Shown here: piece by piece, positions 1 to 64,000 of the stretch
Layout of the letters: each line of letters opens with the position of its first letter
How positions within the stretch are numbered: position 1 is the stretch's first letter
Source of the DNA: an uncultured Sphingopyxis sp.
GTDB lineage: Bacteria; Pseudomonadota; Alphaproteobacteria; Sphingomonadales; Sphingomonadaceae
NCBI GenBank assembly: GCA_964401155.1
Contig: CAYNXF010000004.1
Coordinates: 42,887-106,886, forward strand
Direction of reading: 5' to 3'
Length of the DNA stretch: 64,000 nt
The notes under the pieces: model-generated
What the model saw: only the letters and a program-made list of their open reading frames with translations
Databases searched by the model: none
What the model was told of the DNA's origin: nothing
Position numbers and translations under genes: made by a program

Positions 1-2
1 CC

Positions 3-644
3 GTGCTGGGTTGCCACAGCCTGCTTGAACCTGGTGACGGACCAGCGCTGATTTTCGACATTGGCGGCGGGTCGACCGAGCTGATGCTGGTGGGTGAAGC
101 CGACAACCGGGTCCGCATCGACGATTGGATCAGTATTCCCTGGGGCGTGGTGTCGCTAACCGAATATGCCCCCGTTATTGGCGATGATGTCGCCGCGCGG
201 GTCGCCGCTTATGAACGCATGCGCAGCGTAACGCGCGATGCGCTGGCCAGCTTTGCAGCACGGGTGGCCACGGGCTCCAGCAGCGCAGCGTTGCGCCTGC
301 TGGGCACCAGCGGCACGGTGACGACGCTGGCCAGCGTGTTTCTGGAACTGCCGCGTTATGACCGGCGCGCGGTGGACGGCCTGATTGTTCCCGCCGAAGC
401 GATGCGCGATATCAGCGCCAAGCTCGCCGCCGCCTCGCTTGACGAACGCGCGGCCTTTGGCTGCATCGGGCGCGAGCGCGCCGACTTGGTGGTGGCGGGC
501 TGCGCCATTTTGGAAGGCATTATGGATCTGTGGCCCGCAACCCGGGTCGGCGTGGCCGATCGCGGTATTCGTGAGGGCATTTTGCGCCGCCTCGCCGGAT
601 TTGATGGTGACAGTCCGGTCATCCGCCGTGGCCAGCCGCAATGA
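3..644 (+). CDS. Ppx/GppA family phosphatase, C-terminal part (5' end lies outside the window)
   Basis: ORF is open to the window edge. It carries the actin-fold motif [15 protein letters not shown] and the tail [10 protein letters not shown], typical of exopolyphosphatase/GppA. Its stop overlaps the next start (ATGA at 641-644). Confidence 0.8.
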
Positions 645-1372
645 CCCGCGGCGGCGGTAAAGCTGGCGGCAGCAGCAAGGCAGGAGGAGGCAAGGCAGGC
701 AGCGGAGCGCGCGGGCTGCACCAGCGCGTTAAGAAAGCGCGGCGGCGCACGGTGTCTTCCAATCGCTGGCTCGAGCGCCAGCTCAACGATCCTTATGTGC
801 GGCGCGCACAGGCCGAGGGATATCGCTCGCGCGCCGCCTACAAGCTTATCGAGCTGGATGAAAAATTCGCTTTTCTGAGCAGGGCACGCGCGGTCGCCGA
901 TCTAGGCATCGCGCCCGGCGGCTGGTCGCAAGTGGTACGCAAGCTCAACCCGCGCGCGGCGGTGGCGGGTATCGACCTGCTCGAATGCGCACCGATTGCA
1001 GGAGTGACGATCTTGCAACAAGATTTCATGGACGATGATGCGCCCGCCGCGCTGCTGGCCGCGCTTGGCTCCATGCCCGATCTGGTACTGTCGGATATGG
1101 CCGCAAATACCGTCGGTCATCCGCAGACCGACCATCTGCGCACCATGGCGCTGGCTGAAACTGCGGCTGATTTTGCTATCCGCACCCTAAAGCCCGGTGG
1201 CAGTTTCGTGACCAAAGTGTTTGCGGGCGGGGCCGACCGCGAACTGCTGACGCTACTCAAACAGAATTTCGCCAGCGTGAAACATGCCAAGCCCCCTGCA
1301 AGCCGCAAGGGATCACCCGAATTGTTCGTGGTCGCCCAAGGCTTTCGTGGACGGGCCGCAAGCGAAGCTTGA
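641..1372 (+). CDS. rlmE: 23S rRNA (uridine2552-2'-O)-methyltransferase RlmE/FtsJ
   Basis: [35 protein letters not shown], the SAM-binding stretch [12 protein letters not shown], and DLVLSDMA. Length is 243 aa. Confidence 0.92.
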
Positions 1373-1455
1373 CGCTGTTACAGGCTTGTTTCATCCCCGA
1401 TTAACCGGCTCGGTGGCAGCATCGCCGGATCACTCAGCTTCCGGGGAAAATAGTT

Positions 1456-2904
1456 ATGCGCGCAGGCGTTGCTTCCATCACCATAACAGCATTGCTGCTG
1501 TCCGGTTGTGGCGGCGGTGGTGGCGGATCCGCCCCGCCGGTTAGTGTGGCCCCGACGCCCACCCCGGCGCCAACGCCCACGCCGACGGCGGGCTGCTCGC
1601 TGACCGAGCGTCAGACCTTTGCCCGCGACGTCATCAACGAATGGTATCTGTTCCCGTCCGACGTCGCCTCCGGCGTCAACCCGTCGAGTTTTTCGACTGT
1701 CGATGCCTATATCGACGCGCTGGTTGCTCCGGCGCGCGCGGCGGGCAAGGACCGGTTTTTCACCTACATCACCTCAATTGCAGAGGAGAATGCGTTTTTC
1801 TCCAGCGGCGCGAGCGCGGGCTTTGGCGTGCGACTTTCCTATAACAGCGGCGCGCGGCGCTTGTTCATCGCCGAGGCCTATGAAGGCGCGCCGGCGCTTG
1901 CCGCCGGAATTGACCGCGGCACAGAAGTTGTTGCCATCGGGACGACGGCCAGCAATTTGCGCACCATCAACGAAATTGTCAGTGCCGAAGGCACAGCGGG
2001 CATCAACACGGCGCTGGGGCCCAACACAGCCGGCCTGTCGCGCGTGCTGCGCATCAACAATGGCGCGGGCAATGTCGACGTAACGGTGACTAAAGCTGAT
2101 TTTTCCATCGATCCCATCTCGGACCGCTACGGCGCCAAGATTATCGAGGATGGGGGGCGCCGCTATGGCTATCTCAACCTGCGCACCTTTATCTCTTCTG
2201 CTGATGCCCAGCTGCGCGCTGCCTTTTTGAACTTCCGCAACGAAGGCGTGACCGAGCTGATCATCGACTTCCGCTATAACGGCGGCGGACTGGTTTCGAC
2301 TGCCGAGCTGATGGGCGATCTGATGGGCCAAAACCGTTTCACCAGCGAGATTTTCAGCCGCACCGATTTCCGCCCCGAAAAGGCGGCGAACAACGAGCTG
2401 GATTTCTTTGCGCCGCAGCCACAATCCATCGCGCCGACGCGCATCGCCTTCATCGGCACAGGATCAACCGCGTCGGCTAGCGAGTTTGTGATCAACGGTA
2501 TGCTCCCCTATCTCGGCAGCAACCTGGCGCTGGTCGGCGCCAACACGTTTGGCAAGCCGGTGGGACAGATCGCGCTCGACCGCGCGGCGTGTGACGACCG
2601 GATGCGGGTGGTCGCCTTTTCCACCGGCAACGCGGCGGGCACCGGCGATTATTTCAACGGCCTCGCCTCCAAAGTACAACGAACCTGCGCCGCCGCAGAC
2701 AATGTTTCATTCCCGCTGGGTGACGCGCGTGAAACTTCGATCGCGCGGGCCATCGATTTCCTTGCGGGCCGTTCTTGTAGCGCGATAAGCGAGGCCGGGG
2801 TGCAGGCACAGTCGGCACGCCAGCAAGTTATTGACGAACAAATGGTGCCGGTCACCGCCACGCAGCCATCCGCGGCGCAGCGGGAAATCCCCGGGCTGTT
2901 TTAG
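1456..2904 (+). CDS. S41-family (C-terminal processing) peptidase-like lipoprotein
   Basis: Lipobox LLLSG-C followed by a Gly run and a PT-rich linker. S41 hallmarks are present: LIIDFRYNGGGLV and GTGSTASASEFVINGM. Confidence 0.75.
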   Translation: MRAGVASITITALLLSGCGGGGGGSAPPVSVAPTPTPAPTPTPTAGCSLTERQTFARDVINEWYLFPSDVASGVNPSSFSTVDAYIDALVAPARAAGKDRFFTYITSIAEENAFFSSGASAGFGVRLSYNSGARRLFIAEAYEGAPALAAGIDRGTEVVAIGTTASNLRTINEIVSAEGTAGINTALGPNTAGLSRVLRINNGAGNVDVTVTKADFSIDPISDRYGAKIIEDGGRRYGYLNLRTFISSADAQLRAAFLNFRNEGVTELIIDFRYNGGGLVSTAELMGDLMGQNRFTSEIFSRTDFRPEKAANNELDFFAPQPQSIAPTRIAFIGTGSTASASEFVINGMLPYLGSNLALVGANTFGKPVGQIALDRAACDDRMRVVAFSTGNAAGTGDYFNGLASKVQRTCAAADNVSFPLGDARETSIARAIDFLAGRSCSAISEAGVQAQSARQQVIDEQMVPVTATQPSAAQREIPGLF

Positions 2905-3689
2905 AAAAAGGCGAGCAACGCCACACCCAGCGCGACGCGGTACACGACAAACACCATCATTGTCGCCTTGCGTAGGAAGTTCATTAGGAACGCCATGGTG
3001 GCAAAGGCCGCGACAAAGGTCAGCGCGCCGGTGATCAGCGCGTCCATCTGCATCTGCGCCGTCGCATCAGCGAGCTCGAGCGCCACGAGCGTGCCCGCTC
3101 CGGCCACCGCTGGGATGGACAGCAGGAAAGAGAAACGCGCCGCCTCGACGCGCTTATAGCCGAGGAAGCGCGCCGCGGTCATCGTCACGCCCGACCGGCT
3201 GGTGCCGGGGACCAGCGCGAGCGCCTGCGCGCATCCAACGATGATGGCATCACGCAGCGTGAGATTTTCATAGCTGCGTTCTTCTTTGCCAAAACGGTCA
3301 GCGATGCCGAGCAGTATGCCATAGACAATCAGGTTGACCGCGACGAGGTGGGTCGAGCGAAACTCCTCAAGCATGTCTTTAAGCAGAAAGCCGACTGCGA
3401 CCGCCGGGATGGTACCGATGACGATCCACAGGAACAGGTTGCGCTGTTCGGGTGCCTTGCCGATACCGATGGTGGCAAAACCGCCCTGCGCCAGCCCGCG
3501 CACGTCGCGCCAGAAATAGATGATGATGGCCAGCAGCGAACCGATATGCACCGCCACATCGATCAACGGCCCCTGATCGGGCAGTTCGGCCAGCTTAGGT
3601 AACAGGATGAGGTGGCCTGACGAGGAAATGGGCAAAAATTCGGTGACGCCCTGAATGACGGCAATCAGCAGCATTTGAATGAAAGACAT
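2901..3689 (-). CDS. uppP: undecaprenyl-diphosphate phosphatase
   Basis: N-terminus MSFIQMLLIAVIQGVTEFLPISSSGHL plus PGTSRSG, the canonical BacA/UppP motifs. Polytopic membrane protein of 262 aa. Confidence 0.95.
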   Translation of the reverse strand: MSFIQMLLIAVIQGVTEFLPISSSGHLILLPKLAELPDQGPLIDVAVHIGSLLAIIIYFWRDVRGLAQGGFATIGIGKAPEQRNLFLWIVIGTIPAVAVGFLLKDMLEEFRSTHLVAVNLIVYGILLGIADRFGKEERSYENLTLRDAIIVGCAQALALVPGTSRSGVTMTAARFLGYKRVEAARFSFLLSIPAVAGAGTLVALELADATAQMQMDALITGALTFVAAFATMAFLMNFLRKATMMVFVVYRVALGVALLAFF

Positions 3690-3749
3690 CGGGTTTTCCT
3701 GCGCGGGCTGTGCCGCGCGCCTAGCCGCGCTGGCGGGGCATGTCCAGCA

Positions 3750-4730
3750 TCAGCCCAGCGTGCGCTCGACGAACCACACCCCCGCGACAATGCCGATGGC
3801 ATAGGCCGCCGCGCGGACAATGGCTGGCTCCGACCGCTGCGCCCATCGCCGCAGCAGCGCCAGCGCTGCCGCGCCCGCCAATACAATCGCAATTTGCCCC
3901 GCCTCGACCCCCAGGTTGAAGGCGAACAGCGCCATCGGCACTTCACCTTCGGGCAGCCCGATTTCACTGAGCGCACCAGCAAAGCCAAAGCCGTGCAGCA
4001 GGCCAAAGCCAAAGGCGACAATCCATGGTGCGCGTTCGGACAAGCGGGGATTGCCCGGCTGCTTCTTCAAAATCTCGACCGCCAGAAACATGATCGACAA
4101 GGCAATCACGCTTTCGACCGGCGCCGAGGGCAGGCCCAGATAGCCCAGCGTCGTCCCCACCAGCGTTACCGAGTGGGCAAGCGTAAAGGCCGTCACCGCC
4201 GCCGCAATGCGCCGCACCCCATCGAGCAGCAACACAAAGGCGAGCACGAACAGCAAATGGTCATAACCCAAGACGATGTGCTCGACGCCGATGATGAAAT
4301 AGCTGCCCGCCACCTGCCACCGTCCCGCACGCGCGATGATTGTCGCCGTTGGTTCGTCGGGGGTCAGCCGGAGCGTTTGCACGGGTCGCCCCAGCGGCGC
4401 GACGCGAACAATAACGTCGGTTACCGCAAGGTCGAGCCCGGCCATGCCGATACGCTTGCCAGCGACATCTCCCGAACAGCGCACCGGCGCACGGCTGACC
4501 AGCGCGGTCGCGGACAGGCTGCGTTGGCCGGGCCTCGCCAACGCGCAGCCCGGCGGCAATACGGGCCGAACATCGGGTGTCAGATCAGCCTGCACCGGCA
4601 ATTTCCAAAGCAATGTCCAGCTGCCGTTGCCACGCTCGGTAAATTCGACGTAGGCGGGGCGCAGCGTATCGGCGGCAGCAGGCCAAGCAGCCGCAAATGC
4701 CAGCAGCAGCGCCAATAGCGCGCGCATCAT
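3750..4730 (-). CDS. HupE/UreJ family membrane protein with N-terminal periplasmic domain
   Basis: Signal peptide MMRALLALLLAFAAAWPAAA. HIVLGYDHLLFVLAFVLLL and GLLHGFGFAGAL are HupE/UreJ-type helices. The start overlaps the upstream gene's stop. Confidence 0.8.
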   Translation of the reverse strand: MMRALLALLLAFAAAWPAAADTLRPAYVEFTERGNGSWTLLWKLPVQADLTPDVRPVLPPGCALARPGQRSLSATALVSRAPVRCSGDVAGKRIGMAGLDLAVTDVIVRVAPLGRPVQTLRLTPDEPTATIIARAGRWQVAGSYFIIGVEHIVLGYDHLLFVLAFVLLLDGVRRIAAAVTAFTLAHSVTLVGTTLGYLGLPSAPVESVIALSIMFLAVEILKKQPGNPRLSERAPWIVAFGFGLLHGFGFAGALSEIGLPEGEVPMALFAFNLGVEAGQIAIVLAGAAALALLRRWAQRSEPAIVRAAAYAIGIVAGVWFVERTLG

Positions 4731-5563
4731 GGCCGTTCGATCTTGATCGTATAGCCGTCGAGCAATGCTTGATAGGCCTTGGCCTCGCGCTCCGCCCGCG
4801 TCGCGGCGCGCCAGTCATTTTCGGCTGCCTGCCTGACATCGATCAGGCGCGGCGCCGCGGTTGCCGTTACGGCCTGTACCCGCACCAAATGTGCGCCAAA
4901 GCCCGAGGAGAGCGGTCCCTGCCATTGTCCGGTCGGCAATGCGATTAGCCCGGCAGCAAAGCCAGCGCCAAACTGCCGATCGATGGCCGCGCGGTCAGCG
5001 CCCTCAACGGTGCGCGGCAGCGACAGCCGTTCGCCCAGCGTTGACCATGCCGCCCCGCTGCGCAGTTGCCGCCGGATGTCCGACGCCTGGACCGCCAAGG
5101 CGTCGGCGTCACCCTGTCCCAGATAGATCTGGTCAAAGCTGAAACGCGGCGCAGCAGCGTAGCGCGCCGGATTGCGGTCAAGCCACGCCTGCAATGTCGC
5201 ATCATCGGGAACGGCATTTTCGGTCGCCGCGCCGCCCAGAAACTCCATCTTTGAGCGGAGGCGCCGCCGGATGATCGGGTCGTCCTGATCGAGCCCCAGC
5301 CGCAGCGCTTCGCGGTAATAAACCTCTTCCTTGATGTGATCGCGGATCAGCGCGTCGACCTCGGCCGGGGTCGGGCTGCGCTGCCATGCCGCCTGCCACC
5401 GCGCCACCAGTCGGCCCACCTGATCCTCGCTGATGGTGATGGTGCGGCTCGCCGGATCGACCGGCTGATCGCGCAGTGAGGCGACCAGAAACACCGCCAG
5501 CCCCGCGAGCAGGAAATGCACCAGCGGCTCGCGCAACCATTGGCGCACCCTATTGCCGGGCAT
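4727..5563 (-). CDS. membrane-anchored PpiC/parvulin-type peptidyl-prolyl isomerase domain protein
   Basis: N-terminal TM helix LVHFLLAGLAVFLVASL. The C-terminal stretch FGAGFAAGLIALPTGQWQGPLSSGFGAHLVRV is parvulin-like. The gene is coupled to both neighbours. Confidence 0.6.
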   Translation of the reverse strand: MPGNRVRQWLREPLVHFLLAGLAVFLVASLRDQPVDPASRTITISEDQVGRLVARWQAAWQRSPTPAEVDALIRDHIKEEVYYREALRLGLDQDDPIIRRRLRSKMEFLGGAATENAVPDDATLQAWLDRNPARYAAAPRFSFDQIYLGQGDADALAVQASDIRRQLRSGAAWSTLGERLSLPRTVEGADRAAIDRQFGAGFAAGLIALPTGQWQGPLSSGFGAHLVRVQAVTATAAPRLIDVRQAAENDWRAATRAEREAKAYQALLDGYTIKIERP

Positions 5564-7059
5564 CAGTCGGCCAATATCGGGTTCGGCCCCATGCCAATGT
5601 CATCGCCATTGGCCCAGCAGGCGTGCGTGCCCGAACAGATGCGCTCGGGCAGGATGATGCGGCACACCGGACCCGCCGCGAGATTCCGCGCGTCGTAAAG
5701 CACGCATTCGCTGCGATCGTTCGGCACGTCGGAAATGAAGGTGACGAGATATCCGTCATCTTCGTCCACCGCGCCCATTCGCGGGATAAAGGGGGCTTCG
5801 CTGCCGAAGCGGCCGGGGCCGAATTCCACGCTCTCGCTGGTGCCAGCAGTCAGGTCATGCTTCACCAGCCCGCGGAACAGGAACCAGCCGGGTTCGGGGA
5901 TCGTGCTGTATCCATAGCGATATTTGCGGCCGGCATGGCGCTGGTTGATCGTGCCGAATTCCAATATGCGCTCGTCGAGCCGCTCTTCGCGCGTTTCCCC
6001 GGTTTTGAGGTTGAAGCGCCAGCGGTGCAGGTGCGGCTTCATCAATTGCTGGTCGAGGTACGCCATCATCCGCTCAAGCCCCGGCGGTGCCTCTGGGAAG
6101 GATTTGGGCATCGGCTCTTCCTGAAAATAGCCGTCAAGGATGATCTCGTCGCCCTCCTCCCAAGCGTTGAGCCAGTGGAGCGTGTAGGTTGGTGTAGCCT
6201 CGAACCAGCGGATGTCGGCGGCGCTGCCATAACGCGGAATGATCGCAAAGCGTGTCGGCTGGTCAGGGTGAAATCCCACCGCATGAATTCGCCTTTCGAG
6301 CAGCTCCGGGTCCCAGTAAAGCGGCATATCATTGAGGATGCTGAAATTTTCGGTGAAGGCCATGTCGTGCGGCAGGCGCGGGCCGGGCAGCGGGATGGGC
6401 ACATAATGCTTCAGCCGGTTGTCCGCGCCGACCACGCCATAATGCATGAAGGGCGCATGCTTCGAATAGTTGAAGAACATCAGCTCGCCGGTAACCGGGT
6501 CGAGCTTCGGGTGCGCGGAAATGCCGTCAAGCGGGACCCATCCCTCGGTCCCCTCGGTCTCCAGCGTGAAGGGGTTGAGCCGGTATCCCTCGCCGCACTG
6601 ATAAAAGGTCGAAAGCACGCGCCCGGCGTGGATGATGACATCGGTCGAGGAGCTGTCCTTCAGCCATTCCTGCGCGCCCCAGCCCGGCCGCGTCGATTTG
6701 TGCGGCGGCTCCATGAGCCCCGCCCACAATGCGCGCCCTGCCTCGGCCTCGGCCGCCATGCCCTTGGTGCGCACGAAGCGGCTGCGATAGGCCGCACGCC
6801 CGCCTTTGAACGACATGCAGTGCAGAAAGCCGTCGCCGTCAAACGGATGATAGCGCCCGATGGGTTCGTGTATCTGGTTCTCACCAGTGCGCACATAAAC
6901 ACCGTCGATGTCGGTGGGGATGGCCCCGATCACTTCGGCATCGCCCGGGCCGAACAATGCATTCCATTCGTTGAACGTCGGCCGCCACGCGCCGCCCAGA
7001 TAGGGGTTGTCGCTGGGCCCAAGCGTCGAATGAATGGTTCCGGCCTTCACCGCTGGCAT
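5563..7059 (-). CDS. carotenoid (apocarotenoid/lignostilbene-type) cleavage oxygenase
   Basis: 498 aa. Family signatures include FDGDGFLHCMSF, HDMAFTENFSILNDMP, TLHWLNAWEEGDEIILDGY and SGTHACW, with four conserved-His contexts. Confidence 0.88.
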   Translation of the reverse strand: MPAVKAGTIHSTLGPSDNPYLGGAWRPTFNEWNALFGPGDAEVIGAIPTDIDGVYVRTGENQIHEPIGRYHPFDGDGFLHCMSFKGGRAAYRSRFVRTKGMAAEAEAGRALWAGLMEPPHKSTRPGWGAQEWLKDSSSTDVIIHAGRVLSTFYQCGEGYRLNPFTLETEGTEGWVPLDGISAHPKLDPVTGELMFFNYSKHAPFMHYGVVGADNRLKHYVPIPLPGPRLPHDMAFTENFSILNDMPLYWDPELLERRIHAVGFHPDQPTRFAIIPRYGSAADIRWFEATPTYTLHWLNAWEEGDEIILDGYFQEEPMPKSFPEAPPGLERMMAYLDQQLMKPHLHRWRFNLKTGETREERLDERILEFGTINQRHAGRKYRYGYSTIPEPGWFLFRGLVKHDLTAGTSESVEFGPGRFGSEAPFIPRMGAVDEDDGYLVTFISDVPNDRSECVLYDARNLAAGPVCRIILPERICSGTHACWANGDDIGMGPNPILAD

Positions 7060-7111
7060 GACAAGCTCTCCAGGCGCGGCACCGCCGCCGCCCGACTATG
7101 GCGCACAAACT

Positions 7112-8260
7112 CTAACGCTTGCAAGCTTCGCCGCGACCTTTCTCAACCTGCAACCGCGAGGTCAGGCTGGTCGACGTCGTGTTGATGCGGATGCCGGTGG
7201 CTTCGCAGCGCCGCAACTGGAAGCGCACCTTGCGTGCGCGGAAATCGAGCGAGACGCGGCGAAAGGTTGCCATCAGGTCGGTGCCCAGCAGCAGCGCGGG
7301 CTGGTCCGCCATGCCAAAGACAGCAAAGGGCGGCACGTCGGCAAAGGCAATTGGTACGTTATGCAGAATGATGCTGCCCAGCCGCACTTCGCGCACCACC
7401 GCGATTTCCAGCGGCACGGTGACCCCGGTCACACCGGTCACCTCGATCGTCTCGATGGTCGCGCTACGTCGCCGGATGATCTGGTCGCGCAGCGCCATAT
7501 TGCCGATGGTGATTTCGGACCCGGTGTCGATGACCGCTTCGATCGGACGGTCGTTGGCCTTGACCTGCGTCAATATCAGTTGGCCGCTGCGCCGCCGGGC
7601 GGTGACGACGATTTCGCCGTCAAACCGCGGCGCAGGACGCCGCGCATCCTCGACATTGATGGTGCGCTTTTCAAAGTCGAGCATCAGCCGCTGTTCCGTG
7701 AGCGCGTCGATGCCCAGCATGCCGTCGCCCCCCAGATCATTTTCCGACAGAACGGGGAGTTCAAGGTCGGCCACGCGCGACGTGCCTAGCGCCAGTTCGC
7801 CCACCAGCACGCGCGGCACGATACTGCTGCCCGTCATCGCGTTGAGGGTGATGTTGCTGCCCGCGGGCAAGTTCAGCGCGCGGGCGATGCGCGTGCCAAT
7901 GACGCTACTGTCTGCGCCGCTGTCGACGACAAATCGATAGGGGCCGGTGCCATCGACCTTGACCGCCACGGTCATCCGCGTGCGCTGCCGCCGCGCATCA
8001 ATATCCTCGCCGCCAATGGTCAGCGTATCGTCGATGATGGCGGGCGGCAGCGGCGCCATCGGTGCGGGTGCGACGTGCACCGGTTTGGGAATCGGAGTGG
8101 GATCCGGGGCACCCTGCGCTACGGGGCCCATGGCAGCCAGCGCCAGGAAAGAAGCACCGATGTGCCAAATGCGATGCGCCATCCGCATTCCCGCCCCCAA
8201 TGGCAAGCCGCGCTCCGGTCCGCCGGTGGTTACAGTTCGGACCGCAGCAACGCTGAGCAT
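7112..8260 (-). CDS. retropepsin-like (clan AA) aspartic protease, two-lobed, secreted
   Basis: Two D-S/T-G motifs (FVVDSGADSSVIG and AVIDTGSEITIG). A signal-like segment HIGASFLALAAMGPVAQG suggests the true start may be the internal Met near 8188. Confidence 0.7.
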   Translation of the reverse strand: MLSVAAVRTVTTGGPERGLPLGAGMRMAHRIWHIGASFLALAAMGPVAQGAPDPTPIPKPVHVAPAPMAPLPPAIIDDTLTIGGEDIDARRQRTRMTVAVKVDGTGPYRFVVDSGADSSVIGTRIARALNLPAGSNITLNAMTGSSIVPRVLVGELALGTSRVADLELPVLSENDLGGDGMLGIDALTEQRLMLDFEKRTINVEDARRPAPRFDGEIVVTARRRSGQLILTQVKANDRPIEAVIDTGSEITIGNMALRDQIIRRRSATIETIEVTGVTGVTVPLEIAVVREVRLGSIILHNVPIAFADVPPFAVFGMADQPALLLGTDLMATFRRVSLDFRARKVRFQLRRCEATGIRINTTSTSLTSRLQVEKGRGEACKR

Positions 8261-8353
8261 ATAGCATGGAGATGCCAGAGTGCGCCAGCCGCACCGATCC
8301 GCGTCACGGCAAAGGCTAACAAGTCAATCAAAATGGGATGCTGCGCGAAAAAC

Positions 8354-8428
8354 TGGAGCGGGCGAAGGGATTCGAACCCTCGACCCCAACCTTGGCAAGG
8401 TTGTGCTCTACCCCTGAGCTACGCCCGC
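8354..8428 (-). tRNA. tRNA-Gly (anticodon GCC), CCA encoded
   Basis: The reverse complement folds as a perfect cloverleaf: gcgggcg/cgcccgc acceptor, anticodon loop ttGCCaa, T-arm gaggg-ttcgaat-ccctt, terminal tcca. Confidence 0.95.
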
Positions 8429-8635
8429 TCTGGCGCTGATTGACGGGGGCCGAAGGCTGGACCCGTCTGGGCAGGAGCGGGCCGCTAGCATGGCGGGCGG
8501 GGCGGGGCAAGGGCATTTTTGCGGTGCAGCGCCACCGCGCGAATCCCTTGGCAATTGCCCTCTGTCGCCCCACATAGGGTCGAAGACAAAAAACGCGCGG
8601 GCCGAGTCCGCGCCAAAGCGAAAGCGAAAATTACG

Positions 8636-9547
8636 GTGGCAACTCTGGGATTGAGTCCTGACGAACAGCGTGCGGTCGAGGAATTTCGGCGCACGGTCGT
8701 AGATCCGTCGATGACCAAATTGGTGATTCTGGATTTTTGGGCCGAATGGTGCGGGCCGTGCAAGCAGCTGACCCCCGTTCTGGAAAAGGTTGCCGCCGAT
8801 TATGCTGATCGAGGGGTCGTGCTGGCCAAAATCGACGTCGATGCCAATCGCTTCATCGCCGCGCAGTTTCAGGTGCAGTCCATCCCCACCGTCTATGCGA
8901 TTTTTCAAGGGCAACCGGTCGCGAACCTGACCAACGCACGGACCGAGGGGCAGCTGAAAGCCATGCTCGACCAGTTGCTCGCGCAGTTGCCGGTGGAAAG
9001 CGCGGCGGGCGATTTGGCGGCGCAGATTGCGCCGCTGATCGACATGGGCGAGACTGTGCTGGGCGAAGGCGACGGCCCGCGCGCCGCCAATATTTTTGCC
9101 CAGATTATTGAGATGGCGCCCGACCATGCCGCCGCGCACGCCGGGCGGGTGCGCGCGCTGGTCGCAGCGGGCGATGTTGCGGGGGCGGAAGCCGCGCTGG
9201 CGGCAGTGCCCGAGGCAATTGCAGCCGATCCCGCACTGGCACAAGCGCGCTCAGCGCTGGCGCTTGCTGCCGACGCGCCCGATGCGGGCGAACGCACCGC
9301 GCTGGAGGCCGCCGTCGCCGCCGATCCGACCGACCATCAGGCGCGCTTTGATCTGGCCGCCGCGCAGATTGCGGCGGGTGAGCGCGACGCGGGGGCCGAT
9401 CATCTGCTGCACATCATCGCCGCCGAGCGCGACTGGAATGAGGGCGCAGCGCGGACCAAGCTACTCGCCTTGTTTGAAGCGGTCGGGCTGGAAGACCCGT
9501 GGGTCGCCGCCCAGCGCCGCCGTTTGTCGCTGATCCTGTTCGGATGA
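8636..9547 (+). CDS. thioredoxin-domain plus TPR co-chaperone (YbbN/CnoX-like)
   Basis: ILDFWAEWCGPCKQL thioredoxin active site followed by an Ala-rich TPR-like C-terminus. The ORF is open from 8519, but the GTG at 8636 gives the usual N-terminal length. Confidence 0.8.
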   Translation: MATLGLSPDEQRAVEEFRRTVVDPSMTKLVILDFWAEWCGPCKQLTPVLEKVAADYADRGVVLAKIDVDANRFIAAQFQVQSIPTVYAIFQGQPVANLTNARTEGQLKAMLDQLLAQLPVESAAGDLAAQIAPLIDMGETVLGEGDGPRAANIFAQIIEMAPDHAAAHAGRVRALVAAGDVAGAEAALAAVPEAIAADPALAQARSALALAADAPDAGERTALEAAVAADPTDHQARFDLAAAQIAAGERDAGADHLLHIIAAERDWNEGAARTKLLALFEAVGLEDPWVAAQRRRLSLILFG

Positions 9548-10173
9548 CCGTTCGCCGCCTTGCCATATTCCCGCTGACGGGCGCAGTACTGTTTCCTGGC
9601 CTGCAACTGCCACTGCATATTTTCGAGCCGCGCTACCGCGCGATGGTGCAGGAGGTGCTGGTGCGCGACCGGCGCATCGGCATGATTCAACCGCGTGTGG
9701 TTGCCGGTGCGGAAATGCGCGAGCCGCCAGCGCTGTTCGATATTGGCTGTGTGGGCCATATCGCCGATGTCGAGGCGCTGGACGATGGCCGCTTCAATCT
9801 GGTGCTGGCGGGTTTGACGCGCTTTCGCGTGCTGCGCGAGCTCGAGGTCGTCACGCCGTTCCGCCAGGTCGAGGCCGAGATCGAGGACAGCGCCGCCGAC
9901 GACAGCTTGTCGAGCATCGAGCGCGCCGGGGTGGAGCGCGAAGCCAAACGCTTCGCCGAGCGGCAGGGCTATCTGGTCGACTGGAATGCGGTAGGCCAGC
10001 TCGACGATGCGACGCTGGTCAACGGCATCGCGCAAGTCGCGCCGTTCGACGCGGCGGCGAAGCAGGCACTGCTAGAAGCCGAGACGATCGGCGAGCGCGC
10101 TGAACTGGCGGTACAGCTGATGCAGTTTTTCGGGCGCGCCGATGGCGATGAGGGGTATGTTACGCTGCAATAG
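9544..10173 (+). CDS. LON substrate-binding (N-terminal) domain protein
   Basis: RLAIFPLTGAVLFPGLQLPLHIFEPRYRAMV is typical of the Lon N-terminal domain. ATG at 9544 overlaps the upstream stop (ATGA). Confidence 0.8.
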   Translation: MTVRRLAIFPLTGAVLFPGLQLPLHIFEPRYRAMVQEVLVRDRRIGMIQPRVVAGAEMREPPALFDIGCVGHIADVEALDDGRFNLVLAGLTRFRVLRELEVVTPFRQVEAEIEDSAADDSLSSIERAGVEREAKRFAERQGYLVDWNAVGQLDDATLVNGIAQVAPFDAAAKQALLEAETIGERAELAVQLMQFFGRADGDEGYVTLQ

Positions 10174-10178
10174 CAGCG

Positions 10179-11408
10179 CTAAACCTCAACCCCCGCCAGC
10201 AACCTGGGCAAATCGCCCGCCTCGCCGCGCGCTTGATCCATGAAGAAACGCTTGAGCATCGGCGTACGCTGCACCGCGCCCAATCCGGCGCGCCGGATCG
10301 CCGACGCCGCTCCGCCCGGCGCGCCGAACAGCCGGTTAAGCCCGTCGGTCGCTAGCGCCACCAGCATATTGTCAAGCCCGCGCCAGCGCTGGTAGCGCGC
10401 CAGCAACGCCGCATCGCCAAGGTCGAGCCCCAGCCGCGTGCCTTCCACCAGCACTTCGGCCAACGCGGCAACGTCGCGCAAGCCAAGGTTGAACCCCTGC
10501 CCAGCGATCGGATGGATGCCGTGCGCCGCATCGCCCACCAGCACAAGCCGTTCGCTGACAAGGCCAGCGGTGCGATGGAAACCCAGCGGCCAGGACTGAC
10601 GCGGTGCGATCATTTCGATCTGGCCCAGCACCCCGCCCATGCATTTTTCGAGCTCGGCGGTGAAGCCGCGTTCCCCCAGCTTCATCAGCCCCGGGCCGCG
10701 CGCCTCGCTGACGCTCCACACAAATGCCGAACGGTGGCGGCCATCGGCGAGGTCGTTCAGCGGCAGGATCGCAAAGGGCCCTTCGCTGTAAAAAATCTCA
10801 TAGGCGATATTGTTGTGTGGCTTTTCATGGGCAAAGCCGCCGATCAGCGCGTGGTGGTGGTAGGACCACTGCGCAATCGTAAAGCCCGCTGCATCGCGCG
10901 TCGGCGAGCGCCGCCCCTCGCACACCGCGAGCAATGGTGCGGCCAGCCGGGTGCCATCGGCGAGCATCAGCACTGCACCGTGTGTCCCGCGCTCTTGCGA
11001 TATCACCTGCGCCGGCGCCATCAGCCGGATCAGCGGCGACGCCGACAGCAGCTCGGCGAGTGCCAACCTTAGCGCGCGATTTTCGACCATATGGCCCAGC
11101 GCGCCGTCATCCTCATTCGGCACGAAATCGAGCTCGCCGGGGCGCAGCGCGTCGCTAACCCAGATTTGCCGGATCGGGCAGGCGAGCGGGGCAAGCCGCT
11201 GCGTCAGCCCCAGCACCTCGAACATCCGCCAGCTGGCGCTGGCAATCGCCGTGGCGCGTCCATCAAAATCGGGGGCAATGCTGGCGATGGGATCGGCCGG
11301 ATCGACGATAGTTGATGAAAGCCCGTGATGCGCTAGCGCAATCGCGAGCGTCTGGCCGATCAGGCCGCCGCCCGAAATGATGACATCGCTGGAAAGGGTT
11401 TCGGCCAT
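10179..11408 (-). CDS. UbiH/UbiF/VisC/COQ6-family FAD-dependent ubiquinone-biosynthesis hydroxylase
   Basis: DVIISGGGLIGQTLAIAL dinucleotide-binding motif, LVLVGDAAHGIHPIAGQGFNLGLRD. Start taken at the internal ATG 11408 (MAETLSSD). Confidence 0.85.
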   Translation of the reverse strand: MAETLSSDVIISGGGLIGQTLAIALAHHGLSSTIVDPADPIASIAPDFDGRATAIASASWRMFEVLGLTQRLAPLACPIRQIWVSDALRPGELDFVPNEDDGALGHMVENRALRLALAELLSASPLIRLMAPAQVISQERGTHGAVLMLADGTRLAAPLLAVCEGRRSPTRDAAGFTIAQWSYHHHALIGGFAHEKPHNNIAYEIFYSEGPFAILPLNDLADGRHRSAFVWSVSEARGPGLMKLGERGFTAELEKCMGGVLGQIEMIAPRQSWPLGFHRTAGLVSERLVLVGDAAHGIHPIAGQGFNLGLRDVAALAEVLVEGTRLGLDLGDAALLARYQRWRGLDNMLVALATDGLNRLFGAPGGAASAIRRAGLGAVQRTPMLKRFFMDQARGEAGDLPRLLAGVEV

Positions 11409-11536
11409 GGCTTTTCCACTAATGCCTGCGCACGCGCGGCGCAATGCCGCCCGCTTCGCTTGACGGCGAGTCCGCGCGGCGTGCATAGCACCGCAGCGCG
11501 CCGTTAACCGTTGGCGCGCGGGGGAATGAAGCGTCT

Positions 11537-13849
11537 ATGGCAAGCCAGCGGGCCGGAATGACACGCGTCGATTGGCGGACGACCTTCCGCCAGAGCATCG
11601 CGCGCATCAGTTGGCTGGCGGGCTCCGTGCTGATGTTTGCCTTTACCCTGTTTCTGCTCTTGGCGCTCGTAACCTATGACCCGCGCGACGATGCCATCCA
11701 CACAGCGGCAGGCGGGGCCAGCGCCAACTGGATGGGCGGCGCCGGGGCAATGGTTGCCGACGCGCTGTTGTTCACCGGCGGGATCGGAGCGGTGCTGCTG
11801 GTCCCGTTAACGGCCGTTTTTGCCGCGCGGATGTGGCGCGGCGACACGCAGCCCAGATGGAAACGCCAGCTTGTCATGCTGCTCGGCGGCGTGCTGCTGG
11901 TCGGGCTGGGGGCTGAGCTATGGTCACCCGCCAGCAATGCCGCGCTCCCGGCCGGATGGGGCGGGATTGTCGCGTTACTGGCCGGTCGCGAGGCGGCGCC
12001 GCTGTTCGACCTTATCGCCGCGCCCTGGGCCGCGCTGCTGCGTTTTGGGGTGATCCTGCTGCTCGCCGCGCTGGGGCTGTGGCTCGCGTGGCGCGCGCTG
12101 GCGCTGCCGAAGGATTGGGCGAGCGGCTGGTCGTGGGGCAGCGGCGATGCGCCTTTCATTGCCGACCGCGCGCCCGCGCTCGCTGGCGAAAGGCCCGCTT
12201 CGCTGGTCGCCAAGGTCATCCGCCCGCGTCCGCGCGCTGCTACCGAACCGCGCGCGCCGGTGGAAATCAGCGATCCGGTGCCGCGCAGTGCGCCTGCATC
12301 GCGTCCCAAACCCGCGCGCCAGACCGAGCTGTTCACCCAATATCAGCTGCCCTCGCTCGACCTGCTCGCGCCGCCGCCGCCGCGCCAGGGGGGCACCATC
12401 GACAAAGCCGCGCTGGAGCGCAACGCGCGCCTGCTTGAATCGGTGCTGGAAGATTTCCAGGTCAAAGGCGTCGTCACCGCCGTGCGCCCCGGCCCGGTCG
12501 TGACCATGTACGAACTCGAACCCGCGCCGGGCACCAAGGCGAGCCGCGTGTCAAACCTGGCTGACGATATCGCGCGCAACATGTCGGCTCTGTCGGCGCG
12601 CATTGCCCCCATTCCCGGGCGTACGGTGATCGGCATCGAGCTGCCCAATGCTAGGCGGGAGGCTGTCGTGCTCCACGAAATGATCGGCAGCGGCCTGTTC
12701 GCCGAACAGACCGGCCAGCTGCCTATCATCCTGGGCAAGAATATCAGCGGCGATCCGGTGATCGCCGACTTGGCGCCAATGCCGCACCTGCTGATCGCGG
12801 GGACGACGGGGTCGGGCAAGTCAGTGGGGCTTAATGCGATGATTTTGTCGCTGCTCTACCGGCTGGGTCCCGACAATTGCCGGATGATCCTGATCGACCC
12901 CAAGATGTTGGAACTCAGCGTCTATGACGGCATCCCGCATCTGCTGTCGCCGGTGGTGACCGAACCCAAAAAGGCGATCCGCGCATTGAAATGGGCGGTC
13001 GAGCAGATGGAGGATCGCTACCGCATGATGTCGTCGCTGTCGGTGCGTAACCTCGCCAGCTATAACGAGAAAGTGCGCGGCGCGCTTGCCAAGGGCAAGT
13101 CGCTCGGGCGGCGCGTGCAAACGGGCTATGACCCCGACACCGGCCAGCCGGTCTATGAGGAAGAGACGCTCGATTACCAGCCGCTGCCGCAGATTGTCGT
13201 GGTGGTTGACGAGCTCGCCGACCTGATGATGACCGCAGGCAAGGAAGTCGAGTTCCTGATCCAGCGCCTCGCACAAAAGGCGCGTGCAGCGGGGATCCAT
13301 TTGATCCTCGCGACGCAGCGCCCCTCGGTCGATGTCATCACCGGCGTGATCAAGGCGAACCTGCCGACGCGCATCTCGTTCAACGTCACCTCGAAAATCG
13401 ACAGTCGCACCATTTTGGGCGAGGCGGGGGCCGAACAGCTGCTGGGCAAGGGCGATATGCTATACGTCCCCGGCGGCAAACAGATTACGCGCATCCACGG
13501 CCCGTTCGTGTCGGATGACGAGGTGCGCGCGGTCGCCGACCATTGGCGCACGCAGGGCCAGCCCGATTATATCGAATCGGTGACCGAGGAGCCCGAGGAC
13601 GGCGGCTTTGCCCTCGACGGCGCCCCGGTGGGCGAGGACAGCGCCGAGGACCGCATCTACAGCAAGGCCAAGCAGATCGTGATCGAAAGCCAGAAAGCGT
13701 CGACCAGCTGGCTGCAGCGCCAGCTGCGCATCGGCTATAACAGCGCGGCGCGGCTGATCGACCGGCTGGAGGAGGACGGCATTATCGGTCCCCCCAATCA
13801 TGTCGGCCGGCGCGATGTGCTGGTCGACCGCAACGGGTTTCCACGATGA
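11537..13849 (+). CDS. ftsK: DNA translocase FtsK
   Basis: N-terminal TM helices, a Pro/Ala linker, the motor domain with Walker A LIAGTTGSGKSVGLN and ATQRPSVDVITG, and a C-terminal gamma wHTH (STSWLQRQLRIGYNSAARLIDRLE). Confidence 0.95.
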   Translation: MASQRAGMTRVDWRTTFRQSIARISWLAGSVLMFAFTLFLLLALVTYDPRDDAIHTAAGGASANWMGGAGAMVADALLFTGGIGAVLLVPLTAVFAARMWRGDTQPRWKRQLVMLLGGVLLVGLGAELWSPASNAALPAGWGGIVALLAGREAAPLFDLIAAPWAALLRFGVILLLAALGLWLAWRALALPKDWASGWSWGSGDAPFIADRAPALAGERPASLVAKVIRPRPRAATEPRAPVEISDPVPRSAPASRPKPARQTELFTQYQLPSLDLLAPPPPRQGGTIDKAALERNARLLESVLEDFQVKGVVTAVRPGPVVTMYELEPAPGTKASRVSNLADDIARNMSALSARIAPIPGRTVIGIELPNARREAVVLHEMIGSGLFAEQTGQLPIILGKNISGDPVIADLAPMPHLLIAGTTGSGKSVGLNAMILSLLYRLGPDNCRMILIDPKMLELSVYDGIPHLLSPVVTEPKKAIRALKWAVEQMEDRYRMMSSLSVRNLASYNEKVRGALAKGKSLGRRVQTGYDPDTGQPVYEEETLDYQPLPQIVVVVDELADLMMTAGKEVEFLIQRLAQKARAAGIHLILATQRPSVDVITGVIKANLPTRISFNVTSKIDSRTILGEAGAEQLLGKGDMLYVPGGKQITRIHGPFVSDDEVRAVADHWRTQGQPDYIESVTEEPEDGGFALDGAPVGEDSAEDRIYSKAKQIVIESQKASTSWLQRQLRIGYNSAARLIDRLEEDGIIGPPNHVGRRDVLVDRNGFPR

Positions 13850-13861
13850 CCTTACCCGCCG

Positions 13862-13940
13862 CGTCATTGCGAGCCGAAGGCGAAGCAATCCAGGGCTGTG
13901 TTGGACCGCTCTGGATTGCTTCGCTGCGCTCGCAATGACG
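13862..13940. repeat. REP-like imperfect palindrome (two 13-bp perfect arm segments, 17-nt loop)
   Basis: cgtcattgcgagc..cgaagcaatccag (13862-13893) pairs with ctggattgcttcg..gctcgcaatgacg (13911-13940). It lies in the ftsK-lolA spacer. Confidence 0.7.
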
Positions 13941-13992
13941 GGAATGGCCCGAATTCACCCCTTGTTCAACGCTGACCCTGCAAAGAAGCGAA

Positions 13993-14631
13993 ATGAAAAC
14001 TGTCCGTCCCACGATTGCGCTCGCTTTTGCTGCTCTCACCAGCGTCGCCGCCATCCCCGCGCTCGTCGCGCAAACCACCCCCGCACCCGCTCTGTCCGCG
14101 GTGCAGGCGCATTTGCGCGCAACCAGTTCGATGACCGCCGATTTCGTCCAGACCGACCGCAATGGCCAGCGGCTGACCGGCAAGCTGACCTTGAAGCGCC
14201 CCGGCAAAATCCGTTTTCAGTATCAAAAGGATGTGCCGCTGCTGATTGTAGGCGATGGCAATTCGCTGACCATGATCGATTATGAGGTGCGCCAGGTGCA
14301 GCGCTGGCCGGTCAAAAATTCGCCGCTGACCGTGCTGCTCGACCCCGAACGCGACCTGACGCCCTTTGCCACGCTGGTGCCCACCGGCGATCCCGATGTC
14401 ACCAGCGTTGCGGTGCGCGATCCCAAGCGCCCCGAATTTGGCACCATCACCATGGTGTTCACCCGTGACGCCGCCGCACCCGCTGGCCTTCGTCTGCGCG
14501 GCTGGGTCGCGCTCGATGCCAAAAACAACCGCACACGCATCGACCTCGCCAATCAGCGCTTCAATGTGGCGGTCGCTGATTCGGCGTTCAAATGGACCGA
14601 TCCGCGCCCGCGCCGTCGCCCCGGCACCTGA
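13993..14631 (+). CDS. lolA: outer-membrane lipoprotein carrier protein LolA
   Basis: Signal peptide, then LTGKLTLKRPGKIRFQYQ and LLIVGDGNSLTMIDYEV, typical of LolA. 212 aa. Confidence 0.85.
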   Translation: MKTVRPTIALAFAALTSVAAIPALVAQTTPAPALSAVQAHLRATSSMTADFVQTDRNGQRLTGKLTLKRPGKIRFQYQKDVPLLIVGDGNSLTMIDYEVRQVQRWPVKNSPLTVLLDPERDLTPFATLVPTGDPDVTSVAVRDPKRPEFGTITMVFTRDAAAPAGLRLRGWVALDAKNNRTRIDLANQRFNVAVADSAFKWTDPRPRRRPGT

Positions 14632-14830
14632 CCAGGCAACGCCTCATCGTCGCACCGGCTCATCTGCCCGCAAAAGACCGCATTTCGTTCATCAAGGCGA
14701 CAGGCTTGGCGCGCTAATCCCGCTTTCGAAGAGCGCATCAACGGCGCGGCACTTGTTCGGGTTTCCCCCCTGTTGCCCCGACAGCCCCGCCAGCACTCTT
14801 CTTTCAAGAGCGTGACGAACGCTAGCCTTG

Positions 14831-14870
14831 AACCCCCGTTCCACCGCCCCTGGAACGGGGGTTTATGATT
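14831..14870 (+). terminator. intrinsic terminator (13-bp stem, 7-nt loop, T-containing tail)
   Basis: aacccccgttcca-ccgcccc-tggaacgggggtt followed by tatgatt. Located about 200 nt downstream of the lolA stop. Confidence 0.6.
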
Positions 14871-14921
14871 CTGGGGAAGTGCAGTTGCACCCCGCCTGTG
14901 CCGCCGATATGGCGACCAGCT

Positions 14922-15710
14922 ATGCCTATCTCCATCGCATCATGGAACATCAACAGCGTCCGCGCGCGCATCGGCATTGTCGAGCGTTTCCTGCGCGAGG
15001 CCACGCCCGACATTCTCTGCCTGCAGGAAATCAAGGTCGAATGCGGGCTGTTCCCGCACGCCGCCTTCAAGGCATTGGGCTATGACCATGTCATCACCCA
15101 CGGCCAGCGCATGCACCACGGCGTCGCCATCATCAGCCGCATTCCGCTCACTGACATCAGCAAGCATGACTGGCAGGCGAATGGCGAGGCGCGGCATGTC
15201 GGCGCGCTGCTGCCCGGAGGGGTGCGGCTCGACAATGTCTATGTGCCCGCTGGCGGCGATATTGCCGACCGCAACCTTAATCCGAAATTCGGCCAGAAAC
15301 TGGACTTTCTCGAACGGATGATCGGCTGGTCGGGGTCACTGGCAACGCCGACGATTTTGGTGGGCGATTTCAACATCGCGCCGCTCGAATCGGACGTGTG
15401 GAACCATAAGGCGCTGCTCGACGTGGTCAGCCATACGCCGGTTGAAGTGGAGACGCTGGCTCGATTGCAAACGGCCGCAAACTGGGTTGATTTGGGCCGT
15501 CATTTTACCCCCGCGCCTGAGCGGCTTTATACCTGGTGGAGTTACCGCGCCAAGGATTGGGCAGAAAGCGATCGCGGCCGCCGCCTCGACCATATGTGGG
15601 CGACGCCCGATGTCGCCCCAAAAGCCATAGCCCATCGGATCCACGAGCCTTGTCGCAGCTGGGACAAGCCATCGGACCATATCCCATTGGTGACGGAGTT
15701 TGCGCTTTGA
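14922..15710 (+). CDS. xth: exodeoxyribonuclease III
   Basis: MPISIASWNINSVRARI, ILCLQEIK, LVGDFNIAP and SDHIPLVTEF are EEP/Xth motifs. Start taken at ATG 14922. Confidence 0.92.
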   Translation: MPISIASWNINSVRARIGIVERFLREATPDILCLQEIKVECGLFPHAAFKALGYDHVITHGQRMHHGVAIISRIPLTDISKHDWQANGEARHVGALLPGGVRLDNVYVPAGGDIADRNLNPKFGQKLDFLERMIGWSGSLATPTILVGDFNIAPLESDVWNHKALLDVVSHTPVEVETLARLQTAANWVDLGRHFTPAPERLYTWWSYRAKDWAESDRGRRLDHMWATPDVAPKAIAHRIHEPCRSWDKPSDHIPLVTEFAL

Positions 15711-16750
15711 CCGATACCGCTGCGCGCCGCGCCGCGCGCGGGGCCGACGCGCTGCGGCGCGGCTGGCCGGTGCGGATCGGCGGACTCGACCTGCTCGCGG
15801 TGGAAAGCGCCGATGACCGGGCGCTCGCGAATTTTGCCAGCGCCGACCTCATCCTCTCGGGCGAACGTGCGGCGACGCTGAAGCTCACCAACCAGCGCGC
15901 GGCAGCCGCGCCGGGGCCAGTGCGGCTTGCGGGCGCAGGCACCAGCGTCGCGGCTGCCCTTGCGATCGCCGACCCGGCGCTTGATTTGGCGCATCCGTTC
16001 AAGGGACCCTTTTCGACCGTACCCGTTGGGGACGAAGCCGCCGCCACTGCCGCAATCACGCTGGCCCGCCACATTGGCATTTTGCCCGCTGCCTTCGTGC
16101 GCGCCGCTGGGGGGATGGTTGAGGCCGAATTGGAAGCCGAGGATATTTCAGCCTTGCTGGATCCTGCCCGGCTGCGCATCGCGGCGCGCGCGCAGCTGCC
16201 GGTTGCCGCTGCCGAGACAAGTGAAATCGTCGCCTTCCGCTCGCCTGAGGAAGCGTCGGACCATGTCGCGCTGATCATCGGCCAACCCACCGCCGCGCCC
16301 CCCGTGGTCCGCTTGCACAGCGAATGTCTGACCGGCGACGTACTGGGCAGTCTGAAATGCGATTGCGGGCCGCAATTGCACGCCGCGCTCGCCGCCATGG
16401 CGGCGAACGACTGGGGCATCCTCCTCTATCTGCGGCAGGAGGGGCGCGGCATCGGCCTTGTCAACAAACTGCGCGCCTACGCCTTGCAGGATCAGGGGTT
16501 TGATACGGTCGATGCCAATATCCGGTTGGGCTTTCCGGTCGAGGCCCGCGACTTTGCTATCGCGGCGCAGATGCTCAAGCTGCTCGGACGCACCTACATC
16601 CGGCTGATGACCAACAACCCTGACAAGGTGGCGAGGCTGGTCTCCGAAGGCATCGACGTCACCGAGCGGTTACCGCTGGCGCTGCCGCCTAATCCGCACA
16701 ACGAACATTATCTGGCGACCAAACGCGACCGGACGGGCCACCAGCTTTAG
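15707..16750 (+). CDS. ribA: GTP cyclohydrolase II with N-terminal extension domain
   Basis: VRLHSECLTGDVLGSLKCDCGPQL and YLRQEGRGIGLVNKLRAYALQD. The probable TTG start at 15707 overlaps the xth stop; the longer track ORF would overlap xth. Confidence 0.85.
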   Translation: MTDTAARRAARGADALRRGWPVRIGGLDLLAVESADDRALANFASADLILSGERAATLKLTNQRAAAAPGPVRLAGAGTSVAAALAIADPALDLAHPFKGPFSTVPVGDEAAATAAITLARHIGILPAAFVRAAGGMVEAELEAEDISALLDPARLRIAARAQLPVAAAETSEIVAFRSPEEASDHVALIIGQPTAAPPVVRLHSECLTGDVLGSLKCDCGPQLHAALAAMAANDWGILLYLRQEGRGIGLVNKLRAYALQDQGFDTVDANIRLGFPVEARDFAIAAQMLKLLGRTYIRLMTNNPDKVARLVSEGIDVTERLPLALPPNPHNEHYLATKRDRTGHQL

Positions 16751-17550
16751 TGCACGAAGCGCGCCACTACGTCGCGATAGCTGCGCGACACTTTGACCTG
16801 CGCACCGGACCCCAACACCAGAAAACATTCTCCATTGGTGTGCGGCTTGACCTGTTTGACCTGACCCAAATTGACGATGGTCGACCGGTGGACGCGCTGG
16901 AAGTTTCTGGGATCAAGCCGCTTTTCCAGATCTTTCATCGTCTCGCGCAGAATTAGCGAATTGTCGGCGGTATAGATGCACATATAATCGCCGGCGGCAT
17001 CAATCCGCTCGATGCTGTCAACGTCGACGCGGAAAATCTGGCCGCGATCCTTGATGTTGATCAGCTTTTCATAGCGGTCCGCCGACGGCGCTTCGGCTGA
17101 AGGCTCGGACAGTGTATCGGCCACGTCGGGGGCGATTTCGGCGATCACCTCTTTAAGCCGCTCGACCTCGGCAGCGCCGCGCTTTTCCAAAAGACGCTGG
17201 CGCACCCGGTCGAGCGCGTCGGCCAGCCGTTCGGGTTCGACCGGCTTGACCAGATAATCGACCGCCTGCGCCTCGAAGGCGCGGATCGCATGGTCGCTAT
17301 AGGCGGTGACGAACACCACCAGCGGTGGTTCGACATCCATCAGCCCCTGCAACACCGAAAAGCCGTCAAAGCCCGGCATCTGGACGTCCAGAAAGACAAG
17401 GTCAGGCTTGTGCGTTTTGATTTTGCGAATGGCCTCGCGCCCGTTCTGGGCCGTGTCGACGATCTCGATGTCGGCGTGCGGTTCGAGCCGCAACTGCAAC
17501 CCCTGCACCGCCAGTTTTTCATCATCCACCAAAATGGTGCGTATGGTCAT
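16747..17550 (-). CDS. LytR/AlgR (LytTR DNA-binding) family response regulator
   Basis: Receiver domain (ILVDDE, DLVFLDVQMPGFDG, KP) plus a C-terminal LytTR domain (FQRVHRSTIVNLGQV). Confidence 0.9.
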   Translation of the reverse strand: MTIRTILVDDEKLAVQGLQLRLEPHADIEIVDTAQNGREAIRKIKTHKPDLVFLDVQMPGFDGFSVLQGLMDVEPPLVVFVTAYSDHAIRAFEAQAVDYLVKPVEPERLADALDRVRQRLLEKRGAAEVERLKEVIAEIAPDVADTLSEPSAEAPSADRYEKLINIKDRGQIFRVDVDSIERIDAAGDYMCIYTADNSLILRETMKDLEKRLDPRNFQRVHRSTIVNLGQVKQVKPHTNGECFLVLGSGAQVKVSRSYRDVVARFVH

Positions 17551-17582
17551 GCGCGGGTTAATCCAATCATGTCTTGGCCAAT

Positions 17583-18686
17583 CTAGTCCGGTGCGGCCGC
17601 TTGATACGGAAATTCGATAACGACCAGAAAACCGCCTTCAGGTCCTGAACGCACATCAAACCGGCTGCGTTCCCCAAAAGCCTGTGCCAGCCGGTCGCGA
17701 ATATTAGCGAGGCCAACGCCGGTGGAATCTGTCGTCACCGGCAAAGTGGGCGCTGTTGGCACGGCTGACAATCCCGGGCCCGTGTCCGACACGCTGATCC
17801 GCACATTTTGACCGGCGAGCTGTGCCGTCACCGTGATGTCGGCCCCTTCCTCCTGCGGCGACACCGCATATTTGATGGCATTTTCGATTAATGGCTGCAG
17901 CAGCAGCGATGGCAGCCGCGCCTGCTCGGCCGCCGGATCGATGCTGAAATGCGGTCGCAGCCGCTCTTCGAAGCGCATTTTTTCGATCTCGAGATACAAT
18001 TTGAGCGTTTCGATTTCCTGCGCCAGCGTTACCTGCGCGGTTGGTTCATTCGCCAGCGTATAGCGCAGGAAAGAGGACAGCCGCGACAGCATGGCATTGG
18101 CGGGGCCCGTCTGCTTGAGCAGCACCAGCGTCGAAATGCTATTCAGCGTATTGAACAGGAAATGGGGGTTGAGCTGATAGCGCAGCATAGCGAGCTGCGC
18201 CGATGCGGCCTGCGCCTCAAGCCGCAGCATGCGATCCTGTTGCTCCTCCAGCTTCAGGAAATAATTGATGGCGTAATAGAGCGCCGACCACGCCGCGACC
18301 GACGTCGCGTCTATATAAAAGGCAGCCAGAAACAGGCTGGTGAAGCCAACCTCGCTTGCCGGATTCTGGATTTGCGCGATCCAGGCGTCGATAAAGGCCC
18401 AAAGCCCAGTCGCCAGCCCGGCCAAAAGGAACGACACGCTCCACATCCACAGCGGGCGCCGGTCGATCAGCTGGCCATAAAAGACCGACAGGATCAAAGT
18501 CAGCGAAAAACCGGTGACCGCCGATATCGTCTGCGGAATCAGAAAGCCGATGGGTTGGCCGGTGGCGAGCCCCGATACGCCGCGCAAACCCAGCCACGCC
18601 AACCAGCCCAACGTTTGTAGCCGCCAGAAGGCACGCACTTTGTCATCGAAGAAAGGGCCCTGATCGGAAAGCGCAAGCAGCGACAT
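17583..18686 (-). CDS. LytS-type sensor histidine kinase
   Basis: Multi-TM N-terminus, the His_kinase motif QLNPHFLFNTLNSIS and a GHKL ATPase (DTGPG, GVGLANIRDRL). Start taken at the internal ATG 18686. Confidence 0.85.
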   Translation of the reverse strand: MSLLALSDQGPFFDDKVRAFWRLQTLGWLAWLGLRGVSGLATGQPIGFLIPQTISAVTGFSLTLILSVFYGQLIDRRPLWMWSVSFLLAGLATGLWAFIDAWIAQIQNPASEVGFTSLFLAAFYIDATSVAAWSALYYAINYFLKLEEQQDRMLRLEAQAASAQLAMLRYQLNPHFLFNTLNSISTLVLLKQTGPANAMLSRLSSFLRYTLANEPTAQVTLAQEIETLKLYLEIEKMRFEERLRPHFSIDPAAEQARLPSLLLQPLIENAIKYAVSPQEEGADITVTAQLAGQNVRISVSDTGPGLSAVPTAPTLPVTTDSTGVGLANIRDRLAQAFGERSRFDVRSGPEGGFLVVIEFPYQAAAPD

Positions 18687-18732
18687 TGGTGAAGTCGGCG
18701 CGATGATCAGCTGCGGGCGCGGGCGCGGACGG

Positions 18733-19236
18733 TCATTCGGCCGCGATGACCAGTGGACGGGCGCTGCCCAGCGGTTGCAGTTCGGCGCGGTGCTTCCAGC
18801 ACAGCTCCTGATAGGCGAGCGCGCGGCCGTCATGCGCTTGCAGCGTCAGCGGCCGGATCGGCTGTTCGTCATGAATATCGACGAGCACTGGGGTCGAGGG
18901 CACGCCATCACCCCATTTTTCGCCCCATTGGCGCAGCGCGATCATCGCCGGCAGCAGGTCCATGCCCTTTTCCGTGAGGGCATAATGTACCTTGCGCCGA
19001 TCGCAGACCATCACCTGGCGCTCCAGCACGCCATGTTCGACCAGCCGCGCCAGCCGGTTGGACAAGATGTTGCGGGCAATGCCCAGCACTTGCTGAAATT
19101 CCTCGAAATGATGCACACCGTTGAAAGCGGCGCGCAAAATCATGAACGACCAGCGCTCGCCCATCGCCTCGAGCGCAACCGGCAGCGCGCAGTTCAGCCC
19201 TTCGGCTTCGCTCAATGGCTCGCGTAACTTTCCCAT
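18733..19236 (-). CDS. HxlR-family winged-helix transcriptional regulator
   Basis: CALPVALEAMGERWSFMILRAAFNGVHHFEEFQQVLGIARNILSNRLARLVEHGVLER. Start taken at ATG 19236. Confidence 0.85.
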   Translation of the reverse strand: MGKLREPLSEAEGLNCALPVALEAMGERWSFMILRAAFNGVHHFEEFQQVLGIARNILSNRLARLVEHGVLERQVMVCDRRKVHYALTEKGMDLLPAMIALRQWGEKWGDGVPSTPVLVDIHDEQPIRPLTLQAHDGRALAYQELCWKHRAELQPLGSARPLVIAAE

Positions 19237-19268
19237 ACCCGGGGGTTCTAACGCAAAATCCAGGCTTG

Positions 19269-20207
19269 TCACACAAAAGTCTGATGCCGCAGCACGCGCA
19301 CGGCATGCCATGCCAGCCCGGGCGCGCTGCGCAGCGTGTCGAGCGGTGCCAGCCGTAGCGCCCGCAGGATCAGATCGGTGCGCAAATGGAAATGGTTGCG
19401 CCGCACCTGATCGCGCAGCGCAGCAGCACGGCGCGCCTTTGGGACGTGGCCCGTCAACGCTTCAACCACCACCGCGGTTGTCAGCGCCTGGATGGCTGCC
19501 GCGCGGCTGTTGGTCAGGCTGCGCGGGTGTTTGCGGTACAGATAAAGATCCTCGGGTGCATGATGAAATCGATAGTGCGCGGCGGCGCGCAACCAGAAAT
19601 CATAATCCTCGGCCCCGAACAGGTCGGGATCATAGCCCCCCAGCGCAAAATCAACCTCGCGCCGGTAAAGGAAGCTGGCTCCGACATTGTTGCCCAGCAG
19701 CAGATTTTCGGCCGGACCGACGCGGACCGTTTCCTGCACGATACCGCTGCCGTCGATCACGCTATAGTCGCTGTGCGCGATGCCGCATTCGGGATGATCA
19801 TCGAGCGCGGCCACCAGCCGTGCCAGCATGGCCGGACGCAGGACATTGTCGTCCGAGGTCCAGCCGAAATAGGCACCGCGCGCACGGGCAAAGCCGGCGT
19901 TGAGCGCAGCCGGCAGCCCGACATTGGCGTCTATCCGAACATATTGGATGCGCGAATCCGTTGCCGCGGCAGCGGTCAGCAATGCGGGCGAACCATCCGA
20001 AGAGGCATCATCGACACAGATGAGTTCATAGTCGGTGAAACTTTGCGCCGCGATTGAGGCCAGCGCCTCGGCCAGATAGGCCTCGCCATTGTGCACAGGC
20101 AGCACCAGCGACACGCGGGGGACAGGGGCTTTGGCGGTCGTCACCGCGCCCCCATAATCCCGAAAACGGCGCGGGCGAACCGGTTTAACCACAATGCGCC
20201 CGCACAA
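19269..20207 (-). CDS. family 2 glycosyltransferase
   Basis: VSLVLPVHNGEAYLAEALASIAAQSFTDYELICVDDASSDGS, the GT-A DxD context. The true start may be the GTG at 20144. Confidence 0.85.
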   Translation of the reverse strand: MCGRIVVKPVRPRRFRDYGGAVTTAKAPVPRVSLVLPVHNGEAYLAEALASIAAQSFTDYELICVDDASSDGSPALLTAAAATDSRIQYVRIDANVGLPAALNAGFARARGAYFGWTSDDNVLRPAMLARLVAALDDHPECGIAHSDYSVIDGSGIVQETVRVGPAENLLLGNNVGASFLYRREVDFALGGYDPDLFGAEDYDFWLRAAAHYRFHHAPEDLYLYRKHPRSLTNSRAAAIQALTTAVVVEALTGHVPKARRAAALRDQVRRNHFHLRTDLILRALRLAPLDTLRSAPGLAWHAVRVLRHQTFV

Positions 20208-20248
20208 GTTTCGCTTGCAAGGCCGCTTGGCGTCGCCACATTGCCCTG

Positions 20249-22342
20249 ATGCTCAGGCAATATGAACTGGTGGAGCGCATTCGCGACTATGATCCCGACG
20301 CCGACGAGGCGTTGATCAACCGCGCCTATGTGTTCACCGTCCAGAAGCACGGCAGCCAGCTTCGCGCGTCGGGCGACCCCTATTTCAGCCATCCGGTCGA
20401 GGTCGCGGGCATCCTCACCGAGCTGCGGCTCGACACCGAGTCGATCATCACCGCACTGCTCCACGACACACTCGAAGACACGCTGACCACGCCCGAGGAG
20501 ATCGAACGGCTGTTCGGCGGCAATGTGGCGCGGCTGGTCGACGGTGTGACCAAGCTCAGCAAAATTGAAGCGCAGACCGAAAATGAGCGTGCCGCGGAAA
20601 ATTTGCGCAAATTCCTGCTGGCGATGTCGGACGATATCCGCGTGCTGCTGGTCAAGCTCGCTGACCGGCTGCACAATATGCGCACGCTGCACCATATCAA
20701 GGACCCGGCCAAACGGCGGCGTATCGCCAAGGAAACGATGGATATCTACGCTCCGCTCGCCGAGCGGATCGGCATGTATGAATATATGCGCGAGATGCAG
20801 CTGCTCGCCTTTCGCGAGCTCGAGCCCGAGGCTTATGAAACCATTACCGGGCGGCTCTCCAAGCTGTCGGCAGGCGGCAAGGACCAGGTCGCGCGCATCC
20901 AGCGCGAATTTAGTGAACTGCTCAAAGCCTCGCTGATCGATGCCGATGTGTCGGGGCGCGAAAAGCACCCTTATTCGATCTGGCGCAAAATGCAGGAACG
21001 CCACGTCAGTTTTGAGCAGGTCACCGACATCATCGCCTTTCGCATCATCACGCCGACCGACGATGATTGTTACAAGGCGCTGGGGCTGATCCATCGCAAA
21101 TGGAAAATGGTGCCGGGCCGGTTCAAGGATTATATCTCGACCCCTAAGCGCAACGGCTATCGCTCGCTGCACACCACGATCATGCACCAGCTCAATATGC
21201 GCATCGAGATTCAGATTCGCAGCCGCACAATGCACCAGCAAAGCGAATTCGGGCTCGCCGCGCACTGGGCCTATAAGCAAAAGGGCGGGTCGCCTGACGG
21301 CCAGGCAGGCTGGATCCGCGACCTTATCGAAATTCTCGACCAGACGCACGATGCCGACGAACTGCTCGAAAACACGCGCATCGCCATGTATCAGGATCGC
21401 ATCTTTGCCTTCACGCCCAAAGGCGCGCTGCACCAGCTGCCCAAGGGCGCGACGCCGATTGACTTTGCCTATGCCGTCCACACCAAATTGGGCGACCGCA
21501 CCGTGGGGGCCAAGGTCAATGGGCGGTTGGTGCCGATGCGCACCCAGCTGAGCAATGGCGACACGGTCGAAATTTTGGTGTCGGACAAACAGACGCCGCA
21601 ACCCGCCTGGCTGGGCTTTACCGTCACCGCGAAGGCGCGCGCGGCCATCCGTCGCCATGTGCGCGGGCAGGAACGCGCCCAGCTGATCGCGCTCGGCAAG
21701 CAGCTTTATGACGAGCTGGTCGCGCGGTTGCCCGGCAAAGTCGGCGTCAAGGCGCGCGCGGAGGCCGTCAAGCGGTTGAAGCTGGAGGATGACAACGCCC
21801 TTTACGTTGCGATCGCGCGCCAGCGGCTGCGCGACAATGACGTGCTCGAAGCGCTGGTCCCCGGCGTTACCAGCGACAAGAAGCTTAAGCCCGGCAAGCT
21901 GCGCCAGGGAGCAGCGGTGTCGATTGCGGGGCTGACCCCTGGGGTTGCCTATAAGCTCGCCGAATGCTGCCATCCCGTGCCAGGCGACCGCATCATCGGT
22001 TTAACGCGCGAAAATGTGGGGATCGAGGTGCATACCATCGATTGCCCGCTGCTCGCCGAGCGCGGCGATGCCGACTGGATTGACCTCAAATGGCAGGAAG
22101 ACAGCGAAGGCGGCAGCGCGCGGCTGCAGGTGGTGGTACCCAACGAGCCCGGCACGCTCGCGGAAATGGCCAGCATCCTGGCGGCGCACGATGCCAATAT
22201 CATGAACTTGCGCATCAGCGCGCGCGATGGCGATTTCCACACCTATGAAGCGATGGTCGAAGTGCAGGATGTCCAGCACCTGATGCGCATCCTGTCGGCG
22301 CTGCGCGCCTCCGACACGGTGGTTCAAGCCGAGCGGGGGTAG
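20249..22342 (+). CDS. bifunctional (p)ppGpp synthetase/hydrolase (RelA/SpoT homologue)
   Basis: HD hydrolase (YFSHPVEVAGIL, HDTLEDT), synthetase (YRSLHTT), and TGS and ACT regions. 697 aa. Confidence 0.95.
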   Translation: MLRQYELVERIRDYDPDADEALINRAYVFTVQKHGSQLRASGDPYFSHPVEVAGILTELRLDTESIITALLHDTLEDTLTTPEEIERLFGGNVARLVDGVTKLSKIEAQTENERAAENLRKFLLAMSDDIRVLLVKLADRLHNMRTLHHIKDPAKRRRIAKETMDIYAPLAERIGMYEYMREMQLLAFRELEPEAYETITGRLSKLSAGGKDQVARIQREFSELLKASLIDADVSGREKHPYSIWRKMQERHVSFEQVTDIIAFRIITPTDDDCYKALGLIHRKWKMVPGRFKDYISTPKRNGYRSLHTTIMHQLNMRIEIQIRSRTMHQQSEFGLAAHWAYKQKGGSPDGQAGWIRDLIEILDQTHDADELLENTRIAMYQDRIFAFTPKGALHQLPKGATPIDFAYAVHTKLGDRTVGAKVNGRLVPMRTQLSNGDTVEILVSDKQTPQPAWLGFTVTAKARAAIRRHVRGQERAQLIALGKQLYDELVARLPGKVGVKARAEAVKRLKLEDDNALYVAIARQRLRDNDVLEALVPGVTSDKKLKPGKLRQGAAVSIAGLTPGVAYKLAECCHPVPGDRIIGLTRENVGIEVHTIDCPLLAERGDADWIDLKWQEDSEGGSARLQVVVPNEPGTLAEMASILAAHDANIMNLRISARDGDFHTYEAMVEVQDVQHLMRILSALRASDTVVQAERG

Positions 22343-22351
22343 GGGGCAGCC

Positions 22352-22513
22352 CCCTCTCCCTCAGGGGAGAGGGCAGCGAGACCTGGTGGCTTTGCCACCT
22401 AGTCGCAGCGGAAAAGGGGATGGGCTCTCACGATAGTGCACACACCCTCACCCAGCTTCGCCTAGACAACAAGTTGCCAAGGCTGCGCAACCCTCTCCCA
22501 TGAAGGGAGAGGG
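22352..22513. repeat. pair of near-identical 9-bp-stem hairpins in direct orientation, flanking about 117 bp
   Basis: ccctctccc-tcag-gggagaggg (22352-22373) and ccctctccc-atgaa-gggagaggg (22491-22513). They sit in the convergent spacer between relA/spoT and the decahaem gene. Confidence 0.65.
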
Positions 22514-22520
22514 ACTAGAC

Positions 22521-25500
22521 TCAAGGCGCATCGCTCACCTTATACAGCAGCGACTGGCCGTCCTTTTGATAGAGGAACAGCGCTTCCATTTCCTTGCGCG
22601 TAAACGGCCGCGAGCCCAGCCGCCCGAACACCGCGATCTGGCCGCCGGTTTCATCGACGGCGCGGTCGCGGTCGAGGCCTTTGGACAGCGCCAGCGCGGC
22701 GCTGGGCGTTTTGGCCCAGGCAATCATTTCGGGCACCGGGCGCGGTGAGAAGCCATAGAAATTGGGCTGGCTCGACGGGCTGGTAAGCTGCAGGATTTTC
22801 ACCCCGTTGCGCCCGTCGGCGACATAGGCGAACAGCGAGGCGTTGGTGGTCGCGACCATCACATCCTCTACATCGTTCATCGTCCCGCCAAAGGTTAGCG
22901 ACGGCCAGACCTGCGGCGCGGCCGGGCGGGTGACATCGACGATGACCAAGCCATCTTGTTTGGCCGCGACATAAAGATAGGTGCGCGCGAGATAGAGTTT
23001 GCGCGCATTGGCGAGGCGGATGGTGCCCGCCGGGACCGCCACGGGTGCGCGCAAGTCGGTAACATCGAACAGCTTCACCCCGTCGGCGTCGGTGACCCAT
23101 AGATAACGGAACTGGATGGCGCTGGCGCGGGCATCGCTGAGCGGGATTTGCGCCGTTACGCGCGGCTCGAGCGGCTTGTCCAGATTGACCACCACCAGCC
23201 CGGCGTCGGTGGTGATATAGGCAATGGTCCCCGCCAGCGTGATGTGCCGCGCCCCGGCCAGGACATTGTCGGGATTCCAAGTCAGCGCGCGGGTCAGTTT
23301 GTTGTTACGGAACTCGCCATCGGCCAGCGTGTCGATATCGACCAGGATCAGCCCTTCGGCGGCATCGGTGATGATGGCGTAGCGATAAAGCTCGTGCATC
23401 GCCTGTTCCTGATTTTCGGGGAAGTTGGCGGTAATGTCGCGGTTTCGCTTGACCGAAATCGGCTGGGTGGTGCCGATGGCCATACAGGTGGCGTTGCTGG
23501 TCTTTACATGCGTGTCGTGCCCCAGCGCGCTGAACGGTGCGCGGACGATGCGTTCGGAAAAACCCTTGTTGCCGATGCTCGCGATATCATAGACGCGAAA
23601 ACCCCCGCGCCCTTCGGCCACGAACATATATTCGCCGCGCTGTTGCAGACAGTTCACCCGCCCGCTAGTGCCCTGCACGATATTGGCGAACTCCTCGAGC
23701 GCTTGGGTTTCACCCGAGAATTTCTTGTCGAACGTCTTGCCGCGCACCCAGTTTTTGAGCTCGCGACCATTCTGGTCGACGTGCAGCCGGTAATAGTCGG
23801 GATAGGCATAACGGTGGAGATAGCTGCCGATTACCGCCTGTGGTTCATCCCATTCGGTGACGCGGGTCGCTTGAAAACCGTCCTCCATGCCTGACCACAC
23901 GTTCAGCCCGACGAAGTTGACGAAATTGGTGCCAAGCAACAGCAGCTGCGACATGATGGCATTGTTGTCGTCGGCAGCCGACAGGTGGCAGTCGCTGCAC
24001 TGCTTGGTTTCTTGCAAGCGTACGGTGTGCGGGAAGTGCGGCGCGAACGCCTGTGAAGAATAGCCCGCCGAGGAAATTGGCGGCTGCTGGATATAGATGC
24101 GCTCGCGGTTGATGTTGGTCGACGACAGCACCAGCGCCGAGGTGGAGCGCACCGGCGCGATGATATTGCCCTTGGTCGTCTGGTGCCGCCCCAGCTGGAA
24201 CATTTCGTCGCGCGCGACCTGCGGATTATAGGTCGCGAAATTGCGCGACTGGTCGCCTTCGAAATGATGGCCCTTGGTTTTCCAATTGGCCTCGATCGGC
24301 AAATGGCAACCGCCGCAGCTGGTTGTCCAGGACAGGTGACAGGTGAAGCAGGTCAGCTTGTCATCGCCATGCGCACGCTCGGCGGCGGGGATGCTCGCGT
24401 CCCACGCGAATTCGCCATTGCCACTGTTCAGGCGCGCCATGAGCTTGGCGCGCGCCGCCTTGGCATTGAATTGCGGCGCGCCCTTGGTCACCGTTTGCTT
24501 GACCAGGCTGACCTGCCATTCGAGCTTGGGATCGACAATCGAGCGCTGGATCAGACCCACCGCGTTGCCGTCATCATCATACTGCCATTCAAAACGCCGC
24601 CGCCCGTCGGGGTTGCGCAACAGCGCCAAATTGGTCCCCTGAGGCCGCGCCGCGACGTTGGAGGTGAGCAAGTTCGGCAGCGCGTCGGCGGTACCGTGGC
24701 AATCTTTGCAGCCAATTTCGACGGCGTTCGCCACCTCGCCCTGAATATAGCCATTGCCATGGCTGTCCTGCGCGAAATGGCAATCGGCGCACTGCATGCC
24801 CTTTTCGGCGTGGATGTCCATCATATGCACGGTCTTGCCGGGGTTGAGGCCCGCGGGGACGAATTTGCCCTCGACCCCCGGCTTGTCGGGATCGGCATTA
24901 TCCTCGCACAACTTCACCTGCTCCGGCGTCGGCAGCAGTGCGCAGCGTTTGCGCCAACGTTCGGGATCGTCGGGCGAAACGATATTAGCGGTGTCGGTGC
25001 CATAGGTCGCCATATTGCCGTCGGCGTTCAACAAATTGCCGTTGCGGTCGCGCTTGAAAATGCCGCGGAAATTCCAGCCATGACCGTGATAATCGGCGAA
25101 CTGCGTGTCCTTGTTGGTCGGGTTGACGTCATAGACGTCGCGCAGGAATTCGACGTCACCCCACAGCCCCTTGGGTGCCGCAGCCTCCGGATTGCGTTGC
25201 AGGATCGCCAGCGTTTCCTTTGCGGTGGGATAGCGCTGCTCGCGATATTTCTTCGCGAACTCGGCGTCGCTCATCCCGGCGGGTTTGGGCAGCGTGTTCT
25301 CTGGCCCCGGCCACAGCTGCGGGGCGTCGGATTCATAGTCCCACATGGTATAGCCCAAATAGCTGTTCAGGAAGATATTGGGCTGGTGCATGTGGCAATT
25401 CATGCACTGCGCAGTCGGGATGGCGCGGGTGAAAGCATGCTGGATAGGGTGGCCCGATTCCTTGCGCTTGCCGCCTTTCGGATCGATCAGCGCGCCGTGC

Positions 25501-26753
25501 CCGCTGCCGTCCCAGCCATCACCCGCCTTGCCGTCACCGCCATGGTTGTCATTGCCGCCATGCGCGTCACCGTAACCGGGCTTGGCGCCGGGCAGCACCA
25601 TCTTGCCCTTGATTGTCGGGTCGACCGTCGCGGTCTGGCCGTCGCGGCCATATTGCGCCCAGGTCAGGCTGTGGCGCGGTTCGCGGTCGTTGGCATAGAC
25701 GACATGGCAGCTCGCGCAGCCCGACGAGCGATAGTCGCCCGGCTGGTCGTTGGTGCCCATAAACCACATGAAGGGATCGTTGAGCCGCGTCTTGTGGATG
25801 TTGAGCACCGGGATGGCGACGCGGATGCCGGTGCCAGGGCCACGGTTCGATTGTTTAAGGTCGGGTCGCCCCGGCTCCTCGAGCCGCTGGATGCTGCCGG
25901 TGGGGTTGGGGAGGCCGATTTCGGGGAACTGGGTGATGATGTTGCGCCCGCCGCGCTCGAACACGCGGAACACGTCGCCCGGCGGGATGACGGTCCAGTT
26001 GGGCAGCGGATACATTTTGCCCAGCGCGCCGCGCGCGCGTTCCTTGTCGGACAAAATCTTGTCGAAGGGGAAGGACGGATCGCACGCCTTGGCATATTCC
26101 TCTTTGGTCAGCGTGGTCGTCGGCGAGAGCAGGCAGGCGGGCTTGCCATCGCGCGTATAGGCCTCGCCCATGATGTAATTTTTCTGCTTGAGGATACCGT
26201 TGTTATAGGCCGCGCCGCCCCACAGCATCGCGCCCGTCGCCATGATCGAGCGTTCGGCCGCCTCGATCACCTCCAGATGGCACGACCCGCACGCCTCGCG
26301 CGCGACGCGGTAATCGCTGGGGTTGACGAAGCGGATGAACTCGGGCGCCTCGCGGTTGAGCAGCGTGTAACTGCGCTGCGGGTTGGCCGAAGTGCCGTGC
26401 CAGCTGGTGGGATAGGTCGGCTGGACATGGGCTTGGCGTTCGGCGGCCTTGTTGTCGGCATGGTCGTAGCCGAGCGCGGGGTTGCCGCGCACGCTGGCAT
26501 CGCCGCCGTGGCAATCGGTGCAGCCCAGCCGCACCGCGGGCGTCTTATGCATCGTCGGCTGGTCTGTCTGGACGTGGCAGCTGTAACAGCCGTCCGATTT
26601 CTCGGCCATTTGCGCCAATGTCTGCTCGCGCGGGGCGGGCGGGGTGAAGCGATAGACGACCTTGACCGGCTTTTCCTTCTCCGCCGCCTGCACCGCCACG
26701 GGTGCGGCAATCAGCGCGAGCAGGGCAAGGATGAGGCGGGTCAGCAGGCGCAT
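22521..26753 (-). CDS. secreted decahaem c-type cytochrome fused to a C-terminal LVIVD-repeat beta-propeller (1410 aa)
   Basis: Sec signal MRLLTRLILALLALIAAPVAVQA. Ten CxxCH motifs: CYSCH, CTDCH, CGSCH, CASCH, CMNCH, CADCH, CKDCH, CFTCH, CGGCH, CSDCH. Six LVIVD-like blades: GFRVYDI, GLILVDI, GLVVVNL, GVKLFDV, GLVIVDV, GVKILQL. ATG 26753 lies 2 nt after the upstream stop. Confidence 0.85.
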   Translation of the reverse strand: MRLLTRLILALLALIAAPVAVQAAEKEKPVKVVYRFTPPAPREQTLAQMAEKSDGCYSCHVQTDQPTMHKTPAVRLGCTDCHGGDASVRGNPALGYDHADNKAAERQAHVQPTYPTSWHGTSANPQRSYTLLNREAPEFIRFVNPSDYRVAREACGSCHLEVIEAAERSIMATGAMLWGGAAYNNGILKQKNYIMGEAYTRDGKPACLLSPTTTLTKEEYAKACDPSFPFDKILSDKERARGALGKMYPLPNWTVIPPGDVFRVFERGGRNIITQFPEIGLPNPTGSIQRLEEPGRPDLKQSNRGPGTGIRVAIPVLNIHKTRLNDPFMWFMGTNDQPGDYRSSGCASCHVVYANDREPRHSLTWAQYGRDGQTATVDPTIKGKMVLPGAKPGYGDAHGGNDNHGGDGKAGDGWDGSGHGALIDPKGGKRKESGHPIQHAFTRAIPTAQCMNCHMHQPNIFLNSYLGYTMWDYESDAPQLWPGPENTLPKPAGMSDAEFAKKYREQRYPTAKETLAILQRNPEAAAPKGLWGDVEFLRDVYDVNPTNKDTQFADYHGHGWNFRGIFKRDRNGNLLNADGNMATYGTDTANIVSPDDPERWRKRCALLPTPEQVKLCEDNADPDKPGVEGKFVPAGLNPGKTVHMMDIHAEKGMQCADCHFAQDSHGNGYIQGEVANAVEIGCKDCHGTADALPNLLTSNVAARPQGTNLALLRNPDGRRRFEWQYDDDGNAVGLIQRSIVDPKLEWQVSLVKQTVTKGAPQFNAKAARAKLMARLNSGNGEFAWDASIPAAERAHGDDKLTCFTCHLSWTTSCGGCHLPIEANWKTKGHHFEGDQSRNFATYNPQVARDEMFQLGRHQTTKGNIIAPVRSTSALVLSSTNINRERIYIQQPPISSAGYSSQAFAPHFPHTVRLQETKQCSDCHLSAADDNNAIMSQLLLLGTNFVNFVGLNVWSGMEDGFQATRVTEWDEPQAVIGSYLHRYAYPDYYRLHVDQNGRELKNWVRGKTFDKKFSGETQALEEFANIVQGTSGRVNCLQQRGEYMFVAEGRGGFRVYDIASIGNKGFSERIVRAPFSALGHDTHVKTSNATCMAIGTTQPISVKRNRDITANFPENQEQAMHELYRYAIITDAAEGLILVDIDTLADGEFRNNKLTRALTWNPDNVLAGARHITLAGTIAYITTDAGLVVVNLDKPLEPRVTAQIPLSDARASAIQFRYLWVTDADGVKLFDVTDLRAPVAVPAGTIRLANARKLYLARTYLYVAAKQDGLVIVDVTRPAAPQVWPSLTFGGTMNDVEDVMVATTNASLFAYVADGRNGVKILQLTSPSSQPNFYGFSPRPVPEMIAWAKTPSAALALSKGLDRDRAVDETGGQIAVFGRLGSRPFTRKEMEALFLYQKDGQSLLYKVSDAP

Positions 26754-26755
26754 CG

Positions 26756-28942
26756 TCAATAACTCAAGATGACATTGGCGAGGATGGAATAATAGGCATC
26801 GGTTTTGGGTTTCGAATCGAACAAATCCTTGAAGCCGCTGCCCGGAACGAAGGCGGCTGCTGACAGCCGCCCGACGATATTCTGCATCGCCTTGGGCCGC
26901 CAGATCGCAGCGACCGACACGTCCCAGCCGATATCTTTGGGGATCGACCCTTCGGTGCGCAGCGCCTGCAGCACCGAGGTATCTTCGAACCACAGATGGT
27001 TGAGGTTGAAGCTGACCCGCGTCTGCGGCGAGAAATCAAGGTCTGCGCCCGCGCCGACAAACATGGTGCCGGGGTTATTGAAATTGGACTGGCCCTGTTC
27101 CTTCGACGAGCGCAGGCTGTTCAATATGCCGTTGCGGCCATTAACGCCAATGACGCGCCCGCCGCCCGCAAAGGGAATGGTCTGGCGGATCCAGTAGCTG
27201 GTGTCGGCCCCGCCAAAGATGGGGTTTTCGAAAATGGCGTCGAACCCGCCCTCGGTATTGTTATAGGGGTCGCTGTCGCCGGTGGCATAAAGCGCCGACA
27301 GTCGGAAACGCAGCCAGTCGGTGTCATAGCTGAGTTCGGCAGCGGCAAAGCCAGCCCGAATTTTGGCGGCGCGGCTGGTGAACAAGCTGTTCCGGTCCTC
27401 GCCCAGCACGCCATAAAGGCTGGCGGTCACATTGATCCGCCCGATACGGCCATCGGCGTTGTAACCGATATAATAGGCGTCATAGTTGCGCCCGCGCAGA
27501 TCGCCGAGCAGCGCGGGACGCACCGGAAAACCGTTGGTATCAATCTCGACGTCGCTCGCCTCGCGGTTGAGGTTAGCCACCGCAGTGATCTGGCTGGTCA
27601 GCCCGACGAAGGGGAAATCCTGGCGATAGACATTGGCGATAAAGACATAATCCTCACGCGGCGTCTGCACTACCGAGTTGAGGCCCGAATTGGTGTCCTT
27701 TTCCAGCCGCCAGAAGGCGGCAAGATTATATTGGAAGCGGTTGTTGTCGCGGTTGCCGAACAGGCGCACGCCCAATTGGCTGTCGTTGAACAGGAAACCC
27801 CGAAAATCCGACTGGAAGGGCTGGATGCCCAGCCGGATCGAGTGGAAATCATAACGGTCGCTGTCGTCGCGCAAATGTTTGTCGATGAAGAGTTCCTGCA
27901 CGCCCAGAAAATGGTCGAGGCGGTCCGATTTCTTTGACGGCTGGACAAACAGCACGCGCCGTTCGGGCACGTCGACATAGTTGATGTTGTAGGCGAGCGT
28001 CAGCCGATATTCGACATCGGGCGGCTTGAACGCGGTCATCCCCTTGATAAGCGCGATGCCGCTGATGAAGGTTTGCGACAACACCAGGCTGGGGTTGCGC
28101 CCGAACACATCGAGGCTGCCGGGCCGTTCGGTCGTCTGCACGCCCACAGGGATAGGAAAGGTGCGCGGCTCGACCACCGTGTCGCTGACTGCGCTGACCA
28201 CAAAAAACCAGTCAGGGCTTTCGAGGCCGAGGAATTTTGGCGTGGCGCATTTGGGGATGCTCGCCGCCTTGCGCTTCGCCTGCTCTTCGTCGGTGGGGAT
28301 GCAGATCGGCCGGTCGCCTTTCAGGAGATTCTGGTTATAGGGGTCGAACCAGCGTTCCTTCACAATGCCGAGCGACTCAATAAGCCGCCAGCGGTCGGGC
28401 ACCGGCAGCTGGTTTTCCATCAGCGGAAACGCCGAGGGCGGCGGCGGGCGCAGCGCGCCGGGGTTATCCTGCGTCACTTGGGGCGGCAGATCGGGACGAT
28501 AGCCGGGGCGGCGGCGGCCTTCGATAATCTGGGTCACCAGATCGCCCGACAATTGATCCTGCCAGTTAATCGGTGGCGGCGGCGGCGTGAGCTCTTCGGC
28601 CCCGGGTTCTGCCACTTTTTCCGGATCATCGGGCGCGATGTGGGCAGGCGCGGCGTCGCCGGGTTCGGCGTGCTGCGCGGCACCGGCCGTCAGGAAAGCG
28701 TCGGCCAAGCGGGGCAGTTCCAACTGGACGGGGGGCAGTTCGGGGCGACGCTGCGGCAAGGCGGAGCGGGTGGGGTCCGGCTTCGCCAGAAAATCTTCCA
28801 TCGCCTGCACATCTTGCGCGAGCGGAAAGACGCTGGCCCCGTTGAGCAGCGAAGCCGTCAGCGGCACGATGGCAACCACGACGCTCACAGCCCGTCGCAG
28901 ACATTCTGCGCCGCGGTATCCAGGAAGGGCGCAAAGGGGCAA
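26756..28942 (-). CDS. predicted outer-membrane beta-barrel protein with Pro-rich N-terminal region
   Basis: Signal-like RRAVSVVVAIVPLTASLLNGASVFPLAQ, PPPPP tracts, then alternating hydrophobic strand patterns, ending in the aromatic terminus ANVILSY. The alternative GTG start at 28888 overlaps the upstream stop (GTGA). Confidence 0.65.
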   Translation of the reverse strand: MPLCALPGYRGAECLRRAVSVVVAIVPLTASLLNGASVFPLAQDVQAMEDFLAKPDPTRSALPQRRPELPPVQLELPRLADAFLTAGAAQHAEPGDAAPAHIAPDDPEKVAEPGAEELTPPPPPINWQDQLSGDLVTQIIEGRRRPGYRPDLPPQVTQDNPGALRPPPPSAFPLMENQLPVPDRWRLIESLGIVKERWFDPYNQNLLKGDRPICIPTDEEQAKRKAASIPKCATPKFLGLESPDWFFVVSAVSDTVVEPRTFPIPVGVQTTERPGSLDVFGRNPSLVLSQTFISGIALIKGMTAFKPPDVEYRLTLAYNINYVDVPERRVLFVQPSKKSDRLDHFLGVQELFIDKHLRDDSDRYDFHSIRLGIQPFQSDFRGFLFNDSQLGVRLFGNRDNNRFQYNLAAFWRLEKDTNSGLNSVVQTPREDYVFIANVYRQDFPFVGLTSQITAVANLNREASDVEIDTNGFPVRPALLGDLRGRNYDAYYIGYNADGRIGRINVTASLYGVLGEDRNSLFTSRAAKIRAGFAAAELSYDTDWLRFRLSALYATGDSDPYNNTEGGFDAIFENPIFGGADTSYWIRQTIPFAGGGRVIGVNGRNGILNSLRSSKEQGQSNFNNPGTMFVGAGADLDFSPQTRVSFNLNHLWFEDTSVLQALRTEGSIPKDIGWDVSVAAIWRPKAMQNIVGRLSAAAFVPGSGFKDLFDSKPKTDAYYSILANVILSY

Positions 28943-30846
28943 CTAACATAGCGCAGGCGGACGGTGCGATTGTCGGCGAGCGTCACGATGATGCGGTCAG
29001 CGCGGATGGCGAGCGGGGCATTGCCGATGCCGCCAACGCGCGCGCCGGCATTGTGCGTGCCCAGAAAGCTGATCATGTCGTCCTGATCGATGCCGTCGCC
29101 CGACACGCCAATCGCGCCGACCAGCCGATTGCCGCGATAGACGGGCACCGATCCCGGGAAAATCTGGATGCCATTGTGCAGCCGGTTCTGCGCGGGTGCG
29201 ACATCGGGCAGCGTGGTGCAGCGCTGCGGCGTATCGGGCCCCAGCCCCAGCACAAAGCCCAGATGCTGGCCGATATTGCCGATCACCAGCGCCGATTGCA
29301 GGCCGGTCGAGAAGGGATTGAACTGCGCGATGGGGCGCGACAGCGGACCATTGGGGCGGCCCACTTCACCATCGGGGAAATAGGGCCGCGCGATATTGCC
29401 GACCGAGCGATTGCCATAGGCGAAGGTGCCGGTTAGCGCCGACTGGTCATTCAGAAACGCCCGCGTTGCCGTCACCATGGCCGCAACGTCGGCACTGCCG
29501 CTCGCGGCGAGTTCGGCCCCCGCATTGGGGTGCGCAAAGAAATTCGCGGTGCGCGCCTTCTGCAGGGATACGTCGATCCCGAAAATCGGGGCGTCGGGTG
29601 ATCGCACCTGCCCAAGCACCGCGCCGTGCGTATCAACGAGGCTGATCGTCACCTGCGCGCGGCTGTCGAGCGGGCGGCGGATCTGGGCGCGCGCGCGGCT
29701 CATTACCGTGAAGGCTTCTTCCAGGATGGCGCGCGATTCGGCGAGCGTCAGCGGGGTGGGGTTGCTCGCCGCGTCGGTTCCGCCGCGCAGCGGGAAGCGC
29801 GCAGCGCCACTGCCGTTGGTGAGCAGAAAGGCGTCGCGGTTCGAAAATTCGGCCGCGGTGGAGGCACGGATGCCCGAAGCTTCGCTGCCATAGGCAGTGC
29901 CAGCAAGGATTGTCGCCGCCGCATATCCGGTCACCGCAACCAGCGTTCCGGCGGGTCCGTTCAGCGTCGCAAAGGCAGGCGCGCTGGTGGTGCTAAGCCC
30001 GGCGACGGTGGCGTCGGAAAAGCGCAAGCTGGTGCCATCGACGGTAATCCGGTCGGCGCGGATGTCGGTGGGTGCGTCAAAGCCGCGGGTACCAGCGAGC
30101 GCGATAAATTCTTCCGCGTCATTGTCGACGTCAAGGATATTGGGGTCCGAGCCATAGACGCCATCGGCCATCACCCCAACCCCGCCGACCAGCACGCCAT
30201 TTTTGTACAGCGGCAACCCGCCGGGGTCCGCCGCCAGCCCCAGCGGCGAACGCTTGGGGCCTGTCAGCGCCGCTGCGCCCGCTGCGCCAAAACGCTGGTT
30301 CAGGTCCGAACAGGGCAGCTGGCTGAACTGCACCCCGAACAAGGGCCCGCTTTCGAGACCCACGGTCGTCGGCGCGGGCGGGAAATGTTCCTGCACAATC
30401 TGGCTGGCCGTGCGCGTGGAAAAGGCGTTGCCGCCGCTCGACAGATAGGCCCCGGTAATCGCCTTGGCGATGGCTCCCGCCTCGGCCGGGAAGGTGACAT
30501 TCTGCGCGTCGATATTCGCGCCATTGGCTGCAGCGCTGCTGGTCGCATTGGCGCGGGCGCCGGTCATGCGGAACACGGCGAGCACATTGCCGACGCGGTC
30601 GGTGACGGCGATGACGGCGGGCAGGCTGCGCGCCTGCGCCTCCGCAATGCTCTGCGCCAAAACCCGCTCGACATCGGCCACGCTCAGCGATTCGGCGGCA
30701 GGAACCGAAAAGAGGTTGCCCGCAGGCGGCGGGGTGGGCGTCGGCGTGGGCACCACCGGCGGCGCGCTGCCGCCGCCCCCGCCGCAGGATGCAAGCAGTA
30801 AGGCCGCAATGGTCGTGGCAGATGTCAGGGGTCGCCTTTTCTGCAT
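28885..30846 (-). CDS. lipoprotein with two GlcG/HbpS (DUF336, haem-binding-type) domains
   Basis: Lipobox LLLAS-C, Gly5 and a PT linker. Unit 1: LSVADVERVL...AVIAVTDRVGNVLAVF...LYKNGVLVGGVGVMADG. Unit 2: LTLAESRAIL...ISLVDTHGAVLG...VYRGNRLVGAIGVSGDGIDQDD. Each unit is followed by IRADRI(T/I)V. Confidence 0.7.
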   Translation of the reverse strand: MQKRRPLTSATTIAALLLASCGGGGGSAPPVVPTPTPTPPPAGNLFSVPAAESLSVADVERVLAQSIAEAQARSLPAVIAVTDRVGNVLAVFRMTGARANATSSAAANGANIDAQNVTFPAEAGAIAKAITGAYLSSGGNAFSTRTASQIVQEHFPPAPTTVGLESGPLFGVQFSQLPCSDLNQRFGAAGAAALTGPKRSPLGLAADPGGLPLYKNGVLVGGVGVMADGVYGSDPNILDVDNDAEEFIALAGTRGFDAPTDIRADRITVDGTSLRFSDATVAGLSTTSAPAFATLNGPAGTLVAVTGYAAATILAGTAYGSEASGIRASTAAEFSNRDAFLLTNGSGAARFPLRGGTDAASNPTPLTLAESRAILEEAFTVMSRARAQIRRPLDSRAQVTISLVDTHGAVLGQVRSPDAPIFGIDVSLQKARTANFFAHPNAGAELAASGSADVAAMVTATRAFLNDQSALTGTFAYGNRSVGNIARPYFPDGEVGRPNGPLSRPIAQFNPFSTGLQSALVIGNIGQHLGFVLGLGPDTPQRCTTLPDVAPAQNRLHNGIQIFPGSVPVYRGNRLVGAIGVSGDGIDQDDMISFLGTHNAGARVGGIGNAPLAIRADRIIVTLADNRTVRLRYVSCPFAPFLDTAAQNVCDGL

Positions 30847-30856
30847 AAATCCAGCC

Positions 30857-32281
30857 TTAGCGCAGCGCCCGGATGGCGCGCACCGCGCTGCCGAGCGCGG
30901 CCTGAAAGTCGGCGGGGCGATAGGCATTGGGGTCCTTGACCGCCCCATAGGCACGGTCGATGTCGCTGCGGATACCAGCTGCCGCGCCGATGGTGACGCG
31001 GCCAGAAGCGACCATAGCGTTGAGCAGCGTGTCGATCCCCATCACCGCCTGCACTGAACCGGAGTAATCGGTGAAGCGCGGCGCAATTGCGCTGCCCGCG
31101 ATGGCGTCAACCAGCCGGAAGCCGTCCTCGGTCGAAAAATTGCGCGCCGCGAAGGCGTTTTCCAACTTCGCGCTGGTTTCGGCGAGCGCGGCGGCTGCCT
31201 TGACAGCACTGGTACGCCCTTCGGCCATCGCTGCATGGAATGCCTTGCCGCGCGCATCAAGCTCGGCAGCAAGGCCGGGATCGGCCAGCCGCGCAGCCGC
31301 CGCGAGCATGATCATATTTTCATCGTTGAACGGCGGCATCCCTTCGGGCAGACCCGCTCGGCCGGGATTGTTGATGCCGGTGCGCACCGCTTTGGCTTGA
31401 TCGAAAATGCGGCGATGGCAGCTGTGGCAATCATAGAAGTAGAATTCGGGGAACACGCCTTCGGTCCCGCGCCGCGACTGGAACAGCGCAAGGCTGCGCG
31501 ACAGCGCTGCCGCCTGCCCCACCGCCCACATCTGCATATGATCAGGCGCGCCCTTGCGCACCGTATAATCGCGGTCTTCGGCATGATGCTGTTGGAGGGT
31601 CGAGAAGAGGTCCATTTCAAAGGCGATGCGCGGATGCCCCGCCGCCATGATGCGGTGGGTGACGAACTGGCCATCGCCCGCCGCGCCATAATGGCAATCG
31701 AGGCAGACGCGCGCGCGCACTTTGGGGTCTTCCAGTTTGACCAGGCCTGCACCCAAATTGGCCAAATGTTTGGCGCGCATCTCAGCGTCAGGGTCGGCGC
31801 TGGTGCCCACCCCGGCATAATGGCTCGCCAGCCAGCCCCCCGACGGGCCGTGGCACGATTCGCAGCCAACCCCGTCGCTGCGATAGGCCGAGCCGCCGAC
31901 CGCGTCGCTGCTGTGGCAGCCCAGGCACATCGGCGCGCTGCTCGCGTCGCTGATCCCCAGATTGCGCGCGATGAATTGGCTGCGGCCGTTCGACAAAACC
32001 GCATAAGCGCGGCTGTGCGCACCGCCAGGGGTTGATGGTTCCTGCCAGCGCATCAGCTCGTCCTGGCGCACGACGGTCCCGTCGCCCTCCATCCGGCCGT
32101 GACAGGTCGACCCGGCGCAGGAGGCGACCCCGGTAAAGCGCGGCCCCCCTTCGGCCTGCGCCTGCGTCGCGGGGGCGCGGATGATGCCAAACGCCAGCAG
32201 GGCGCAGGCAAGCAACATGGCAACGAGCCCGAAGCGTCCGCTCCGCCCCGTGATCCAGCTGCGCAGTTCCATCCCCTGCAT
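30857..32281 (-). CDS. multihaem c-type cytochrome (4 CxxCH + 1 CxxxxCH) with N-terminal hydrophobic helix and Ala-rich helical C-terminal domain
   Basis: CAGSTCH, CLGCH, CESCH, CLDCH, CHSCH. Helix FGLVAMLLACALLAFGII. The ORF opens at GTG 32290, but ATG 32281 has an AAGGGGG RBS about 9 nt upstream. Confidence 0.8.
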   Translation of the reverse strand: MQGMELRSWITGRSGRFGLVAMLLACALLAFGIIRAPATQAQAEGGPRFTGVASCAGSTCHGRMEGDGTVVRQDELMRWQEPSTPGGAHSRAYAVLSNGRSQFIARNLGISDASSAPMCLGCHSSDAVGGSAYRSDGVGCESCHGPSGGWLASHYAGVGTSADPDAEMRAKHLANLGAGLVKLEDPKVRARVCLDCHYGAAGDGQFVTHRIMAAGHPRIAFEMDLFSTLQQHHAEDRDYTVRKGAPDHMQMWAVGQAAALSRSLALFQSRRGTEGVFPEFYFYDCHSCHRRIFDQAKAVRTGINNPGRAGLPEGMPPFNDENMIMLAAAARLADPGLAAELDARGKAFHAAMAEGRTSAVKAAAALAETSAKLENAFAARNFSTEDGFRLVDAIAGSAIAPRFTDYSGSVQAVMGIDTLLNAMVASGRVTIGAAAGIRSDIDRAYGAVKDPNAYRPADFQAALGSAVRAIRALR

Positions 32282-32322
32282 GGCCGTCACCCCCCTTTGA
32301 CCCCCCGGTCGAATCCCCGCCC

Positions 32323-33678
32323 CTATACCACGCCAAAGGCCAGCATGGCATCGGCAACTTTCTTAAATCCGGCGATATTTGCGCCCTTCACATAGTCGAT
32401 ATAGCCGCCGCCCTGATCACCATAGGCCAGACAACGTTCGTGGATGCCGTCCATGATATCCTTCAGCATCTGTTGCAACTCGGCTTCTTTCCAGCTGCGC
32501 CGTTCGCTGTTCTGGCTCATTTCGAGGCCCGAAACCGCGACGCCGCCGGCATTGGCGGCCTTGCCCGGCGCGAACATGATTTTCGCATCCTTGAACACAT
32601 GCACGCCGTCCAGATTGGTGGGCATGTTCGCACCTTCGCTGACCGCGATGCAACCGTTGGCGACCAGCGTCTTGGCATCCTCGCCCAGCAGCTCATTCTG
32701 CGTGGCGCAGGGCAGCGCGACATCGCACGGCACGCCCCACGGTGTTTTGCCCGCATGGAAGCTCGCCGACTTAAACTCAGCGCAATAATCCTCGATGCGG
32801 CCGCGCCGGTGCGTCTTGTGCGCTTTCACCCAGTCGATCTTTTCCTGCGTGATGCCGTCAGGATCGTGAATAAAGCCGCCCGAATCCGAAAGGGTCAGCA
32901 CCTTGCCGCCCAGCTGGACAATTTTTTCGGCCGCGTGCGTCGCGACATTGCCCGATCCCGAGATGACCGCGGTCTTGCCAGTCAGGTCCTGCCCCTTGGC
33001 GGCGAGCATATTGGCGAGGAAATAGACCGCACCATAGCCCGTCGCCTCAGTGCGGATAAGACTGCCGCCCCACTCCAGCCCCTTGCCGGTCAGCACGCCG
33101 GTGAATTCGTTGGTGATGCGCTTATATTGGCCAAACATAAAGCCGATCTCGCGCCCGCCGACGCCAATGTCACCGGCCGGCACGTCCACATCCGCGCCGA
33201 TGTGGCGGTACAGCTCGGTCATGAACGATTGGCAGAAGCGCATGATCTCGCGCACGCTTTTGCCCTTGGGGTTGAAGTTCGACCCGCCCTTGCCGCCGCC
33301 CATCGGCAGCCCGGTCAGCGCATTTTTGAACGTCTGTTCAAAGGCGAGGAATTTGAGGACCGATTCATTGACCGACGGATGGAAACGGATCCCGCCCTTA
33401 TAGGGGCCGATGGCATTATTGTTCTGCACCCGCCAGCCGCGCTGGACGCGGATATTGCCATTGTCATCCTCCCAGCAGACGCGGAACGACACCACCCGGT
33501 CGGGTTCGGCGATGCGGCGCAGGATTTGCTGGGCGTGATATTCTTCCTTGTCGGCCATGAAGTCGAAAATATCCTCGGCGACTTCCTGCACCGCCTGGAT
33601 AAATTCGGTTTGGCCGGGATTGCGCTTCTTCACACCCTCCATGAAGGTTGGAAAATCGACATGATCCGAAACTGCCAT
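32323..33678 (-). CDS. gdhA: NADP-specific glutamate dehydrogenase
   Basis: 451 aa. GPYKGGIRFHP and LPMGGGKGGSNFNPKG catalytic-Lys region, and GSGNVATHAAEK dinucleotide motif. Confidence 0.95.
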   Translation of the reverse strand: MAVSDHVDFPTFMEGVKKRNPGQTEFIQAVQEVAEDIFDFMADKEEYHAQQILRRIAEPDRVVSFRVCWEDDNGNIRVQRGWRVQNNNAIGPYKGGIRFHPSVNESVLKFLAFEQTFKNALTGLPMGGGKGGSNFNPKGKSVREIMRFCQSFMTELYRHIGADVDVPAGDIGVGGREIGFMFGQYKRITNEFTGVLTGKGLEWGGSLIRTEATGYGAVYFLANMLAAKGQDLTGKTAVISGSGNVATHAAEKIVQLGGKVLTLSDSGGFIHDPDGITQEKIDWVKAHKTHRRGRIEDYCAEFKSASFHAGKTPWGVPCDVALPCATQNELLGEDAKTLVANGCIAVSEGANMPTNLDGVHVFKDAKIMFAPGKAANAGGVAVSGLEMSQNSERRSWKEAELQQMLKDIMDGIHERCLAYGDQGGGYIDYVKGANIAGFKKVADAMLAFGVV

Positions 33679-33845
33679 TGCACCCCTCCCCGCGTGAAAG
33701 CTGGTTTATCGGTGCGACCCTTGAGATCGTGTTTTTTCTTGACCGACCTTCGGGCAAGAACGCTACACAATTGCAATTCAAAGGCAAGTGCGCGGGAGCA
33801 CAGCGGCGCAAGAATGTGGCTGCTGTCCAGTAGGATCGGTGGTTA

Positions 33846-34772
33846 ATGGCAGAAAGTGGCGGAATTTCGCGGATAAATCTGGCAATGCTGGCGATTGCTG
33901 CCGCCGTGTTGGCCGGGGCCATCGCCTATAGCCAGTGGGACAAGGGCGGCGACACGCCGAATCCTGCACCAACGGGCGCCGCCGCGAATCCGGCCGACTC
34001 GCTCGCCGCGCTCGAGGCTGCCGCGCGCGCCAACCCGCAAAGCGTCGATGCCTGGCAGACGCTGGGCGCGGCGCTGTTCGACACAGGGCGCTTTGCCGAT
34101 GCGGCGCAGGCGTTTGAAAAGGCCGTCGCGATCGCTCCGCAAACCGCCGTGCTTTGGTCGGCACTGGGCGAAGCAAGAGTTATGGCGAGCGAGCGCGACC
34201 CGATGCCGCCGCCTGCGCTGGAGGCTTTTCGCAAGGCCGCTTCAATCGACCCCAAAGACCCGCGCACGCGCTATTTTCTCGCCGTCAAACGCGACATTGA
34301 CGGCGACCACCAGGGCGCAATCAACGACTGGCTGGCGCTGCTGGCCGACACGCCTGCCGGAGCGCCATGGGAAGCAGACCTGCGGCGCACCATCGAACAG
34401 GTCGGGCAAATCCACAAAATCGAAGTCGCCAGCCGGCTCGCCGCCACCAAGCCGCGCGCGCTGACCGCCGAAGAGTTGCCCGTCGCCGCGCGTGCCATCC
34501 CCGGCCCCAGCCGCGCCGACATGGAGGCTGCGAGCCAGCTGCCCAAGGGCCAGCAAGACGCGATGATCAATTCGATGGTCGAGGGGCTGGAGGCCAAACT
34601 CAAAACCAACCCCACCAATGTCGACGGCTGGATCATGCTGATGCGCAGCCGCATGACGCTGGGCGAAACCGCCAAGGCCAGCGCGGCGCTGAAAAATGCG
34701 ATTGCAGCCAATCCGGGTGCGGCAGCGCGGTTGCGCGCGCAGGCCGAGCTGCTGGGTGTGCCGGGGGCTTAA
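33846..34772 (+). CDS. CcmI/CycH-like TPR protein (c-type cytochrome biogenesis accessory)
   Basis: N-terminal TM helix. TPR stretch ANPQSVDAWQTLGAALFDTGRFADAAQAFEKAV. DPRTRYFLAVKRDIDGDHQGAINDWLALL is typical of the CcmI C-terminal module. Confidence 0.6.
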   Translation: MAESGGISRINLAMLAIAAAVLAGAIAYSQWDKGGDTPNPAPTGAAANPADSLAALEAAARANPQSVDAWQTLGAALFDTGRFADAAQAFEKAVAIAPQTAVLWSALGEARVMASERDPMPPPALEAFRKAASIDPKDPRTRYFLAVKRDIDGDHQGAINDWLALLADTPAGAPWEADLRRTIEQVGQIHKIEVASRLAATKPRALTAEELPVAARAIPGPSRADMEAASQLPKGQQDAMINSMVEGLEAKLKTNPTNVDGWIMLMRSRMTLGETAKASAALKNAIAANPGAAARLRAQAELLGVPGA

Positions 34773-34775
34773 ACA

Positions 34776-35459
34776 ATGAAGGAACGGTTTATGCAATTTT
34801 TCCGGACAAGCGCAGCGGTAATGCTGATCTCCTGTTTGATGCCATCCCCAGCATGGGCCGCCGAATTTCAGTTCACCGTCGGTGACCAGTTGCTGACCTT
34901 GCCATTGCCGACGGGATATTGTTTGCCGGCCAACCGCGATAAGCAAATCGCGGACCTTGTTGCTGCTGGCGACACCGCAAACGTCACGCACACGATGTTC
35001 ATTCGATGCGAGCGGGCAGGGAACAACAAGGGACCCGGCAATGACTATATCATTATTAAGACGCCCTTATCAGCGGTCAGCGCTGTCGTAGAGCGTGATG
35101 AACTGTTGGCTGAACTAGCCACGGAGTTCGGGAAAGCGAATTGGCAAAATGGGGATGTTGCCAAGGAAATAGATAAAGAGAGCGAAGCAGGGCTTTCCCG
35201 TGTCTTGGGCACCTCGATAGCGATTGAGGGTGAATTTGGACCACGCGGGGCAGACGCCGAGTGCGCCTATCTTGGCGGATCGGTTAACGTCAGCGGCGCA
35301 GGCGTAAGCTATCCGGTCATCACAGGAAGCTGCATCACCTCGGCGGCTGGCAAGGTCGTGGTAGTCCACACTTATGACGACCCAGGCAAAGGTGGCGGGG
35401 TCGAAGGCAAGATGCGCTTTGCAAAGTCCATCGCCCTGACAATCAACAAGGCGCCCTAA
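34776..35459 (+). CDS. hypothetical secreted protein
   Basis: Signal peptide AVMLISCLMPSPAWA-AE. No recognisable motif. It starts 3 nt after the CcmI-like gene and is visibly richer in A/T-ending codons than its neighbours. Confidence 0.5.
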   Translation: MKERFMQFFRTSAAVMLISCLMPSPAWAAEFQFTVGDQLLTLPLPTGYCLPANRDKQIADLVAAGDTANVTHTMFIRCERAGNNKGPGNDYIIIKTPLSAVSAVVERDELLAELATEFGKANWQNGDVAKEIDKESEAGLSRVLGTSIAIEGEFGPRGADAECAYLGGSVNVSGAGVSYPVITGSCITSAAGKVVVVHTYDDPGKGGGVEGKMRFAKSIALTINKAP

Positions 35460-38400
35460 CCCGCCATCAACGCCGCATTGCCCCCCGCCGCCGTCACATC
35501 GGTCGAAATCACCTTTTCTTCGGCAAAGCGGAACAAGTAATGCGGCCCGCCTGCTTTCGGTCCGGTGCCCGACAGGCCGCGCCCGCCGAACGGCTGTGAG
35601 CCGACGATCGCGCCGATCTGGTTGCGGTTGACATAGACATTGCCGACCTGCGCGCGCGCGGCGATGTGCGCAGCCACGCTGTCGATGCGCGTATGCACGC
35701 CCAAAGTCAGGCCATAGCCCGAGGCGTTGATGGCATCGATCAGCTGGTCGAGTTCTCCCGCCTTCCAGGTGGCGACGTGCAAGACGGGTCCGAAAATCTC
35801 ACGCGTCAGGTCAGTCACCTTATCCAGGCGCACCATCACCGGCGGCACAAAATGCCCATCGCCGGGCAACACCAGCCGGTCGGCCTCCGCCAACACGCGC
35901 CCCTCGGCGCGCGCCGCTGCGACATAGGCGGCAATATTCGCCTGCGCTTCGGCATCGATGATCGGGCCGACATCGGTCGCGGGGTCAGCGGGGTCGCCAA
36001 CATTCAGCTCGCCCATCGCGCCCGCGATCATTTCAATCATCGTGTCGGCGACATCTTCTTGCACGCACAGCAGGCGCAGCGCCGAACAGCGTTGCCCCGC
36101 CGACTGGAAGGCCGATGCGACGGCATCGCGTGCCACCTGTTCGGGCAGCGCCGACGAATCGACGATCATGGCGTTGGCCCCGCCAGTTTCGGCAATCAGC
36201 GTTGCAATCGGCCCATCGCGCGCGGCCAATGTGCGGTTGATCGCGCGCGCCACCTCGGTCGATCCGGTGAAGGCCACGCCGGCAATCCCAGGATGGCTCG
36301 TCAGCACCGCGCCGACCGTCTCGCCGCGCCCGGGCAACAGGTGCAGCACGTCGGTGGGGATGCCCGCCGCATGGAGCAACTCCACCGCCGCCGCCGCGAT
36401 CAGCGGTGTCTGTTCGGCGGGCTTGGCGAGCACCGCATTGCCCGCCGCCAGCGCCGCCGCGACCTGTCCGGTAAAGATCGCCAGCGGGAAGTTCCACGGG
36501 CTGATGCACACAAACACCCCGCGTCCTTCGAGCAGCAATTCGTTGCGTTCCCCCGTTGGGCCAGGCAGCATCGCCGGACGTTCAAAATGCACGCGCGCTT
36601 CGGCCGCATAATAGCGCAGGAAATCGACCGCTTCGCGCAGTTCGGCGACGGCATCGGCCAGCGTCTTGCCCGCCTCGTCCATCGCCAGCGCCAGCAGCCG
36701 TGCCTCGGCCTCCTCGAACCGATCGGCAGCGCGCTCCAGCCGTGCCGCGCGAAAGGCGCCCCCTGCCAGACTCCAGTCGTCTTGTGCCGCGCGCGCGGCG
36801 GCGAAGGCCTGGTCGATGGCAGCAGTCTCCGCCTCGACGACATGGCCGACCACGGTGCCCGTTGCAGGGTTGCGCACGGCCATACGCGTGCCGTCACGCT
36901 GGTCCCCGTCAATAATCGGAAGCGCCAGCGCCGCTTCGCCCCGCGCCGCCGCCATACGCCCCAGCAGCGCTTCGGGCACGCCGGGTTGTCCCAGATCATG
37001 CCCGCGCGAATTGCGCCGCACGGGATCGAACAGCGCCGCGCCCGTCACCTGCGCTGGGGTGGGCCCTGATGCCAGCTCGCGCGGGTCGATGGCCAGCTGT
37101 TCCGCGGTAACATCGGGGTCAGAGAATTGATGCACAAAGCTGCTGTTCGCGCCATTTTCCAGCAGGCGCCGCACCAGATAGGCAAGCAGGTCGCGGTGGG
37201 TGCCCACCGGCGCATACACCCGCACCGGGCGCGGCGGCGGGTCCAACGCAACCAGCGCGTCGTGCGCGCCCTCGCCCATGCCGTGCAGCCGCTGCAGCTC
37301 ATAATCCGCGCCAGCAAAGGCGCGCGCGACATAAGCGAGCGTCATCGCATTATGGCTGGCAAAGGCCGGATAAATCGCATCCTGCATCCCCCGCAGCCGC
37401 AGCGCACAGGCGAGGTAATTGAGGTCGGTATGCTCTTTTGCCGTGAACACCGGAAAATCGGCAAGGCCCATCAACTGGGCGCGCTTGATCTCGGTATCCC
37501 AATAGGCCCCCTTGACCAGCCGCAGCGCCAGTTTCGCCCCGCGCGCGCGGGCCAGTGCCGCGACCCAGTCGATCACCGCGGGCGCACGCTTCTGATAGGC
37601 CTGCACGACAATCCCGAGGCCCGGCCAGCCGTCGGCAACGCCTGCCTCGACCAGCCCGGCAAAGATATCGAGATGCGGTTCCAGCCGGTCGCTTTCCTCG
37701 GCATCGATCATCAAGGGAATGTTGACGGCGCGGGCCGCGCGCGCGAGTTCGATCACGCGCGGCAGCAACTCGGCCCGCACGCGCGCACCTTGCAGATATT
37801 CGTAGCGCGGGTGCAGCGCGCTTAGCTTGATCGAAATGCCATGGTTGGCGTGCGGATCGCCGGGCCTCGCATCGCGGCCGATGCGCGCAATCGCATCGGC
37901 ATAGCTTTGCCAATAGCGCGCCGCATCGCCCGCGGTCCGCGCCGCTTCGCCCAGCATGTCAAAGCTCGCCAGTTCGCGGCTCTCTTTGTCGGCGCGCCTG
38001 ACCGCCGCGTCGATGGTTTCACCCATCACAAATTGCTGACCGAGCAGCTTCATCGCCGCGAGCGCGGCCTGGCGGATCACCGGCTCGCCCGAACGCCGGA
38101 TCATCCGCTTCAAAATGGTGAAGGGATTGGCCTGGCTGCCGATCTGGTCGAGCAGCAAAGTCGCCGACCCCAGCGACAGCCCGCGCGCCGACAATTCGAC
38201 GATCAGCGGGCTGGCATCGGCATCCTCGCCGCCGGTCCAGTGGCGCCCGGCAATTTTGTCGCGAATCAGCGCATTGGCGGTCGCCGAATCGGGGATGCGC
38301 AGCAACGCCTCGGCGAGGCACATCAGCACGACGCCTTCCTCGGTTGACAGGCGATAGCGGTTCATTAGCTGCGCGACGAGCGTCTCGCGCTCACCCTCAT

Positions 38401-38557
38401 CCTTGGCGCGGCGGATGAGCGCGAGGCCATGCGCCTTGATGCTAGCCACATCGGGCCCGCCAATCGCCAACGCCGCACGCAGTTTCGCCACACAACCGGC
38501 CTCGCCGGTGTCCGCCAGCGCGCGAATGGCAATGCGATCAAGGGGGGGAGGGGTCAT
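35456..38557 (-). CDS. putA: bifunctional proline dehydrogenase / L-glutamate gamma-semialdehyde dehydrogenase PutA
   Basis: PRODH barrel followed by an ALDH domain (FTGSTEVA, ETGGANA, GQRCSALR). ATG 38557 has a GGAG RBS. Longer versions of the ORF would run into the tRNA at 38711. Confidence 0.93.
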   Translation of the reverse strand: MTPPPLDRIAIRALADTGEAGCVAKLRAALAIGGPDVASIKAHGLALIRRAKDEGERETLVAQLMNRYRLSTEEGVVLMCLAEALLRIPDSATANALIRDKIAGRHWTGGEDADASPLIVELSARGLSLGSATLLLDQIGSQANPFTILKRMIRRSGEPVIRQAALAAMKLLGQQFVMGETIDAAVRRADKESRELASFDMLGEAARTAGDAARYWQSYADAIARIGRDARPGDPHANHGISIKLSALHPRYEYLQGARVRAELLPRVIELARAARAVNIPLMIDAEESDRLEPHLDIFAGLVEAGVADGWPGLGIVVQAYQKRAPAVIDWVAALARARGAKLALRLVKGAYWDTEIKRAQLMGLADFPVFTAKEHTDLNYLACALRLRGMQDAIYPAFASHNAMTLAYVARAFAGADYELQRLHGMGEGAHDALVALDPPPRPVRVYAPVGTHRDLLAYLVRRLLENGANSSFVHQFSDPDVTAEQLAIDPRELASGPTPAQVTGAALFDPVRRNSRGHDLGQPGVPEALLGRMAAARGEAALALPIIDGDQRDGTRMAVRNPATGTVVGHVVEAETAAIDQAFAAARAAQDDWSLAGGAFRAARLERAADRFEEAEARLLALAMDEAGKTLADAVAELREAVDFLRYYAAEARVHFERPAMLPGPTGERNELLLEGRGVFVCISPWNFPLAIFTGQVAAALAAGNAVLAKPAEQTPLIAAAAVELLHAAGIPTDVLHLLPGRGETVGAVLTSHPGIAGVAFTGSTEVARAINRTLAARDGPIATLIAETGGANAMIVDSSALPEQVARDAVASAFQSAGQRCSALRLLCVQEDVADTMIEMIAGAMGELNVGDPADPATDVGPIIDAEAQANIAAYVAAARAEGRVLAEADRLVLPGDGHFVPPVMVRLDKVTDLTREIFGPVLHVATWKAGELDQLIDAINASGYGLTLGVHTRIDSVAAHIAARAQVGNVYVNRNQIGAIVGSQPFGGRGLSGTGPKAGGPHYLFRFAEEKVISTDVTAAGGNAALMAG

Positions 38558-38710
38558 GGGCGCGCTCCGGCGGTTGGTTGCGACGGCCTGCATAGCCGAG
38601 GGGCCATCCGCGTTCCACATGGCGCTTGAAATAAAGTTGCGCACGCCAGTCACAGTACCCGCTCCCAATTGACGCTGCCGCGACGCTGTGCCAGAGGCCG
38701 CCGCCGACGC

Positions 38711-38783
38711 GCGGGTGTAGCTCAATGGTAGAGCAGAAGCTTCCCAAGCTTACGACGAGGGTTCGATTCCCTTCACCGCTCCA
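38711..38783 (+). tRNA. tRNA-Gly (anticodon CCC), CCA encoded; acceptor stem appears one nt short
   Basis: gcgggtg-ta-gctcaatggtagagc-a-gaagc-ttCCCaa-gctta-cgac-gagggttcgattccctt-caccgc-t-cca. The 3' acceptor strand has 6 nt against a 7-nt 5' strand. Confidence 0.8.
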
Positions 38784-38869
38784 GCCCCCACCGTCCCATA
38801 GTTGCCGCCAAAATGGTGCTGCTTTGGTGACAGTTGCGCTTAGGTATTTGCCGCAGGCGCGGCATAACC

Positions 38870-39514
38870 ATGTTCATGCAGCCAAGCGAAACCATCTTGT
38901 TGCTAATGCCCGACGCCGGCCGCCGCGCGGCCTGTTTTGCCGCATTGGCCGACCGCCCGCAACGCATTGTCCGCGCCTTTGGCGAAAGCGATGATGTCAC
39001 CGAAGTCCTTGGCGGGATTGAACAGGCCTGCTTGGTGATCGACAAAGCGGCAATCCGTCAGTCGGGCTTTCGCGCGCTAACCGCGTCGCTGGAGCGTCGC
39101 CCTGCCATTTTTTCGCTCGCGCTAGCTCCCGGGCTCGATGTCGATGACGCCATGACGCTGCTGACTTGCCCGCGCTGCGAGATTTTGCGCAGCGATGACG
39201 TCGCGGCGGCGGCGGACCGTGCTGAGGCGTTGTTGCCGGCCATTGCTGCCGTCGGCGAACGCTGGCGCGCGGAACAGGCGGCGCGGCTGGCGCTGGCACG
39301 ACTCAGCCCGCGTGAAGCCACGGTGCTGGCAGGGCTGGCAGGCGGGCAAACCAGCAAGGATATTGCGCGCGTGCTGGGCGTCAGCCCGCGCACCATCGAA
39401 GTCCACCGCGCCAGCATCATGCGCCGCACCGGATCGGATACGTTGGCCGGGCTGCTGCGGCTCTATTTCCTGGCTGAATTGCCCGTGGCGCCGCTGCTTG
39501 CGCGCGCGGCCTAG
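38870..39514 (+). CDS. LuxR/FixJ-family transcriptional regulator with atypical receiver-like N-terminus
   Basis: C-terminal HTH LSPREATVLAGLAGGQTSKDIARVLGVSPRTIEVHRASIM. The N-terminal region is receiver-sized but lacks the usual N-terminal acidic pair. Confidence 0.75.
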   Translation: MFMQPSETILLLMPDAGRRAACFAALADRPQRIVRAFGESDDVTEVLGGIEQACLVIDKAAIRQSGFRALTASLERRPAIFSLALAPGLDVDDAMTLLTCPRCEILRSDDVAAAADRAEALLPAIAAVGERWRAEQAARLALARLSPREATVLAGLAGGQTSKDIARVLGVSPRTIEVHRASIMRRTGSDTLAGLLRLYFLAELPVAPLLARAA

Positions 39515-39577
39515 AGTCTGTCCCAGCTACGTTGAAACGCGCGGACCCGTGCCGCTGCCACTCTTGTGGAACAACCC

Positions 39578-41089
39578 CTAAAGCGCGAACGTCACTCCCT
39601 GCGCCAGCGGCAGGTCGCGGCCGTAATTGATGCTGTTGGTGGCGCGGCGCATATAGGCGCGCCACGCATCTGACCCGCTTTCGCGGCCCCCGCCGGTTTC
39701 CTTTTCGCCGCCGAACGCACCGCCAATTTCGGCGCCCGAAGTGCCAAGGTTGACGTTGGCGATGCCGCAATCGCTGCCCGCCGCCGACATAAAGCGCTCC
39801 GCCTCGCGCATGTCGGTGGTAAAAATGGCCGACGACAGCCCCTGCGCGACAGCATTTTGCGCCAAAATGGCGTCATCAAGGGTCTGGTAGCGCATCACAT
39901 ACAGGATCGGCGCAAAGGTTTCTTCGAGCACCGGCCCGGTCTGCCCGCCCATTTCCACCAGCGCCGGGCGGACATAGACGCCGCCACCGCCCACCGGCAC
40001 CCGCTCGCCGCCGTGGATCGTGCCGCCAAGCGCACGCGCCGCGGCCAGCGCCCGACCCATTGCCGCCCCCGCGGGCGCGTCGATCAACGGGCCCACCAGC
40101 ACGCCAGCCGTGCGCGGATCACCGACCGCGACACTGGCATAGGCGGCGCGCAGCCGCGCGGTGAAGTCGGGGTAAATGGCGTCATGGACGAACAGACGGC
40201 GCAGCGTCGTGCAGCGCTGTCCTGCGGTCCCCATGGCGGCAAAGGCGACGCCGCGCAGGGCAAGGTCCAGGTCAGCCGAGGGCGCGATGATGGCGGCATT
40301 GTTGCCACCGAGTTCGAGCAAACTGCGACCAAAACGCGCCGCAACGCGCGGGCCGACGACGCGGCCCATCGCGGTCGATCCGGTCGCCGACACCAGCGCA
40401 ACGCGCGGGTCGTCGGCCAACGCCGCACCGACATCGCGCCCGCCGATGACGAGCTGCGCCAGCCCATCAGGCGCGTCGTGCCCCGCCGCACGGTAGCGAT
40501 CGAGCGCGCGGTCCATGATCGCCTGCACCGCAAGCGCCGTCAGCGGGGTCTTCTCCGACGGTTTCCACACCACCGGGTCGCCGCAAACCAGCGCCAGTGC
40601 GGCGTTCCAGGCCCAGACCGCCACGGGAAAATTGAACGCGGTGATGATGCCGACGACGCCCAGTGGGTGCCATTGCTCCATCATCCGGTGGTCGGGTCGT
40701 TCGGTCGCGATGGTGAGGCCATGGAGCTGGCGCGACAGGCCGACGGCGAAATCGGCGATGTCGATCATCTCCTGCACCTCGCCCTGCCCTTCGCTCACCA
40801 CCTTGCCGGCCTCGATGGTCACCAGCATGGCGAGCGCATCCTTGTGCGCGCGCAGTTCCTCACCCAACAGGCGAACGAGTTCGCCGCGTTTGGGGGCAGG
40901 GACAATGCGCCATTGCAGGAAAGCGGCGGCGGCGCCCGCCAGCACTGCGTCAATTTCACCGCTGCTGTGCACCGCGCCAATCACGCTGCCGTCGATGGGC
41001 GAATGGGCGAACAGATCGCCGCCGGTGAAGGCGGCGTCGGCCACTCCCAGCTGGCGGAGCAGCGCGGCGGTTTCAGCAGCAATGGTCAT
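39578..41089 (-). CDS. ALDH7-type aldehyde dehydrogenase (piperideine-6-carboxylate / aminoadipate-semialdehyde dehydrogenase-like)
   Basis: EAGKVVSEGQGEVQEMIDIADFAVGLSRQL, FNFPVAVWAWNAALALVCGDPVVWKPSEKTPL, ELGGNNA, GQRCTTLRR. ATG 41089 overlaps the upstream stop (ATGA). Confidence 0.85.
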   Translation of the reverse strand: MTIAAETAALLRQLGVADAAFTGGDLFAHSPIDGSVIGAVHSSGEIDAVLAGAAAAFLQWRIVPAPKRGELVRLLGEELRAHKDALAMLVTIEAGKVVSEGQGEVQEMIDIADFAVGLSRQLHGLTIATERPDHRMMEQWHPLGVVGIITAFNFPVAVWAWNAALALVCGDPVVWKPSEKTPLTALAVQAIMDRALDRYRAAGHDAPDGLAQLVIGGRDVGAALADDPRVALVSATGSTAMGRVVGPRVAARFGRSLLELGGNNAAIIAPSADLDLALRGVAFAAMGTAGQRCTTLRRLFVHDAIYPDFTARLRAAYASVAVGDPRTAGVLVGPLIDAPAGAAMGRALAAARALGGTIHGGERVPVGGGGVYVRPALVEMGGQTGPVLEETFAPILYVMRYQTLDDAILAQNAVAQGLSSAIFTTDMREAERFMSAAGSDCGIANVNLGTSGAEIGGAFGGEKETGGGRESGSDAWRAYMRRATNSINYGRDLPLAQGVTFAL

Positions 41090-42126
41090 GTGACGATTTC
41101 CCTCTGGCCTGCACGGCCCATGCTGATGAGCAACGGGTCGTCCGCCTGGCGCTGGGCAAAGTCGGCCTTGGACGATAGCCCGCGCCAACGAACCGCGATC
41201 AGCGCCTGGGCAATCGCGCCGCCCAGCGTCTCGCCGGGGCCGAGCAGGATGATGCGGTCAGGTGCATATTCCTTGACGGCAACCTGCACCGCCGTCGTGA
41301 AGTCATAGGCGGCGAGGATTTGGTGGCCGAAGGTGTAATCCCACAGTTCCGTCGGCGCGCTGGCGAAACGGCGCCAGATATGCCCGCGCCCGTCGACCAG
41401 CGGGACGGCGGGACCCGCGAACATGGCGGCGGCGAGCTGCGCCTTCGCGCGTGCCGAACTTTCGTGCATCAATTCCGTATGAAACGGCCCGTGCCCGGCA
41501 AGCGGCAGCGGCGCGCGCCCCGGCGTTTCGGGCAGCTCGGCGGCGAGCGCTTTTATCCCCGCTTCATTGCCCGCCAGCACCAGCATCCCGCCGAGGTCAA
41601 TCGACAGCGCCGCGAAATGGCTCGGCCGCGCCGAAATACGGTCGCACAGCCCGAGCACTGCTTCGCGCAGTCCTGGAACATCGCGCCATTCCTCGTCCAC
41701 CACCGTCACGACAATCTGCCCGCCCGGCCCGTGCGCCTGGCTGTTCATCCCCATCGCGTCGGCGATGGTAAAACCATCATCCCCGCTGACCACCCCGCCG
41801 CACGCCAGCGCCGAATACCAGCCCATCGAATTGCCGGTCACCGCGACGACGTCGAAGCGCGCACGGTCAATGGCGAGGAAATCAAGATAGCTCGCCGCAT
41901 AGATGAGCGGCGCCGCAACATCGCCGCGCAGGTGCAGGCTGTTGGAGAAACGCTCCGCCCCATCCAGCTCGGTCAGCGTTGGCTGCCCGCGCCCCGCGCG
42001 CACCGCGTCGAAACGGGCGATGATGTTGGCCCGCGAACCATGATGCCGCGCCAGATAGCCAAGCTCGCCCTTGGCATAAGTCCCACGCCCGGGGGCGATG
42101 ACGAGCGCGGTTTGCTTGGCACTCAT
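41086..42126 (-). CDS. FabD-like (malonyl-CoA:ACP transacylase superfamily) acyltransferase
   Basis: LVIAPGRGTY and a nucleophile elbow VTGNSMGWYSAL in place of GHSxG. 346 aa. Overlaps both neighbours by 4 nt. Confidence 0.6.
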   Translation of the reverse strand: MSAKQTALVIAPGRGTYAKGELGYLARHHGSRANIIARFDAVRAGRGQPTLTELDGAERFSNSLHLRGDVAAPLIYAASYLDFLAIDRARFDVVAVTGNSMGWYSALACGGVVSGDDGFTIADAMGMNSQAHGPGGQIVVTVVDEEWRDVPGLREAVLGLCDRISARPSHFAALSIDLGGMLVLAGNEAGIKALAAELPETPGRAPLPLAGHGPFHTELMHESSARAKAQLAAAMFAGPAVPLVDGRGHIWRRFASAPTELWDYTFGHQILAAYDFTTAVQVAVKEYAPDRIILLGPGETLGGAIAQALIAVRWRGLSSKADFAQRQADDPLLISMGRAGQREIVT

Positions 42127-44321
42127 GCCAGCAGCGCCTTCGCCGCCGCGACAATGTCATCCCGTGATGGCAGCGGGATGGTCGCTGCCTTCCCCAGCGG
42201 AATGAAGCAATCATCCGCCGCCAGCCGCGCCACCCGCTTGTCCGGCATCTGCTCCATCACCAGCGCCATCAGCGCCTCGCTCTGCGAGCCCGTCACGCGG
42301 CATTCGTCGACGATCAGCACGCGCGTTGCATCACCCACCGCGTCCATGATTCCCGCCGGATCGAGCGGCGCCAGCCAGCGCAGATCGATCACGCGCGTTT
42401 TGACCCCGTCCTTGGCGAGTAGGGCTTCGGCCTGACGCGAGAGGAAATAGCCATTGCCATAGGTGATGATGGCAAGGTCCTTGCCATCGCCATGCACGCC
42501 CAGCTGCCCCAGCCGGATTTCGCCTTCGCCGGGCGCCGCATAGGTGCTGGTCCACAGCCCATCGCCCTCGGCGTGCAGATCGCGCGTCATATACAGCGCG
42601 ATGGGTTCGACGAACACCACCACGCGCTGCTCTTCGCGCGCTAGCCGCACGCATTCGCGCAGCATCAGCACCGCGTCGCGCCCATTCGACGGCACCGCCA
42701 AAATCACGCCGGGAATGTCGCGGAACACGGCCAGGCTGTTGTCGTTGTGGAAATGCCCGCCGAAGCCCTTCTGGTAGCCCAGCCCCGCGATGCGGATGAC
42801 CATCGGGTTGCTATACTGACCATCGGAAAAGAAGCTCAGCGTCGCCGCCTCGCCGCGGATCTGGTCCTCGGCATTGTGGACATAGGCGAGGAACTGGATC
42901 TCGGGCATCGGCACGAACCCGTTGTGCGCCATGCCGATGGCGAGCCCCAGAATCGCCTGCTCATCAAGCAGGGTGTTAATGACTCGTCCCGAGCCGAAGC
43001 GTGCGTGCAGTTTCGCCGTGCAATTATACACCCCGCCCTTCGGCCCCACATCTTCGCCCATCACCGCAATTTCGGGGTAGGCGAGCATCAGGTCGGCCAG
43101 CGCCCAGCTGATCAGGCGCGCCATATGCTGCGGCTTGTCCATCTGCGCGGCATCGCTCGCGAACATCGCCGTGCGCGCGTCGGCGGGCGGCTGGTTGGTG
43201 GCTAGCACATCGCGCTTCGGCGGAATCAGGCTGGCGCGCACGGCAGCGCGGCTGGTCAGCTTGGGACGACGGATGGCGTCCTCGGCAGCCCGCGCCAGCG
43301 TGCTGCCGATATCTTCATACAGCTCGGCAATCTGCACCGGCGTCATCAGCCCGCCTTCGACCATCAGCGCCGCGCCAAAGGCAAGCGGATCGCGCTCCTC
43401 ATCGGCCTCGATGACCGATTTGGGGAGGTATGTCAGCTGCACGTCCGACCCAGCATGGCCATAGAGCCGCACCGTTTCCATATGCAGGAACACCGGCCTT
43501 TTCTTCGTGCGCGCAAAGTCCACCGCTTCGCGCGCGCCGCGCCACGCATCCGCGATGTCGAGGCCCGAAGCGCGGACATAATGCAGCCCGGCGCGGTGAC
43601 GGAATTGCGCTTCGATCCACCCATGGGGCGTGCGCGTCGAAATGCCGATGCCATTATCCTCGCAGCAAAAGACCAGCGGCAACGGCGATCCCTGAAACGC
43701 GCTCCACCCGGCGGTGTTGAACGCCCCCTGCGCGGTCGAATGATTGGCTGACGCATCGCCAAAGGTTGCAACGACAATGGCGTCGTCGGGCATCGCCGTG
43801 CCATCCAGCTTCAGCCGCTTGGCAAGCGGAATGGAGAAAGCCGCGCCGACCGCCTTGGGCAAATGGCTGGCGATGGTGCTCGTCTGCGGCGGGATGAACA
43901 AAGGCTTCGACCCGATCACCTTGTGCCGCCCGCCCGATATCGGATCTTCGGCCGACGCCGCGAAGGACAGCAGCAAATCCCAGGTCGGGGTCGTCCCCGG
44001 CAATTGCCGCGCGCGCTGCAGCTGAAACGCGTTCGAACGATAGTGCAGAAACGCCATGTCAGTGAGCCGCAGCGCGGCAGCGAGCGCGGCATTGCCCTCA
44101 TGCCCCGACGACCCGATGGTGTAAAACCCCTCGCCGCGTGCCTGCAGGCTGCGCGACAGCCGGTCCATCTGGCGCGTCGTCAGCTGCGTTTCGTATATGT
44201 CGGCGAGCGTCGCGGCATCGAGACCGACGCTGGCCGGATCAGGCAAACCGCGCCGGTCGGGCAAACGCCCGTCCTTCAACCGCGCCAGAAATTTCTCATG
44301 TACGGCCTGCGCGGCGTCCAT
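42123..44321 (-). CDS. fused E1 alpha/beta thiamine-diphosphate-dependent 2-oxoacid dehydrogenase component
   Basis: 732 aa. The alpha-like half (YTIGSSGHEGNAAL, FGDASANHSTAQGAFN) is followed by a transketolase-like beta half (IAVMGEDVGPKGGVY, LDEQAILGLAIGMA). Confidence 0.75.
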   Translation of the reverse strand: MDAAQAVHEKFLARLKDGRLPDRRGLPDPASVGLDAATLADIYETQLTTRQMDRLSRSLQARGEGFYTIGSSGHEGNAALAAALRLTDMAFLHYRSNAFQLQRARQLPGTTPTWDLLLSFAASAEDPISGGRHKVIGSKPLFIPPQTSTIASHLPKAVGAAFSIPLAKRLKLDGTAMPDDAIVVATFGDASANHSTAQGAFNTAGWSAFQGSPLPLVFCCEDNGIGISTRTPHGWIEAQFRHRAGLHYVRASGLDIADAWRGAREAVDFARTKKRPVFLHMETVRLYGHAGSDVQLTYLPKSVIEADEERDPLAFGAALMVEGGLMTPVQIAELYEDIGSTLARAAEDAIRRPKLTSRAAVRASLIPPKRDVLATNQPPADARTAMFASDAAQMDKPQHMARLISWALADLMLAYPEIAVMGEDVGPKGGVYNCTAKLHARFGSGRVINTLLDEQAILGLAIGMAHNGFVPMPEIQFLAYVHNAEDQIRGEAATLSFFSDGQYSNPMVIRIAGLGYQKGFGGHFHNDNSLAVFRDIPGVILAVPSNGRDAVLMLRECVRLAREEQRVVVFVEPIALYMTRDLHAEGDGLWTSTYAAPGEGEIRLGQLGVHGDGKDLAIITYGNGYFLSRQAEALLAKDGVKTRVIDLRWLAPLDPAGIMDAVGDATRVLIVDECRVTGSQSEALMALVMEQMPDKRVARLAADDCFIPLGKAATIPLPSRDDIVAAAKALLA

Positions 44322-44324
44322 TGT

Positions 44325-45116
44325 CTATTCCCCCTGCCCGATGGCCTCGAGCACATCCTCGAGCCGCGCCGGATCGCCCAGTGCCAGCACATGGCCCTCG
44401 CTGGTCGCCGACAATGGCTCGCCGTTCCAGTCGCACATCATCCCGCCGGCGCCCTCAACCACCGGCACCAGCGCGGCAAAATCATGGAGCTTCAGCCCCG
44501 CTTCGCACACCAGATCGATATGCCCCGACGCCAGCAGACCGTAGTTATAGCAATCGCCGCCATAAAGGATGCGCCGCGACACGAGCTGGCTGGCGAGCGC
44601 CAGAAAATGCCCCGCGGCATGATCGTCAAAGGCGTGCGGGCTGGTCGTCCCCAGCACCGCTTCGTGCAGCACCGAGCAGGCGCGCGTGCGAATGGGCGCG
44701 CCGTTGAACCACGCCCCGCCATCGACCGCATCGATCGCGCCGACCCAGCGCTCGCGCGCAATCGGCTGGTCAATCACCCCCAGCACCGGCCATCCATCGA
44801 CGAGCAGCGCGATTAGCGTGCCAAAGGTTGGCTTGCCCGCCATGAAGCTGGTCGTGCCATCGATGGGATCGAGCACCCATTGCCGCGAGGCGCCCGGCCG
44901 TTCGGCGCCAAATTCCTCGCCGATAATGCCGTCACGCGGCACCTCGGCATTCAATATCCGGCGGATCGCTTCCTCCGCCGCGCGGTCCGCCTCGGTGACG
45001 GGCGAGGCATCGGACTTGGTTTCATGCGTAAAGGCGGCGCGAAAAAAGGGCCGAATCGCCGCCCCCGCCGCATCGGCAAGGCGCTGGGCGAGCGCAAGGT
45101 CGGTTTCGAGGGTCAT
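44325..45116 (-). CDS. inositol-monophosphatase-family phosphatase (HisN-type histidinol-phosphatase candidate)
   Basis: GEEFG, WVLDPIDGTTSF and GGDCYNYGLLASG motifs. 263 aa. Confidence 0.75.
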   Translation of the reverse strand: MTLETDLALAQRLADAAGAAIRPFFRAAFTHETKSDASPVTEADRAAEEAIRRILNAEVPRDGIIGEEFGAERPGASRQWVLDPIDGTTSFMAGKPTFGTLIALLVDGWPVLGVIDQPIARERWVGAIDAVDGGAWFNGAPIRTRACSVLHEAVLGTTSPHAFDDHAAGHFLALASQLVSRRILYGGDCYNYGLLASGHIDLVCEAGLKLHDFAALVPVVEGAGGMMCDWNGEPLSATSEGHVLALGDPARLEDVLEAIGQGE

Positions 45117-46291
45117 AAGTCAGATCCCATGACACGGACGACATATTGATCGAACATGGGAACGGTAAAAGCCGTATCGCCATGCTCGGGGCTGAAGATC
45201 ATCCCCTTGCGGATAAGCGCGTTGCGGGTAGGCCCGACGCTGGTCACCTTCACCTTCAGCCGGTCCGCAATGTCACCCGACCGGTGCGGCCCGGCCCCAA
45301 GCGTTGCCATTGCCTGCATATAGCGCTTCTCGGTGGGCGTCAGCCGGTCAAACCTGACGCGGAAGAAGCTAGCGTCGAGCTGCGCCAGGGCCGCAGCCGA
45401 AGCCACCGCCACATCGGCATCGGTGATTGGCGATGTTTCGGCAACATCCCAGCTCTGCTTGCCCCATTCTTGCAAGAAATAGGGATAGCCCTGCGTAGCC
45501 GCAGTGATGGCAGCAATTGCGCCGTCCGTTATGCTCTCGCCTTCTTCCTCGATTGGCGCACGCAGGGCCAAGGTTACCGCTTCGGCATCGAGCGCCCCAA
45601 GTGGCTCGAACAGGAACAGCCGCTCTGCATAGGATTTGGCACGGCCCATCCGGGCCAACAACTGCGGCAAACCCGCACCAACCAGGGTCACCGGAAGCTG
45701 AGCCTGATTGGCGCGGTGCAGCGCGGTAATCAGCGCAGCGAGTTCGGGTTCGGCGACATATTGCAGCTCGTCAATAAACATGACCAAAGCTGTGCCAGCA
45801 CTTCGTGCGGCCTCGCCCGCTGCTGTCACCAGATCGTTGAGATCGTTGCCCAGCTCTCCGCTGTCAGCGAGTCCGCGCTCGGCTTCAAGGTCTAGCGCAA
45901 CTTCGATATCCGCGTAGCGAACCTTGAGTTTTACAAATCCGGCCAAGGCCCGCAGCGCGCGCTTGGCTGCATCCCCAACCGCCGCCATTCGGTCCATGCG
46001 CAGGAACGCTGCGCGGAGCGACGGGGCCAAAATTGCTGGCAGCGAGCGATCCTCTGGCGATTCAATTGCCACCGTGACCATACCACTGGCTTCGGCGGCA
46101 AGTCGCATCTCATTCAGCAGCACCGTTTTGCCCACCCCGCGCAGACCATAGAGCAATACGCTTTGCGCGGACCGACCTGCGCGGATGCGATCTAGCGCAA
46201 TGGCAACGCGCTCCAGCAGCGCGGCACGGCCGGCCAATTCCGGCGGCGGCGTCCCGGCTCCTGGCGCGAAAGGATTGCGGCGTGGGTCCAT
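45113..46291 (-). CDS. AAA/ORC-Cdc6-like ATP-binding protein with C-terminal winged helix
   Basis: NPFAPGAGTPPPELAGR lead-in, Walker A LYGLRGVGKTVLL, Walker B LVMFIDELQ, and C-terminal LTPTEKRYMQAMATLGAGPHRSGDIADRL. The stop overlaps the next gene's start (ATGA). Confidence 0.7.
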   Translation of the reverse strand: MDPRRNPFAPGAGTPPPELAGRAALLERVAIALDRIRAGRSAQSVLLYGLRGVGKTVLLNEMRLAAEASGMVTVAIESPEDRSLPAILAPSLRAAFLRMDRMAAVGDAAKRALRALAGFVKLKVRYADIEVALDLEAERGLADSGELGNDLNDLVTAAGEAARSAGTALVMFIDELQYVAEPELAALITALHRANQAQLPVTLVGAGLPQLLARMGRAKSYAERLFLFEPLGALDAEAVTLALRAPIEEEGESITDGAIAAITAATQGYPYFLQEWGKQSWDVAETSPITDADVAVASAAALAQLDASFFRVRFDRLTPTEKRYMQAMATLGAGPHRSGDIADRLKVKVTSVGPTRNALIRKGMIFSPEHGDTAFTVPMFDQYVVRVMGSDL

Positions 46292-46356
46292 TTATAGAAA
46301 GTTTATCCCATATTATCGTTTTTTTGTAAACTGGGTTAAATTCGCTATAAACGCCT

Positions 46357-47292
46357 TCAATCAAACAGCGACGACACGCTGCTCTCATCGGCAATGCGCT
46401 TGATCGCCTCGCCCAGCAACGGCGCGACGGTCAGCACGCGGACGCGCGCGCTGTCGGTCACCGCATCGGTCGGCTGGATCGAATCGGTGATGACCAGCTC
46501 GGTCAGCTCGCTGTCCTCGACCCGCGCCACCGCGCCGCCCGACAGCACGCCGTGGCTGCAATAGGCAACGACGCCCTCGGCTCCCGCGGCCTTCAGCGCG
46601 GCGGCGGCATTGCACAGCGTGCCTGCCGAATCGACGATATCGTCGATCAAGATGCAAAAGCGGCCCGCAACGTCGCCGATGATGTTCATCACCTCGCTCT
46701 CGCCCGCGCGCTCGCGGCGTTTGTCGACGATGGCGAGCGGCGCGTTGTCGAGCCGCTTCGCCAGCGCGCGCGCGCGCACCACGCCGCCGACGTCGGGCGA
46801 CACGACCATCAGATTTTTGTCACCAAAGCGCGCCTGGATGTCGGCGCTCATCACCGGCGCGGCATAGAGGTTATCGGTCGGGATATCGAAAAAGCCCTGG
46901 ATCTGACCGGCGTGCAGGTCAATTGCCAGCACGCGGTCGGCCCCCGCCGTGGTGATGATGTTCGCCACCAGCTTCGCTGAAATCGGCGTGCGCGGCCCCG
47001 GCTTGCGGTCCTGCCGCGCATAGCCAAAGTAAGGAACCACCGCAGTAATCCGCTTTGCCGACGCGCGGCGCAGCGCGTCGCAGATGATCAGCAATTCCAT
47101 GAGGTTATCGTTGGCGGGAAAATTGGTCGGCTGGATGATGAACACATCTTCGCCGCGCACATTTTCATGGATTTCGACGAACACTTCCTCGTCGGCAAAG
47201 CGGCGCACGCTGGCATCGGTCAGCGGCGCGTCGAGATAATCGGCAACCGCGCGCGCCAGCGGCAGGTTGCTGTTGCCCGAGATGAGTTTCAT
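46357..47292 (-). CDS. prs: ribose-phosphate pyrophosphokinase
   Basis: [46 protein letters not shown]. Start taken at ATG 47292. Confidence 0.95.
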
Positions 47293-47332
47293 TGCTGCTG
47301 AGTCCCCACGCGCGCCAGATGTTGGCCGCGCC

Positions 47333-48268
47333 TTAGCCACCACGGCTGGCAAGGGGAAGGCCAATCTGCTCGCCCGACGCATGTCGGCGGTGGGTGCCGA
47401 ACAAATGGTCCCAGATGCTCAGCGCAAAGCCGTAATTGTGATTATGGTCATCCCCGTGCGCGCCATGATGGACGCGGTGCATCGCGGGCGTCACCCAGAT
47501 GCGGCGCAGTGCGGCATCGGCGCGCGGGGACAGCCGCAAATTGGCATGCTCGATAACACTCCCCACCGCCAGCCACGCCTCAAACGCCAGCACCGCCACC
47601 AGCGGCAGGCCAAGGAACAACGTCAGCGCGCTTTTATACAGCATCGACACGATGGCCTCGGCCGGGTTGAAGCGCACCGCCGTCGACACATCCATCGCGC
47701 TGTCGGCATGGTGCAGCCGGTGCAGCGCCCACCCCCAGCGCGTCGCGTGGAACAGGCGGTGCTGCCAGTAAATGGCGAAGTCCATGGCGATGATCGCGAT
47801 GATGATGACGGCGGGAAGCGGCAGGGCGAATTGGCGGAGCAGGCCGTAATCTGCTGTCTCCGCGAGCACGGCGACTCCGGCGGGAGCGGCAACGCCGGCG
47901 AGGCGGACGAGCAGGGCATTGAAGAGGCCAAGCCCGAAGTTGACCGGCCAGCGGCGGCGCGCCGCCGGACGGTCGGGCCGCGCCAGCTCGGCAAGCGCGA
48001 CCAGCACCAGCGCCGAAGCGATGACCGCGATGGGCCATAGCGCTGCCAGCGGGGGGGCTTGGGTGAAAGCAGGGACAGCAACCATGGCGGGCAAGCTAGC
48101 GGATACGGCGAAAAATTGGAAAGCAATGATGGCAGGCCGTGACCAATTGGCACGCACCACCCCCGCCCCTTCACCCATCGTCGCCCAGCAGTTGATGCGG
48201 GGCTTGGCTATCCTTGTGCGGACCAGCGCGCCGGCCGCAAGCCCATCAAGAGCCAAACGCCGTTTCAC
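47333..48268 (-). CDS. fatty-acid hydroxylase / sterol desaturase family membrane protein
   Basis: Histidine boxes [18 protein letters not shown] and [17 protein letters not shown], with multiple TM helices. The true start may be an internal Met near 48178. Confidence 0.8.
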
Positions 48269-48354
48269 GCACAGGGCGACGGGTGGGGCGTCGTCGGGGC
48301 GATGTCGGGGTGCGACGCCATTGCGGCCTACCCAGCTGGTGCTACCATGCTCAA

Positions 48355-48744
48355 ATGATACGAATTCTGCTCGCCGAAACTGCCCCGCTCATGCTGGGCG
48401 CGTGCAGCGATCCATGCTCCAATAACGTCGCAGCGCGATTGGCTTCGCCCGATGGCCGATACGAAGCCGTCCTATTTCAGCGTGACTGCGGCGCCACCAC
48501 GGGTTTTTCAACGCAGATTTCGGTTCTGGAGGCTGGAGAAAAATTATCAGGAGGCGGCAATATCTTTCGGGCGGACGATGACCATGGTGCAGCGAAAATC
48601 GGCGCATGGGGTGGTTCATGGGCCGAAATGAAATGGCTGGCGGCGGACCGTTTGCATGTTCGATATGCCGTAAATTCCCGGCTGTTTGAGCAAGACGAAT
48701 CCGTTGCCGGGGTCACGGTAAGCTACGAAATGGTCGGTCGCTGA
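48355..48744 (+). CDS. hypothetical small lipoprotein
   Basis: MIRILLAETAPLMLGA-C lipobox. No recognisable domain. Start taken at ATG 48355, inside a longer track ORF. Confidence 0.5.
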   Translation: MIRILLAETAPLMLGACSDPCSNNVAARLASPDGRYEAVLFQRDCGATTGFSTQISVLEAGEKLSGGGNIFRADDDHGAAKIGAWGGSWAEMKWLAADRLHVRYAVNSRLFEQDESVAGVTVSYEMVGR

Positions 48745-49044
48745 AATACCACATCCCGGCTCCGGCGCGCCCACTTTCCGCTTTCCTACATCCTCCGCTT
48801 CTGTCTTAGCTGCGGCAATGCTCGTCCACGCTCGCCCTTTCCCGCAAGCCCTTTGGACCCCCGCCGCTAAAGCGACAAAGGCAGCACTCCCACTGCGAAC
48901 GACGGTATCTTTTGCATCCTTATCGCTCGCCCCGCCGTCGCCCTGCGGTCCACCCCAAAGCCCCCAACCAAGGGGGGGACGTACCGTGAACTTCGTGAAC
49001 TTTGCCGGTTGTGAACGCCGCCCGCCCACGCCAAGACATTCCCC

Positions 49045-50721
49045 ATGACCGACGCCCTCATCCCCGGTAAACTGACCATCGTCATTGCCCAGCTGACGCA
49101 GGCCGTCGGCGACCTCGCCGCCAATGCCGCCGCGATGCTGAGCGTCCGGGCGCGGCATCCATCCGCCGACCTCATCCTCTATCCCGAGCTGCAGCTGATC
49201 GGCTATCCGCCCGAGGATCTGGTGCTCAAGCCCGCGCTCGCTGTCCGCGCTGCCAATGAACTCGCCAAACTCGCCGCCGCCACCGCCGATGTCGGCCCCG
49301 CCATGCTCGTCGGCAGCGTCGAGCGCGATGCGGATGGCAAGCTCTATAACATCGTCGCGCTGCTCGATGGCGGGCGCACCCACGCGGTGCGGCGCAAGCA
49401 TGACCTGCCCAATTACGGCACGTTCGACGAAAAGCGCGTCTTCGCTGCCGGGCCGATGCCCGATGTGGTCGAATGGCGCGGCGTCAAGCTTGGCCTGCCG
49501 ATTTGCGAGGATGGCTGGTATCCGCCGGTTTGCGCGCACCTCGCCGCGCAGGGGGCCGAAATCCTCATCTCGGTCAACGGCAGCCCCTATGAAATCGACA
49601 AGGACGAACGCCGCCTCAGCGAGGTGTTCGCGGGGCGCGTTGCCGAAACCGGGCTACCGCTCATCTTTTTGAACCGTGTCGGCGGGCAGGACGAGCTGGT
49701 GTTCGATGGCTGCTCGTTCGTGCTGGGGGCCGACGGCCGCATGCGCCACCGCTTGCCCGACTGGGAAGAGGCCGAAGCGGTAACGCACTGGAAACACGGC
49801 GATGGCGGCTGGGAATGCGACGATGGCATCATCGCGCCATGGGACGACCACCCCGCCGATATCTATCACGCCATGGTCGTGAGCCTGCGCGACTATGTTG
49901 ATCGCAACCGCTTTCCGGGCGTCGTCTTGGGCCTGTCGGGCGGGATCGACAGCGCCATTTGTGCCGCCATCGCCGCCGACGCGCTGGGGCCCGAGCGGGT
50001 GTGGTGCGTCATGCTGCCCAGCCGCTTCACCAGCAATGCGAGCCTGGACGACGCCGCCGCCTGCGCCGAGATGATTGGCGCGCGCCACGACGTCATCCCC
50101 ATCGTGCCCGCAGTCGAGGCGTTTGACGCCATGCTCGAGGGCAGCTTTGCCGACCGCAACTACGACACCACCGAAGAAAATGTGCAATCGCGCATTCGCG
50201 GCGTGACGCTGATGGCGCTCAGCAACAAATTCGGACCCATGCTGCTAACCACCGGCAACAAGAGCGAGATGAGCGTCGGCTATGCGACCATCTATGGCGA
50301 TATGGCGGGGGGCTATAACCCGCTGAAGGATGCGTATAAAACCACGGTGTTCGCGCTCGCCAAGTGGCGCAACGCCAATGTCCCGCGCCTGTCGCTGAAC
50401 CCGGTCGCGCCGGTGATGCCCGATCGCATCATCACCAAACCGCCCAGCGCCGAGCTGCGCCCCGACCAGAAGGACGAGGACAGCCTGCCGCCGTACGCGG
50501 ACCTCGACCGCATGCTGCATATGCTGGTCGAGGAAGAGGCGAGCGTCGATGACGTCGTGGCGCGTTACGGCTTTGACCGCGCGGCGGTGGTGCGGATCGA
50601 ACGGCTGCTGGCGATTGCCGAATATAAACGGCGACAGGCCCCGCCGGGGGTCAAGCTGGGCACGCGCAATTTCGGCCGCGACCGGCGCTATCCCATCACC
50701 CATGGGTTCCGGACGGGCTAA
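49045..50721 (+). CDS. nadE: glutamine-dependent NAD+ synthetase
   Basis: N-terminal CN-hydrolase domain (PELQLIGYPPEDL, ICEDGWYP) and a synthetase domain with the PP-loop LGLSGGIDSA. 558 aa. Confidence 0.93.
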   Translation: MTDALIPGKLTIVIAQLTQAVGDLAANAAAMLSVRARHPSADLILYPELQLIGYPPEDLVLKPALAVRAANELAKLAAATADVGPAMLVGSVERDADGKLYNIVALLDGGRTHAVRRKHDLPNYGTFDEKRVFAAGPMPDVVEWRGVKLGLPICEDGWYPPVCAHLAAQGAEILISVNGSPYEIDKDERRLSEVFAGRVAETGLPLIFLNRVGGQDELVFDGCSFVLGADGRMRHRLPDWEEAEAVTHWKHGDGGWECDDGIIAPWDDHPADIYHAMVVSLRDYVDRNRFPGVVLGLSGGIDSAICAAIAADALGPERVWCVMLPSRFTSNASLDDAAACAEMIGARHDVIPIVPAVEAFDAMLEGSFADRNYDTTEENVQSRIRGVTLMALSNKFGPMLLTTGNKSEMSVGYATIYGDMAGGYNPLKDAYKTTVFALAKWRNANVPRLSLNPVAPVMPDRIITKPPSAELRPDQKDEDSLPPYADLDRMLHMLVEEEASVDDVVARYGFDRAAVVRIERLLAIAEYKRRQAPPGVKLGTRNFGRDRRYPITHGFRTG

Positions 50722-50794
50722 TGTTTGTTGCGCTGACGTGGAAGCGGCGCGCGCGGGGCCGGGGCCGGGTGTTTCAGCGCCGCTGCAGCAGCAA

Positions 50795-51964
50795 TTAGGC
50801 GGCCGCGCGGTTGGCCCGACGCGTCGTGCCTGCCTTGCGGTCGCGGCTGTCTTTTGCGGCATAGAGTGTCGCGTCGGCGGCAGCGAACAGCTCGGTCAGG
50901 TTGCGACCGTCCTTGGGTGATACCGCCATCCCGGCGCTGGCACCCAGCGTGATCAGCGCGCTGCCGACATGAAAGGTGGGGACCAACGCGGTCAGCATTC
51001 GATTGACGCGCGCGGCGAGCGACGCGGCTTCGGGTCCGGCCACGAGGAGCGCAAATTCATCGCCGCCCAGCCGGGCGAGCATCGCGTCCGCTCCCACCGC
51101 GCGCTGCATCCGCGCGGCAATCTGTACCAGCAGCGCATCGCCCGCTGCATGGCCGTGACGGTCGTTGACGGCTTTGAAACCGTCGAGATCAATGAGCGCA
51201 AGGCCGACCATCGCGTCGGGCGCGGCAAAGGCATCTTCGGCGAGTTCAACCAGCGCGCGGCGGTTGAACAGCCCGGTCAGCGGATCGGTGTTTGCCTGTT
51301 CGCGCAGCCGGTGTTTGAGCAGCATCAGGTCGAGCAGCTGGCGGTGCTGGTCGGCAATCATCCGCACCAGAAAGAGGGTGGCGATAGCAACAAAGGCCCC
51401 GGCCACGCGGTCCAGCTCGCTGCCGAACAGCATCAGCGCGGTTGCGATCGGCGTTATGCCGCCGGCAAGATTGGCATAGGACACCATGCGGATGGCGGCG
51501 ACACTGAATGCCGTCGTCAGCGACCCCATGGCGATGAACATGGGGTAATAGCTTTGCTGCTCCGGCGCGGCATAATGCCAGCTGGCGATGCACCACAACG
51601 AACACAGCGCACAGATGGCGCAGGACAGCAGCGCCGTGCGCGCAATCTGCTGCCGCGCTGCATCGGCAGCAATGCACTTGCCGCGCTGCATCAGCCACCA
51701 CACCAGCCGCAGCCCCGCGCCGACAATGACAAAGCAAGGGATGCCGATGCGCACCAGCCAAGGCGCGGCAGCATCGGCCGCCAGCATGGCCGTAAAGACG
51801 ACCAAGATGATGGTGAGATAGACGGTTGGCAGCCGCTGCTGCAGTTGCTCATAGCGAAGCAACGCCACTTCGTCGCGGATTTCCGCCGGAATCGGCGGCC
51901 AAATCTGGTTCCGGAGTGTTTGCAGCCCAGCCATGCTGCTCGCATAGGCCGTTAAGGAAAACAA
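50795..51964 (-). CDS. membrane-bound diguanylate cyclase (GGDEF)
   Basis: Six predicted TM helices, then DPLTGLFNRR, DLDGFKAVNDRHGHAAGD and RLGGDEFALL. Confidence 0.9.
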   Translation of the reverse strand: MFSLTAYASSMAGLQTLRNQIWPPIPAEIRDEVALLRYEQLQQRLPTVYLTIILVVFTAMLAADAAAPWLVRIGIPCFVIVGAGLRLVWWLMQRGKCIAADAARQQIARTALLSCAICALCSLWCIASWHYAAPEQQSYYPMFIAMGSLTTAFSVAAIRMVSYANLAGGITPIATALMLFGSELDRVAGAFVAIATLFLVRMIADQHRQLLDLMLLKHRLREQANTDPLTGLFNRRALVELAEDAFAAPDAMVGLALIDLDGFKAVNDRHGHAAGDALLVQIAARMQRAVGADAMLARLGGDEFALLVAGPEAASLAARVNRMLTALVPTFHVGSALITLGASAGMAVSPKDGRNLTELFAAADATLYAAKDSRDRKAGTTRRANRAAA

Positions 51965-52064
51965 AGCGTAAAACCGAAGACCCGTTTGCTAACGGATTCG
52001 CATTGGAACGAAACATTGGCAGTCGCCCTCGCGCTGCCCCAAAAACCCGCTATAGGCGCTGCCC

Positions 52065-53381
52065 ATGACTGTCGTGACCCGTTTTGCTCCTTCACCCACC
52101 GGCCATTTGCATGTCGGCAACGTCCGCACCGCAATTCACAACTGGATGTGGGCCAGGAAGCACGGCGGCCGCTTTCTGCTGCGCATCGACGACACCGACG
52201 GCGAACGGTCGCGCGAGGAATTTGTCGAAGGCATCCGCGCCGATCTGGCCTGGTTGGGCCTGACCACTGACAGCGAGGAACGGCAGTCGGCCCGTTTTAG
52301 CCTCTATGAACAATCGTTTGAACGGCTAAAGACGGCGGGGCGCGTCTATGCCTGCTACGAAACACCCGAAGAACTCGACATCCGCCGCAAGATATTGCTG
52401 TCGCGCGGTCTGCCCCCGGTTTACGAGCGCAAGCCCGCCGATGCGCCGGTGCCGGCTGGTATCGCGCCGCATTGGCGCTTCCGGCTTGACTATGACGCGC
52501 CGATTGCGTGGGACGATCTGGTGCGCGGCCCCCAAAATTTCGACCCCAAATTGCTGTCCGATCCCGTCGTGCGCCGCGCCGACGGCAGCTGGCTCTATCT
52601 CCTCCCCAGCGTGATCGACGATATCGATATGGGCATTACCCATGTCGTGCGCGGCGAGGACCATGTGTCGAACACCGCGGCGCAGGTGCAGATGTTCACG
52701 GCGCTCGGCGCCGCGCCGCCGGTGTTTGCGCACGAGGCGCTGCTGGTGGGGACCGAGGGCAAGCTGTCCAAGCGCCTCGGCGCGCTGGGAATGGACCATT
52801 TTCGCGGGGAAGGGATCGAGCCCATCGCGCTGCTCGCGCTGCTGGCGCGGCTCGGGACGAGCGACCCGGTCGAGCCGGTGACCGAAGTAGCGCCGCTCAT
52901 TGCCAGCATCGATTTTGCTCGCTTCGGCCGCGCCCCGGCGCGCTTTGACGAAGAAGAATTGGCGCTGCTCAATGCCAAGATCATCCACCAGCTGCCCTAT
53001 GCGACTGTCGCCGAGCGGCTGCCACTCGCGATTTCGGCGGCAGCATGGGACGCAATCCGGCCCAATCTGGCGACGGTTGCAGAATCCGGTGAGTGGGCCG
53101 ACGTGCTGGCGACCGGATTCCCTCCGCCCGCCGCTGCTCCCGACGATGCCGACCTGCTGCGCGCTGCCGCTGACCTGTTGCCCGGCCTTAACTGGGCGGC
53201 CGACCCTTGGCACACGCTGACCGGCGCGCTCAAGGACGCGACGGGGCGCAAGGGCCGCGCGCTGTTCATGCCGCTGCGCCTCGCGCTGACCGGGCGCGAC
53301 CATGGGCCGGATATGGCGGCGCTGCTGCCACTGATCGGGCAGGAGGAAGCTGTGCGGCGGCTGCGCGTGGCGGCCAACTAA
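52065..53381 (+). CDS. gltX: glutamate--tRNA ligase (short 438-aa form)
   Basis: RFAPSPTGHLHVGNVRTA (HIGH) and KLSKR (KMSKS-type), class I Glx core. Confidence 0.9.
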   Translation: MTVVTRFAPSPTGHLHVGNVRTAIHNWMWARKHGGRFLLRIDDTDGERSREEFVEGIRADLAWLGLTTDSEERQSARFSLYEQSFERLKTAGRVYACYETPEELDIRRKILLSRGLPPVYERKPADAPVPAGIAPHWRFRLDYDAPIAWDDLVRGPQNFDPKLLSDPVVRRADGSWLYLLPSVIDDIDMGITHVVRGEDHVSNTAAQVQMFTALGAAPPVFAHEALLVGTEGKLSKRLGALGMDHFRGEGIEPIALLALLARLGTSDPVEPVTEVAPLIASIDFARFGRAPARFDEEELALLNAKIIHQLPYATVAERLPLAISAAAWDAIRPNLATVAESGEWADVLATGFPPPAAAPDDADLLRAAADLLPGLNWAADPWHTLTGALKDATGRKGRALFMPLRLALTGRDHGPDMAALLPLIGQEEAVRRLRVAAN

Positions 53382-53426
53382 GCCACGGGCTGCTTTCCGC
53401 GAGCGTCAACTTTCCGTAACGACCAA

Positions 53427-53442
53427 GATGATATATTATCAC
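53427..53442. promoter_or_regulatory. AT-rich palindrome TGATA-N3-TATCA (Fur-box-like) upstream of the TonB-family gene
   Basis: gatgatatattatcac lies about 100 nt upstream of the ATG at 53541, as an isolated AT island in GC-rich DNA. Confidence 0.25.
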
Positions 53443-53540
53443 TCTGTCAATCCGTATTGGGATTGGCTTCGGTGCCTCGCCGACTCGCGCACAAGACATG
53501 CTGGCGGCGGCGCACCGGACCTTTGGCAAGGAGAGATGCC

Positions 53541-54251
53541 ATGAGCCTGATACCCCTGTTGCTGGGCCGCGCGGCGACCCATGCGATCCCTGAAACCGCC
53601 GGTCCAGCACGTTACAATCCCGGCGGCGGCCACCGTCCGGTTGTCGGCGCGGTCGCGGTCGGATTGCCCCTCGCGCTGGTGGTTGCGGTGGCGCTGTCGC
53701 CGTTTGAAATGCCCGAGATTGTCGAATTTGAACCCATTGAGACGTGGAATATTCCAGCGCCGGTGCCGCCACCCCCGCCGCCGGACAGTGTCGATCCGCA
53801 GCCGCCAAAGCCCGACACCAAGACCACTGCGCCGCCGACTCCCTTTCCGCCCATCGATGATACGCATACGGTCAATCCGCCGATCGATCAGCCCCTGCCG
53901 CCTATCCCTGAGGTCGGCGAGAATCCGCCTGTCGAGGTCAAGCCGACGCCGCCGACGCCAGTCTTCATCGATGCCAAGCTCGACCCGCGTTACAAATCCA
54001 CGTTCCAGCCCGATTATCCGTCATACGAGCAGCGCAATGAGATTGAGGGCATCGCCAAAGTGCGCGTGCTGGTCGGGGCCGATGGCCGGGTGAAGGAGGT
54101 CGTCGAGCTGTCGAGCAGCAGCCCTGGCTTCTTTGCCGAAACCAAACGCCGCGCGCTCGCCAAATGGCGGTTCAAACCCGCGACGCGCGGCGGCACTGCG
54201 GAGGACAGCTGGGTCACCATGACGGTGCGTTTCGAGCTGAATCGCAGTTGA
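53541..54251 (+). CDS. TonB-family energy transducer
   Basis: AAGGAGAG RBS. TM anchor, a Pro-rich spacer (PAPVPPPPPPDSVDPQPPKP) and a TonB C-terminal domain (GIAKVRVLVGADGRVKEV...KWRFKPA). Confidence 0.88.
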   Translation: MSLIPLLLGRAATHAIPETAGPARYNPGGGHRPVVGAVAVGLPLALVVAVALSPFEMPEIVEFEPIETWNIPAPVPPPPPPDSVDPQPPKPDTKTTAPPTPFPPIDDTHTVNPPIDQPLPPIPEVGENPPVEVKPTPPTPVFIDAKLDPRYKSTFQPDYPSYEQRNEIEGIAKVRVLVGADGRVKEVVELSSSSPGFFAETKRRALAKWRFKPATRGGTAEDSWVTMTVRFELNRS

Positions 54252-54335
54252 TCCGCAGCGGGCGGGGCCAGCCCGGAACCGCCCCGCCCCTTGACATTGC
54301 CGAGGGAATCGACCAATGGCGCGCGCTACCGGAGC

Positions 54336-54363
54336 GGCAGCGCGCCAGCGCGCCGCCCTTTTT
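54336..54363 (+). terminator. terminator-like GC hairpin followed by a T5 run, in the tonB-rpmG spacer
   Basis: ggcagcgc-gccagc-gcgccgcc followed by cttttt, with one mismatch in the stem. Confidence 0.4.
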
Positions 54364-54428
54364 CGTTTCAACCATCGGCGGCGCGGGGCAATGTCCCGCC
54401 CCGCAGCACTGTTTAGGGATTAAGGGTC

Positions 54429-54596
54429 ATGGCCAAGCCGACCACCGTCAAAATCCGGCTGGTAAGCACCGCCGACACGGGCTTCTTCTATGTAACGAAG
54501 AAGAACCCGCGCACCATGACCGACAAGATGGTGCAGAAGAAGTACGACCCCGTCGTGCGCAAGCATGTCGAGTTCAAGGAAGCGAAGATTAAGTGA
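54429..54596 (+). CDS. rpmG: 50S ribosomal protein L33
   Basis: Translated by hand: [55 protein letters not shown] (55 aa). TAAGGG RBS. Absent from the ORF track because it is under 60 aa. Confidence 0.93.
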
Positions 54597-54662
54597 CACA
54601 TTTCCCCGTGCGCTGAAAGCGCACGGCCTTGGAAATGTGTCACCCCGGACCTGATCCGGGGT
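54593..54662. repeat. two consecutive REP-like hairpins immediately after rpmG
   Basis: A 21-bp stem with a 4-nt bulge (gtgacacatttccccgtgcgc / gcgcacgg-cctt-ggaaatgtgtcac, 54593-54643) is followed by accccgga-cctga-tccggggt (54642-54662). Confidence 0.55.
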
Positions 54663-54671
54663 CCAGCACCC

Positions 54672-54699
54672 AAAGGGGCGGCCGTGTGCCGCCCTTTTT
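54672..54699. terminator. bidirectional intrinsic terminator between rpmG and the divK-like gene
   Basis: aaa-ggggcggc-cgtgt-gccgccc-ttttt, with A-run and T-run flanks. Confidence 0.6.
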
Positions 54700-54706
54700 C
54701 ATGGCG

Positions 54707-55069
54707 TCACGCAAAGGCCCCCACGCTTTCGATAAACTTAATCACCGAAATCGGCTTCGACACATACGCCTCGGCCCCCGCCGCGCGGATGCGGTCTTCG
54801 TCGCCTTTGCCGGCATAGGCGGTCACCGCCATGATCGGCACCGATGACAGCTGGGCGTCGGCCTTCAGCTGGACGATCAAATCCATCCCGCTGACGTGTG
54901 GCAACTGAATGTCCATGATGATCAGCTCGGGCTGCACCTCGCGCGCGCGCGCCAGGCAGTCGCGGCCGTCGCGCACCGCGTGGGCGGTATAGCCATGTGC
55001 GTTGAGCAGGTCGCAGAACAGCCGCAGGTTCAGCTCATTGTCTTCGACCACCAATACGGTCTTGCCCAT
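54707..55069 (-). CDS. divK: single-domain CheY-like response regulator (DivK-like)
   Basis: MGKTVLVVEDNELNLRLFCDLL, IIMDIQLPHVSG, VTAYAGKGDEDRIRAAGAEAYVSKPI. 120 aa. Confidence 0.75.
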   Translation of the reverse strand: MGKTVLVVEDNELNLRLFCDLLNAHGYTAHAVRDGRDCLARAREVQPELIIMDIQLPHVSGMDLIVQLKADAQLSSVPIMAVTAYAGKGDEDRIRAAGAEAYVSKPISVIKFIESVGAFA

Positions 55070-55125
55070 GATATCACGCTACTTTCGCGGCTTGTGTCGT
55101 GCGCGGGTTTAGGCGAAGCGGGGGC

Positions 55126-55407
55126 ATGAAACAATCACCCTCGCCCGATGCCGACGATGTGGCGCTGGCGCTGACCGCCTTGGCATGGATTTTGGGCGAC
55201 GAGGCGCGCGCGGAGCGGTTTCTGGCGCTTACGGGACTGACGCCCGATGCCTTGCGCGGTGCATTGGAAGACCGCGCGACGCAGGCGGCAATCTTAACCT
55301 TTCTGACAGGCCACGAAAATGACCTTGTGTCCTGCGCGGCGGCCATCGATAGCGACCCAACCTTACTCGCTGCCGCAGCGGCCCGACTCGATGGAACCGA
55401 ATTTTAA
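55126..55407 (+). CDS. DUF3572-family protein
   Basis: ALALTALAWILGDEARAERFLALTGLTPDALR. ATG 55126 has a G-rich RBS; the track ORF opens at GTG 55099. Confidence 0.65.
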   Translation: MKQSPSPDADDVALALTALAWILGDEARAERFLALTGLTPDALRGALEDRATQAAILTFLTGHENDLVSCAAAIDSDPTLLAAAAARLDGTEF

Positions 55408-56048
55408 TGACCCGCCCGCTAATCATCACCGATTGCGACGAAGTGCTGATGCACATGGTCGTGCCCTTTGCAGAGTGGGTTGATGCCGAACATGGCGTCG
55501 AATTCCGCATTGAGGATGCGAGCTTTGCCGGCGCCCTAAAGCGTAAAGAGTGCGGCACGCCGCTGGAAGCAATGGAGGTGTGGCCGCTGCTCGACGCCTT
55601 TTTCACCAACGAAATGCCGCGCCAGAAGCCGATTGCCGGGGCACTGGAAGCGCTGGCAGCGCTGGGCGATCTCGCTGATATCGTGATCCTGACCAATGTC
55701 GGGCCGGAGCATCAGCCGCGTCGGGTGGAGCAACTGGCCGCCTATGGCGTCGACATACCCGTCATCGGCAGCCGCGGCGGGAAAGGCGAACCGGTGGCAG
55801 CGCTAGTCGCCGAACGCCAGCCGTCGGTTGCGCTATTCATCGACGATCTGGCGCAACATCATGGCTCGGTCGCCGAACACGCGCCCGGGGTGTGGCGGCT
55901 GCACATGGTGGGCGAGCCCGCCATTGCCGACAAGATCAAACCCGCGCGCCATGCCCATGCACGCATCGATAGCTGGACCGAGGCGCACGCTTGGATTGGC
56001 GCAACCCTGATGGCAGGCCAGCCCGCACCTTCAATCGAAACCGTCTGA
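55407..56048 (+). CDS. HAD-superfamily hydrolase
   Basis: LIITDCDEVL (DxD motif I) and FIDDLAQH (motif IV-like). 213 aa. Confidence 0.65.
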   Translation: MTRPLIITDCDEVLMHMVVPFAEWVDAEHGVEFRIEDASFAGALKRKECGTPLEAMEVWPLLDAFFTNEMPRQKPIAGALEALAALGDLADIVILTNVGPEHQPRRVEQLAAYGVDIPVIGSRGGKGEPVAALVAERQPSVALFIDDLAQHHGSVAEHAPGVWRLHMVGEPAIADKIKPARHAHARIDSWTEAHAWIGATLMAGQPAPSIETV

Positions 56049-56060
56049 AAGGACCCGCTC

Positions 56061-56531
56061 ATGACCGATGTTGCCACCCGCTTTGCCGAACTGGGCCTGA
56101 CCCTGCCCGCCCCTGCCGCGCCGGTGGCGGCCTATGTGCCGACGGTCGAGCATGGCGGCCTGCTACACATTTCAGGCCAGCTGCCCTTTCTGGACGATGG
56201 CAGCTTCGTCACCGGTCGGCTGGGCGATGATGTCGATCTGGCGGGTGGGCAGCATGCCGCCAAGCGCTGCGGCGTGATGCTGATCGCGCAAATTGGCGCG
56301 GCGCTCGGCGGCGATTTTTCGCGCGTCGAACGCATCGTCAAGCTGGGCGTGTTCGTGAATTCGACCCCCGATTTCACGGACCAGCCGCAGGTCGCCAATG
56401 GCGCATCCGAGCTGATGGAGGCAGTGTTCGGCGCAAATGGCAAACACGCCCGCAGTGCGGTCGGTGTCGCTGTGCTGCCGCGCGGTGCGGCGGTGGAAAT
56501 CGACGCCATCGTCGCGGTGCGCCCGGCGTAA
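56061..56531 (+). CDS. RidA/YjgF-family protein
   Basis: LLHISGQLP, KLGVFVNSTPDF, ARSAVGVAVLPRGAAVEIDAIV. Confidence 0.85.
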   Translation: MTDVATRFAELGLTLPAPAAPVAAYVPTVEHGGLLHISGQLPFLDDGSFVTGRLGDDVDLAGGQHAAKRCGVMLIAQIGAALGGDFSRVERIVKLGVFVNSTPDFTDQPQVANGASELMEAVFGANGKHARSAVGVAVLPRGAAVEIDAIVAVRPA

Positions 56532-56537
56532 GAGCGC

Positions 56538-57677
56538 ATGGCCGAGGCCGACCGCCTCACTCTGAAAATCGGCAGCGGGGTTAGCGAAATTCCTGCTGCC
56601 GCATGGGATGCGCTGCACGATGGTGGCAATCCCTTTGTTGGCCACGCCTTTTTGACGCTGCTCGAGCAATCAGACAGCGTTGGCCCCGGCACCGGCTGGC
56701 AGGCGGCACCCTTGCTGGTCGAGGATGCGGGGGGCAGGTTGCTCGCCGCCGCGCCCGCCTATGTGAAAGGGCATAGCCAGGGCGAATATGTGTTTGACCA
56801 TAGCTGGGCCGATGCGTGGCACCGCGCTGGCGGCGATTATTATCCCAAGTTGCAGATCGCAGTGCCGTTCACGCCGGTGTCTGGACCGCGCCTGCTTGGC
56901 CGCGATGCCGACGCGCTGGCGCTGCTGGTACGCGGGGCCGAGGCGCTGGTGCGCGGCAACAGCCTGTCATCGGCGCATGCGACCTTTGTGACGCGCGACC
57001 AAATGCCATTGTTCGAGCGCGCCGGGTGGTTGCCGCGCCGTGACATCCAGTTTCATTTCACCAACCCAGGCTACCGCGATTTTGGGGATTTCCTCTCCAC
57101 CCTCACCTCGGCGCGGCGCAAACAACTCAGGAAAGAGCGAGCCAAGGCAGCTGAGGGGTTGCGGCTGGAGAATCGCAGCGGCACCGAGCTGACCCAATCA
57201 GACTGGGACGCGATGTGGTATTTCTATCAGGACACCGGCGCACGCAAATGGGGCCAGCCCTATCTGACCCGCGCGGCGTTCGACCTAATGGCCGCGCGGA
57301 TGGCGGACCAGATCATCTTGTCGCTAGCCTATCGCGGCGAGGCGGCGGTCGCTGGGGCGCTGCACTTCATTGGCGCGGACACATTATACGGCCGCTATTG
57401 GGGCGCGCGGGCCGACATCCCCTATCTGCATTTCGAGCTATGCTATTATCAGGCGATCGACATTGCGATCGCGCGCGGCCTGAAAACCGTCGAGGCGGGG
57501 GCGCAGGGCGGACATAAGCTGGCGCGTGGTTATGCCCCCGTTGCCACTTGGTCGGCGCATTATATCGCCGATTCCGGGTTTCGCCGCGCGGTGGCCGAAT
57601 TTCTGGAGCGCGAGCGCGCTGCCGAGGAAGTCGAGGCCGACTGGCTGGCGCGGCATCTGCCCTATCGCAAGGCTTAA
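56538..57677 (+). CDS. GNAT / FemAB-like N-acetyltransferase family protein (DUF482 type)
   Basis: NPFVGHAFLTLLEQS, YVKGHSQGEYVFDHSWADAW, YGRYWG, AGAQGGHKLARGY. Confidence 0.75.
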   Translation: MAEADRLTLKIGSGVSEIPAAAWDALHDGGNPFVGHAFLTLLEQSDSVGPGTGWQAAPLLVEDAGGRLLAAAPAYVKGHSQGEYVFDHSWADAWHRAGGDYYPKLQIAVPFTPVSGPRLLGRDADALALLVRGAEALVRGNSLSSAHATFVTRDQMPLFERAGWLPRRDIQFHFTNPGYRDFGDFLSTLTSARRKQLRKERAKAAEGLRLENRSGTELTQSDWDAMWYFYQDTGARKWGQPYLTRAAFDLMAARMADQIILSLAYRGEAAVAGALHFIGADTLYGRYWGARADIPYLHFELCYYQAIDIAIARGLKTVEAGAQGGHKLARGYAPVATWSAHYIADSGFRRAVAEFLERERAAEEVEADWLARHLPYRKA

Positions 57678-57994
57678 GCCGCGTAGCGGCGTGCGTGTTC
57701 CGCCGGGCGGCGGGCCGTTTCGTCGAGCCAGGCGCGCGCCTGACGCTGTGCTTCGGCGATTTCCTCGCGGCTCATTTCGGCCGAGACATCGGCGCGGCAC
57801 TGCTGGCCTTCGCGGTTGCCAGCCAGCGCCGCCAAGTTGAACCATTTGTGGGCCTGGATGAGGTCGACATCGACCCCGCCGCTGCCGGTGGAGAAAGCGA
57901 TGCCGAGGTCGAAATAGGCCGCCGCTTCGCCGCGTGCGGCCCCCGCCAGGCTGCCTTCGACCAGATACTGCGCGCTCTTCATGCTGTTGGCCAT
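57674..57994 (-). CDS. small Sel1-repeat protein
   Basis: AAAYFDLGIAFSTGSGGVDVDLIQAHKWFNLAALAGNREG. 106 aa. Its stop overlaps the convergent GNAT stop (CTTAAG). Confidence 0.7.
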   Translation of the reverse strand: MANSMKSAQYLVEGSLAGAARGEAAAYFDLGIAFSTGSGGVDVDLIQAHKWFNLAALAGNREGQQCRADVSAEMSREEIAEAQRQARAWLDETARRPAEHARRYAA

Positions 57995-58129
57995 GTGCCG
58001 TCCCCCCCAAGCCCGAACACACCGGGCTGACAGAGGGAAATTTGCCGAGCGTGGTCAACAAAAGGTTAACGCAGCTAGTAGAAATTTTGATTTCGGTATT
58101 AACTGTATGAAAAAAAGTTGTTTAATCCA

Positions 58130-58969
58130 TTAACCAACCGGCCAATTGTCGATCAATCGGGTGCGCCCGAGGCGCGCCGCAGCCAGCAGGCGCGCCGGTT
58201 CACGCCAAGTTTCGAGCCGTTCGAGCGTGACCGCATCGGCGAGCGCAATATAGTCGATGCTTTCAAAGCCGCCCGCCAAAATGGCAGCTTCGGCGCCCGC
58301 CAATGCTTCCGCGACAGGGGTTCCCGCCGCAATTGCGCGCGCGGCTTCCTTAAGCGCGCGCGGAAAGGCCGCAGCCGCCGCGCGCTGCCCTTCTGACAGA
58401 TATGCATTGCGCGACGAACGGGCGAGCCCGTCGGCTTCGCGCACGATGGCGACGCCGTGCACCGCAACCGGCAGGTCGAGGTCGGCGGTCATCTGGCGGA
58501 TGATGGCGAGTTGCTGCCAATCCTTTTCACCGAACAGCGCGATGTCAGGCTGAATCTGGTTGAAGAGTTTGGTGACCACGGTCGCCACGCCGTCGAAATG
58601 GCCGGGGCGCGCTGCGCCGCAAAAATCATCACCGAGCCCCGCGACTGCAATATGGGTAGCATGCCCCGCCGGATACATGGCGGCGACATCGGGGGCCCAC
58701 AGCAACGACACTCCGGCATCGATCAACAGGGCCGCGTCGCGCGGTTCGTCGCGCGGATAGGCCGCAAAATCTTCATTCGGTCCAAACTGGGTCGGATTGA
58801 CGAAAATCGACACCACCACATGGTCTGCCTTGCGCCGCGCCTCGGCAACCAGCGCCAGATGCCCTGCATGCAGCGCGCCCATCGTCGGTACCAGCGCCAG
58901 CGTCGCTCCGTCCGTGCGCAAATGCCGTACCGCGCTGCGCAGCGCGCTCACTTCACGGATGATTTGCAC
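58130..58969 (-). CDS. panC: pantoate--beta-alanine ligase
   Basis: LVPTMGALHAGHLALV, VVVSIFVNPTQFGPNEDF, FGEKDWQQL, GLARSSRN. Start taken at GTG 58969; the upstream part of the 566-aa track ORF is antisense to mipZ. Confidence 0.9.
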   Translation of the reverse strand: MQIIREVSALRSAVRHLRTDGATLALVPTMGALHAGHLALVAEARRKADHVVVSIFVNPTQFGPNEDFAAYPRDEPRDAALLIDAGVSLLWAPDVAAMYPAGHATHIAVAGLGDDFCGAARPGHFDGVATVVTKLFNQIQPDIALFGEKDWQQLAIIRQMTADLDLPVAVHGVAIVREADGLARSSRNAYLSEGQRAAAAAFPRALKEAARAIAAGTPVAEALAGAEAAILAGGFESIDYIALADAVTLERLETWREPARLLAAARLGRTRLIDNWPVG

Positions 58970-59044
58970 CGCTTCGCCTGCTCCTCTAACACCATGCCCA
59001 GTCAACCCGCGCGGGCTTTTATGCCCGCAATTTACAAAGCCGCA

Positions 59045-59872
59045 ATGCCCATGAACCCTGCCAGCCCGCATGTCATCCTGTTCGCCAACGAGAAGGGTGG
59101 GACTGGCAAATCGACCTGCGCGGTGCATTTTGCTGTGGCCTTGTCGGCCATGGGGTGGCGCGTATCGGGCATCGACCTTGATTCGCGCCAGCGCACCTTC
59201 CACCGCTATCTGGAAAACCGCCAGCGCACAGCGGCGCGGCGCGACATCGATTTGCCTAGCCCGCGCTTCGACGTGTTCAATGGCGATTCGATTGCAACGC
59301 TGGACAATCAGATCAATGCACTGGCGACCGACTGCGACTATCTGGTCATCGACACGCCGGGTCGCGATGACAAATTCACCCGTTATCTGGCCACGCGCGC
59401 CGATACTTTGGTTACTCCTATCAACGACAGCTTCATCGATTTCGACCTGATCGGCGAAGTTGACCCGGAGGATTTTCGCGTCATCCGCCCCAGTTTCTAT
59501 TCCGAGCTGATCTGGGACACGCGCAAAGCGCGTGCCAAGGCGGATGGGCGCACGATCGATTGGGTCATCCTGCGCAACCGCTTGCAGCATGTCGAAGCAC
59601 GCAACATGCGCCGCGTCGGCGATGCCCTGGACCAGCTGGCGCGGCGCGTTGGCTTTCGTGTGATCCCCGGGCTGGGCGAGCGAGTGATTTACCGCGAACT
59701 GTTTCCGACCGGGCTGACTTTGCTCGACAAGGCGCACCTGGGCGGCCTTGCCATTGCACATGTGGTCGCGCGGCAGGAATTGCGCGAGGCGTTGGCGGGA
59801 CTTAACCTGCCGCAGCGCGAACGCATGCACCCCGATGGCGATTTGTTCGCACCGCCGGTCGCCGCGGACTAG
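59045..59872 (+). CDS. mipZ: division-plane positioning ATPase MipZ (ParA/MinD superfamily)
   Basis: HVILFANEKGGTGKSTCAVHFAVAL deviant Walker A, IDLDSRQRTFHRYLENR, LVIDTPG. Divergent from panC, as is usual in alphaproteobacteria. Confidence 0.85.
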   Translation: MPMNPASPHVILFANEKGGTGKSTCAVHFAVALSAMGWRVSGIDLDSRQRTFHRYLENRQRTAARRDIDLPSPRFDVFNGDSIATLDNQINALATDCDYLVIDTPGRDDKFTRYLATRADTLVTPINDSFIDFDLIGEVDPEDFRVIRPSFYSELIWDTRKARAKADGRTIDWVILRNRLQHVEARNMRRVGDALDQLARRVGFRVIPGLGERVIYRELFPTGLTLLDKAHLGGLAIAHVVARQELREALAGLNLPQRERMHPDGDLFAPPVAAD

Positions 59873-60120
59873 GCCAAGGTCGCTAGCAGCATCGCGGTCT
59901 GCAATAGCAGAATCAGCACGGCCTCGGCGCGCAAGCGATAATCGGGACGGTCAGTGTCAAACATTAACGGGGGCATGGCGCCAACAGCGCGGCGTGTCGC
60001 AGCCAAGCCCGCCCGATCCGGCGCCGTTTTGGTATACCAAGCAAAAATCCTGCCAGATTGACCTTTGCCGCGCCGCTGGGGTAACGCAGCGCCAATTCCA
60101 TTCAGGCAGCAAGCAATTCC

Positions 60121-60933
60121 ATGGCCGACAGCGAAATCACCACTTCCGCGTCCAGCAGCACGCATGGCGTTGCCGAAAATGTCGCACACGCGCACGAGGA
60201 TGCCGTGCGCGGCAACGGCCTTGCCGTCATCAGCATCGCCAAAAGTTACGACAAGCGTGTCGTTCTGTCCGATGTTTCGCTATCGGTTGCAAAGGGTGAG
60301 GTTGTTGGATTGCTCGGCCCCAATGGCGCAGGGAAGACCACTTGTTTCTATTCGATCATGGGGCTGGTCAAACCCGATGCCGGGCGCATCATGCTGGACG
60401 GCGCCGACATTACGCAATTGCCCATGTATCGCCGCGCGATTTTGGGGCTGGGCTATTTGCCCCAAGAAACGTCAATTTTTCGCGGGCTGACGGTTGAACA
60501 AAATATCGCCTCGGTGTTGGAGCTGAGCGAGCCTGACAAGGGAGCGAGGTCCGAGAAGCTTGAGCGGCTGCTCGACGAGTTCGGTCTGACGCGTCTGCGC
60601 GAATCGCCATCGATGGCGCTGTCAGGGGGCGAGCGCCGCCGCGCCGAAATTGCCCGCGCGCTGGCCGCCGACCCGTCAATCATTTTGCTCGATGAACCCT
60701 TTGCCGGCATCGATCCGTTATCGATCAGCGATATTCGCGATCTGGTGGCAGATTTGAAGACGCGCGGCATCGGCGTGCTGATCACCGACCATAATGTGCG
60801 CGAGACGCTGGAACTCGTCGACCGCGCCTGCATTATTTATGACGGCAAGGTGCTGCTTGCGGGGTCACCCGCCGAGCTGGTGGCTGATGCGGATGTGCGG
60901 CGGCTGTATCTGGGCGAAAGTTTTTCGCTGTGA
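60121..60933 (+). CDS. lptB: LPS export ABC transporter ATP-binding protein LptB
   Basis: GLLGPNGAGKTT, LSGGERRRAEIARAL, ILLDEPFAGIDP. Immediately upstream of rpoN. Confidence 0.9.
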   Translation: MADSEITTSASSSTHGVAENVAHAHEDAVRGNGLAVISIAKSYDKRVVLSDVSLSVAKGEVVGLLGPNGAGKTTCFYSIMGLVKPDAGRIMLDGADITQLPMYRRAILGLGYLPQETSIFRGLTVEQNIASVLELSEPDKGARSEKLERLLDEFGLTRLRESPSMALSGGERRRAEIARALAADPSIILLDEPFAGIDPLSISDIRDLVADLKTRGIGVLITDHNVRETLELVDRACIIYDGKVLLAGSPAELVADADVRRLYLGESFSL

Positions 60934-60973
60934 GCCGGTCCGGGCGCGGCAGCTGACGGCGGAGTAACCAAGG

Positions 60974-62437
60974 ATGGCGCTCGGTCCCCGCCTTGACCTT
61001 CGCCAGAGCCAAGCGCTGGTGATGACGCCGCAGCTGCAGCAAGCAATCAAGCTGCTCGCGTTGTCCAACCTCGAGCTTGAAGATTATCTCAGCGACGCGT
61101 TGGCCGCTAACCCGCTGCTGGAAATGGATGGCAGCGGTGGCGACGCTGACAGCGAAGTTAATGACGACATTGCACCCGAGGCAAAGGTTATCGCCAACGA
61201 TGGTGCGGCCGATACGATGCTGAGCGGTGATGCGCCGGTGGCCGACGATCTGGACGTCGATTTCGGCGCCGAAACCTTTCACCATGACAGCCTGAGCGAC
61301 AGTGTGATGACCGGCGGCGGTGATGGCGAGGGCGTCGATTTCGATGGCTTTGCCTGTCCTGAAGCCAGTTTGTGTGACCATTTGCTGGCGCAGGCCGGCC
61401 AGCGGTTTTCGGGGCTGGACCTGCTGATTGCCGATCAGATTATCGGGCTGATCGACGAGACTGGCTATTTGCGCGCCGACATTGCCGAACTGGCTGATCG
61501 GTTGGGCGTGGCGCGCGCGGACGTCGAGGCGGTGCTTGCCGAGGTGCAGCGCTTCGACCCGAGCGGGGTGGGCGCGCGCGACCTTGCTGAATGCATTGCC
61601 ATTCAGGCGCGCGAGGTCGACCGCTATGACCCCGCCATGGCGACGCTGATTGCGCATCTCGATCTGCTGGCCAAGGGTGCGCTGCCGCAGTTGAAGCGCA
61701 TCTGCGGTGTCGATGACGAGGATTTGGCTGACATGATCCGCGAGTTGCGCGGTTATGACCCGCGGCCAGGGCTGCGCTTTGGCAGCGAGGCGCCCGAGCC
61801 GGTGGTGCCCGATGTGTTTGTGCGGCCAGTCAAGGCGGGCTGGGCAATCGAGATCAACGGCGCGACCCTGCCGCGGCTGTTGGTCAACCGACGTTACTAT
61901 ACGGAACTGGTGAAGGGCGCAGCGGCGAAAAGCCGGGCGTGGTTGTCCGAACAATTGGCCGACGCGAACTGGCTGGTGCGCGCGCTCGACCAGCGCCAGC
62001 GCACCATCGTCAAGGTCGCTAGTGAAATTGTGAAGCAACAGGATGGCTTTTTTCGCAGCGGGGTGAGCGCGATGCGCCCGCTGACGCTGCGGCAAGTGGC
62101 TGAGGCCATCAGCATGCACGAATCGACCGTCAGCCGCGTCACCAGCAACAAATATCTCGCTTGCCCGCGCGGGGTGTTCGAACTCAAATATTTCTTCTCG
62201 AGCGGGATTGCCGCGACCGACGGCGAAGGAGCGGCATCGGCGGAGGCGATCAAGAGCCGTATCCGCGCACTGATCGAGGGCGAGGATGGCAAGGCGATCT
62301 TGTCAGATGATGCTATCGCCGCGTTGCTTGCGAAGGAGGGGCATGACATCGCCCGCCGCACCGTGGTCAAATATCGGGAGGCGATGGGGATTGGCTCGTC
62401 AGTCCAGCGGCGGCGGCAGAAAGCGCTGGCTTGCTGA
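60974..62437 (+). CDS. rpoN: RNA polymerase sigma-54 factor
   Basis: MALGPRLDLRQSQALVMTPQLQQAIKLL region I, and the RpoN box ARRTVVKYREAMGI near the C-terminus. Confidence 0.95.
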   Translation: MALGPRLDLRQSQALVMTPQLQQAIKLLALSNLELEDYLSDALAANPLLEMDGSGGDADSEVNDDIAPEAKVIANDGAADTMLSGDAPVADDLDVDFGAETFHHDSLSDSVMTGGGDGEGVDFDGFACPEASLCDHLLAQAGQRFSGLDLLIADQIIGLIDETGYLRADIAELADRLGVARADVEAVLAEVQRFDPSGVGARDLAECIAIQAREVDRYDPAMATLIAHLDLLAKGALPQLKRICGVDDEDLADMIRELRGYDPRPGLRFGSEAPEPVVPDVFVRPVKAGWAIEINGATLPRLLVNRRYYTELVKGAAAKSRAWLSEQLADANWLVRALDQRQRTIVKVASEIVKQQDGFFRSGVSAMRPLTLRQVAEAISMHESTVSRVTSNKYLACPRGVFELKYFFSSGIAATDGEGAASAEAIKSRIRALIEGEDGKAILSDDAIAALLAKEGHDIARRTVVKYREAMGIGSSVQRRRQKALAC

Positions 62438-62496
62438 TTTTGTTTACATCGAGGGCGTAGACCCGAACAAAGCCGCTGCTCTTGCCTCGGTTACGG

Positions 62497-62524
62497 TTGA
62501 CATTCACCGCTTTGCCCCATAGGT
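62497..62524 (+). promoter_or_regulatory. candidate sigma-70-type promoter for rpmJ (TTGACA-N16-ATAGGT)
   Basis: A perfect -35 hexamer at 62497-62502 and a weak -10 at 62519-62524, about 40 nt upstream of the L36 ATG. Confidence 0.3.
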
Positions 62525-62564
62525 GCGCCGCTTCGCGTGCAACGCCAGATATTCGGAACCAGTC

Positions 62565-62690
62565 ATGAAGATTCGCAACAGCCTGAAATCACTGAAGGAC
62601 CGCCACCGGGACAACCGCGTGATTCGCCGCCGTGGCCGGACCTATGTGATCAACAAGACCAACCGCCGCTTCAAGGCGCGCCAGGGCTGA
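62565..62690 (+). CDS. rpmJ: 50S ribosomal protein L36 (zinc-independent YkgO type)
   Basis: Translated by hand: [41 protein letters not shown] (41 aa). No Cys/His zinc ribbon. Below the ORF-track cutoff. Confidence 0.9.
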
Positions 62691-62787
62691 TGCCGCTGGC
62701 CGGGGCAAATTTGCCCCGCCCGTCATTGTTGAATAGCGTCACGCCGTCGGAGGATTCCGGCGGCGCTTTCGCGTGGGTAGAGCGCGC

Positions 62788-63399
62788 ATGATCCCCCGCT
62801 GCGTTATCTTCGACGTGGGCAAGGTGCTGTTCCAGTGGGATTTGCGCCACCTTTTCGCCAAGCTGATCGACGATCCGGCCGAGCTGGAATGGTTCGTCAC
62901 CAACGTCGTCACGCCCGAATGGCATTTCCAGCACGATGCGGGGCGGCCACTGGCCGTAATGCTGCCCGAGTTGAAGGCACAGTTTCCCGCGCACGCCGCG
63001 CTGATCGACGCCTATGCTGCGCGGTTCAACGAGACCATACCAGGGCCCGTGCCGGGCAGCCTGGAGCTGGTCGAACGGCTCGACGCGGCGGGTGTGCCCT
63101 TGTTCGCCATCACCAATTTCGGCCATGAATTCTGGGAAATGTTCCGTCCGACGCAGCCGATCTTTTACCGGTTCCGCGATATCATCGTGTCGGGGACGGA
63201 GCAGCTGGTAAAGCCGGACCCAGCGATCTACGCGCTGGCCATTGAACGGTTCAGTATCGACCCGGCAGGCGCATATTTCATCGACGACATCGCCGCCAAT
63301 GTGGCCGGAGCGGCGTCGCTGGGGATTGCGGGACATCTTTTTACCGGAGCCCCCGAGTTGGCCCGCGACCTTGCGGCGCGCGGCTATTTGCCGGACTGA
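62788..63399 (+). CDS. HAD-IA family hydrolase
   Basis: CVIFDVGKVLFQW (motif I), AITNFG, KPDPAIY, YFIDDIAANV. Start taken at ATG 62788. Confidence 0.8.
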   Translation: MIPRCVIFDVGKVLFQWDLRHLFAKLIDDPAELEWFVTNVVTPEWHFQHDAGRPLAVMLPELKAQFPAHAALIDAYAARFNETIPGPVPGSLELVERLDAAGVPLFAITNFGHEFWEMFRPTQPIFYRFRDIIVSGTEQLVKPDPAIYALAIERFSIDPAGAYFIDDIAANVAGAASLGIAGHLFTGAPELARDLAARGYLPD

Positions 63400-63407
63400 G
63401 CCGTCCC

Positions 63408-64000
63408 CTACTTCTCCACCCCCAGCTGCGTCAGCACAAAGGCAAATTCCTCGGCATCCTCGCGCAATGCGCCCCAGCGGCCCGATTTGCCGCCGTGACC
63501 CGCGCCCATATTGGTGCGCAGCAAGACAGTCGCGTCATTGGTTCGTTTTGCCCGGATTTGGGCAACCCATTTGGCTGGCTCCCAATAGGTCACACGCGGG
63601 TCGTTGAGCCCCGCTGATACCAACATGGGCGGATAGGCCTTCGCCGCCACATTTTCATAAGGGCTGTAGGACAGCATATAATCAAAGCTGTCCTTGCTGG
63701 TGATGGGATTGCCCCATTCGGGCCATTCGCCCGGCGTGAGTGGCAGGCTTTCATCGGTCATGGTGTTGATGACATCGACGAAAGGCACGCCCGCGAGCAC
63801 CGCGCCCCACAGCTCGGGCGCTTCGTTATACACCACGCCCATCACCTGCCCGCCCGCCGAGCGGCCTTCGATGCTGATTTTGCCCGCGCTGGTGTATTTT
63901 TTCGCGATCAAGCCGCGCGCCACGTCGATGAAATCGTTGAACGTATTTTTGCGCTCGAACATTTTCCCCGCAAGATACCATTTGCGCCCCAGATCATCGC
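63408..64000 (-). CDS. S9 (prolyl oligopeptidase / oligopeptidase B) family serine peptidase, C-terminal part (N-terminus outside the window)
   Basis: The reading frame continues past 63962 to the window edge. Catalytic elbow IEGRSAGGQVMG, then GLNDPRVTYWEPAKW and GAGHGG. Confidence 0.85.
   Translation of the reverse strand, partial: DDLGRKWYLAGKMFERKNTFNDFIDVARGLIAKKYTSAGKISIEGRSAGGQVMGVVYNEAPELWGAVLAGVPFVDVINTMTDESLPLTPGEWPEWGNPITSKDSFDYMLSYSPYENVAAKAYPPMLVSAGLNDPRVTYWEPAKWVAQIRAKRTNDATVLLRTNMGAGHGGKSGRWGALREDAEEFAFVLTQLGVEK

Follow-up and report, generated by a model that had tools for sequence, protein, structure and literature searches.

Four tightly packed genes of an uncultured Sphingopyxis sp., here named P1 to P4, encode two multihaem cytochromes, a lipoprotein and a beta-barrel, and the question is what kind of system they specify and whether it belongs to the known porin-cytochrome conduits. 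We analysed the 64-kb stretch of DNA in which they reside (the window). An initial annotation had proposed a redox module of unfamiliar composition, and in Pfam/NCBIfam profile and structure comparisons of the genes the set indeed matched no characterised complex. The reading that we put forward, with moderate confidence, is that the four genes would belong to a conserved multihaem system for electron transfer across the envelope, composed of two modules, and would make up its outer-envelope half; the system is very widespread, yet uncharacterised and seemingly never studied.

Layout of the locus

The close packing of the four minus-strand open reading frames was verified at the level of coordinates (Table 1). 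A gap of 10 nt (30847-30856) separates P1 from P2, the stop codon of P2 and the start codon of P3 overlap in GTGA (28885-28888), and the spacing between P3 and P4 is 2 nt (26754-26755). A hairpin, the first base of which lies 8 nt past the P4 stop codon, likely marks the 3' end of the transcript; its stem is followed only by TTGCGC, a strong T-tract being absent, and it was not among the calls of a consensus terminator scan. On the other side, the gap between gdhA and P1 measures 32 nt, and a terminator-like fold sought therein did not outscore shuffled sequence (z 0.63), so that the P1-P4 unit may be transcribed by read-through from gdhA in the genus Sphingopyxis. Given that this adjacency is confined to Sphingopyxis-like loci and a few others, gdhA is not considered part of the conserved system. 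The housekeeping surroundings described before were recovered (gdhA, relA/spoT, putA, ftsK, nadE, gltX, prs and rpoN), and the GC content of the cluster (0.61-0.67, against 0.61-0.69 in the remaining window) agrees with a module native to the genome.

Table 1. Positions of the P1-P4 genes and adjoining features within the window
Feature	Position	Strand	Description
hairpin ccctctccc-ttcat-gggagaggg	22491-22513	-	perfect 9-bp GC-rich stem, read from sequence
P4	22521-26753	-	1410-aa Sec-secreted decahaem cytochrome fused to LVIVD propeller
P3	26756-28888 (GTG start), alternatively 26756-28942 (TTG start)	-	outer-membrane beta-barrel
P2	28885-30846	-	ATG start; 653-aa lipoprotein, two enlarged GlcG/HbpS-like (DUF336) units
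P1	30857-32290	-	secreted pentahaem c-type cytochrome, 477 aa counted from GTG start
gdhA (glutamate dehydrogenase)	32323-33678	-	Pfam ELFV_dehydrog match; directly upstream of P1, same strand

Features of the four proteins

The haem motifs earlier assigned to P1 could all be located, with CxxCH at residues 122, 143, 196 and 288 and CxxxxCH at residue 58. The protein consists of a cytochrome c554-like N-terminal part (37.1 bits against Pfam Cytochrome_C554, cut-off 20.8) and a C-terminal half without haem motifs. Considering that its N-terminal hydrophobic stretch ends in AQA/EGG, a signal-peptidase-type site, this stretch reads as a cleavable Sec signal and not as an anchor, and P1 is read as a putative periplasmic electron shuttle. 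P2 carries the predicted lipobox (LLAS-C); GGGGG and a PT-rich linker come next, and the GlcG/HbpS-like units are placed after this Gly/Pro/Thr-rich segment. The Pfam HbpS-like model matched in three stretches (78.8 bits, cut-off 25, E 4.9e-22), hhalign showed homology between the N- and C-terminal halves (probability 99.3 %, E 3e-20), and the best PDB sequence matches were the GlcG-family proteins EfgA and PduO-C. Of 74 orthologues, 66 have a lipobox with Cys and subsequent GGG; in the P2 proteins of L086, a gammaproteobacterial-type locus, and of L084 its place is taken by a plain signal peptide. These comparisons establish P2, at the level of prediction, as an outer-membrane-type lipoprotein of two GlcG/HbpS-like units.

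P3 has the Pro-rich N-terminus and the terminal ANVILSY noted initially, and its C-terminal residue was aromatic in 84 of 85 orthologues. That it is a beta-barrel was further corroborated by a low-confidence AF2 model (pLDDT 45) in which 18 long strands lie within residues 227-709. In Foldseek the best 17 matches of this model were all AlgE (Pseudomonas aeruginosa; PDB 3RBH, 4AFK; E 7e-10, target TM 0.47), followed by MOMP and OprD/Occ porins. The likeness to AlgE extends to weak Pfam Alginate_exp matches in 4 of 50 P3 relatives and to UniRef, which gives some orthologues that name; weak matches to the NCBIfam porin DESULF_POR1 were found in 13 of the 50. However, sequence identity to AlgE is just 10-12 %, alginate or other polysaccharide genes are absent near P3, and P3 has extras of its own, namely a Pro-rich N-terminal extension of ~200 residues, which is probably periplasmic, and a long conserved insert (residues ~539-605). 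In P3 relatives the N-terminal domains are SPOR, AMIN, SH3 or fn3. The model suggests an AlgE-like barrel of ~18 strands (residues ~225-710).

The Sec signal (...AVQA/AEK), the ten CxxCH motifs (within residues 56-919) and the six LVIVD-type motifs of the form G-x-hydrophobic-D/N/Q (residues 1050-1325) that had been assigned to P4 are all present. The decahaem part spans residues ~24-1000 and the six-motif LVIVD beta-propeller residues ~1010-1410 (41 bits against Pfam LVIVD, cut-off 20.2, E 1.2e-10). As the AF2 models are poor (pLDDT 41 for P4, 45 for P3), both the fold of P4 as a whole and the strand count of P3 are uncertain. The haem motifs proved to be conserved in both cytochromes: all ten of P4 were complete in 76 of 76 orthologues, and invariant in distant homologues too, and the P1 pattern was kept in 64 of 67. 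In addition, 14 further His residues of P4 are invariant, and identity between Alpha- and Gammaproteobacteria amounts to 62-68 % across ~1000 residues. The haem density is around 1 per 90 residues (10 in ~900), which invites comparison with enzyme-like multihaem proteins. Since a lipobox and any known surface-sorting signal are absent, P4 may be periplasmic instead of surface-exposed; we read it as the presumptive terminal or catalytic component.

Spread of the gene set and its inner-membrane partner

The proposal that the four genes travel together was borne out by a neighbourhood survey of Sphingomonadales: the order P1-P2-P3-P4 and the strand were constant in all surveyed loci of sufficient length (~80 loci), with changing flanking genes, at 53-82 % identity. 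The pair of barrel and decahaem-propeller, usually with an HbpS-like protein, was also found in Gammaproteobacteria, Acidobacteriota and Planctomycetota, and in all distant loci of sufficient length, including those of Vicinamibacteria and Planctomycetota, a P4 homologue (MHC-LVIVD) followed the barrel gene. P1 homologues at distant loci are placed before or after the core genes, and two such loci (L088 and L089) have the barrel without an adjoining P2 gene. Judged from gene order, the survey shows that the genes move as a block between bacterial phyla. Among the up to 8,000 candidates listed for each protein there were more than 7,600 homologues of P3, which form at least 1,442 clusters when grouped at 50 % identity, and more than 7,800 of P4, both numbers being lower bounds. 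Ordinary aerobic heterotrophs account for most of the hosts (Sphingomonadales, Halieaceae, Arenicella), and a Nitrosomonas sp. has P4 homologues as well.

In most other lineages the outer genes share their cluster with an inner-membrane module, which adjoins P4 in ~45-50 of 81 Sphingomonadales loci and is absent from this 64-kb window. That the four-gene cluster is half of a larger system in most lineages was overlooked in the initial annotation. A reciprocal metagenome scan, anchored on the flavoprotein gene of this module, recovered the barrel and MHC-LVIVD in 29 of 31 informative loci, while 13 additional loci end inside the outer module. The flavoprotein, with Pyr_redox_2, two cNMP-binding domains (cNMP_binding) and Fer4 / 4Fe-4S motifs, is predicted to be cytoplasmic, thioredoxin-reductase-like and of the NAD(P)H type. 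The polytopic membrane protein has a dihaem-b pattern of two invariant His pairs, spaced 14 residues, in two TM helices (His64/His78 and His254/His268, conserved in at least 95 % of 46 orthologues); it did not match Pfam Ferric_reduct, and DUF4405 and cytochrome b561 matched weakly. In eukaryotic NOX/FRE ferric reductases and bacterial MsrQ-type dihaem-b proteins, electrons of an NAD(P)H flavoprotein cross the membrane on two b-haems, and their His pairs lie likewise 13-14 residues apart, an analogy only, which concerns the partner module and not the genes in the window. The third protein is an FHA-TM-decahaem cytochrome, and a neighbouring gene encodes a CpdA-like Metallophos protein in which class III phosphodiesterase motifs can be read.

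Proposed electron flow, alternative explanations and published relatives

In the proposed two-module system electrons would enter from NAD(P)H via the FAD and FeS centres of the flavoprotein, cross the inner membrane on the two b-haems to the anchored decahaem and pass through P1 to an outer-membrane complex of P2, P3 and P4, where the highly conserved, haem-sparse P4 would reduce an acceptor. The flow is probably outward, a direction that we infer. P3 would be too narrow to sheath a cytochrome; more likely it is an anchor for the complex and a passage for a small solute or one segment of a polypeptide. Signalling may gate electron flow, as suggested by the cNMP-binding and FHA domains together with the CpdA-like phosphodiesterase. 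As the inner module is not adjacent in the Sphingopyxis window, the outer module would there be supplied by a copy at another genomic site or by the general periplasmic cytochrome pool.

The initial annotation had likened the set to MtrCAB, MtoAB and Pcc. MtrCAB, MtoAB and PioAB (of Shewanella, Sideroxydans and Rhodopseudomonas) are likewise operons in which an outer-membrane barrel is encoded alongside secreted multihaem cytochromes, trans-envelope electron transfer being the presumed common role. A classical conduit of this type, in which P1 or part of P4 would thread P3 and a surface cytochrome would reduce or oxidise minerals, is nevertheless improbable. It would account for the combination of barrel, periplasmic cytochrome and large multihaem cytochrome in one operon and for weak local similarities to the DmsE, GSU2203 and ExtM models. 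The analogy fails at the barrel: MtrB is a 26-strand barrel that sheathes MtrA, whereas the P3 model resembles the 18-strand AlgE/OprD porins, with MtrB not among the best 50 Foldseek matches listed and no match to Pfam MtrB_PioB even at E <= 10. With an ~18-strand barrel a cytochrome-in-a-sheath conduit through P3 is unlikely. Membership of the MtrA/DmsE and MtrC families was not found either, since P1 and P4 score far below the MtrA/DmsE, MtrC and ExtM cut-offs (P1 16 bits against 192 for DmsE, P4 68 bits against 800 for ExtM). The missing lipobox of P4 argues in the same direction, as does its conservation between proteobacterial classes, which surface EET cytochromes are not known to equal, although the Pfam description of LVIVD as cell-surface repeats (quoted in bioRxiv 10.1101/2022.05.06.490989) would favour a conduit. 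Further differences are the tandem GlcG lipoprotein, the cytochrome-propeller fusion and the inner partner, which here comprises an NAD(P)H flavoprotein and a dihaem-b protein and in Mtr-type systems is a CymA-type quinol dehydrogenase.

A better candidate, though still one that we consider rather unlikely, is a periplasmic multihaem enzyme, in which P4 would be a soluble or outer-membrane-tethered oxidoreductase like NrfA, HAO, OTR or MccA, whose substrate would be a small solute, inorganic or organic, that enters through an AlgE-like P3, with P1 as c554-type redox partner and P2 as an accessory that binds cofactor or substrate. The low haem density and very strong conservation of P4, the narrow barrel and a propeller that could act in substrate binding would fit, and the sole PDB and NCBIfam local similarities fall in the NrfA haem 4-5 region. 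P1 belongs to the family of c554, whose founding member is the partner of the enzyme HAO. Against this, 14 invariant non-motif His per 10 haems could render all haems bis-His without an open catalytic site, CxxCK or another known catalytic haem signature is absent, and the neighbouring genes give no substrate clue. The enzyme largely overlaps with the two-module reading and differs only in the location of P4 and the cargo of P3. Least probable, and in our view very unlikely, is inward electron uptake or lithotrophy by analogy with HAO and c554, where P4 would oxidise a donor outside the cell or in the periplasm (for instance Fe(II), Mn(II), reduced humics or hydroxylamine-like N compounds) and P1 would feed the respiratory chain. 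The c554-like P1, the Nitrosomonas homologues and the absence of an adjacent NAD(P)H-type module in Sphingopyxis are consistent with uptake, and Ferrigenium, an Fe(II) oxidiser, expresses an FHA-multihaem, 5-TM, 4Fe-4S cluster (bioRxiv 10.64898/2026.01.22.701106). However, the inner module opens with the thioredoxin-reductase-like flavoprotein and ferredoxin-type clusters, reverse flow from moderate-potential donors would be uphill, and the hosts are for the most part ordinary aerobic heterotrophs.

For the two-module system, the closest published relatives appear to be two preprint clusters, both uncharacterised, which contain parts of the inner module without the outer trio. The FHA-nonahaem, 5-TM, 4Fe-4S cluster of Ferrigenium straubiae (bioRxiv 10.64898/2026.01.22.701106), a type not found in this window, has the architecture of the linked inner module, sharing a cytoplasmic FHA domain, one TM helix and periplasmic haems as well as a polytopic membrane protein neighbour and a 4Fe-4S protein; it is described without the outer trio, and the published description was the sole basis for assessing homology. 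The ptdABCDEFG cluster, which occurs in marine Alphaproteobacteria (order UBA11136) and further taxa, was defined by bioinformatics only, and also includes a 'tetrahaem' cytochrome and a porin (bioRxiv 10.1101/2023.11.21.568154). Its outer parts, PtdA (pentahaem with beta-sandwich) and PtdB (a different porin), are unlike P4 and P3, and it lacks the HbpS-like protein and LVIVD propeller of the P1-P4 system. At locus L122, equated with ptd by description only, the proteins matching the descriptions of PtdA and PtdB showed no detectable homology to P4 and P3, whereas two P1-type c554-like cytochromes (four CxxCH and one CxxxxCH), ~39 % identical to those of the P1-P4 system, lie beside the same inner module.

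The cluster and its conservation

The four tightly packed minus-strand ORFs described in the initial annotation encode a c554-like cytochrome (P1), an HbpS-like lipoprotein (P2), a barrel protein (P3) and a decahaem cytochrome with LVIVD repeats (P4, MHC-LVIVD), and were recovered with exactly the same coordinates and junctions (see the table). The native GC content was borne out by the composition of the cluster and the housekeeping character of the neighborhood by the genes around it; the host is a Sphingopyxis. Given this GC content and the presence of the cluster at the same site across Sphingopyxis, the reading as a horizontally acquired island was rejected. A gap of 32 nt without a terminator-like fold separates the end of the upstream gene gdhA from P1, and a scan for consensus promoters and terminators inside the cluster yielded nothing over the shuffled background. 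Past the cluster, the stop codon of P4 is followed at a distance of 8 nt by a perfect hairpin of 9 bp. It belongs to a near-identical, GC-rich pair located in the 178-nt convergent gap between the stops of P4 (22521) and relA/spoT (22342), which may represent a shared REP-like element that provides terminators for both genes.

Features of the cluster and its surroundings (positions in the window)
Feature	Position	Strand	Description
P1, c554-like cytochrome	30857-32290	-	ORF; 10-nt gap to P2
P2, HbpS-like lipoprotein	28885-30846	-	ORF; shares GTGA with P3 (stop of P2, GTG start of P3)
P3, barrel protein	26756-28888	-	ORF, GTG start; 2-nt gap to P4
P4, decahaem-LVIVD cytochrome	22521-26753	-	ORF
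Hairpin past the P4 stop	22491-22513		ccctctccc(c)-loop-(g)gggagaggg
Second hairpin	22351-22373		ccctctccc(c)-loop-(g)gggagaggg
TPR protein gene	33846-34772	+	308 aa
LytTR response regulator and His_kinase (LytS-type) pair	16747-18833	-	
Carotenoid-oxygenase-like (RPE65) gene	5563-7059	-	
HupE/UreJ gene	3750-4730	-	

Several other genes in the window deserve mention. The TPR protein, encoded divergently from gdhA, matches the TPR domain of the cytochrome c biogenesis proteins CcmH/CycH (PF23914) and is found as the same neighbor in Sphingopyxis sp. QXT-31 (locus L001); it could be either a coincidental neighbor or a cytochrome-maturation helper. The LytTR/kinase pair lies around 4 kb downstream of the cluster, past relA and a glycosyltransferase gene, and the kinase, glycosyltransferase and HxlR genes are common to strain QXT-31. 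The RPE65-like and HupE/UreJ genes are part of a minus-strand block with a PPIase-like gene, which is unrelated to the cluster.

Related loci were collected by searching a single genome of each species with 13 aligned relatives of P3. At least 591 matches were obtained, the best 80 of which were all from Sphingomonadales. In every Sphingomonadales locus of sufficient length the order and strand of the four genes were identical, at 53-82 % identity (tblastn), and the four thus form a co-conserved unit; the gdhA and relA flanks were retained only in Sphingopyxis-like loci. The haem motifs are conserved as well: all ten CxxCH motifs of P4 were kept in 76 of 76 orthologs, and the four CxxCH plus one CxxxxCH of P1, a count in which we agree with the initial annotation, in 64 of 67. 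The aromatic C-terminal residue of P3 was present in 84/85 orthologs and the lipobox of P2 in 66/74. Homologs of P3 and P4 number more than 7,600 and more than 7,800, respectively (both lower bounds), the P3 relatives forming 1,442 clusters at 50 % identity. The hosts include Halieaceae, Arenicella, a Nitrosomonas sp., Vicinamibacteria (Acidobacteriota) and Planctomycetota. In every distant locus with enough sequence the P4 homolog immediately follows the barrel gene, and an HbpS-like gene usually adjoins these two. The identity between P4 and its gammaproteobacterial homologs amounts to 62-68 % over about 1000 residues, and all ten haem motifs together with 14 further histidines are invariant across the alpha- and gammaproteobacterial homologs.

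The outer gene products compared with known conduits

P1 belongs to the Cytochrome c554 family (PF13435; 37.1 bits against a gathering cut-off of 20.8) and weakly matches the c554 of Nitrosomonas (PDB 1BVB, E 0.039). Beyond the c554 domain it has an extra, fifth haem motif and a haem-free C-terminal half of 190 residues. Its hydrophobic N-terminus, which ends in AQA/EGG, can be read as a cleavable signal peptide and not as an anchor. P2 was correctly proposed to be a lipoprotein with two GlcG/HbpS units: behind a canonical lipobox (LLAS-C) comes a linker rich in Gly and Pro/Thr, three stretches of the sequence match the GlcG/HbpS-like family (PF03928; 78.8 bits, gathering cut-off 25), and a profile comparison showed its two halves to be homologous (hhalign probability 99.3 %, E 3e-20). 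A single-sequence search of the PDB also linked it to GlcG-family proteins. Some GlcG/HbpS proteins bind tetrapyrrole and, by analogy, P2 may do so too.

For P4 a clear Sec signal, ten CxxCH motifs (residues 56-919) and six LVIVD-type motifs (residues ~1050-1325) were found, all as proposed initially. The protein is a member of the LVIVD repeat family (PF08309; 41 bits, gathering cut-off 20.2) and the C-terminal region is predicted to form a beta-propeller. A model of the haem domain (AF2, 36 sequences) reached a pLDDT of only 41 and Foldseek returned noise for it. Likewise, PDB searches with the single sequences of all four proteins and with profiles of P3 and P4 gave, besides the GlcG matches of P2, only marginal c554 and NrfA motifs. 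The haem density of P4 is low, at about one haem per 90 residues. Low density combined with very high conservation brings a protein closer to multihaem enzymes than to the wire-like cytochromes of extracellular electron transfer, and on this basis we propose that P4 could be a terminal reductase, in which the propeller would provide a substrate- or partner-binding face. The 14 additional invariant histidines would allow all haems to be bis-His ligated, so that a catalytic haem is only hypothetical.

P3 had no match to Pfam (empty even at E <= 10), NCBIfam or PDB sequences. The initial assignment of this protein as a barrel nevertheless held. The AF2 model, based on 26 close sequences, contains 18 long beta-strands within residues 227-709; its confidence is low (pLDDT 45), the input having been confined to close homologs, and it was used for strand count and fold class only. 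For this purpose we relied on it in view of the coherent Foldseek result, with which weak Pfam and NCBIfam matches were in agreement. The top 17 Foldseek matches were all to the 18-strand AlgE (E 7e-10), followed by other 18-strand porins, namely MOMP and the OprD/Occ family. Among 50 diverse P3 relatives, Alginate_exp (Pfam) weakly matched four (best E 0.0089) and the porin family DESULF_POR1 (NCBIfam) thirteen. The model thus points to a barrel of the small, AlgE-like class. The core, residues ~225-710, is conserved. N-terminal to it the lineages differ, and P3 relatives carry SPOR, AMIN, SH3 or fn3 domains there; this domain content fits an extension that is periplasmic and partly peptidoglycan-binding.

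The initial annotation had likened the cluster to the porin-cytochrome conduits of the MtrCAB, MtoAB/PioAB type. This likeness did not hold for any of the three components. MtrB_PioB was not among the 25 of 31 Pfam families listed for the 50 P3 relatives, and MtrB was absent among the 50 Foldseek matches listed for the low-confidence P3 model. P1, with five haem motifs only, scored 16.1 bits with the MtrA/DmsE decahaem family (TIGR03508) against a cut-off of 192.2. P4 has a plain Sec signal without lipobox and showed no match to the Mtrc-MtrF_II-IV_dom of MtrC/OmcA at E <= 0.01. Moreover, MtrB needs 26 strands to sheathe MtrA and a lumen of the size of that of AlgE has room for one polymer chain; the predicted small barrel class of P3 therefore makes a cytochrome-in-a-sheath mechanism, and with it an Mtr-like conduit, unlikely. 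With the ExtM equivalog of the Geobacter Ext selenite/tellurite system (NF040943) P4 reached 67.7 bits, locally around residues 644-695, against a cut-off of 800. The cluster thus matches none of the characterized Mtr, Mto, Pio and Ext complexes, and each of the three porin-cytochrome studies that were compared concerned a different system. An alginate or polysaccharide exporter was rejected as a reading, as no polysaccharide genes co-occur: genes for alginate or polysaccharide synthesis were found in none of roughly 170 related loci, where the neighbors are cytochromes, HbpS-like proteins and redox proteins. What remains is a gene cluster for a barrel and multihaem cytochromes without a characterized relative, and our literature search recovered no published description of the outer trio of tandem GlcG protein, AlgE-like barrel and decahaem-propeller.

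An inner module in other lineages

In the neighborhoods of distant P3 relatives three extra genes occur beside the outer genes. One encodes a flavoprotein (710-800 aa) that combines Pyr_redox_2/3 and two cNMP_binding domains with ferredoxin domains of the 4Fe-4S type. The products of the other two are a polytopic membrane protein (~290 aa) and a decahaem cytochrome that has a TM helix at its N-terminus, often behind an FHA domain. Two histidine pairs of the membrane protein, His64/His78 and His254/His268, are kept in at least 95 % of 46 orthologs; the residues of each pair are 14 positions apart and lie in predicted TM helices, which is the classical pattern of a transmembrane dihaem-b carrier. 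In Sphingomonadales other than Sphingopyxis, about 45-50 of 81 loci had this inner set directly beyond P4 on its downstream side, usually convergent with it. Reciprocally, in a metagenome scan anchored on the flavoprotein gene, the barrel and MHC-LVIVD genes were present in the same cluster in 29 of 31 informative loci, and 13 further loci end inside the outer module. The usual order is flavoprotein, membrane protein, decahaem, HbpS-like, barrel and MHC-LVIVD, with the c554-like gene at either end.

In the 64-kb window a tblastn search detected none of the inner-module genes (FAD/cNMP/FeS, ferric-reductase-like TM, decahaem), and Sphingopyxis names were absent among the best 120 matches to the flavoprotein of locus L033. 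As this locus has gdhA upstream like Sphingopyxis and the inner set downstream as well, Sphingopyxis must have lost the set from the site or moved it. The proposal of a novel, conserved envelope redox module stands, with the restriction that the cluster in the window represents only the outer half of a larger system. A Metallophos protein with the motifs of a class III cNMP-phosphodiesterase (CpdA-like), as read from its sequence, accompanies the inner module downstream of P4 in Sphingomonadales (L013-L080; e.g. L022, 15844-16689) and forms a counterpart to the cNMP-binding domains that the flavoprotein carries.

The closest published description is that of the ptd cluster (bioRxiv 10.1101/2023.11.21.568154), which comprises a pentahaem cytochrome with a beta-sandwich, a porin, an FAD oxidoreductase, a tetrahaem cytochrome, a cNMP/2x4Fe-4S protein, a ferric-reductase-like TM protein and a decahaem cytochrome. 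A ptd-like locus in our set (L122, 3688-15072), equated with ptd by the published description only, encodes a five-haem cytochrome of 595 aa, a porin-like protein of 553 aa ending in LRLKF, two c554-like cytochromes and the inner module. It shares with the present system the inner module and the P1-type cytochromes, which have four CxxCH and one CxxxxCH and show around 39 % identity at best (tblastn, with P1 or the c554-like protein of L086 as query). In contrast, its PtdA-type pentahaem protein has no detectable homology to P4 (BLASTP, best E 0.031), nor has its PtdB-type porin to the P3 profile (hhalign probability 0.1 %). The FAD/cNMP/FeS, TM and decahaem set of ptd, absent from the window, is in most other lineages a direct neighbor of the genes orthologous to the present module. 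The same inner module is therefore combined with two or more outer modules that are unrelated to each other. It appears to have been noticed twice, likened here by published descriptions only: in ptd and in Ferrigenium, for which a second preprint noted a cluster of an FHA-nonahaem, a 5-TM and a 4Fe-4S protein.

A possible route for electrons and its implications

The domain content, the secretion signals, the barrel class, the motif conservation and the linkage of the two modules are supported by the data; the route for electrons is a proposal. Electrons from NAD(P)H would enter at the FAD and FeS clusters, cross the inner membrane via the two b-haems to the anchored decahaem, and be passed by the c554-like P1 across the periplasm to a complex of P2, P3 and P4 at the outer membrane. 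An outward flow is favored because thioredoxin-reductase-like flavoproteins and ferredoxin-type clusters operate at low potential. P3 probably anchors the complex, and a small solute or one polypeptide segment may pass through it. Judging from the cNMP-binding and FHA domains and from the phosphodiesterase, the flow may be gated post-translationally. Taken together, the outer trio and its usual inner partner would constitute a quinone-independent chain that exports electrons across both membranes, with NAD(P)H in the cytoplasm as the source and the cell surface as the end point. Signalling by cyclic nucleotides and phospho-threonine would gate it, and it would be a bacterial counterpart of the eukaryotic NOX/ferric reductases; we offer this overall reading tentatively and consider it rather improbable.

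To our knowledge, almost all that is understood of trans-envelope electron transfer comes from a handful of systems in specialists that respire metals or oxidize iron. Homologs of the present gene set number in the thousands, are spread over several phyla and occur in common aerobic heterotrophs of soil and sea; the set is unusually well conserved. The barrel, predicted to be too narrow for the Mtr mechanism, the cytochrome-propeller fusion and the double GlcG-like lipoprotein imply that haem chains are coupled to the outer membrane in a different way. Linkage to the inner module, with its NAD(P)H flavoprotein, its dihaem-b protein and its regulatory cNMP and FHA domains, suggests that electrons leave by a regulated outlet without passing through the quinone pool. 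If the export chain is real, it could explain so far unassigned extracellular activities in oxic habitats, for instance the reduction of Fe(III) or humics or a regulated production of superoxide, as the genes are widespread in aerobic heterotrophs (Sphingomonadales, Halieaceae, Acidobacteriota, Planctomycetota). Once the substrate is defined, a large family of 'hypothetical' genes would acquire a function, and the redox activity of aerobic heterotrophs at mineral and organic surfaces could come to be read differently.

On a metagenome contig of gammaproteobacterial type (L086) a T2SS-M-like gene (T2SSM_b, 684-1613) lies just upstream of a full eight-gene cluster, a hint that type II secretion could export one of the components.

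Follow-up and report, generated by a model that had tools for sequence, protein, structure and literature searches.

A decahaem cytochrome fused to an LVIVD beta-propeller, encoded at the end of a conserved four-gene operon

Described systems and the operon

Covalent fusions of a c-type haem domain to a beta-propeller are known from NirS (cd1), the alpha subunit of hydrazine synthase and the quinohaemoprotein dehydrogenases. These enzymes contain only one or two c haems, and their propellers hold a cofactor or the active site (d1 haem, PQQ or haem). Multihaem cytochromes and 6-/7-bladed propellers share a gene cluster in Desulfovibrio ferrophilus (DFE_0451/0452/0463) and in 'Ca. Tenderia' (UetH/UetI), with the propellers as separate proteins, NHL-type in Tenderia (PMC8322314; bioRxiv 10.1101/2022.05.06.490989). 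In MtrCAB, MtoAB and PioAB, outer-membrane barrels are encoded beside decahaem cytochromes and periplasmic electron carriers are linked to the outer membrane. The Geobacter Ext cluster (ExtHIJKLMNOPQS) encodes ExtI, a small porin-like barrel, along with several multihaem cytochromes and a Rieske/cytochrome b redox module of the inner membrane; its porin has been implicated in selenite/tellurite reduction (PMC5877670). The PCC4 cluster of He, Barco, Emerson & Roden (2017, PMC5566968) is a prediction that has never been characterised. Its porin gene adjoins genes for multihaem cytochromes of the periplasm (4, 5 and 10 haem sites), and it also encodes an Fe-S protein (pfam13247) and an inner-membrane protein of ~300 aa that has five TM helices, SGxxG and two W-x3-H-x13-H motifs.

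The locus described here lies in a window of 64,000 nt (the whole stretch of DNA analyzed) from an uncultured Sphingopyxis sp. Gene D is the last gene of a tightly packed four-gene operon (Table 1): A and B are 10 nt apart, B and C overlap in a GTGA, and 2 nt separate C from D. The start codon of C, a GTG overlapping the stop codon of B, is uncertain. The two hairpins downstream of D probably terminate transcription of both D and relA/spoT, two genes that converge there, and no FNR, Fur or Irr boxes were found upstream of gene A. This operon context, missed by the earlier note on this DNA, is the most informative evidence on D.

Compared with the described systems, the operon shares with MtrCAB, MtoAB and PioAB the predicted barrel beside decahaem cytochromes, and with the Ext cluster the combination of a barrel with multihaem cytochromes. 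A propeller and an HbpS-like protein are both missing from the Ext cluster. Neither is mentioned in the PCC4 paper (PCC4 was compared by its published description), the haem counts in the D loci are 5, 10 and 10 versus 4, 5 and 10, and the operon in the window contains neither an inner-membrane protein nor an Fe-S gene; an inner-membrane module was not found elsewhere in the window either. As in the haem-plus-propeller enzymes, the haem domain of D is joined covalently to a propeller; however, alignment of the relatives revealed no conserved His or Cys in the propeller of D, and Pfam, NCBIfam and PDB sequence comparisons detected no homology to these enzymes. Unlike the separate propellers of D. 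ferrophilus and Tenderia, that of D is fused and of the LVIVD type.

Table 1. Coordinates of the operon genes, the parts of D and the downstream hairpins in the window
Feature	Coordinates	Strand	Remarks
Gene A, ~474-aa secreted c554-like cytochrome, 4 CxxCH + 1 Cx4CH (pentahaem)	30857..32281	-	
Gene B, 653-aa lipoprotein, repeated HbpS-like/GlcG domains	28885..30846	-	LLASC lipobox, poly-Gly linker
Gene C, ~710-aa putative outer-membrane beta-barrel	26756..28888	-	Pro-rich N-terminal extension; low-confidence model + Foldseek
Gene D, 1410-aa decahaem c-type cytochrome + LVIVD beta-propeller	22521..26753	-	stop codon 22521-22523
D Sec signal peptide, residues 1-23	26685..26753	-	cleaved after AVQA, no lipobox
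D haem domain, residues 24-940	23934..26684	-	ten CxxCH; AF2 pLDDT 79, pTM 0.84
D LVIVD beta-propeller, residues 1029-1336	22746..23669	-	six recognisable blades, possibly a seventh
D conserved C-terminal tail, residues 1337-1410	22524..22745	-	motif GLDRDRAVDE.G.Q..VFGR.GSRPF (consensus + invariant columns)
Two identical 9-bp-stem hairpins just downstream of D	22352-22373 + 22491-22513 (span 22352..22513)	.	

Anatomy and conservation of D

In the list of open reading frames, the minus-strand frame at 22521..26993 has 1490 codons; from the ATG at 26753 it encodes D, which starts with a Sec-type signal (MRLLTRLILALLALIAAPVAVQA, followed by AEKEK). The earlier note had given no strand for D. Translation placed the first Cys of the ten CxxCH motifs at residues 56, 78, 155, 346, 450, 655, 682, 802, 813 and 919, exactly where that note had put them. 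These motifs account for 20 of the 26 Cys of D, and 20,000 shuffles of the sequence yielded on average 0.012 CxxCH and at most 2. A motif scan found no CxxCK, Cx3CH or Cx4CH.

The six previously noted blade cores were also recovered (GFRVYDI 1051, GLILVDI 1134, GLVVVNL 1185, GVKLFDV 1225, GLVIVDV 1268 and GVKILQL 1317), and Pfam LVIVD (PF08309) matched D significantly, at 1.2e-10 with the full sequence and at 1.1e-13 with the last 410 aa alone. A six-blade profile retrieved residues 1029-1070, 1112-1152, 1164-1204, 1204-1244, 1246-1287 and 1295-1336 and nothing else; as the profile was built from these same blades, the result shows consistency but adds no independent evidence. The blade count may be seven, because the gap between blade 1 and blade 2 measures 83 aa and additional beta strands occur at ~951-964.

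Relatives of D are encoded in at least 598 species genomes, mainly of aerobic heterotrophs, aerobic sphingomonads among them. Ten haem sites and the propeller are kept by 254 full-length relatives from several phyla with identities down to 40%: each haem site is present in 97-100% of them, PF08309 is annotated on essentially all full-length matches, and in all family members examined the cytochrome and the propeller form one covalent chain. Across phyla, identity is 40-46% over ~1200-1400 aa. Such values are high for multihaem wires. Judged from these comparisons, the fusion is genuine and under strong selection. A literature search found no characterised member of the family and no paper on a cytochrome-LVIVD fusion, in line with the earlier remark that the architecture is not one known from characterised proteins. 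That D might be an artefact, that is, two unrelated genes joined by a frameshift or assembly error, or a decaying pseudogene, has a practically negligible probability. No support for it was found, and against it stand the co-linear full-length homologues (1340-1490 aa) in many isolate genomes and MAGs, the retention of the architecture in other phyla at 40-50% identity, a GC3 of 0.79 similar to that of the adjoining genes, and an identical protein on record (P0001, on a 184-kb contig). Together with the ten-haem conservation, the full-length homologues refute this candidate.

The haem spacing had previously been read as enzyme-like. Residues 24-940 correspond to 91.7 aa per haem, which is within the typical multihaem value of 60-70 +/- 30 aa per haem (PMC5566968), and ~87 residues of the large inter-haem gaps (261-311 and 392-427) are modelled as low-confidence inserts; the spacing argument is therefore weak. 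The suggestion that the haem part may be catalytic was borne out in some respects: AF2 modelled it as one compact body, and the invariant non-haem residues of the 254 relatives include R149, R263, R304, K321, D326, D340, R342 and Y353, with a conserved block near haem 4 (KTRLNDP...GTNDQPGDYRSSGC.SCHVVYANDR). In other respects it was not: nothing pointed to a catalytic haem, no haem site other than CxxCH was found, and the twelve His and two Met (M68, M171) conserved outside the motifs could provide distal ligands to all ten haems.

We consider it improbable that D is a stand-alone periplasmic enzyme of the NrfA/HAO/OTR/MccA class, to which the earlier note had pointed, whose single open-coordination catalytic haem would act on a small oxyanion of N, S or Se. 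The large ordered non-haem regions, the Arg, Lys, Tyr and Asp residues that are invariant near haem 4, a weak local match to haems 4/5 of NrfA and the channel-type barrel encoded alongside fit such an enzyme, as does the best NCBIfam match of D, the 12-haem ExtM of the selenite/tellurite-linked Geobacter operon (E 6e-19, 67.7 bits; PMC5877670). However, the ExtM cut-off of 800 bits is far above this score, and D is therefore no orthologue of ExtM. NrfA scored 15 bits (cut-off 595), neither a fold nor a family match to NrfA, HAO, OTR or MccA was obtained, and Foldseek found no PDB match at E <= 0.001 despite the pTM of 0.84; the absence of CxxCK and the supply of ligands for ten six-coordinate haems also argue against an enzyme of this class. 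Local similarities were weak: residues ~45-160 resemble NrfB and ACIII ActA (E 0.007-0.012), the conserved M68-H69 aligning with the MH of NrfB, and residues 637-690 resemble the last two haems of NrfA (E 0.016-0.15), but none of these scores comes near its family cut-off, the active-site motif of NrfA is absent, and the fold as a whole had no match. The matched segment, haems 4/5 of NrfA, is the electron-transfer end of NrfA and not its active site.

Synteny and the upstream module of distant loci

The order A-B-C-D is retained in nearly all of ~80 alphaproteobacterial loci, with differing flanks. Gene C had no match in Pfam, NCBIfam or PDB sequences. All 77 of its homologues compared terminate in Y or F, and its AF2 model has 18 long strands, a count that could be wrong as the model is of low confidence (pLDDT 50, shallow alignment). 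Foldseek matched this model best to AlgE (E 6e-10), followed by OprD/Occ; C is thus a predicted barrel, on the basis of a low-confidence model with strong structural matches.

In two distant loci (L087 and L088) the order is B-C-D-A, with matches to C at E 7e-123 and to A at E 1.5e-39; D of L087 is 46% identical to D of the window. A homologue of C is located immediately upstream of D in L083, L085 and L086, and an A-like cytochrome adjoins D in L083 and L084. The gene upstream of D in L084, incomplete at the contig end, had no match to C. In the distant phyla the genes ahead of B-C-D-A encode a flavoprotein/FeS protein, a membrane protein of the dihaem-b type and a membrane decahaem protein. 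This upstream module has, in L087, Pyr_redox_2/3, cNMP_binding and 4Fe-4S domains, the same families are on the gene list of L088, and L083 and L084 have cNMP_binding and 4Fe-4S without the flavoprotein part. Each of these four loci encodes a ~280-aa protein with two H-x13-H motifs and ~5 TM segments. The W-x3 prefix precedes both motifs in all but L083, where one prefix is missing, and SGxxG occurs in all but L084; the PCC4 membrane-protein signature is thus full in L087 and L088 and partial in L083 and L084. A 10-CxxCH cytochrome is encoded in L083, L084 and L087, flanked by FHA domains in L087. Further likenesses to PCC4 are the 4Fe-4S proteins, of the pfam13247 type, beside distant D homologues and the presence of Planctomycetota in both sets. 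Since flavoprotein/FeS protein, dihaem-b protein and membrane decahaem would feed B-C-D-A, the upstream module points to outward electron flow with D at the reductase end.

Candidate roles of D

In our leading reading, to which we give about an even chance, D serves as the terminal redox subunit of a four-protein electron-transfer module associated with the outer membrane, with C as its channel or docking partner. The gene anatomy, the conservation, the operon with its synteny and the family assignments are observed; we infer haem loading, location, direction of electron flow, substrate and a possible catalytic function as follows. The large, soluble, Sec-exported D would sit with A, B and C between periplasm and outer membrane, and A would shuttle electrons between an inner-membrane electron-transport system and D. 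In other phyla, electrons would be delivered by the cytoplasmic NAD(P)H-type flavoprotein/FeS protein and its two membrane partners. Within D, standard bis-His modules (an N-terminal NrfB/ActA-like triad, an NrfA haem-4/5-like pair and a doubled CxxCH pair) would pass electrons onward to a site made of conserved non-haem blocks and/or the propeller, where D would reduce or oxidise a substrate that either crosses C or is retained at the outer membrane. C would be a substrate channel or docking partner and not an MtrB-type sheath. The tight operon, the cross-phylum synteny, the upstream module of the distant loci, the 18-strand model of C and the terminal Y or F of its homologues, the conservation of D with its many invariant polar residues outside the motifs, its compact model, and its local homology to NrfB, ActA and NrfA are consistent with this reading.

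Alternatively, though this is rather unlikely, the operon could encode a PCC-type extracellular conduit, with C as the sheath and the outer membrane spanned by A or by a portion of D; D would lie on the cell surface, where its propeller touches minerals. It would then exchange electrons with humics or insoluble Fe/Mn phases, by reducing them or, in line with the proposal of He et al. for PCC4, by oxidising Fe(II)/Mn(II). The barrel gene adjoining multihaem cytochrome genes, the PCC3/PCC4 signature of the distant inner-membrane protein (He et al. 2017, PMC5566968), the pfam13247-type protein and the recurrence of separate propellers in known EET cytochrome clusters speak for a conduit. Against it, the low-confidence model of C has 18 strands in an AlgE/OprD-type channel versus 20-26 for a sheath (26 in the MtrB type), and D has ~92 aa per haem versus 22-39 in PCC3 wire cytochromes and ~33 in MtrA (PMC5566968). 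Unlike MtrC, a lipoprotein of the MtrC/OmcA fold, D lacks a lipid anchor (lipobox-like strings, mostly doubtful, occur in only 14 of the 254 relatives), and D matched neither the MtrC/OmcA nor the MtrA/DmsE model significantly (PF22113, E 0.82; TIGR03508, 9 bits versus a cut-off of 192). No secretion genes adjoin the operon, and the high conservation of D across phyla and its mainly aerobic heterotrophic hosts also argue against a conduit.

Several observations were counted against the reading of D as a terminal subunit, among them the low confidence of the C model, the lack of an inner-membrane module in the window and of a known regulator box upstream of A. Three others also favour a conduit. 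A barrel with multihaem neighbours is also a hallmark of trans-outer-membrane conduits; LVIVD repeats were originally described in cell-surface proteins (PMC2447325); and one relative of D, P0143, has 18 extra haems, 28 haem motifs in total, which fits a wire-like role.

The decahaem–LVIVD fusion and its distribution

Protein D, the decahaem cytochrome with an LVIVD propeller, starts at the ATG at 26753 within a longer open frame (see the table), which gives a protein of 1410 aa with an N-terminus typical of a Sec signal (MRLLTRLILALLALIAAPVAVQA), cleaved before AEKEK. The ten CxxCH motifs that an earlier note on this DNA had described were recovered at the same positions (C56, 78, 155, 346, 450, 655, 682, 802, 813 and 919), and they account for 20 of the 26 cysteines of the protein. 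A motif scan of the protein revealed no CxxCK, Cx3CH, Cx4CH or long-spacer motif. When the protein was shuffled 20,000 times, CxxCH arose by chance with a mean of 0.012 and never more than twice. By its motifs, D is predicted to be a Sec-exported multihaem c-type cytochrome.

The six blade cores quoted in the same note were also present, at residues 1051, 1134, 1185, 1225, 1268 and 1317; a profile made from these blades found the same six again and no additional one. The Pfam LVIVD model (PF08309) matched the whole protein at 1.2e-10 (41 bits, compared with a cut-off of 20.2) and the C-terminal 410 aa at 1.1e-13 (50.7 bits). Tandem repeats of about 42 aa are thus assigned to the LVIVD family above its cut-off, and the predicted propeller has six or perhaps seven blades. 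The family alignment contains no conserved His or Cys in the propeller, so that this domain holds no His- or Cys-ligated metal centre.

In a search of 5.8 billion proteins, more than 7,600 matched D. The best 120 of these are co-linear proteins of 1340–1490 aa with 67–100% identity, from Sphingopyxis (the closest, 90%), Sphingobium, Novosphingobium, Blastomonas, Qipengyuania, Allosphingosinicella and others, and their database names are solely "hypothetical", "LVIVD repeat-containing protein" or "multiheme c-type cytochrome". These matches place the window in a Sphingopyxis-like alphaproteobacterium. An exhaustive search of clusters at 50% identity with residues 1–1000 of D yielded 2,751 clusters with E ≤ 0.001, 539 of them with E ≤ 1e-30. 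Full-length relatives at 40–50% identity retain 8–10 regex-detectable CxxCH motifs and the LVIVD repeats. With one such distant relative as the query, another search led to proteins of Acidobacteriota/Thermoanaerobaculia, KSB1, Nitrospirota and Wallbacteria, all containing PF08309, and one intermediate representative belongs to the Planctomycetota. In a scan with one genome per GTDB species, at least 598 species encode a relative of D. Between phyla, identity amounts to 40–46% along the entire length.

The risks to the fusion that the earlier note had raised were dispelled. Neither a frameshift nor an assembly join interrupts the cytochrome–propeller junction, no split orthologues were seen among the full-length matches, and homologues retain the haem motifs: each of the ten sites is present in 97–100% of the 254 full-length members that were aligned. 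Some relatives had at first seemed to lack the third haem ("9-haem" relatives), but in this larger alignment its site is found in 252 of the 254 members. The decahaem–LVIVD fusion is, judged from these sequences, real, old and widespread, and we regard an artefact as so improbable that it can be neglected. A lipobox-like string occurs in just 14 of the 254 relatives, in most of them doubtful, and in D itself there is none; lipoprotein anchoring of D was consequently dropped. The metagenomic relative P0143 (1648 aa) carries 28 CxxCH motifs, with an N-terminal extension that places 18 extra haems before the decahaem–LVIVD core.

Although the sequences are public, no name, paper or solved structure was found for the D family. 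Literature searches on LVIVD, multiheme/cytochrome, beta-propeller fusion, sphingomonads and follow-ups on PCC4, a predicted type of porin-cytochrome complex (PCC), revealed no paper on this architecture, and PMC11475568 mentions neither propellers nor sphingomonads.

The haem domain of D

An AlphaFold2 model of residues 24–1010, built with 72 diverse relatives, reached a pLDDT of 79 and a pTM of 0.84; it includes a beta-rich region at about residues 720–965 and low-confidence stretches at residues 261–311 and 392–427. The latter stretch coincides with a low-complexity insert (see the table) that may serve as a flexible loop for metal binding or as a plain linker. A Foldseek search of the PDB with the haem-domain model gave no match at E ≤ 0.001. 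In sequence profile comparisons, haems 1–3 were locally similar to ActA of ACIII (E 0.007) and NrfB (E 0.012), and the region of about residues 637–690 was locally similar to the last two haems of NrfA (E 0.016–0.15). The combination of local likenesses alone with an empty Foldseek result suggests that D is composed of ordinary electron-transfer haem modules in a large scaffold without a known relative.

The top NCBIfam match, ExtM (NF040943), scored 67.7 bits compared with a cut-off of 800, so that D is not an ExtM protein. For the NrfA/HAO/OTR/MccA class, PDB searches with the single sequence and with a profile gave marginal, local matches alone (E 0.016–0.3), and the NrfA models, with cut-offs of 595 and 692 bits, scored 15.2 and 11.5; together with the Foldseek result, these scores led us to reject family-level similarity to this class. 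Assignment to the MtrC/OmcA outer-surface decahaems was rejected because the PF22113 match was insignificant (E 0.82; 9.6 bits compared with a cut-off of 30), TIGR03507 was not among the matches, and D has neither a lipobox nor a Foldseek match. Assignment to the MtrA/DmsE decahaems was likewise rejected, with 9.2 bits for TIGR03508 compared with a cut-off of 192, and 91.7 aa per haem compared with about 33.

The earlier note had read the haem spacing of D as enzyme-like and the haem part as perhaps catalytic. As a sign of an enzyme, the spacing carries little weight: the haem part has 91.7 aa for each haem, a value inside the typical range of 60–70 ± 30 (PMC5566968), whereas the 139 of the mature protein are due to the propeller, and about 87 of the gap residues belong to low-confidence inserts. 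The remainder of the reading stood in part. The compact model and the strong conservation outside the motifs agree with it: across the 254 members, R149, R263, R304, K321, D326, D340, R342, Y353 and Y842 are conserved at or near 100%, and haem 4 is surrounded by a conserved block, KTRLNDP...GTNDQPGDYRSSGC.SCHVVYANDR. The identity of 40–46% between phyla and the neighbouring gene for a channel-type barrel also agree with it. The canonical motifs, the normal number of residues per haem, a sufficiency of His and Met and a propeller lacking conserved His or Cys point the other way. Twelve non-motif His (H69, 109, 435, 439, 456, 556, 558, 643, 648, 665, 795 and 909) and, besides, two Met (M68 and M171) are conserved, and could supply a sixth ligand for all ten haems. 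In the profile comparison H69 aligns with a His of NrfB that is a likely distal ligand in that protein. Of the possible signs of a catalytic haem, neither a CxxCK nor a long-spacer motif occurs in D. We consider it improbable that D acts as a stand-alone enzyme of the NrfA/HAO class.

The operon and its predicted barrel

D is the last gene of a compact group of four genes, in which A and B are separated by 10 nt, B and C share a GTGA stop/start overlap, and C and D are 2 nt apart. By tblastn of A, B and C on the fetched loci, the order A-B-C-D was found in all loci with a long enough contig, with varying flanks. This synteny of a barrel gene with multihaem cytochrome genes, as is expected for a PCC, extends over about 80 loci and to distant phyla; two Rhodospirillaceae MAGs depart from it by having A downstream, on the opposite strand, and B-C-D are present too in a single acidobacterial locus. 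Of the flanking genes, gdhA and relA/spoT adjoin the operon in Sphingopyxis alone. Upstream of A, none of the 57 loci contained an FNR, FixK, Fur or Irr box. The motif pattern of A is kept in 57 of 61 homologues, which argues for a pentahaem cytochrome.

Coordinates of features in the window and, where a locus is named, in distant loci
Feature	Coordinates	Strand	Description
A	30857-32281	minus	secreted c554-like cytochrome, 4 CxxCH + 1 Cx4CH
B	28885-30846	minus	lipoprotein: LLASC lipobox, poly-Gly linker, repeated HbpS-like/GlcG domains (PF03928, 5.8e-22)
C	26756-28888	minus	~710 aa
Open frame of D	22521..26993	minus	from ORF list
Insert in D, residues 392-427	25482-25589		Gly/Asp/His-rich, low complexity, PGYGDAHGGNDNHGGDGKAGDGWDGSGHGALIDPKG, between haems 4 and 5
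Hairpins (two, identical)	22352-22373 and 22491-22513		9-bp stems (CCCTCTCCC / GGGAGAGGG), 140 nt apart
TPR protein	33846-34772	plus	CcmH/CycH cytochrome c biogenesis TPR domain (PF23914, 1.3e-16)
Response regulator	16747-17550	minus	LytTR type
Sensor	17583-18833	minus	His_kinase/HATPase
Proline dehydrogenase/aldehyde dehydrogenase	35456-38725	minus	PutA type
Carotenoid oxygenase	5563-7059	minus	RPE65 family
FtsK	11537-13849	plus	
C-type barrel	L085:7725-9980, L086:6973-8979		N-terminal AMIN domain instead of Pro-rich extension
Inner-membrane and cytoplasmic module	L087:2-5313, L088:1-5242, L083:15628-19765, L084:7928-11783		

No Pfam or NCBIfam family was found for C, a profile search against the PDB returned nothing, and Pfam on 18 homologues gave one marginal match to Alginate_exp (E 0.048); some homologues in UniRef are titled "alginate export domain-containing". 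More than 7,600 homologues of C exist, and distant ones are found among L083–L088. Each of 77 homologues has Y or F as its last residue, preceded by an alternating hydrophobic stretch, as is usual for the outer-membrane beta-signal. An AlphaFold2 model of C from 30 Sphingopyxis sequences was of low confidence (pLDDT 50, pTM 0.50); in it, a disordered Pro-rich N-terminus precedes 18 long antiparallel strands. Foldseek placed AlgE at the top (E 6e-10, TM about 0.5), with OprD/Occ channels, MOMP and chitoporins next. Such proteins, as monomers or trimers, form substrate channels of about 16–18 strands. The terminal residues, the strands of the model and the Foldseek matches together indicate that C is an outer-membrane barrel, which on present evidence would be of the channel type rather than the 26-strand MtrB type; the sheath of a PCC has about 20–26 or more strands, compared with 18 in the AlgE/OprD-like model of C, which has a pLDDT of only 50.

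These features bear on the possibility that the operon encodes a classic trans-outer-membrane PCC conduit to minerals. The gene pattern of a barrel and multihaem cytochromes, the propellers in other EET islands and the 28-haem relative would all fit such a conduit, but the low-confidence model of C with 18 strands, the missing lipid anchor and high conservation of D, and its failure in the MtrA and MtrC family tests do not, and we consider a conduit possible but unlikely. The reading we prefer, with about even chances of being correct, assigns D the role of terminal redox subunit in a module associated with the outer membrane, with A as its electron partner, C as a channel or docking barrel and B as an HbpS-like accessory. 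By analogy with HbpS, B possibly binds a tetrapyrrole or iron.

Distant loci, a proposed electron path and its possible significance

Six distant loci with D homologues (L083–L088) were examined. L087 and L088 have the same order of genes: a protein of about 790 aa with Pyr_redox_2/3, cNMP_binding and 4Fe-4S domains, a membrane protein of about 275 aa, an FHA-decahaem-FHA protein of about 750 aa, and then B, C, D and A. The C proteins of these loci share 38–40% identity with C of the window (E 7e-123 and 1e-114), the A proteins match A at E about 1e-39, and D of L087 is 46% identical to D of the window. The protein of about 790 aa in L087 has two cNMP stretches. L083 and L084 encode a cNMP_binding and 4Fe-4S protein (DmsB/NrfC-like in L083), a membrane protein of the L087 kind and a cytochrome with 10 CxxCH; the cytochrome of L083 begins with a hydrophobic segment that probably spans the membrane. 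A C homologue lies immediately upstream of D in L083, and the corresponding gene of L084, cut at the contig end, has no match to C. In L085 and L086, a C homologue with an AMIN domain is followed by D, a monohaem cytochrome and a decahaem cytochrome. The replacement of the Pro-rich extension of C by an AMIN domain in these two loci suggests that the N-terminus of C might be a periplasmic tether. The fusion of the 4Fe-4S/cNMP-binding protein to a Pyr_redox flavoprotein is found in L087 and L088, and in the same two loci the decahaem flanked by cytoplasmic-type FHA domains is an unusual architecture.

The small membrane proteins of L083, L084, L087 and L088 share two H-x13-H motifs and about five hydrophobic segments; a W-x3 prefix precedes both motifs in all of them but L083, where one prefix is missing, and SGxxG occurs in all but L084. 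A matching signature was described for the inner-membrane protein of the predicted PCC3 and PCC4 clusters, which was likened to the dihaem transmembrane domain of ferric reductases and NOX (He et al., 2017; PMC5566968). PCC3 was rejected as the system, with cytochromes of 22–39 aa per haem, tens of haems and porins of up to 42 strands (PMC5566968). Among described systems, PCC4, a computational prediction with genes in Hyphomicrobium and Zetaproteobacteria (He et al., 2017), comes closest; any homology to it is putative, and its description lacks the propeller and the HbpS-like partner. In the window, tblastn detected neither the inner-membrane protein (5 TM, W-x3-H-x13-H, SGxxG) nor the pfam13247 Fe-S protein that define PCC4. 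In this organism, A would have to connect to the general respiratory chain, with electrons flowing in either direction. We rate the D family as a kind of porin-associated multihaem module with a propeller and an HbpS-like partner that are not in the described PCC4.

In loci with the full gene set, electrons would pass from a cytoplasmic flavoprotein of the pyridine-nucleotide type to FeS clusters, across the inner membrane via two b haems, and through periplasmic multihaem cytochromes to A and finally to D at the outer membrane. Because flavoprotein, FeS clusters, b haems and cytochromes would form a continuous chain ending at D, the gene content suggests an outward flow in these loci. A more far-reaching reading, which we hold to be doubtful, is that A-B-C-D is the outer part of an unrecognised, multi-phylum electron-export system, with a chain from cytoplasmic NAD(P)H via the flavoprotein/FeS and dihaem-b membrane proteins and periplasmic cytochromes to D where the full set is present. 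D would then be an oxidoreductase of a new fold at the outer membrane of aerobic heterotrophs (sphingomonads, Caulobacterales, Erythrobacteraceae), possibly for reductive mobilisation of Fe/Mn or removal of an external oxidant; C would be its dedicated channel, and its partner, the HbpS-like lipoprotein, would bind a tetrapyrrole or iron.

Soil, freshwater and seawater harbour abundant sphingomonads, Erythrobacteraceae and Caulobacterales, aerobic heterotrophs that are not regarded as electroactive. An outer-membrane-linked decahaem operon that is strictly conserved, with at least 598 species and thousands of metagenomic proteins, points to a common, nameless redox activity of the envelope. 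If electrons are exchanged with iron, manganese, humics or oxyanions, the attribution of metal and redox cycling in oxic environments would change. This very large family, which sits in common aerobic heterotrophs, would then lend itself well to direct tests, since many of its hosts are in culture and open to genetics; Sphingopyxis terrae, S. macrogoltabida, Blastomonas sp. RAC04 and Qipengyuania flava are examples of cultured hosts. As Foldseek revealed no relative in the PDB, a structure of the haem domain would probably add a new multihaem architecture and supply a first functional context for an LVIVD propeller.

Several features of the window surround the operon. The two hairpins occupy the convergent gap between relA/spoT and D and may act as terminators or represent a small palindromic repeat element present in two copies. 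The TPR protein is encoded beyond gdhA, about 1.6 kb away from where A starts. The regulator–sensor pair is encoded about 3.7 kb downstream of D and is not conserved beside the operon in other genera. Proline dehydrogenase/aldehyde dehydrogenase, carotenoid oxygenase and FtsK are ordinary neighbours with housekeeping or metabolic roles.
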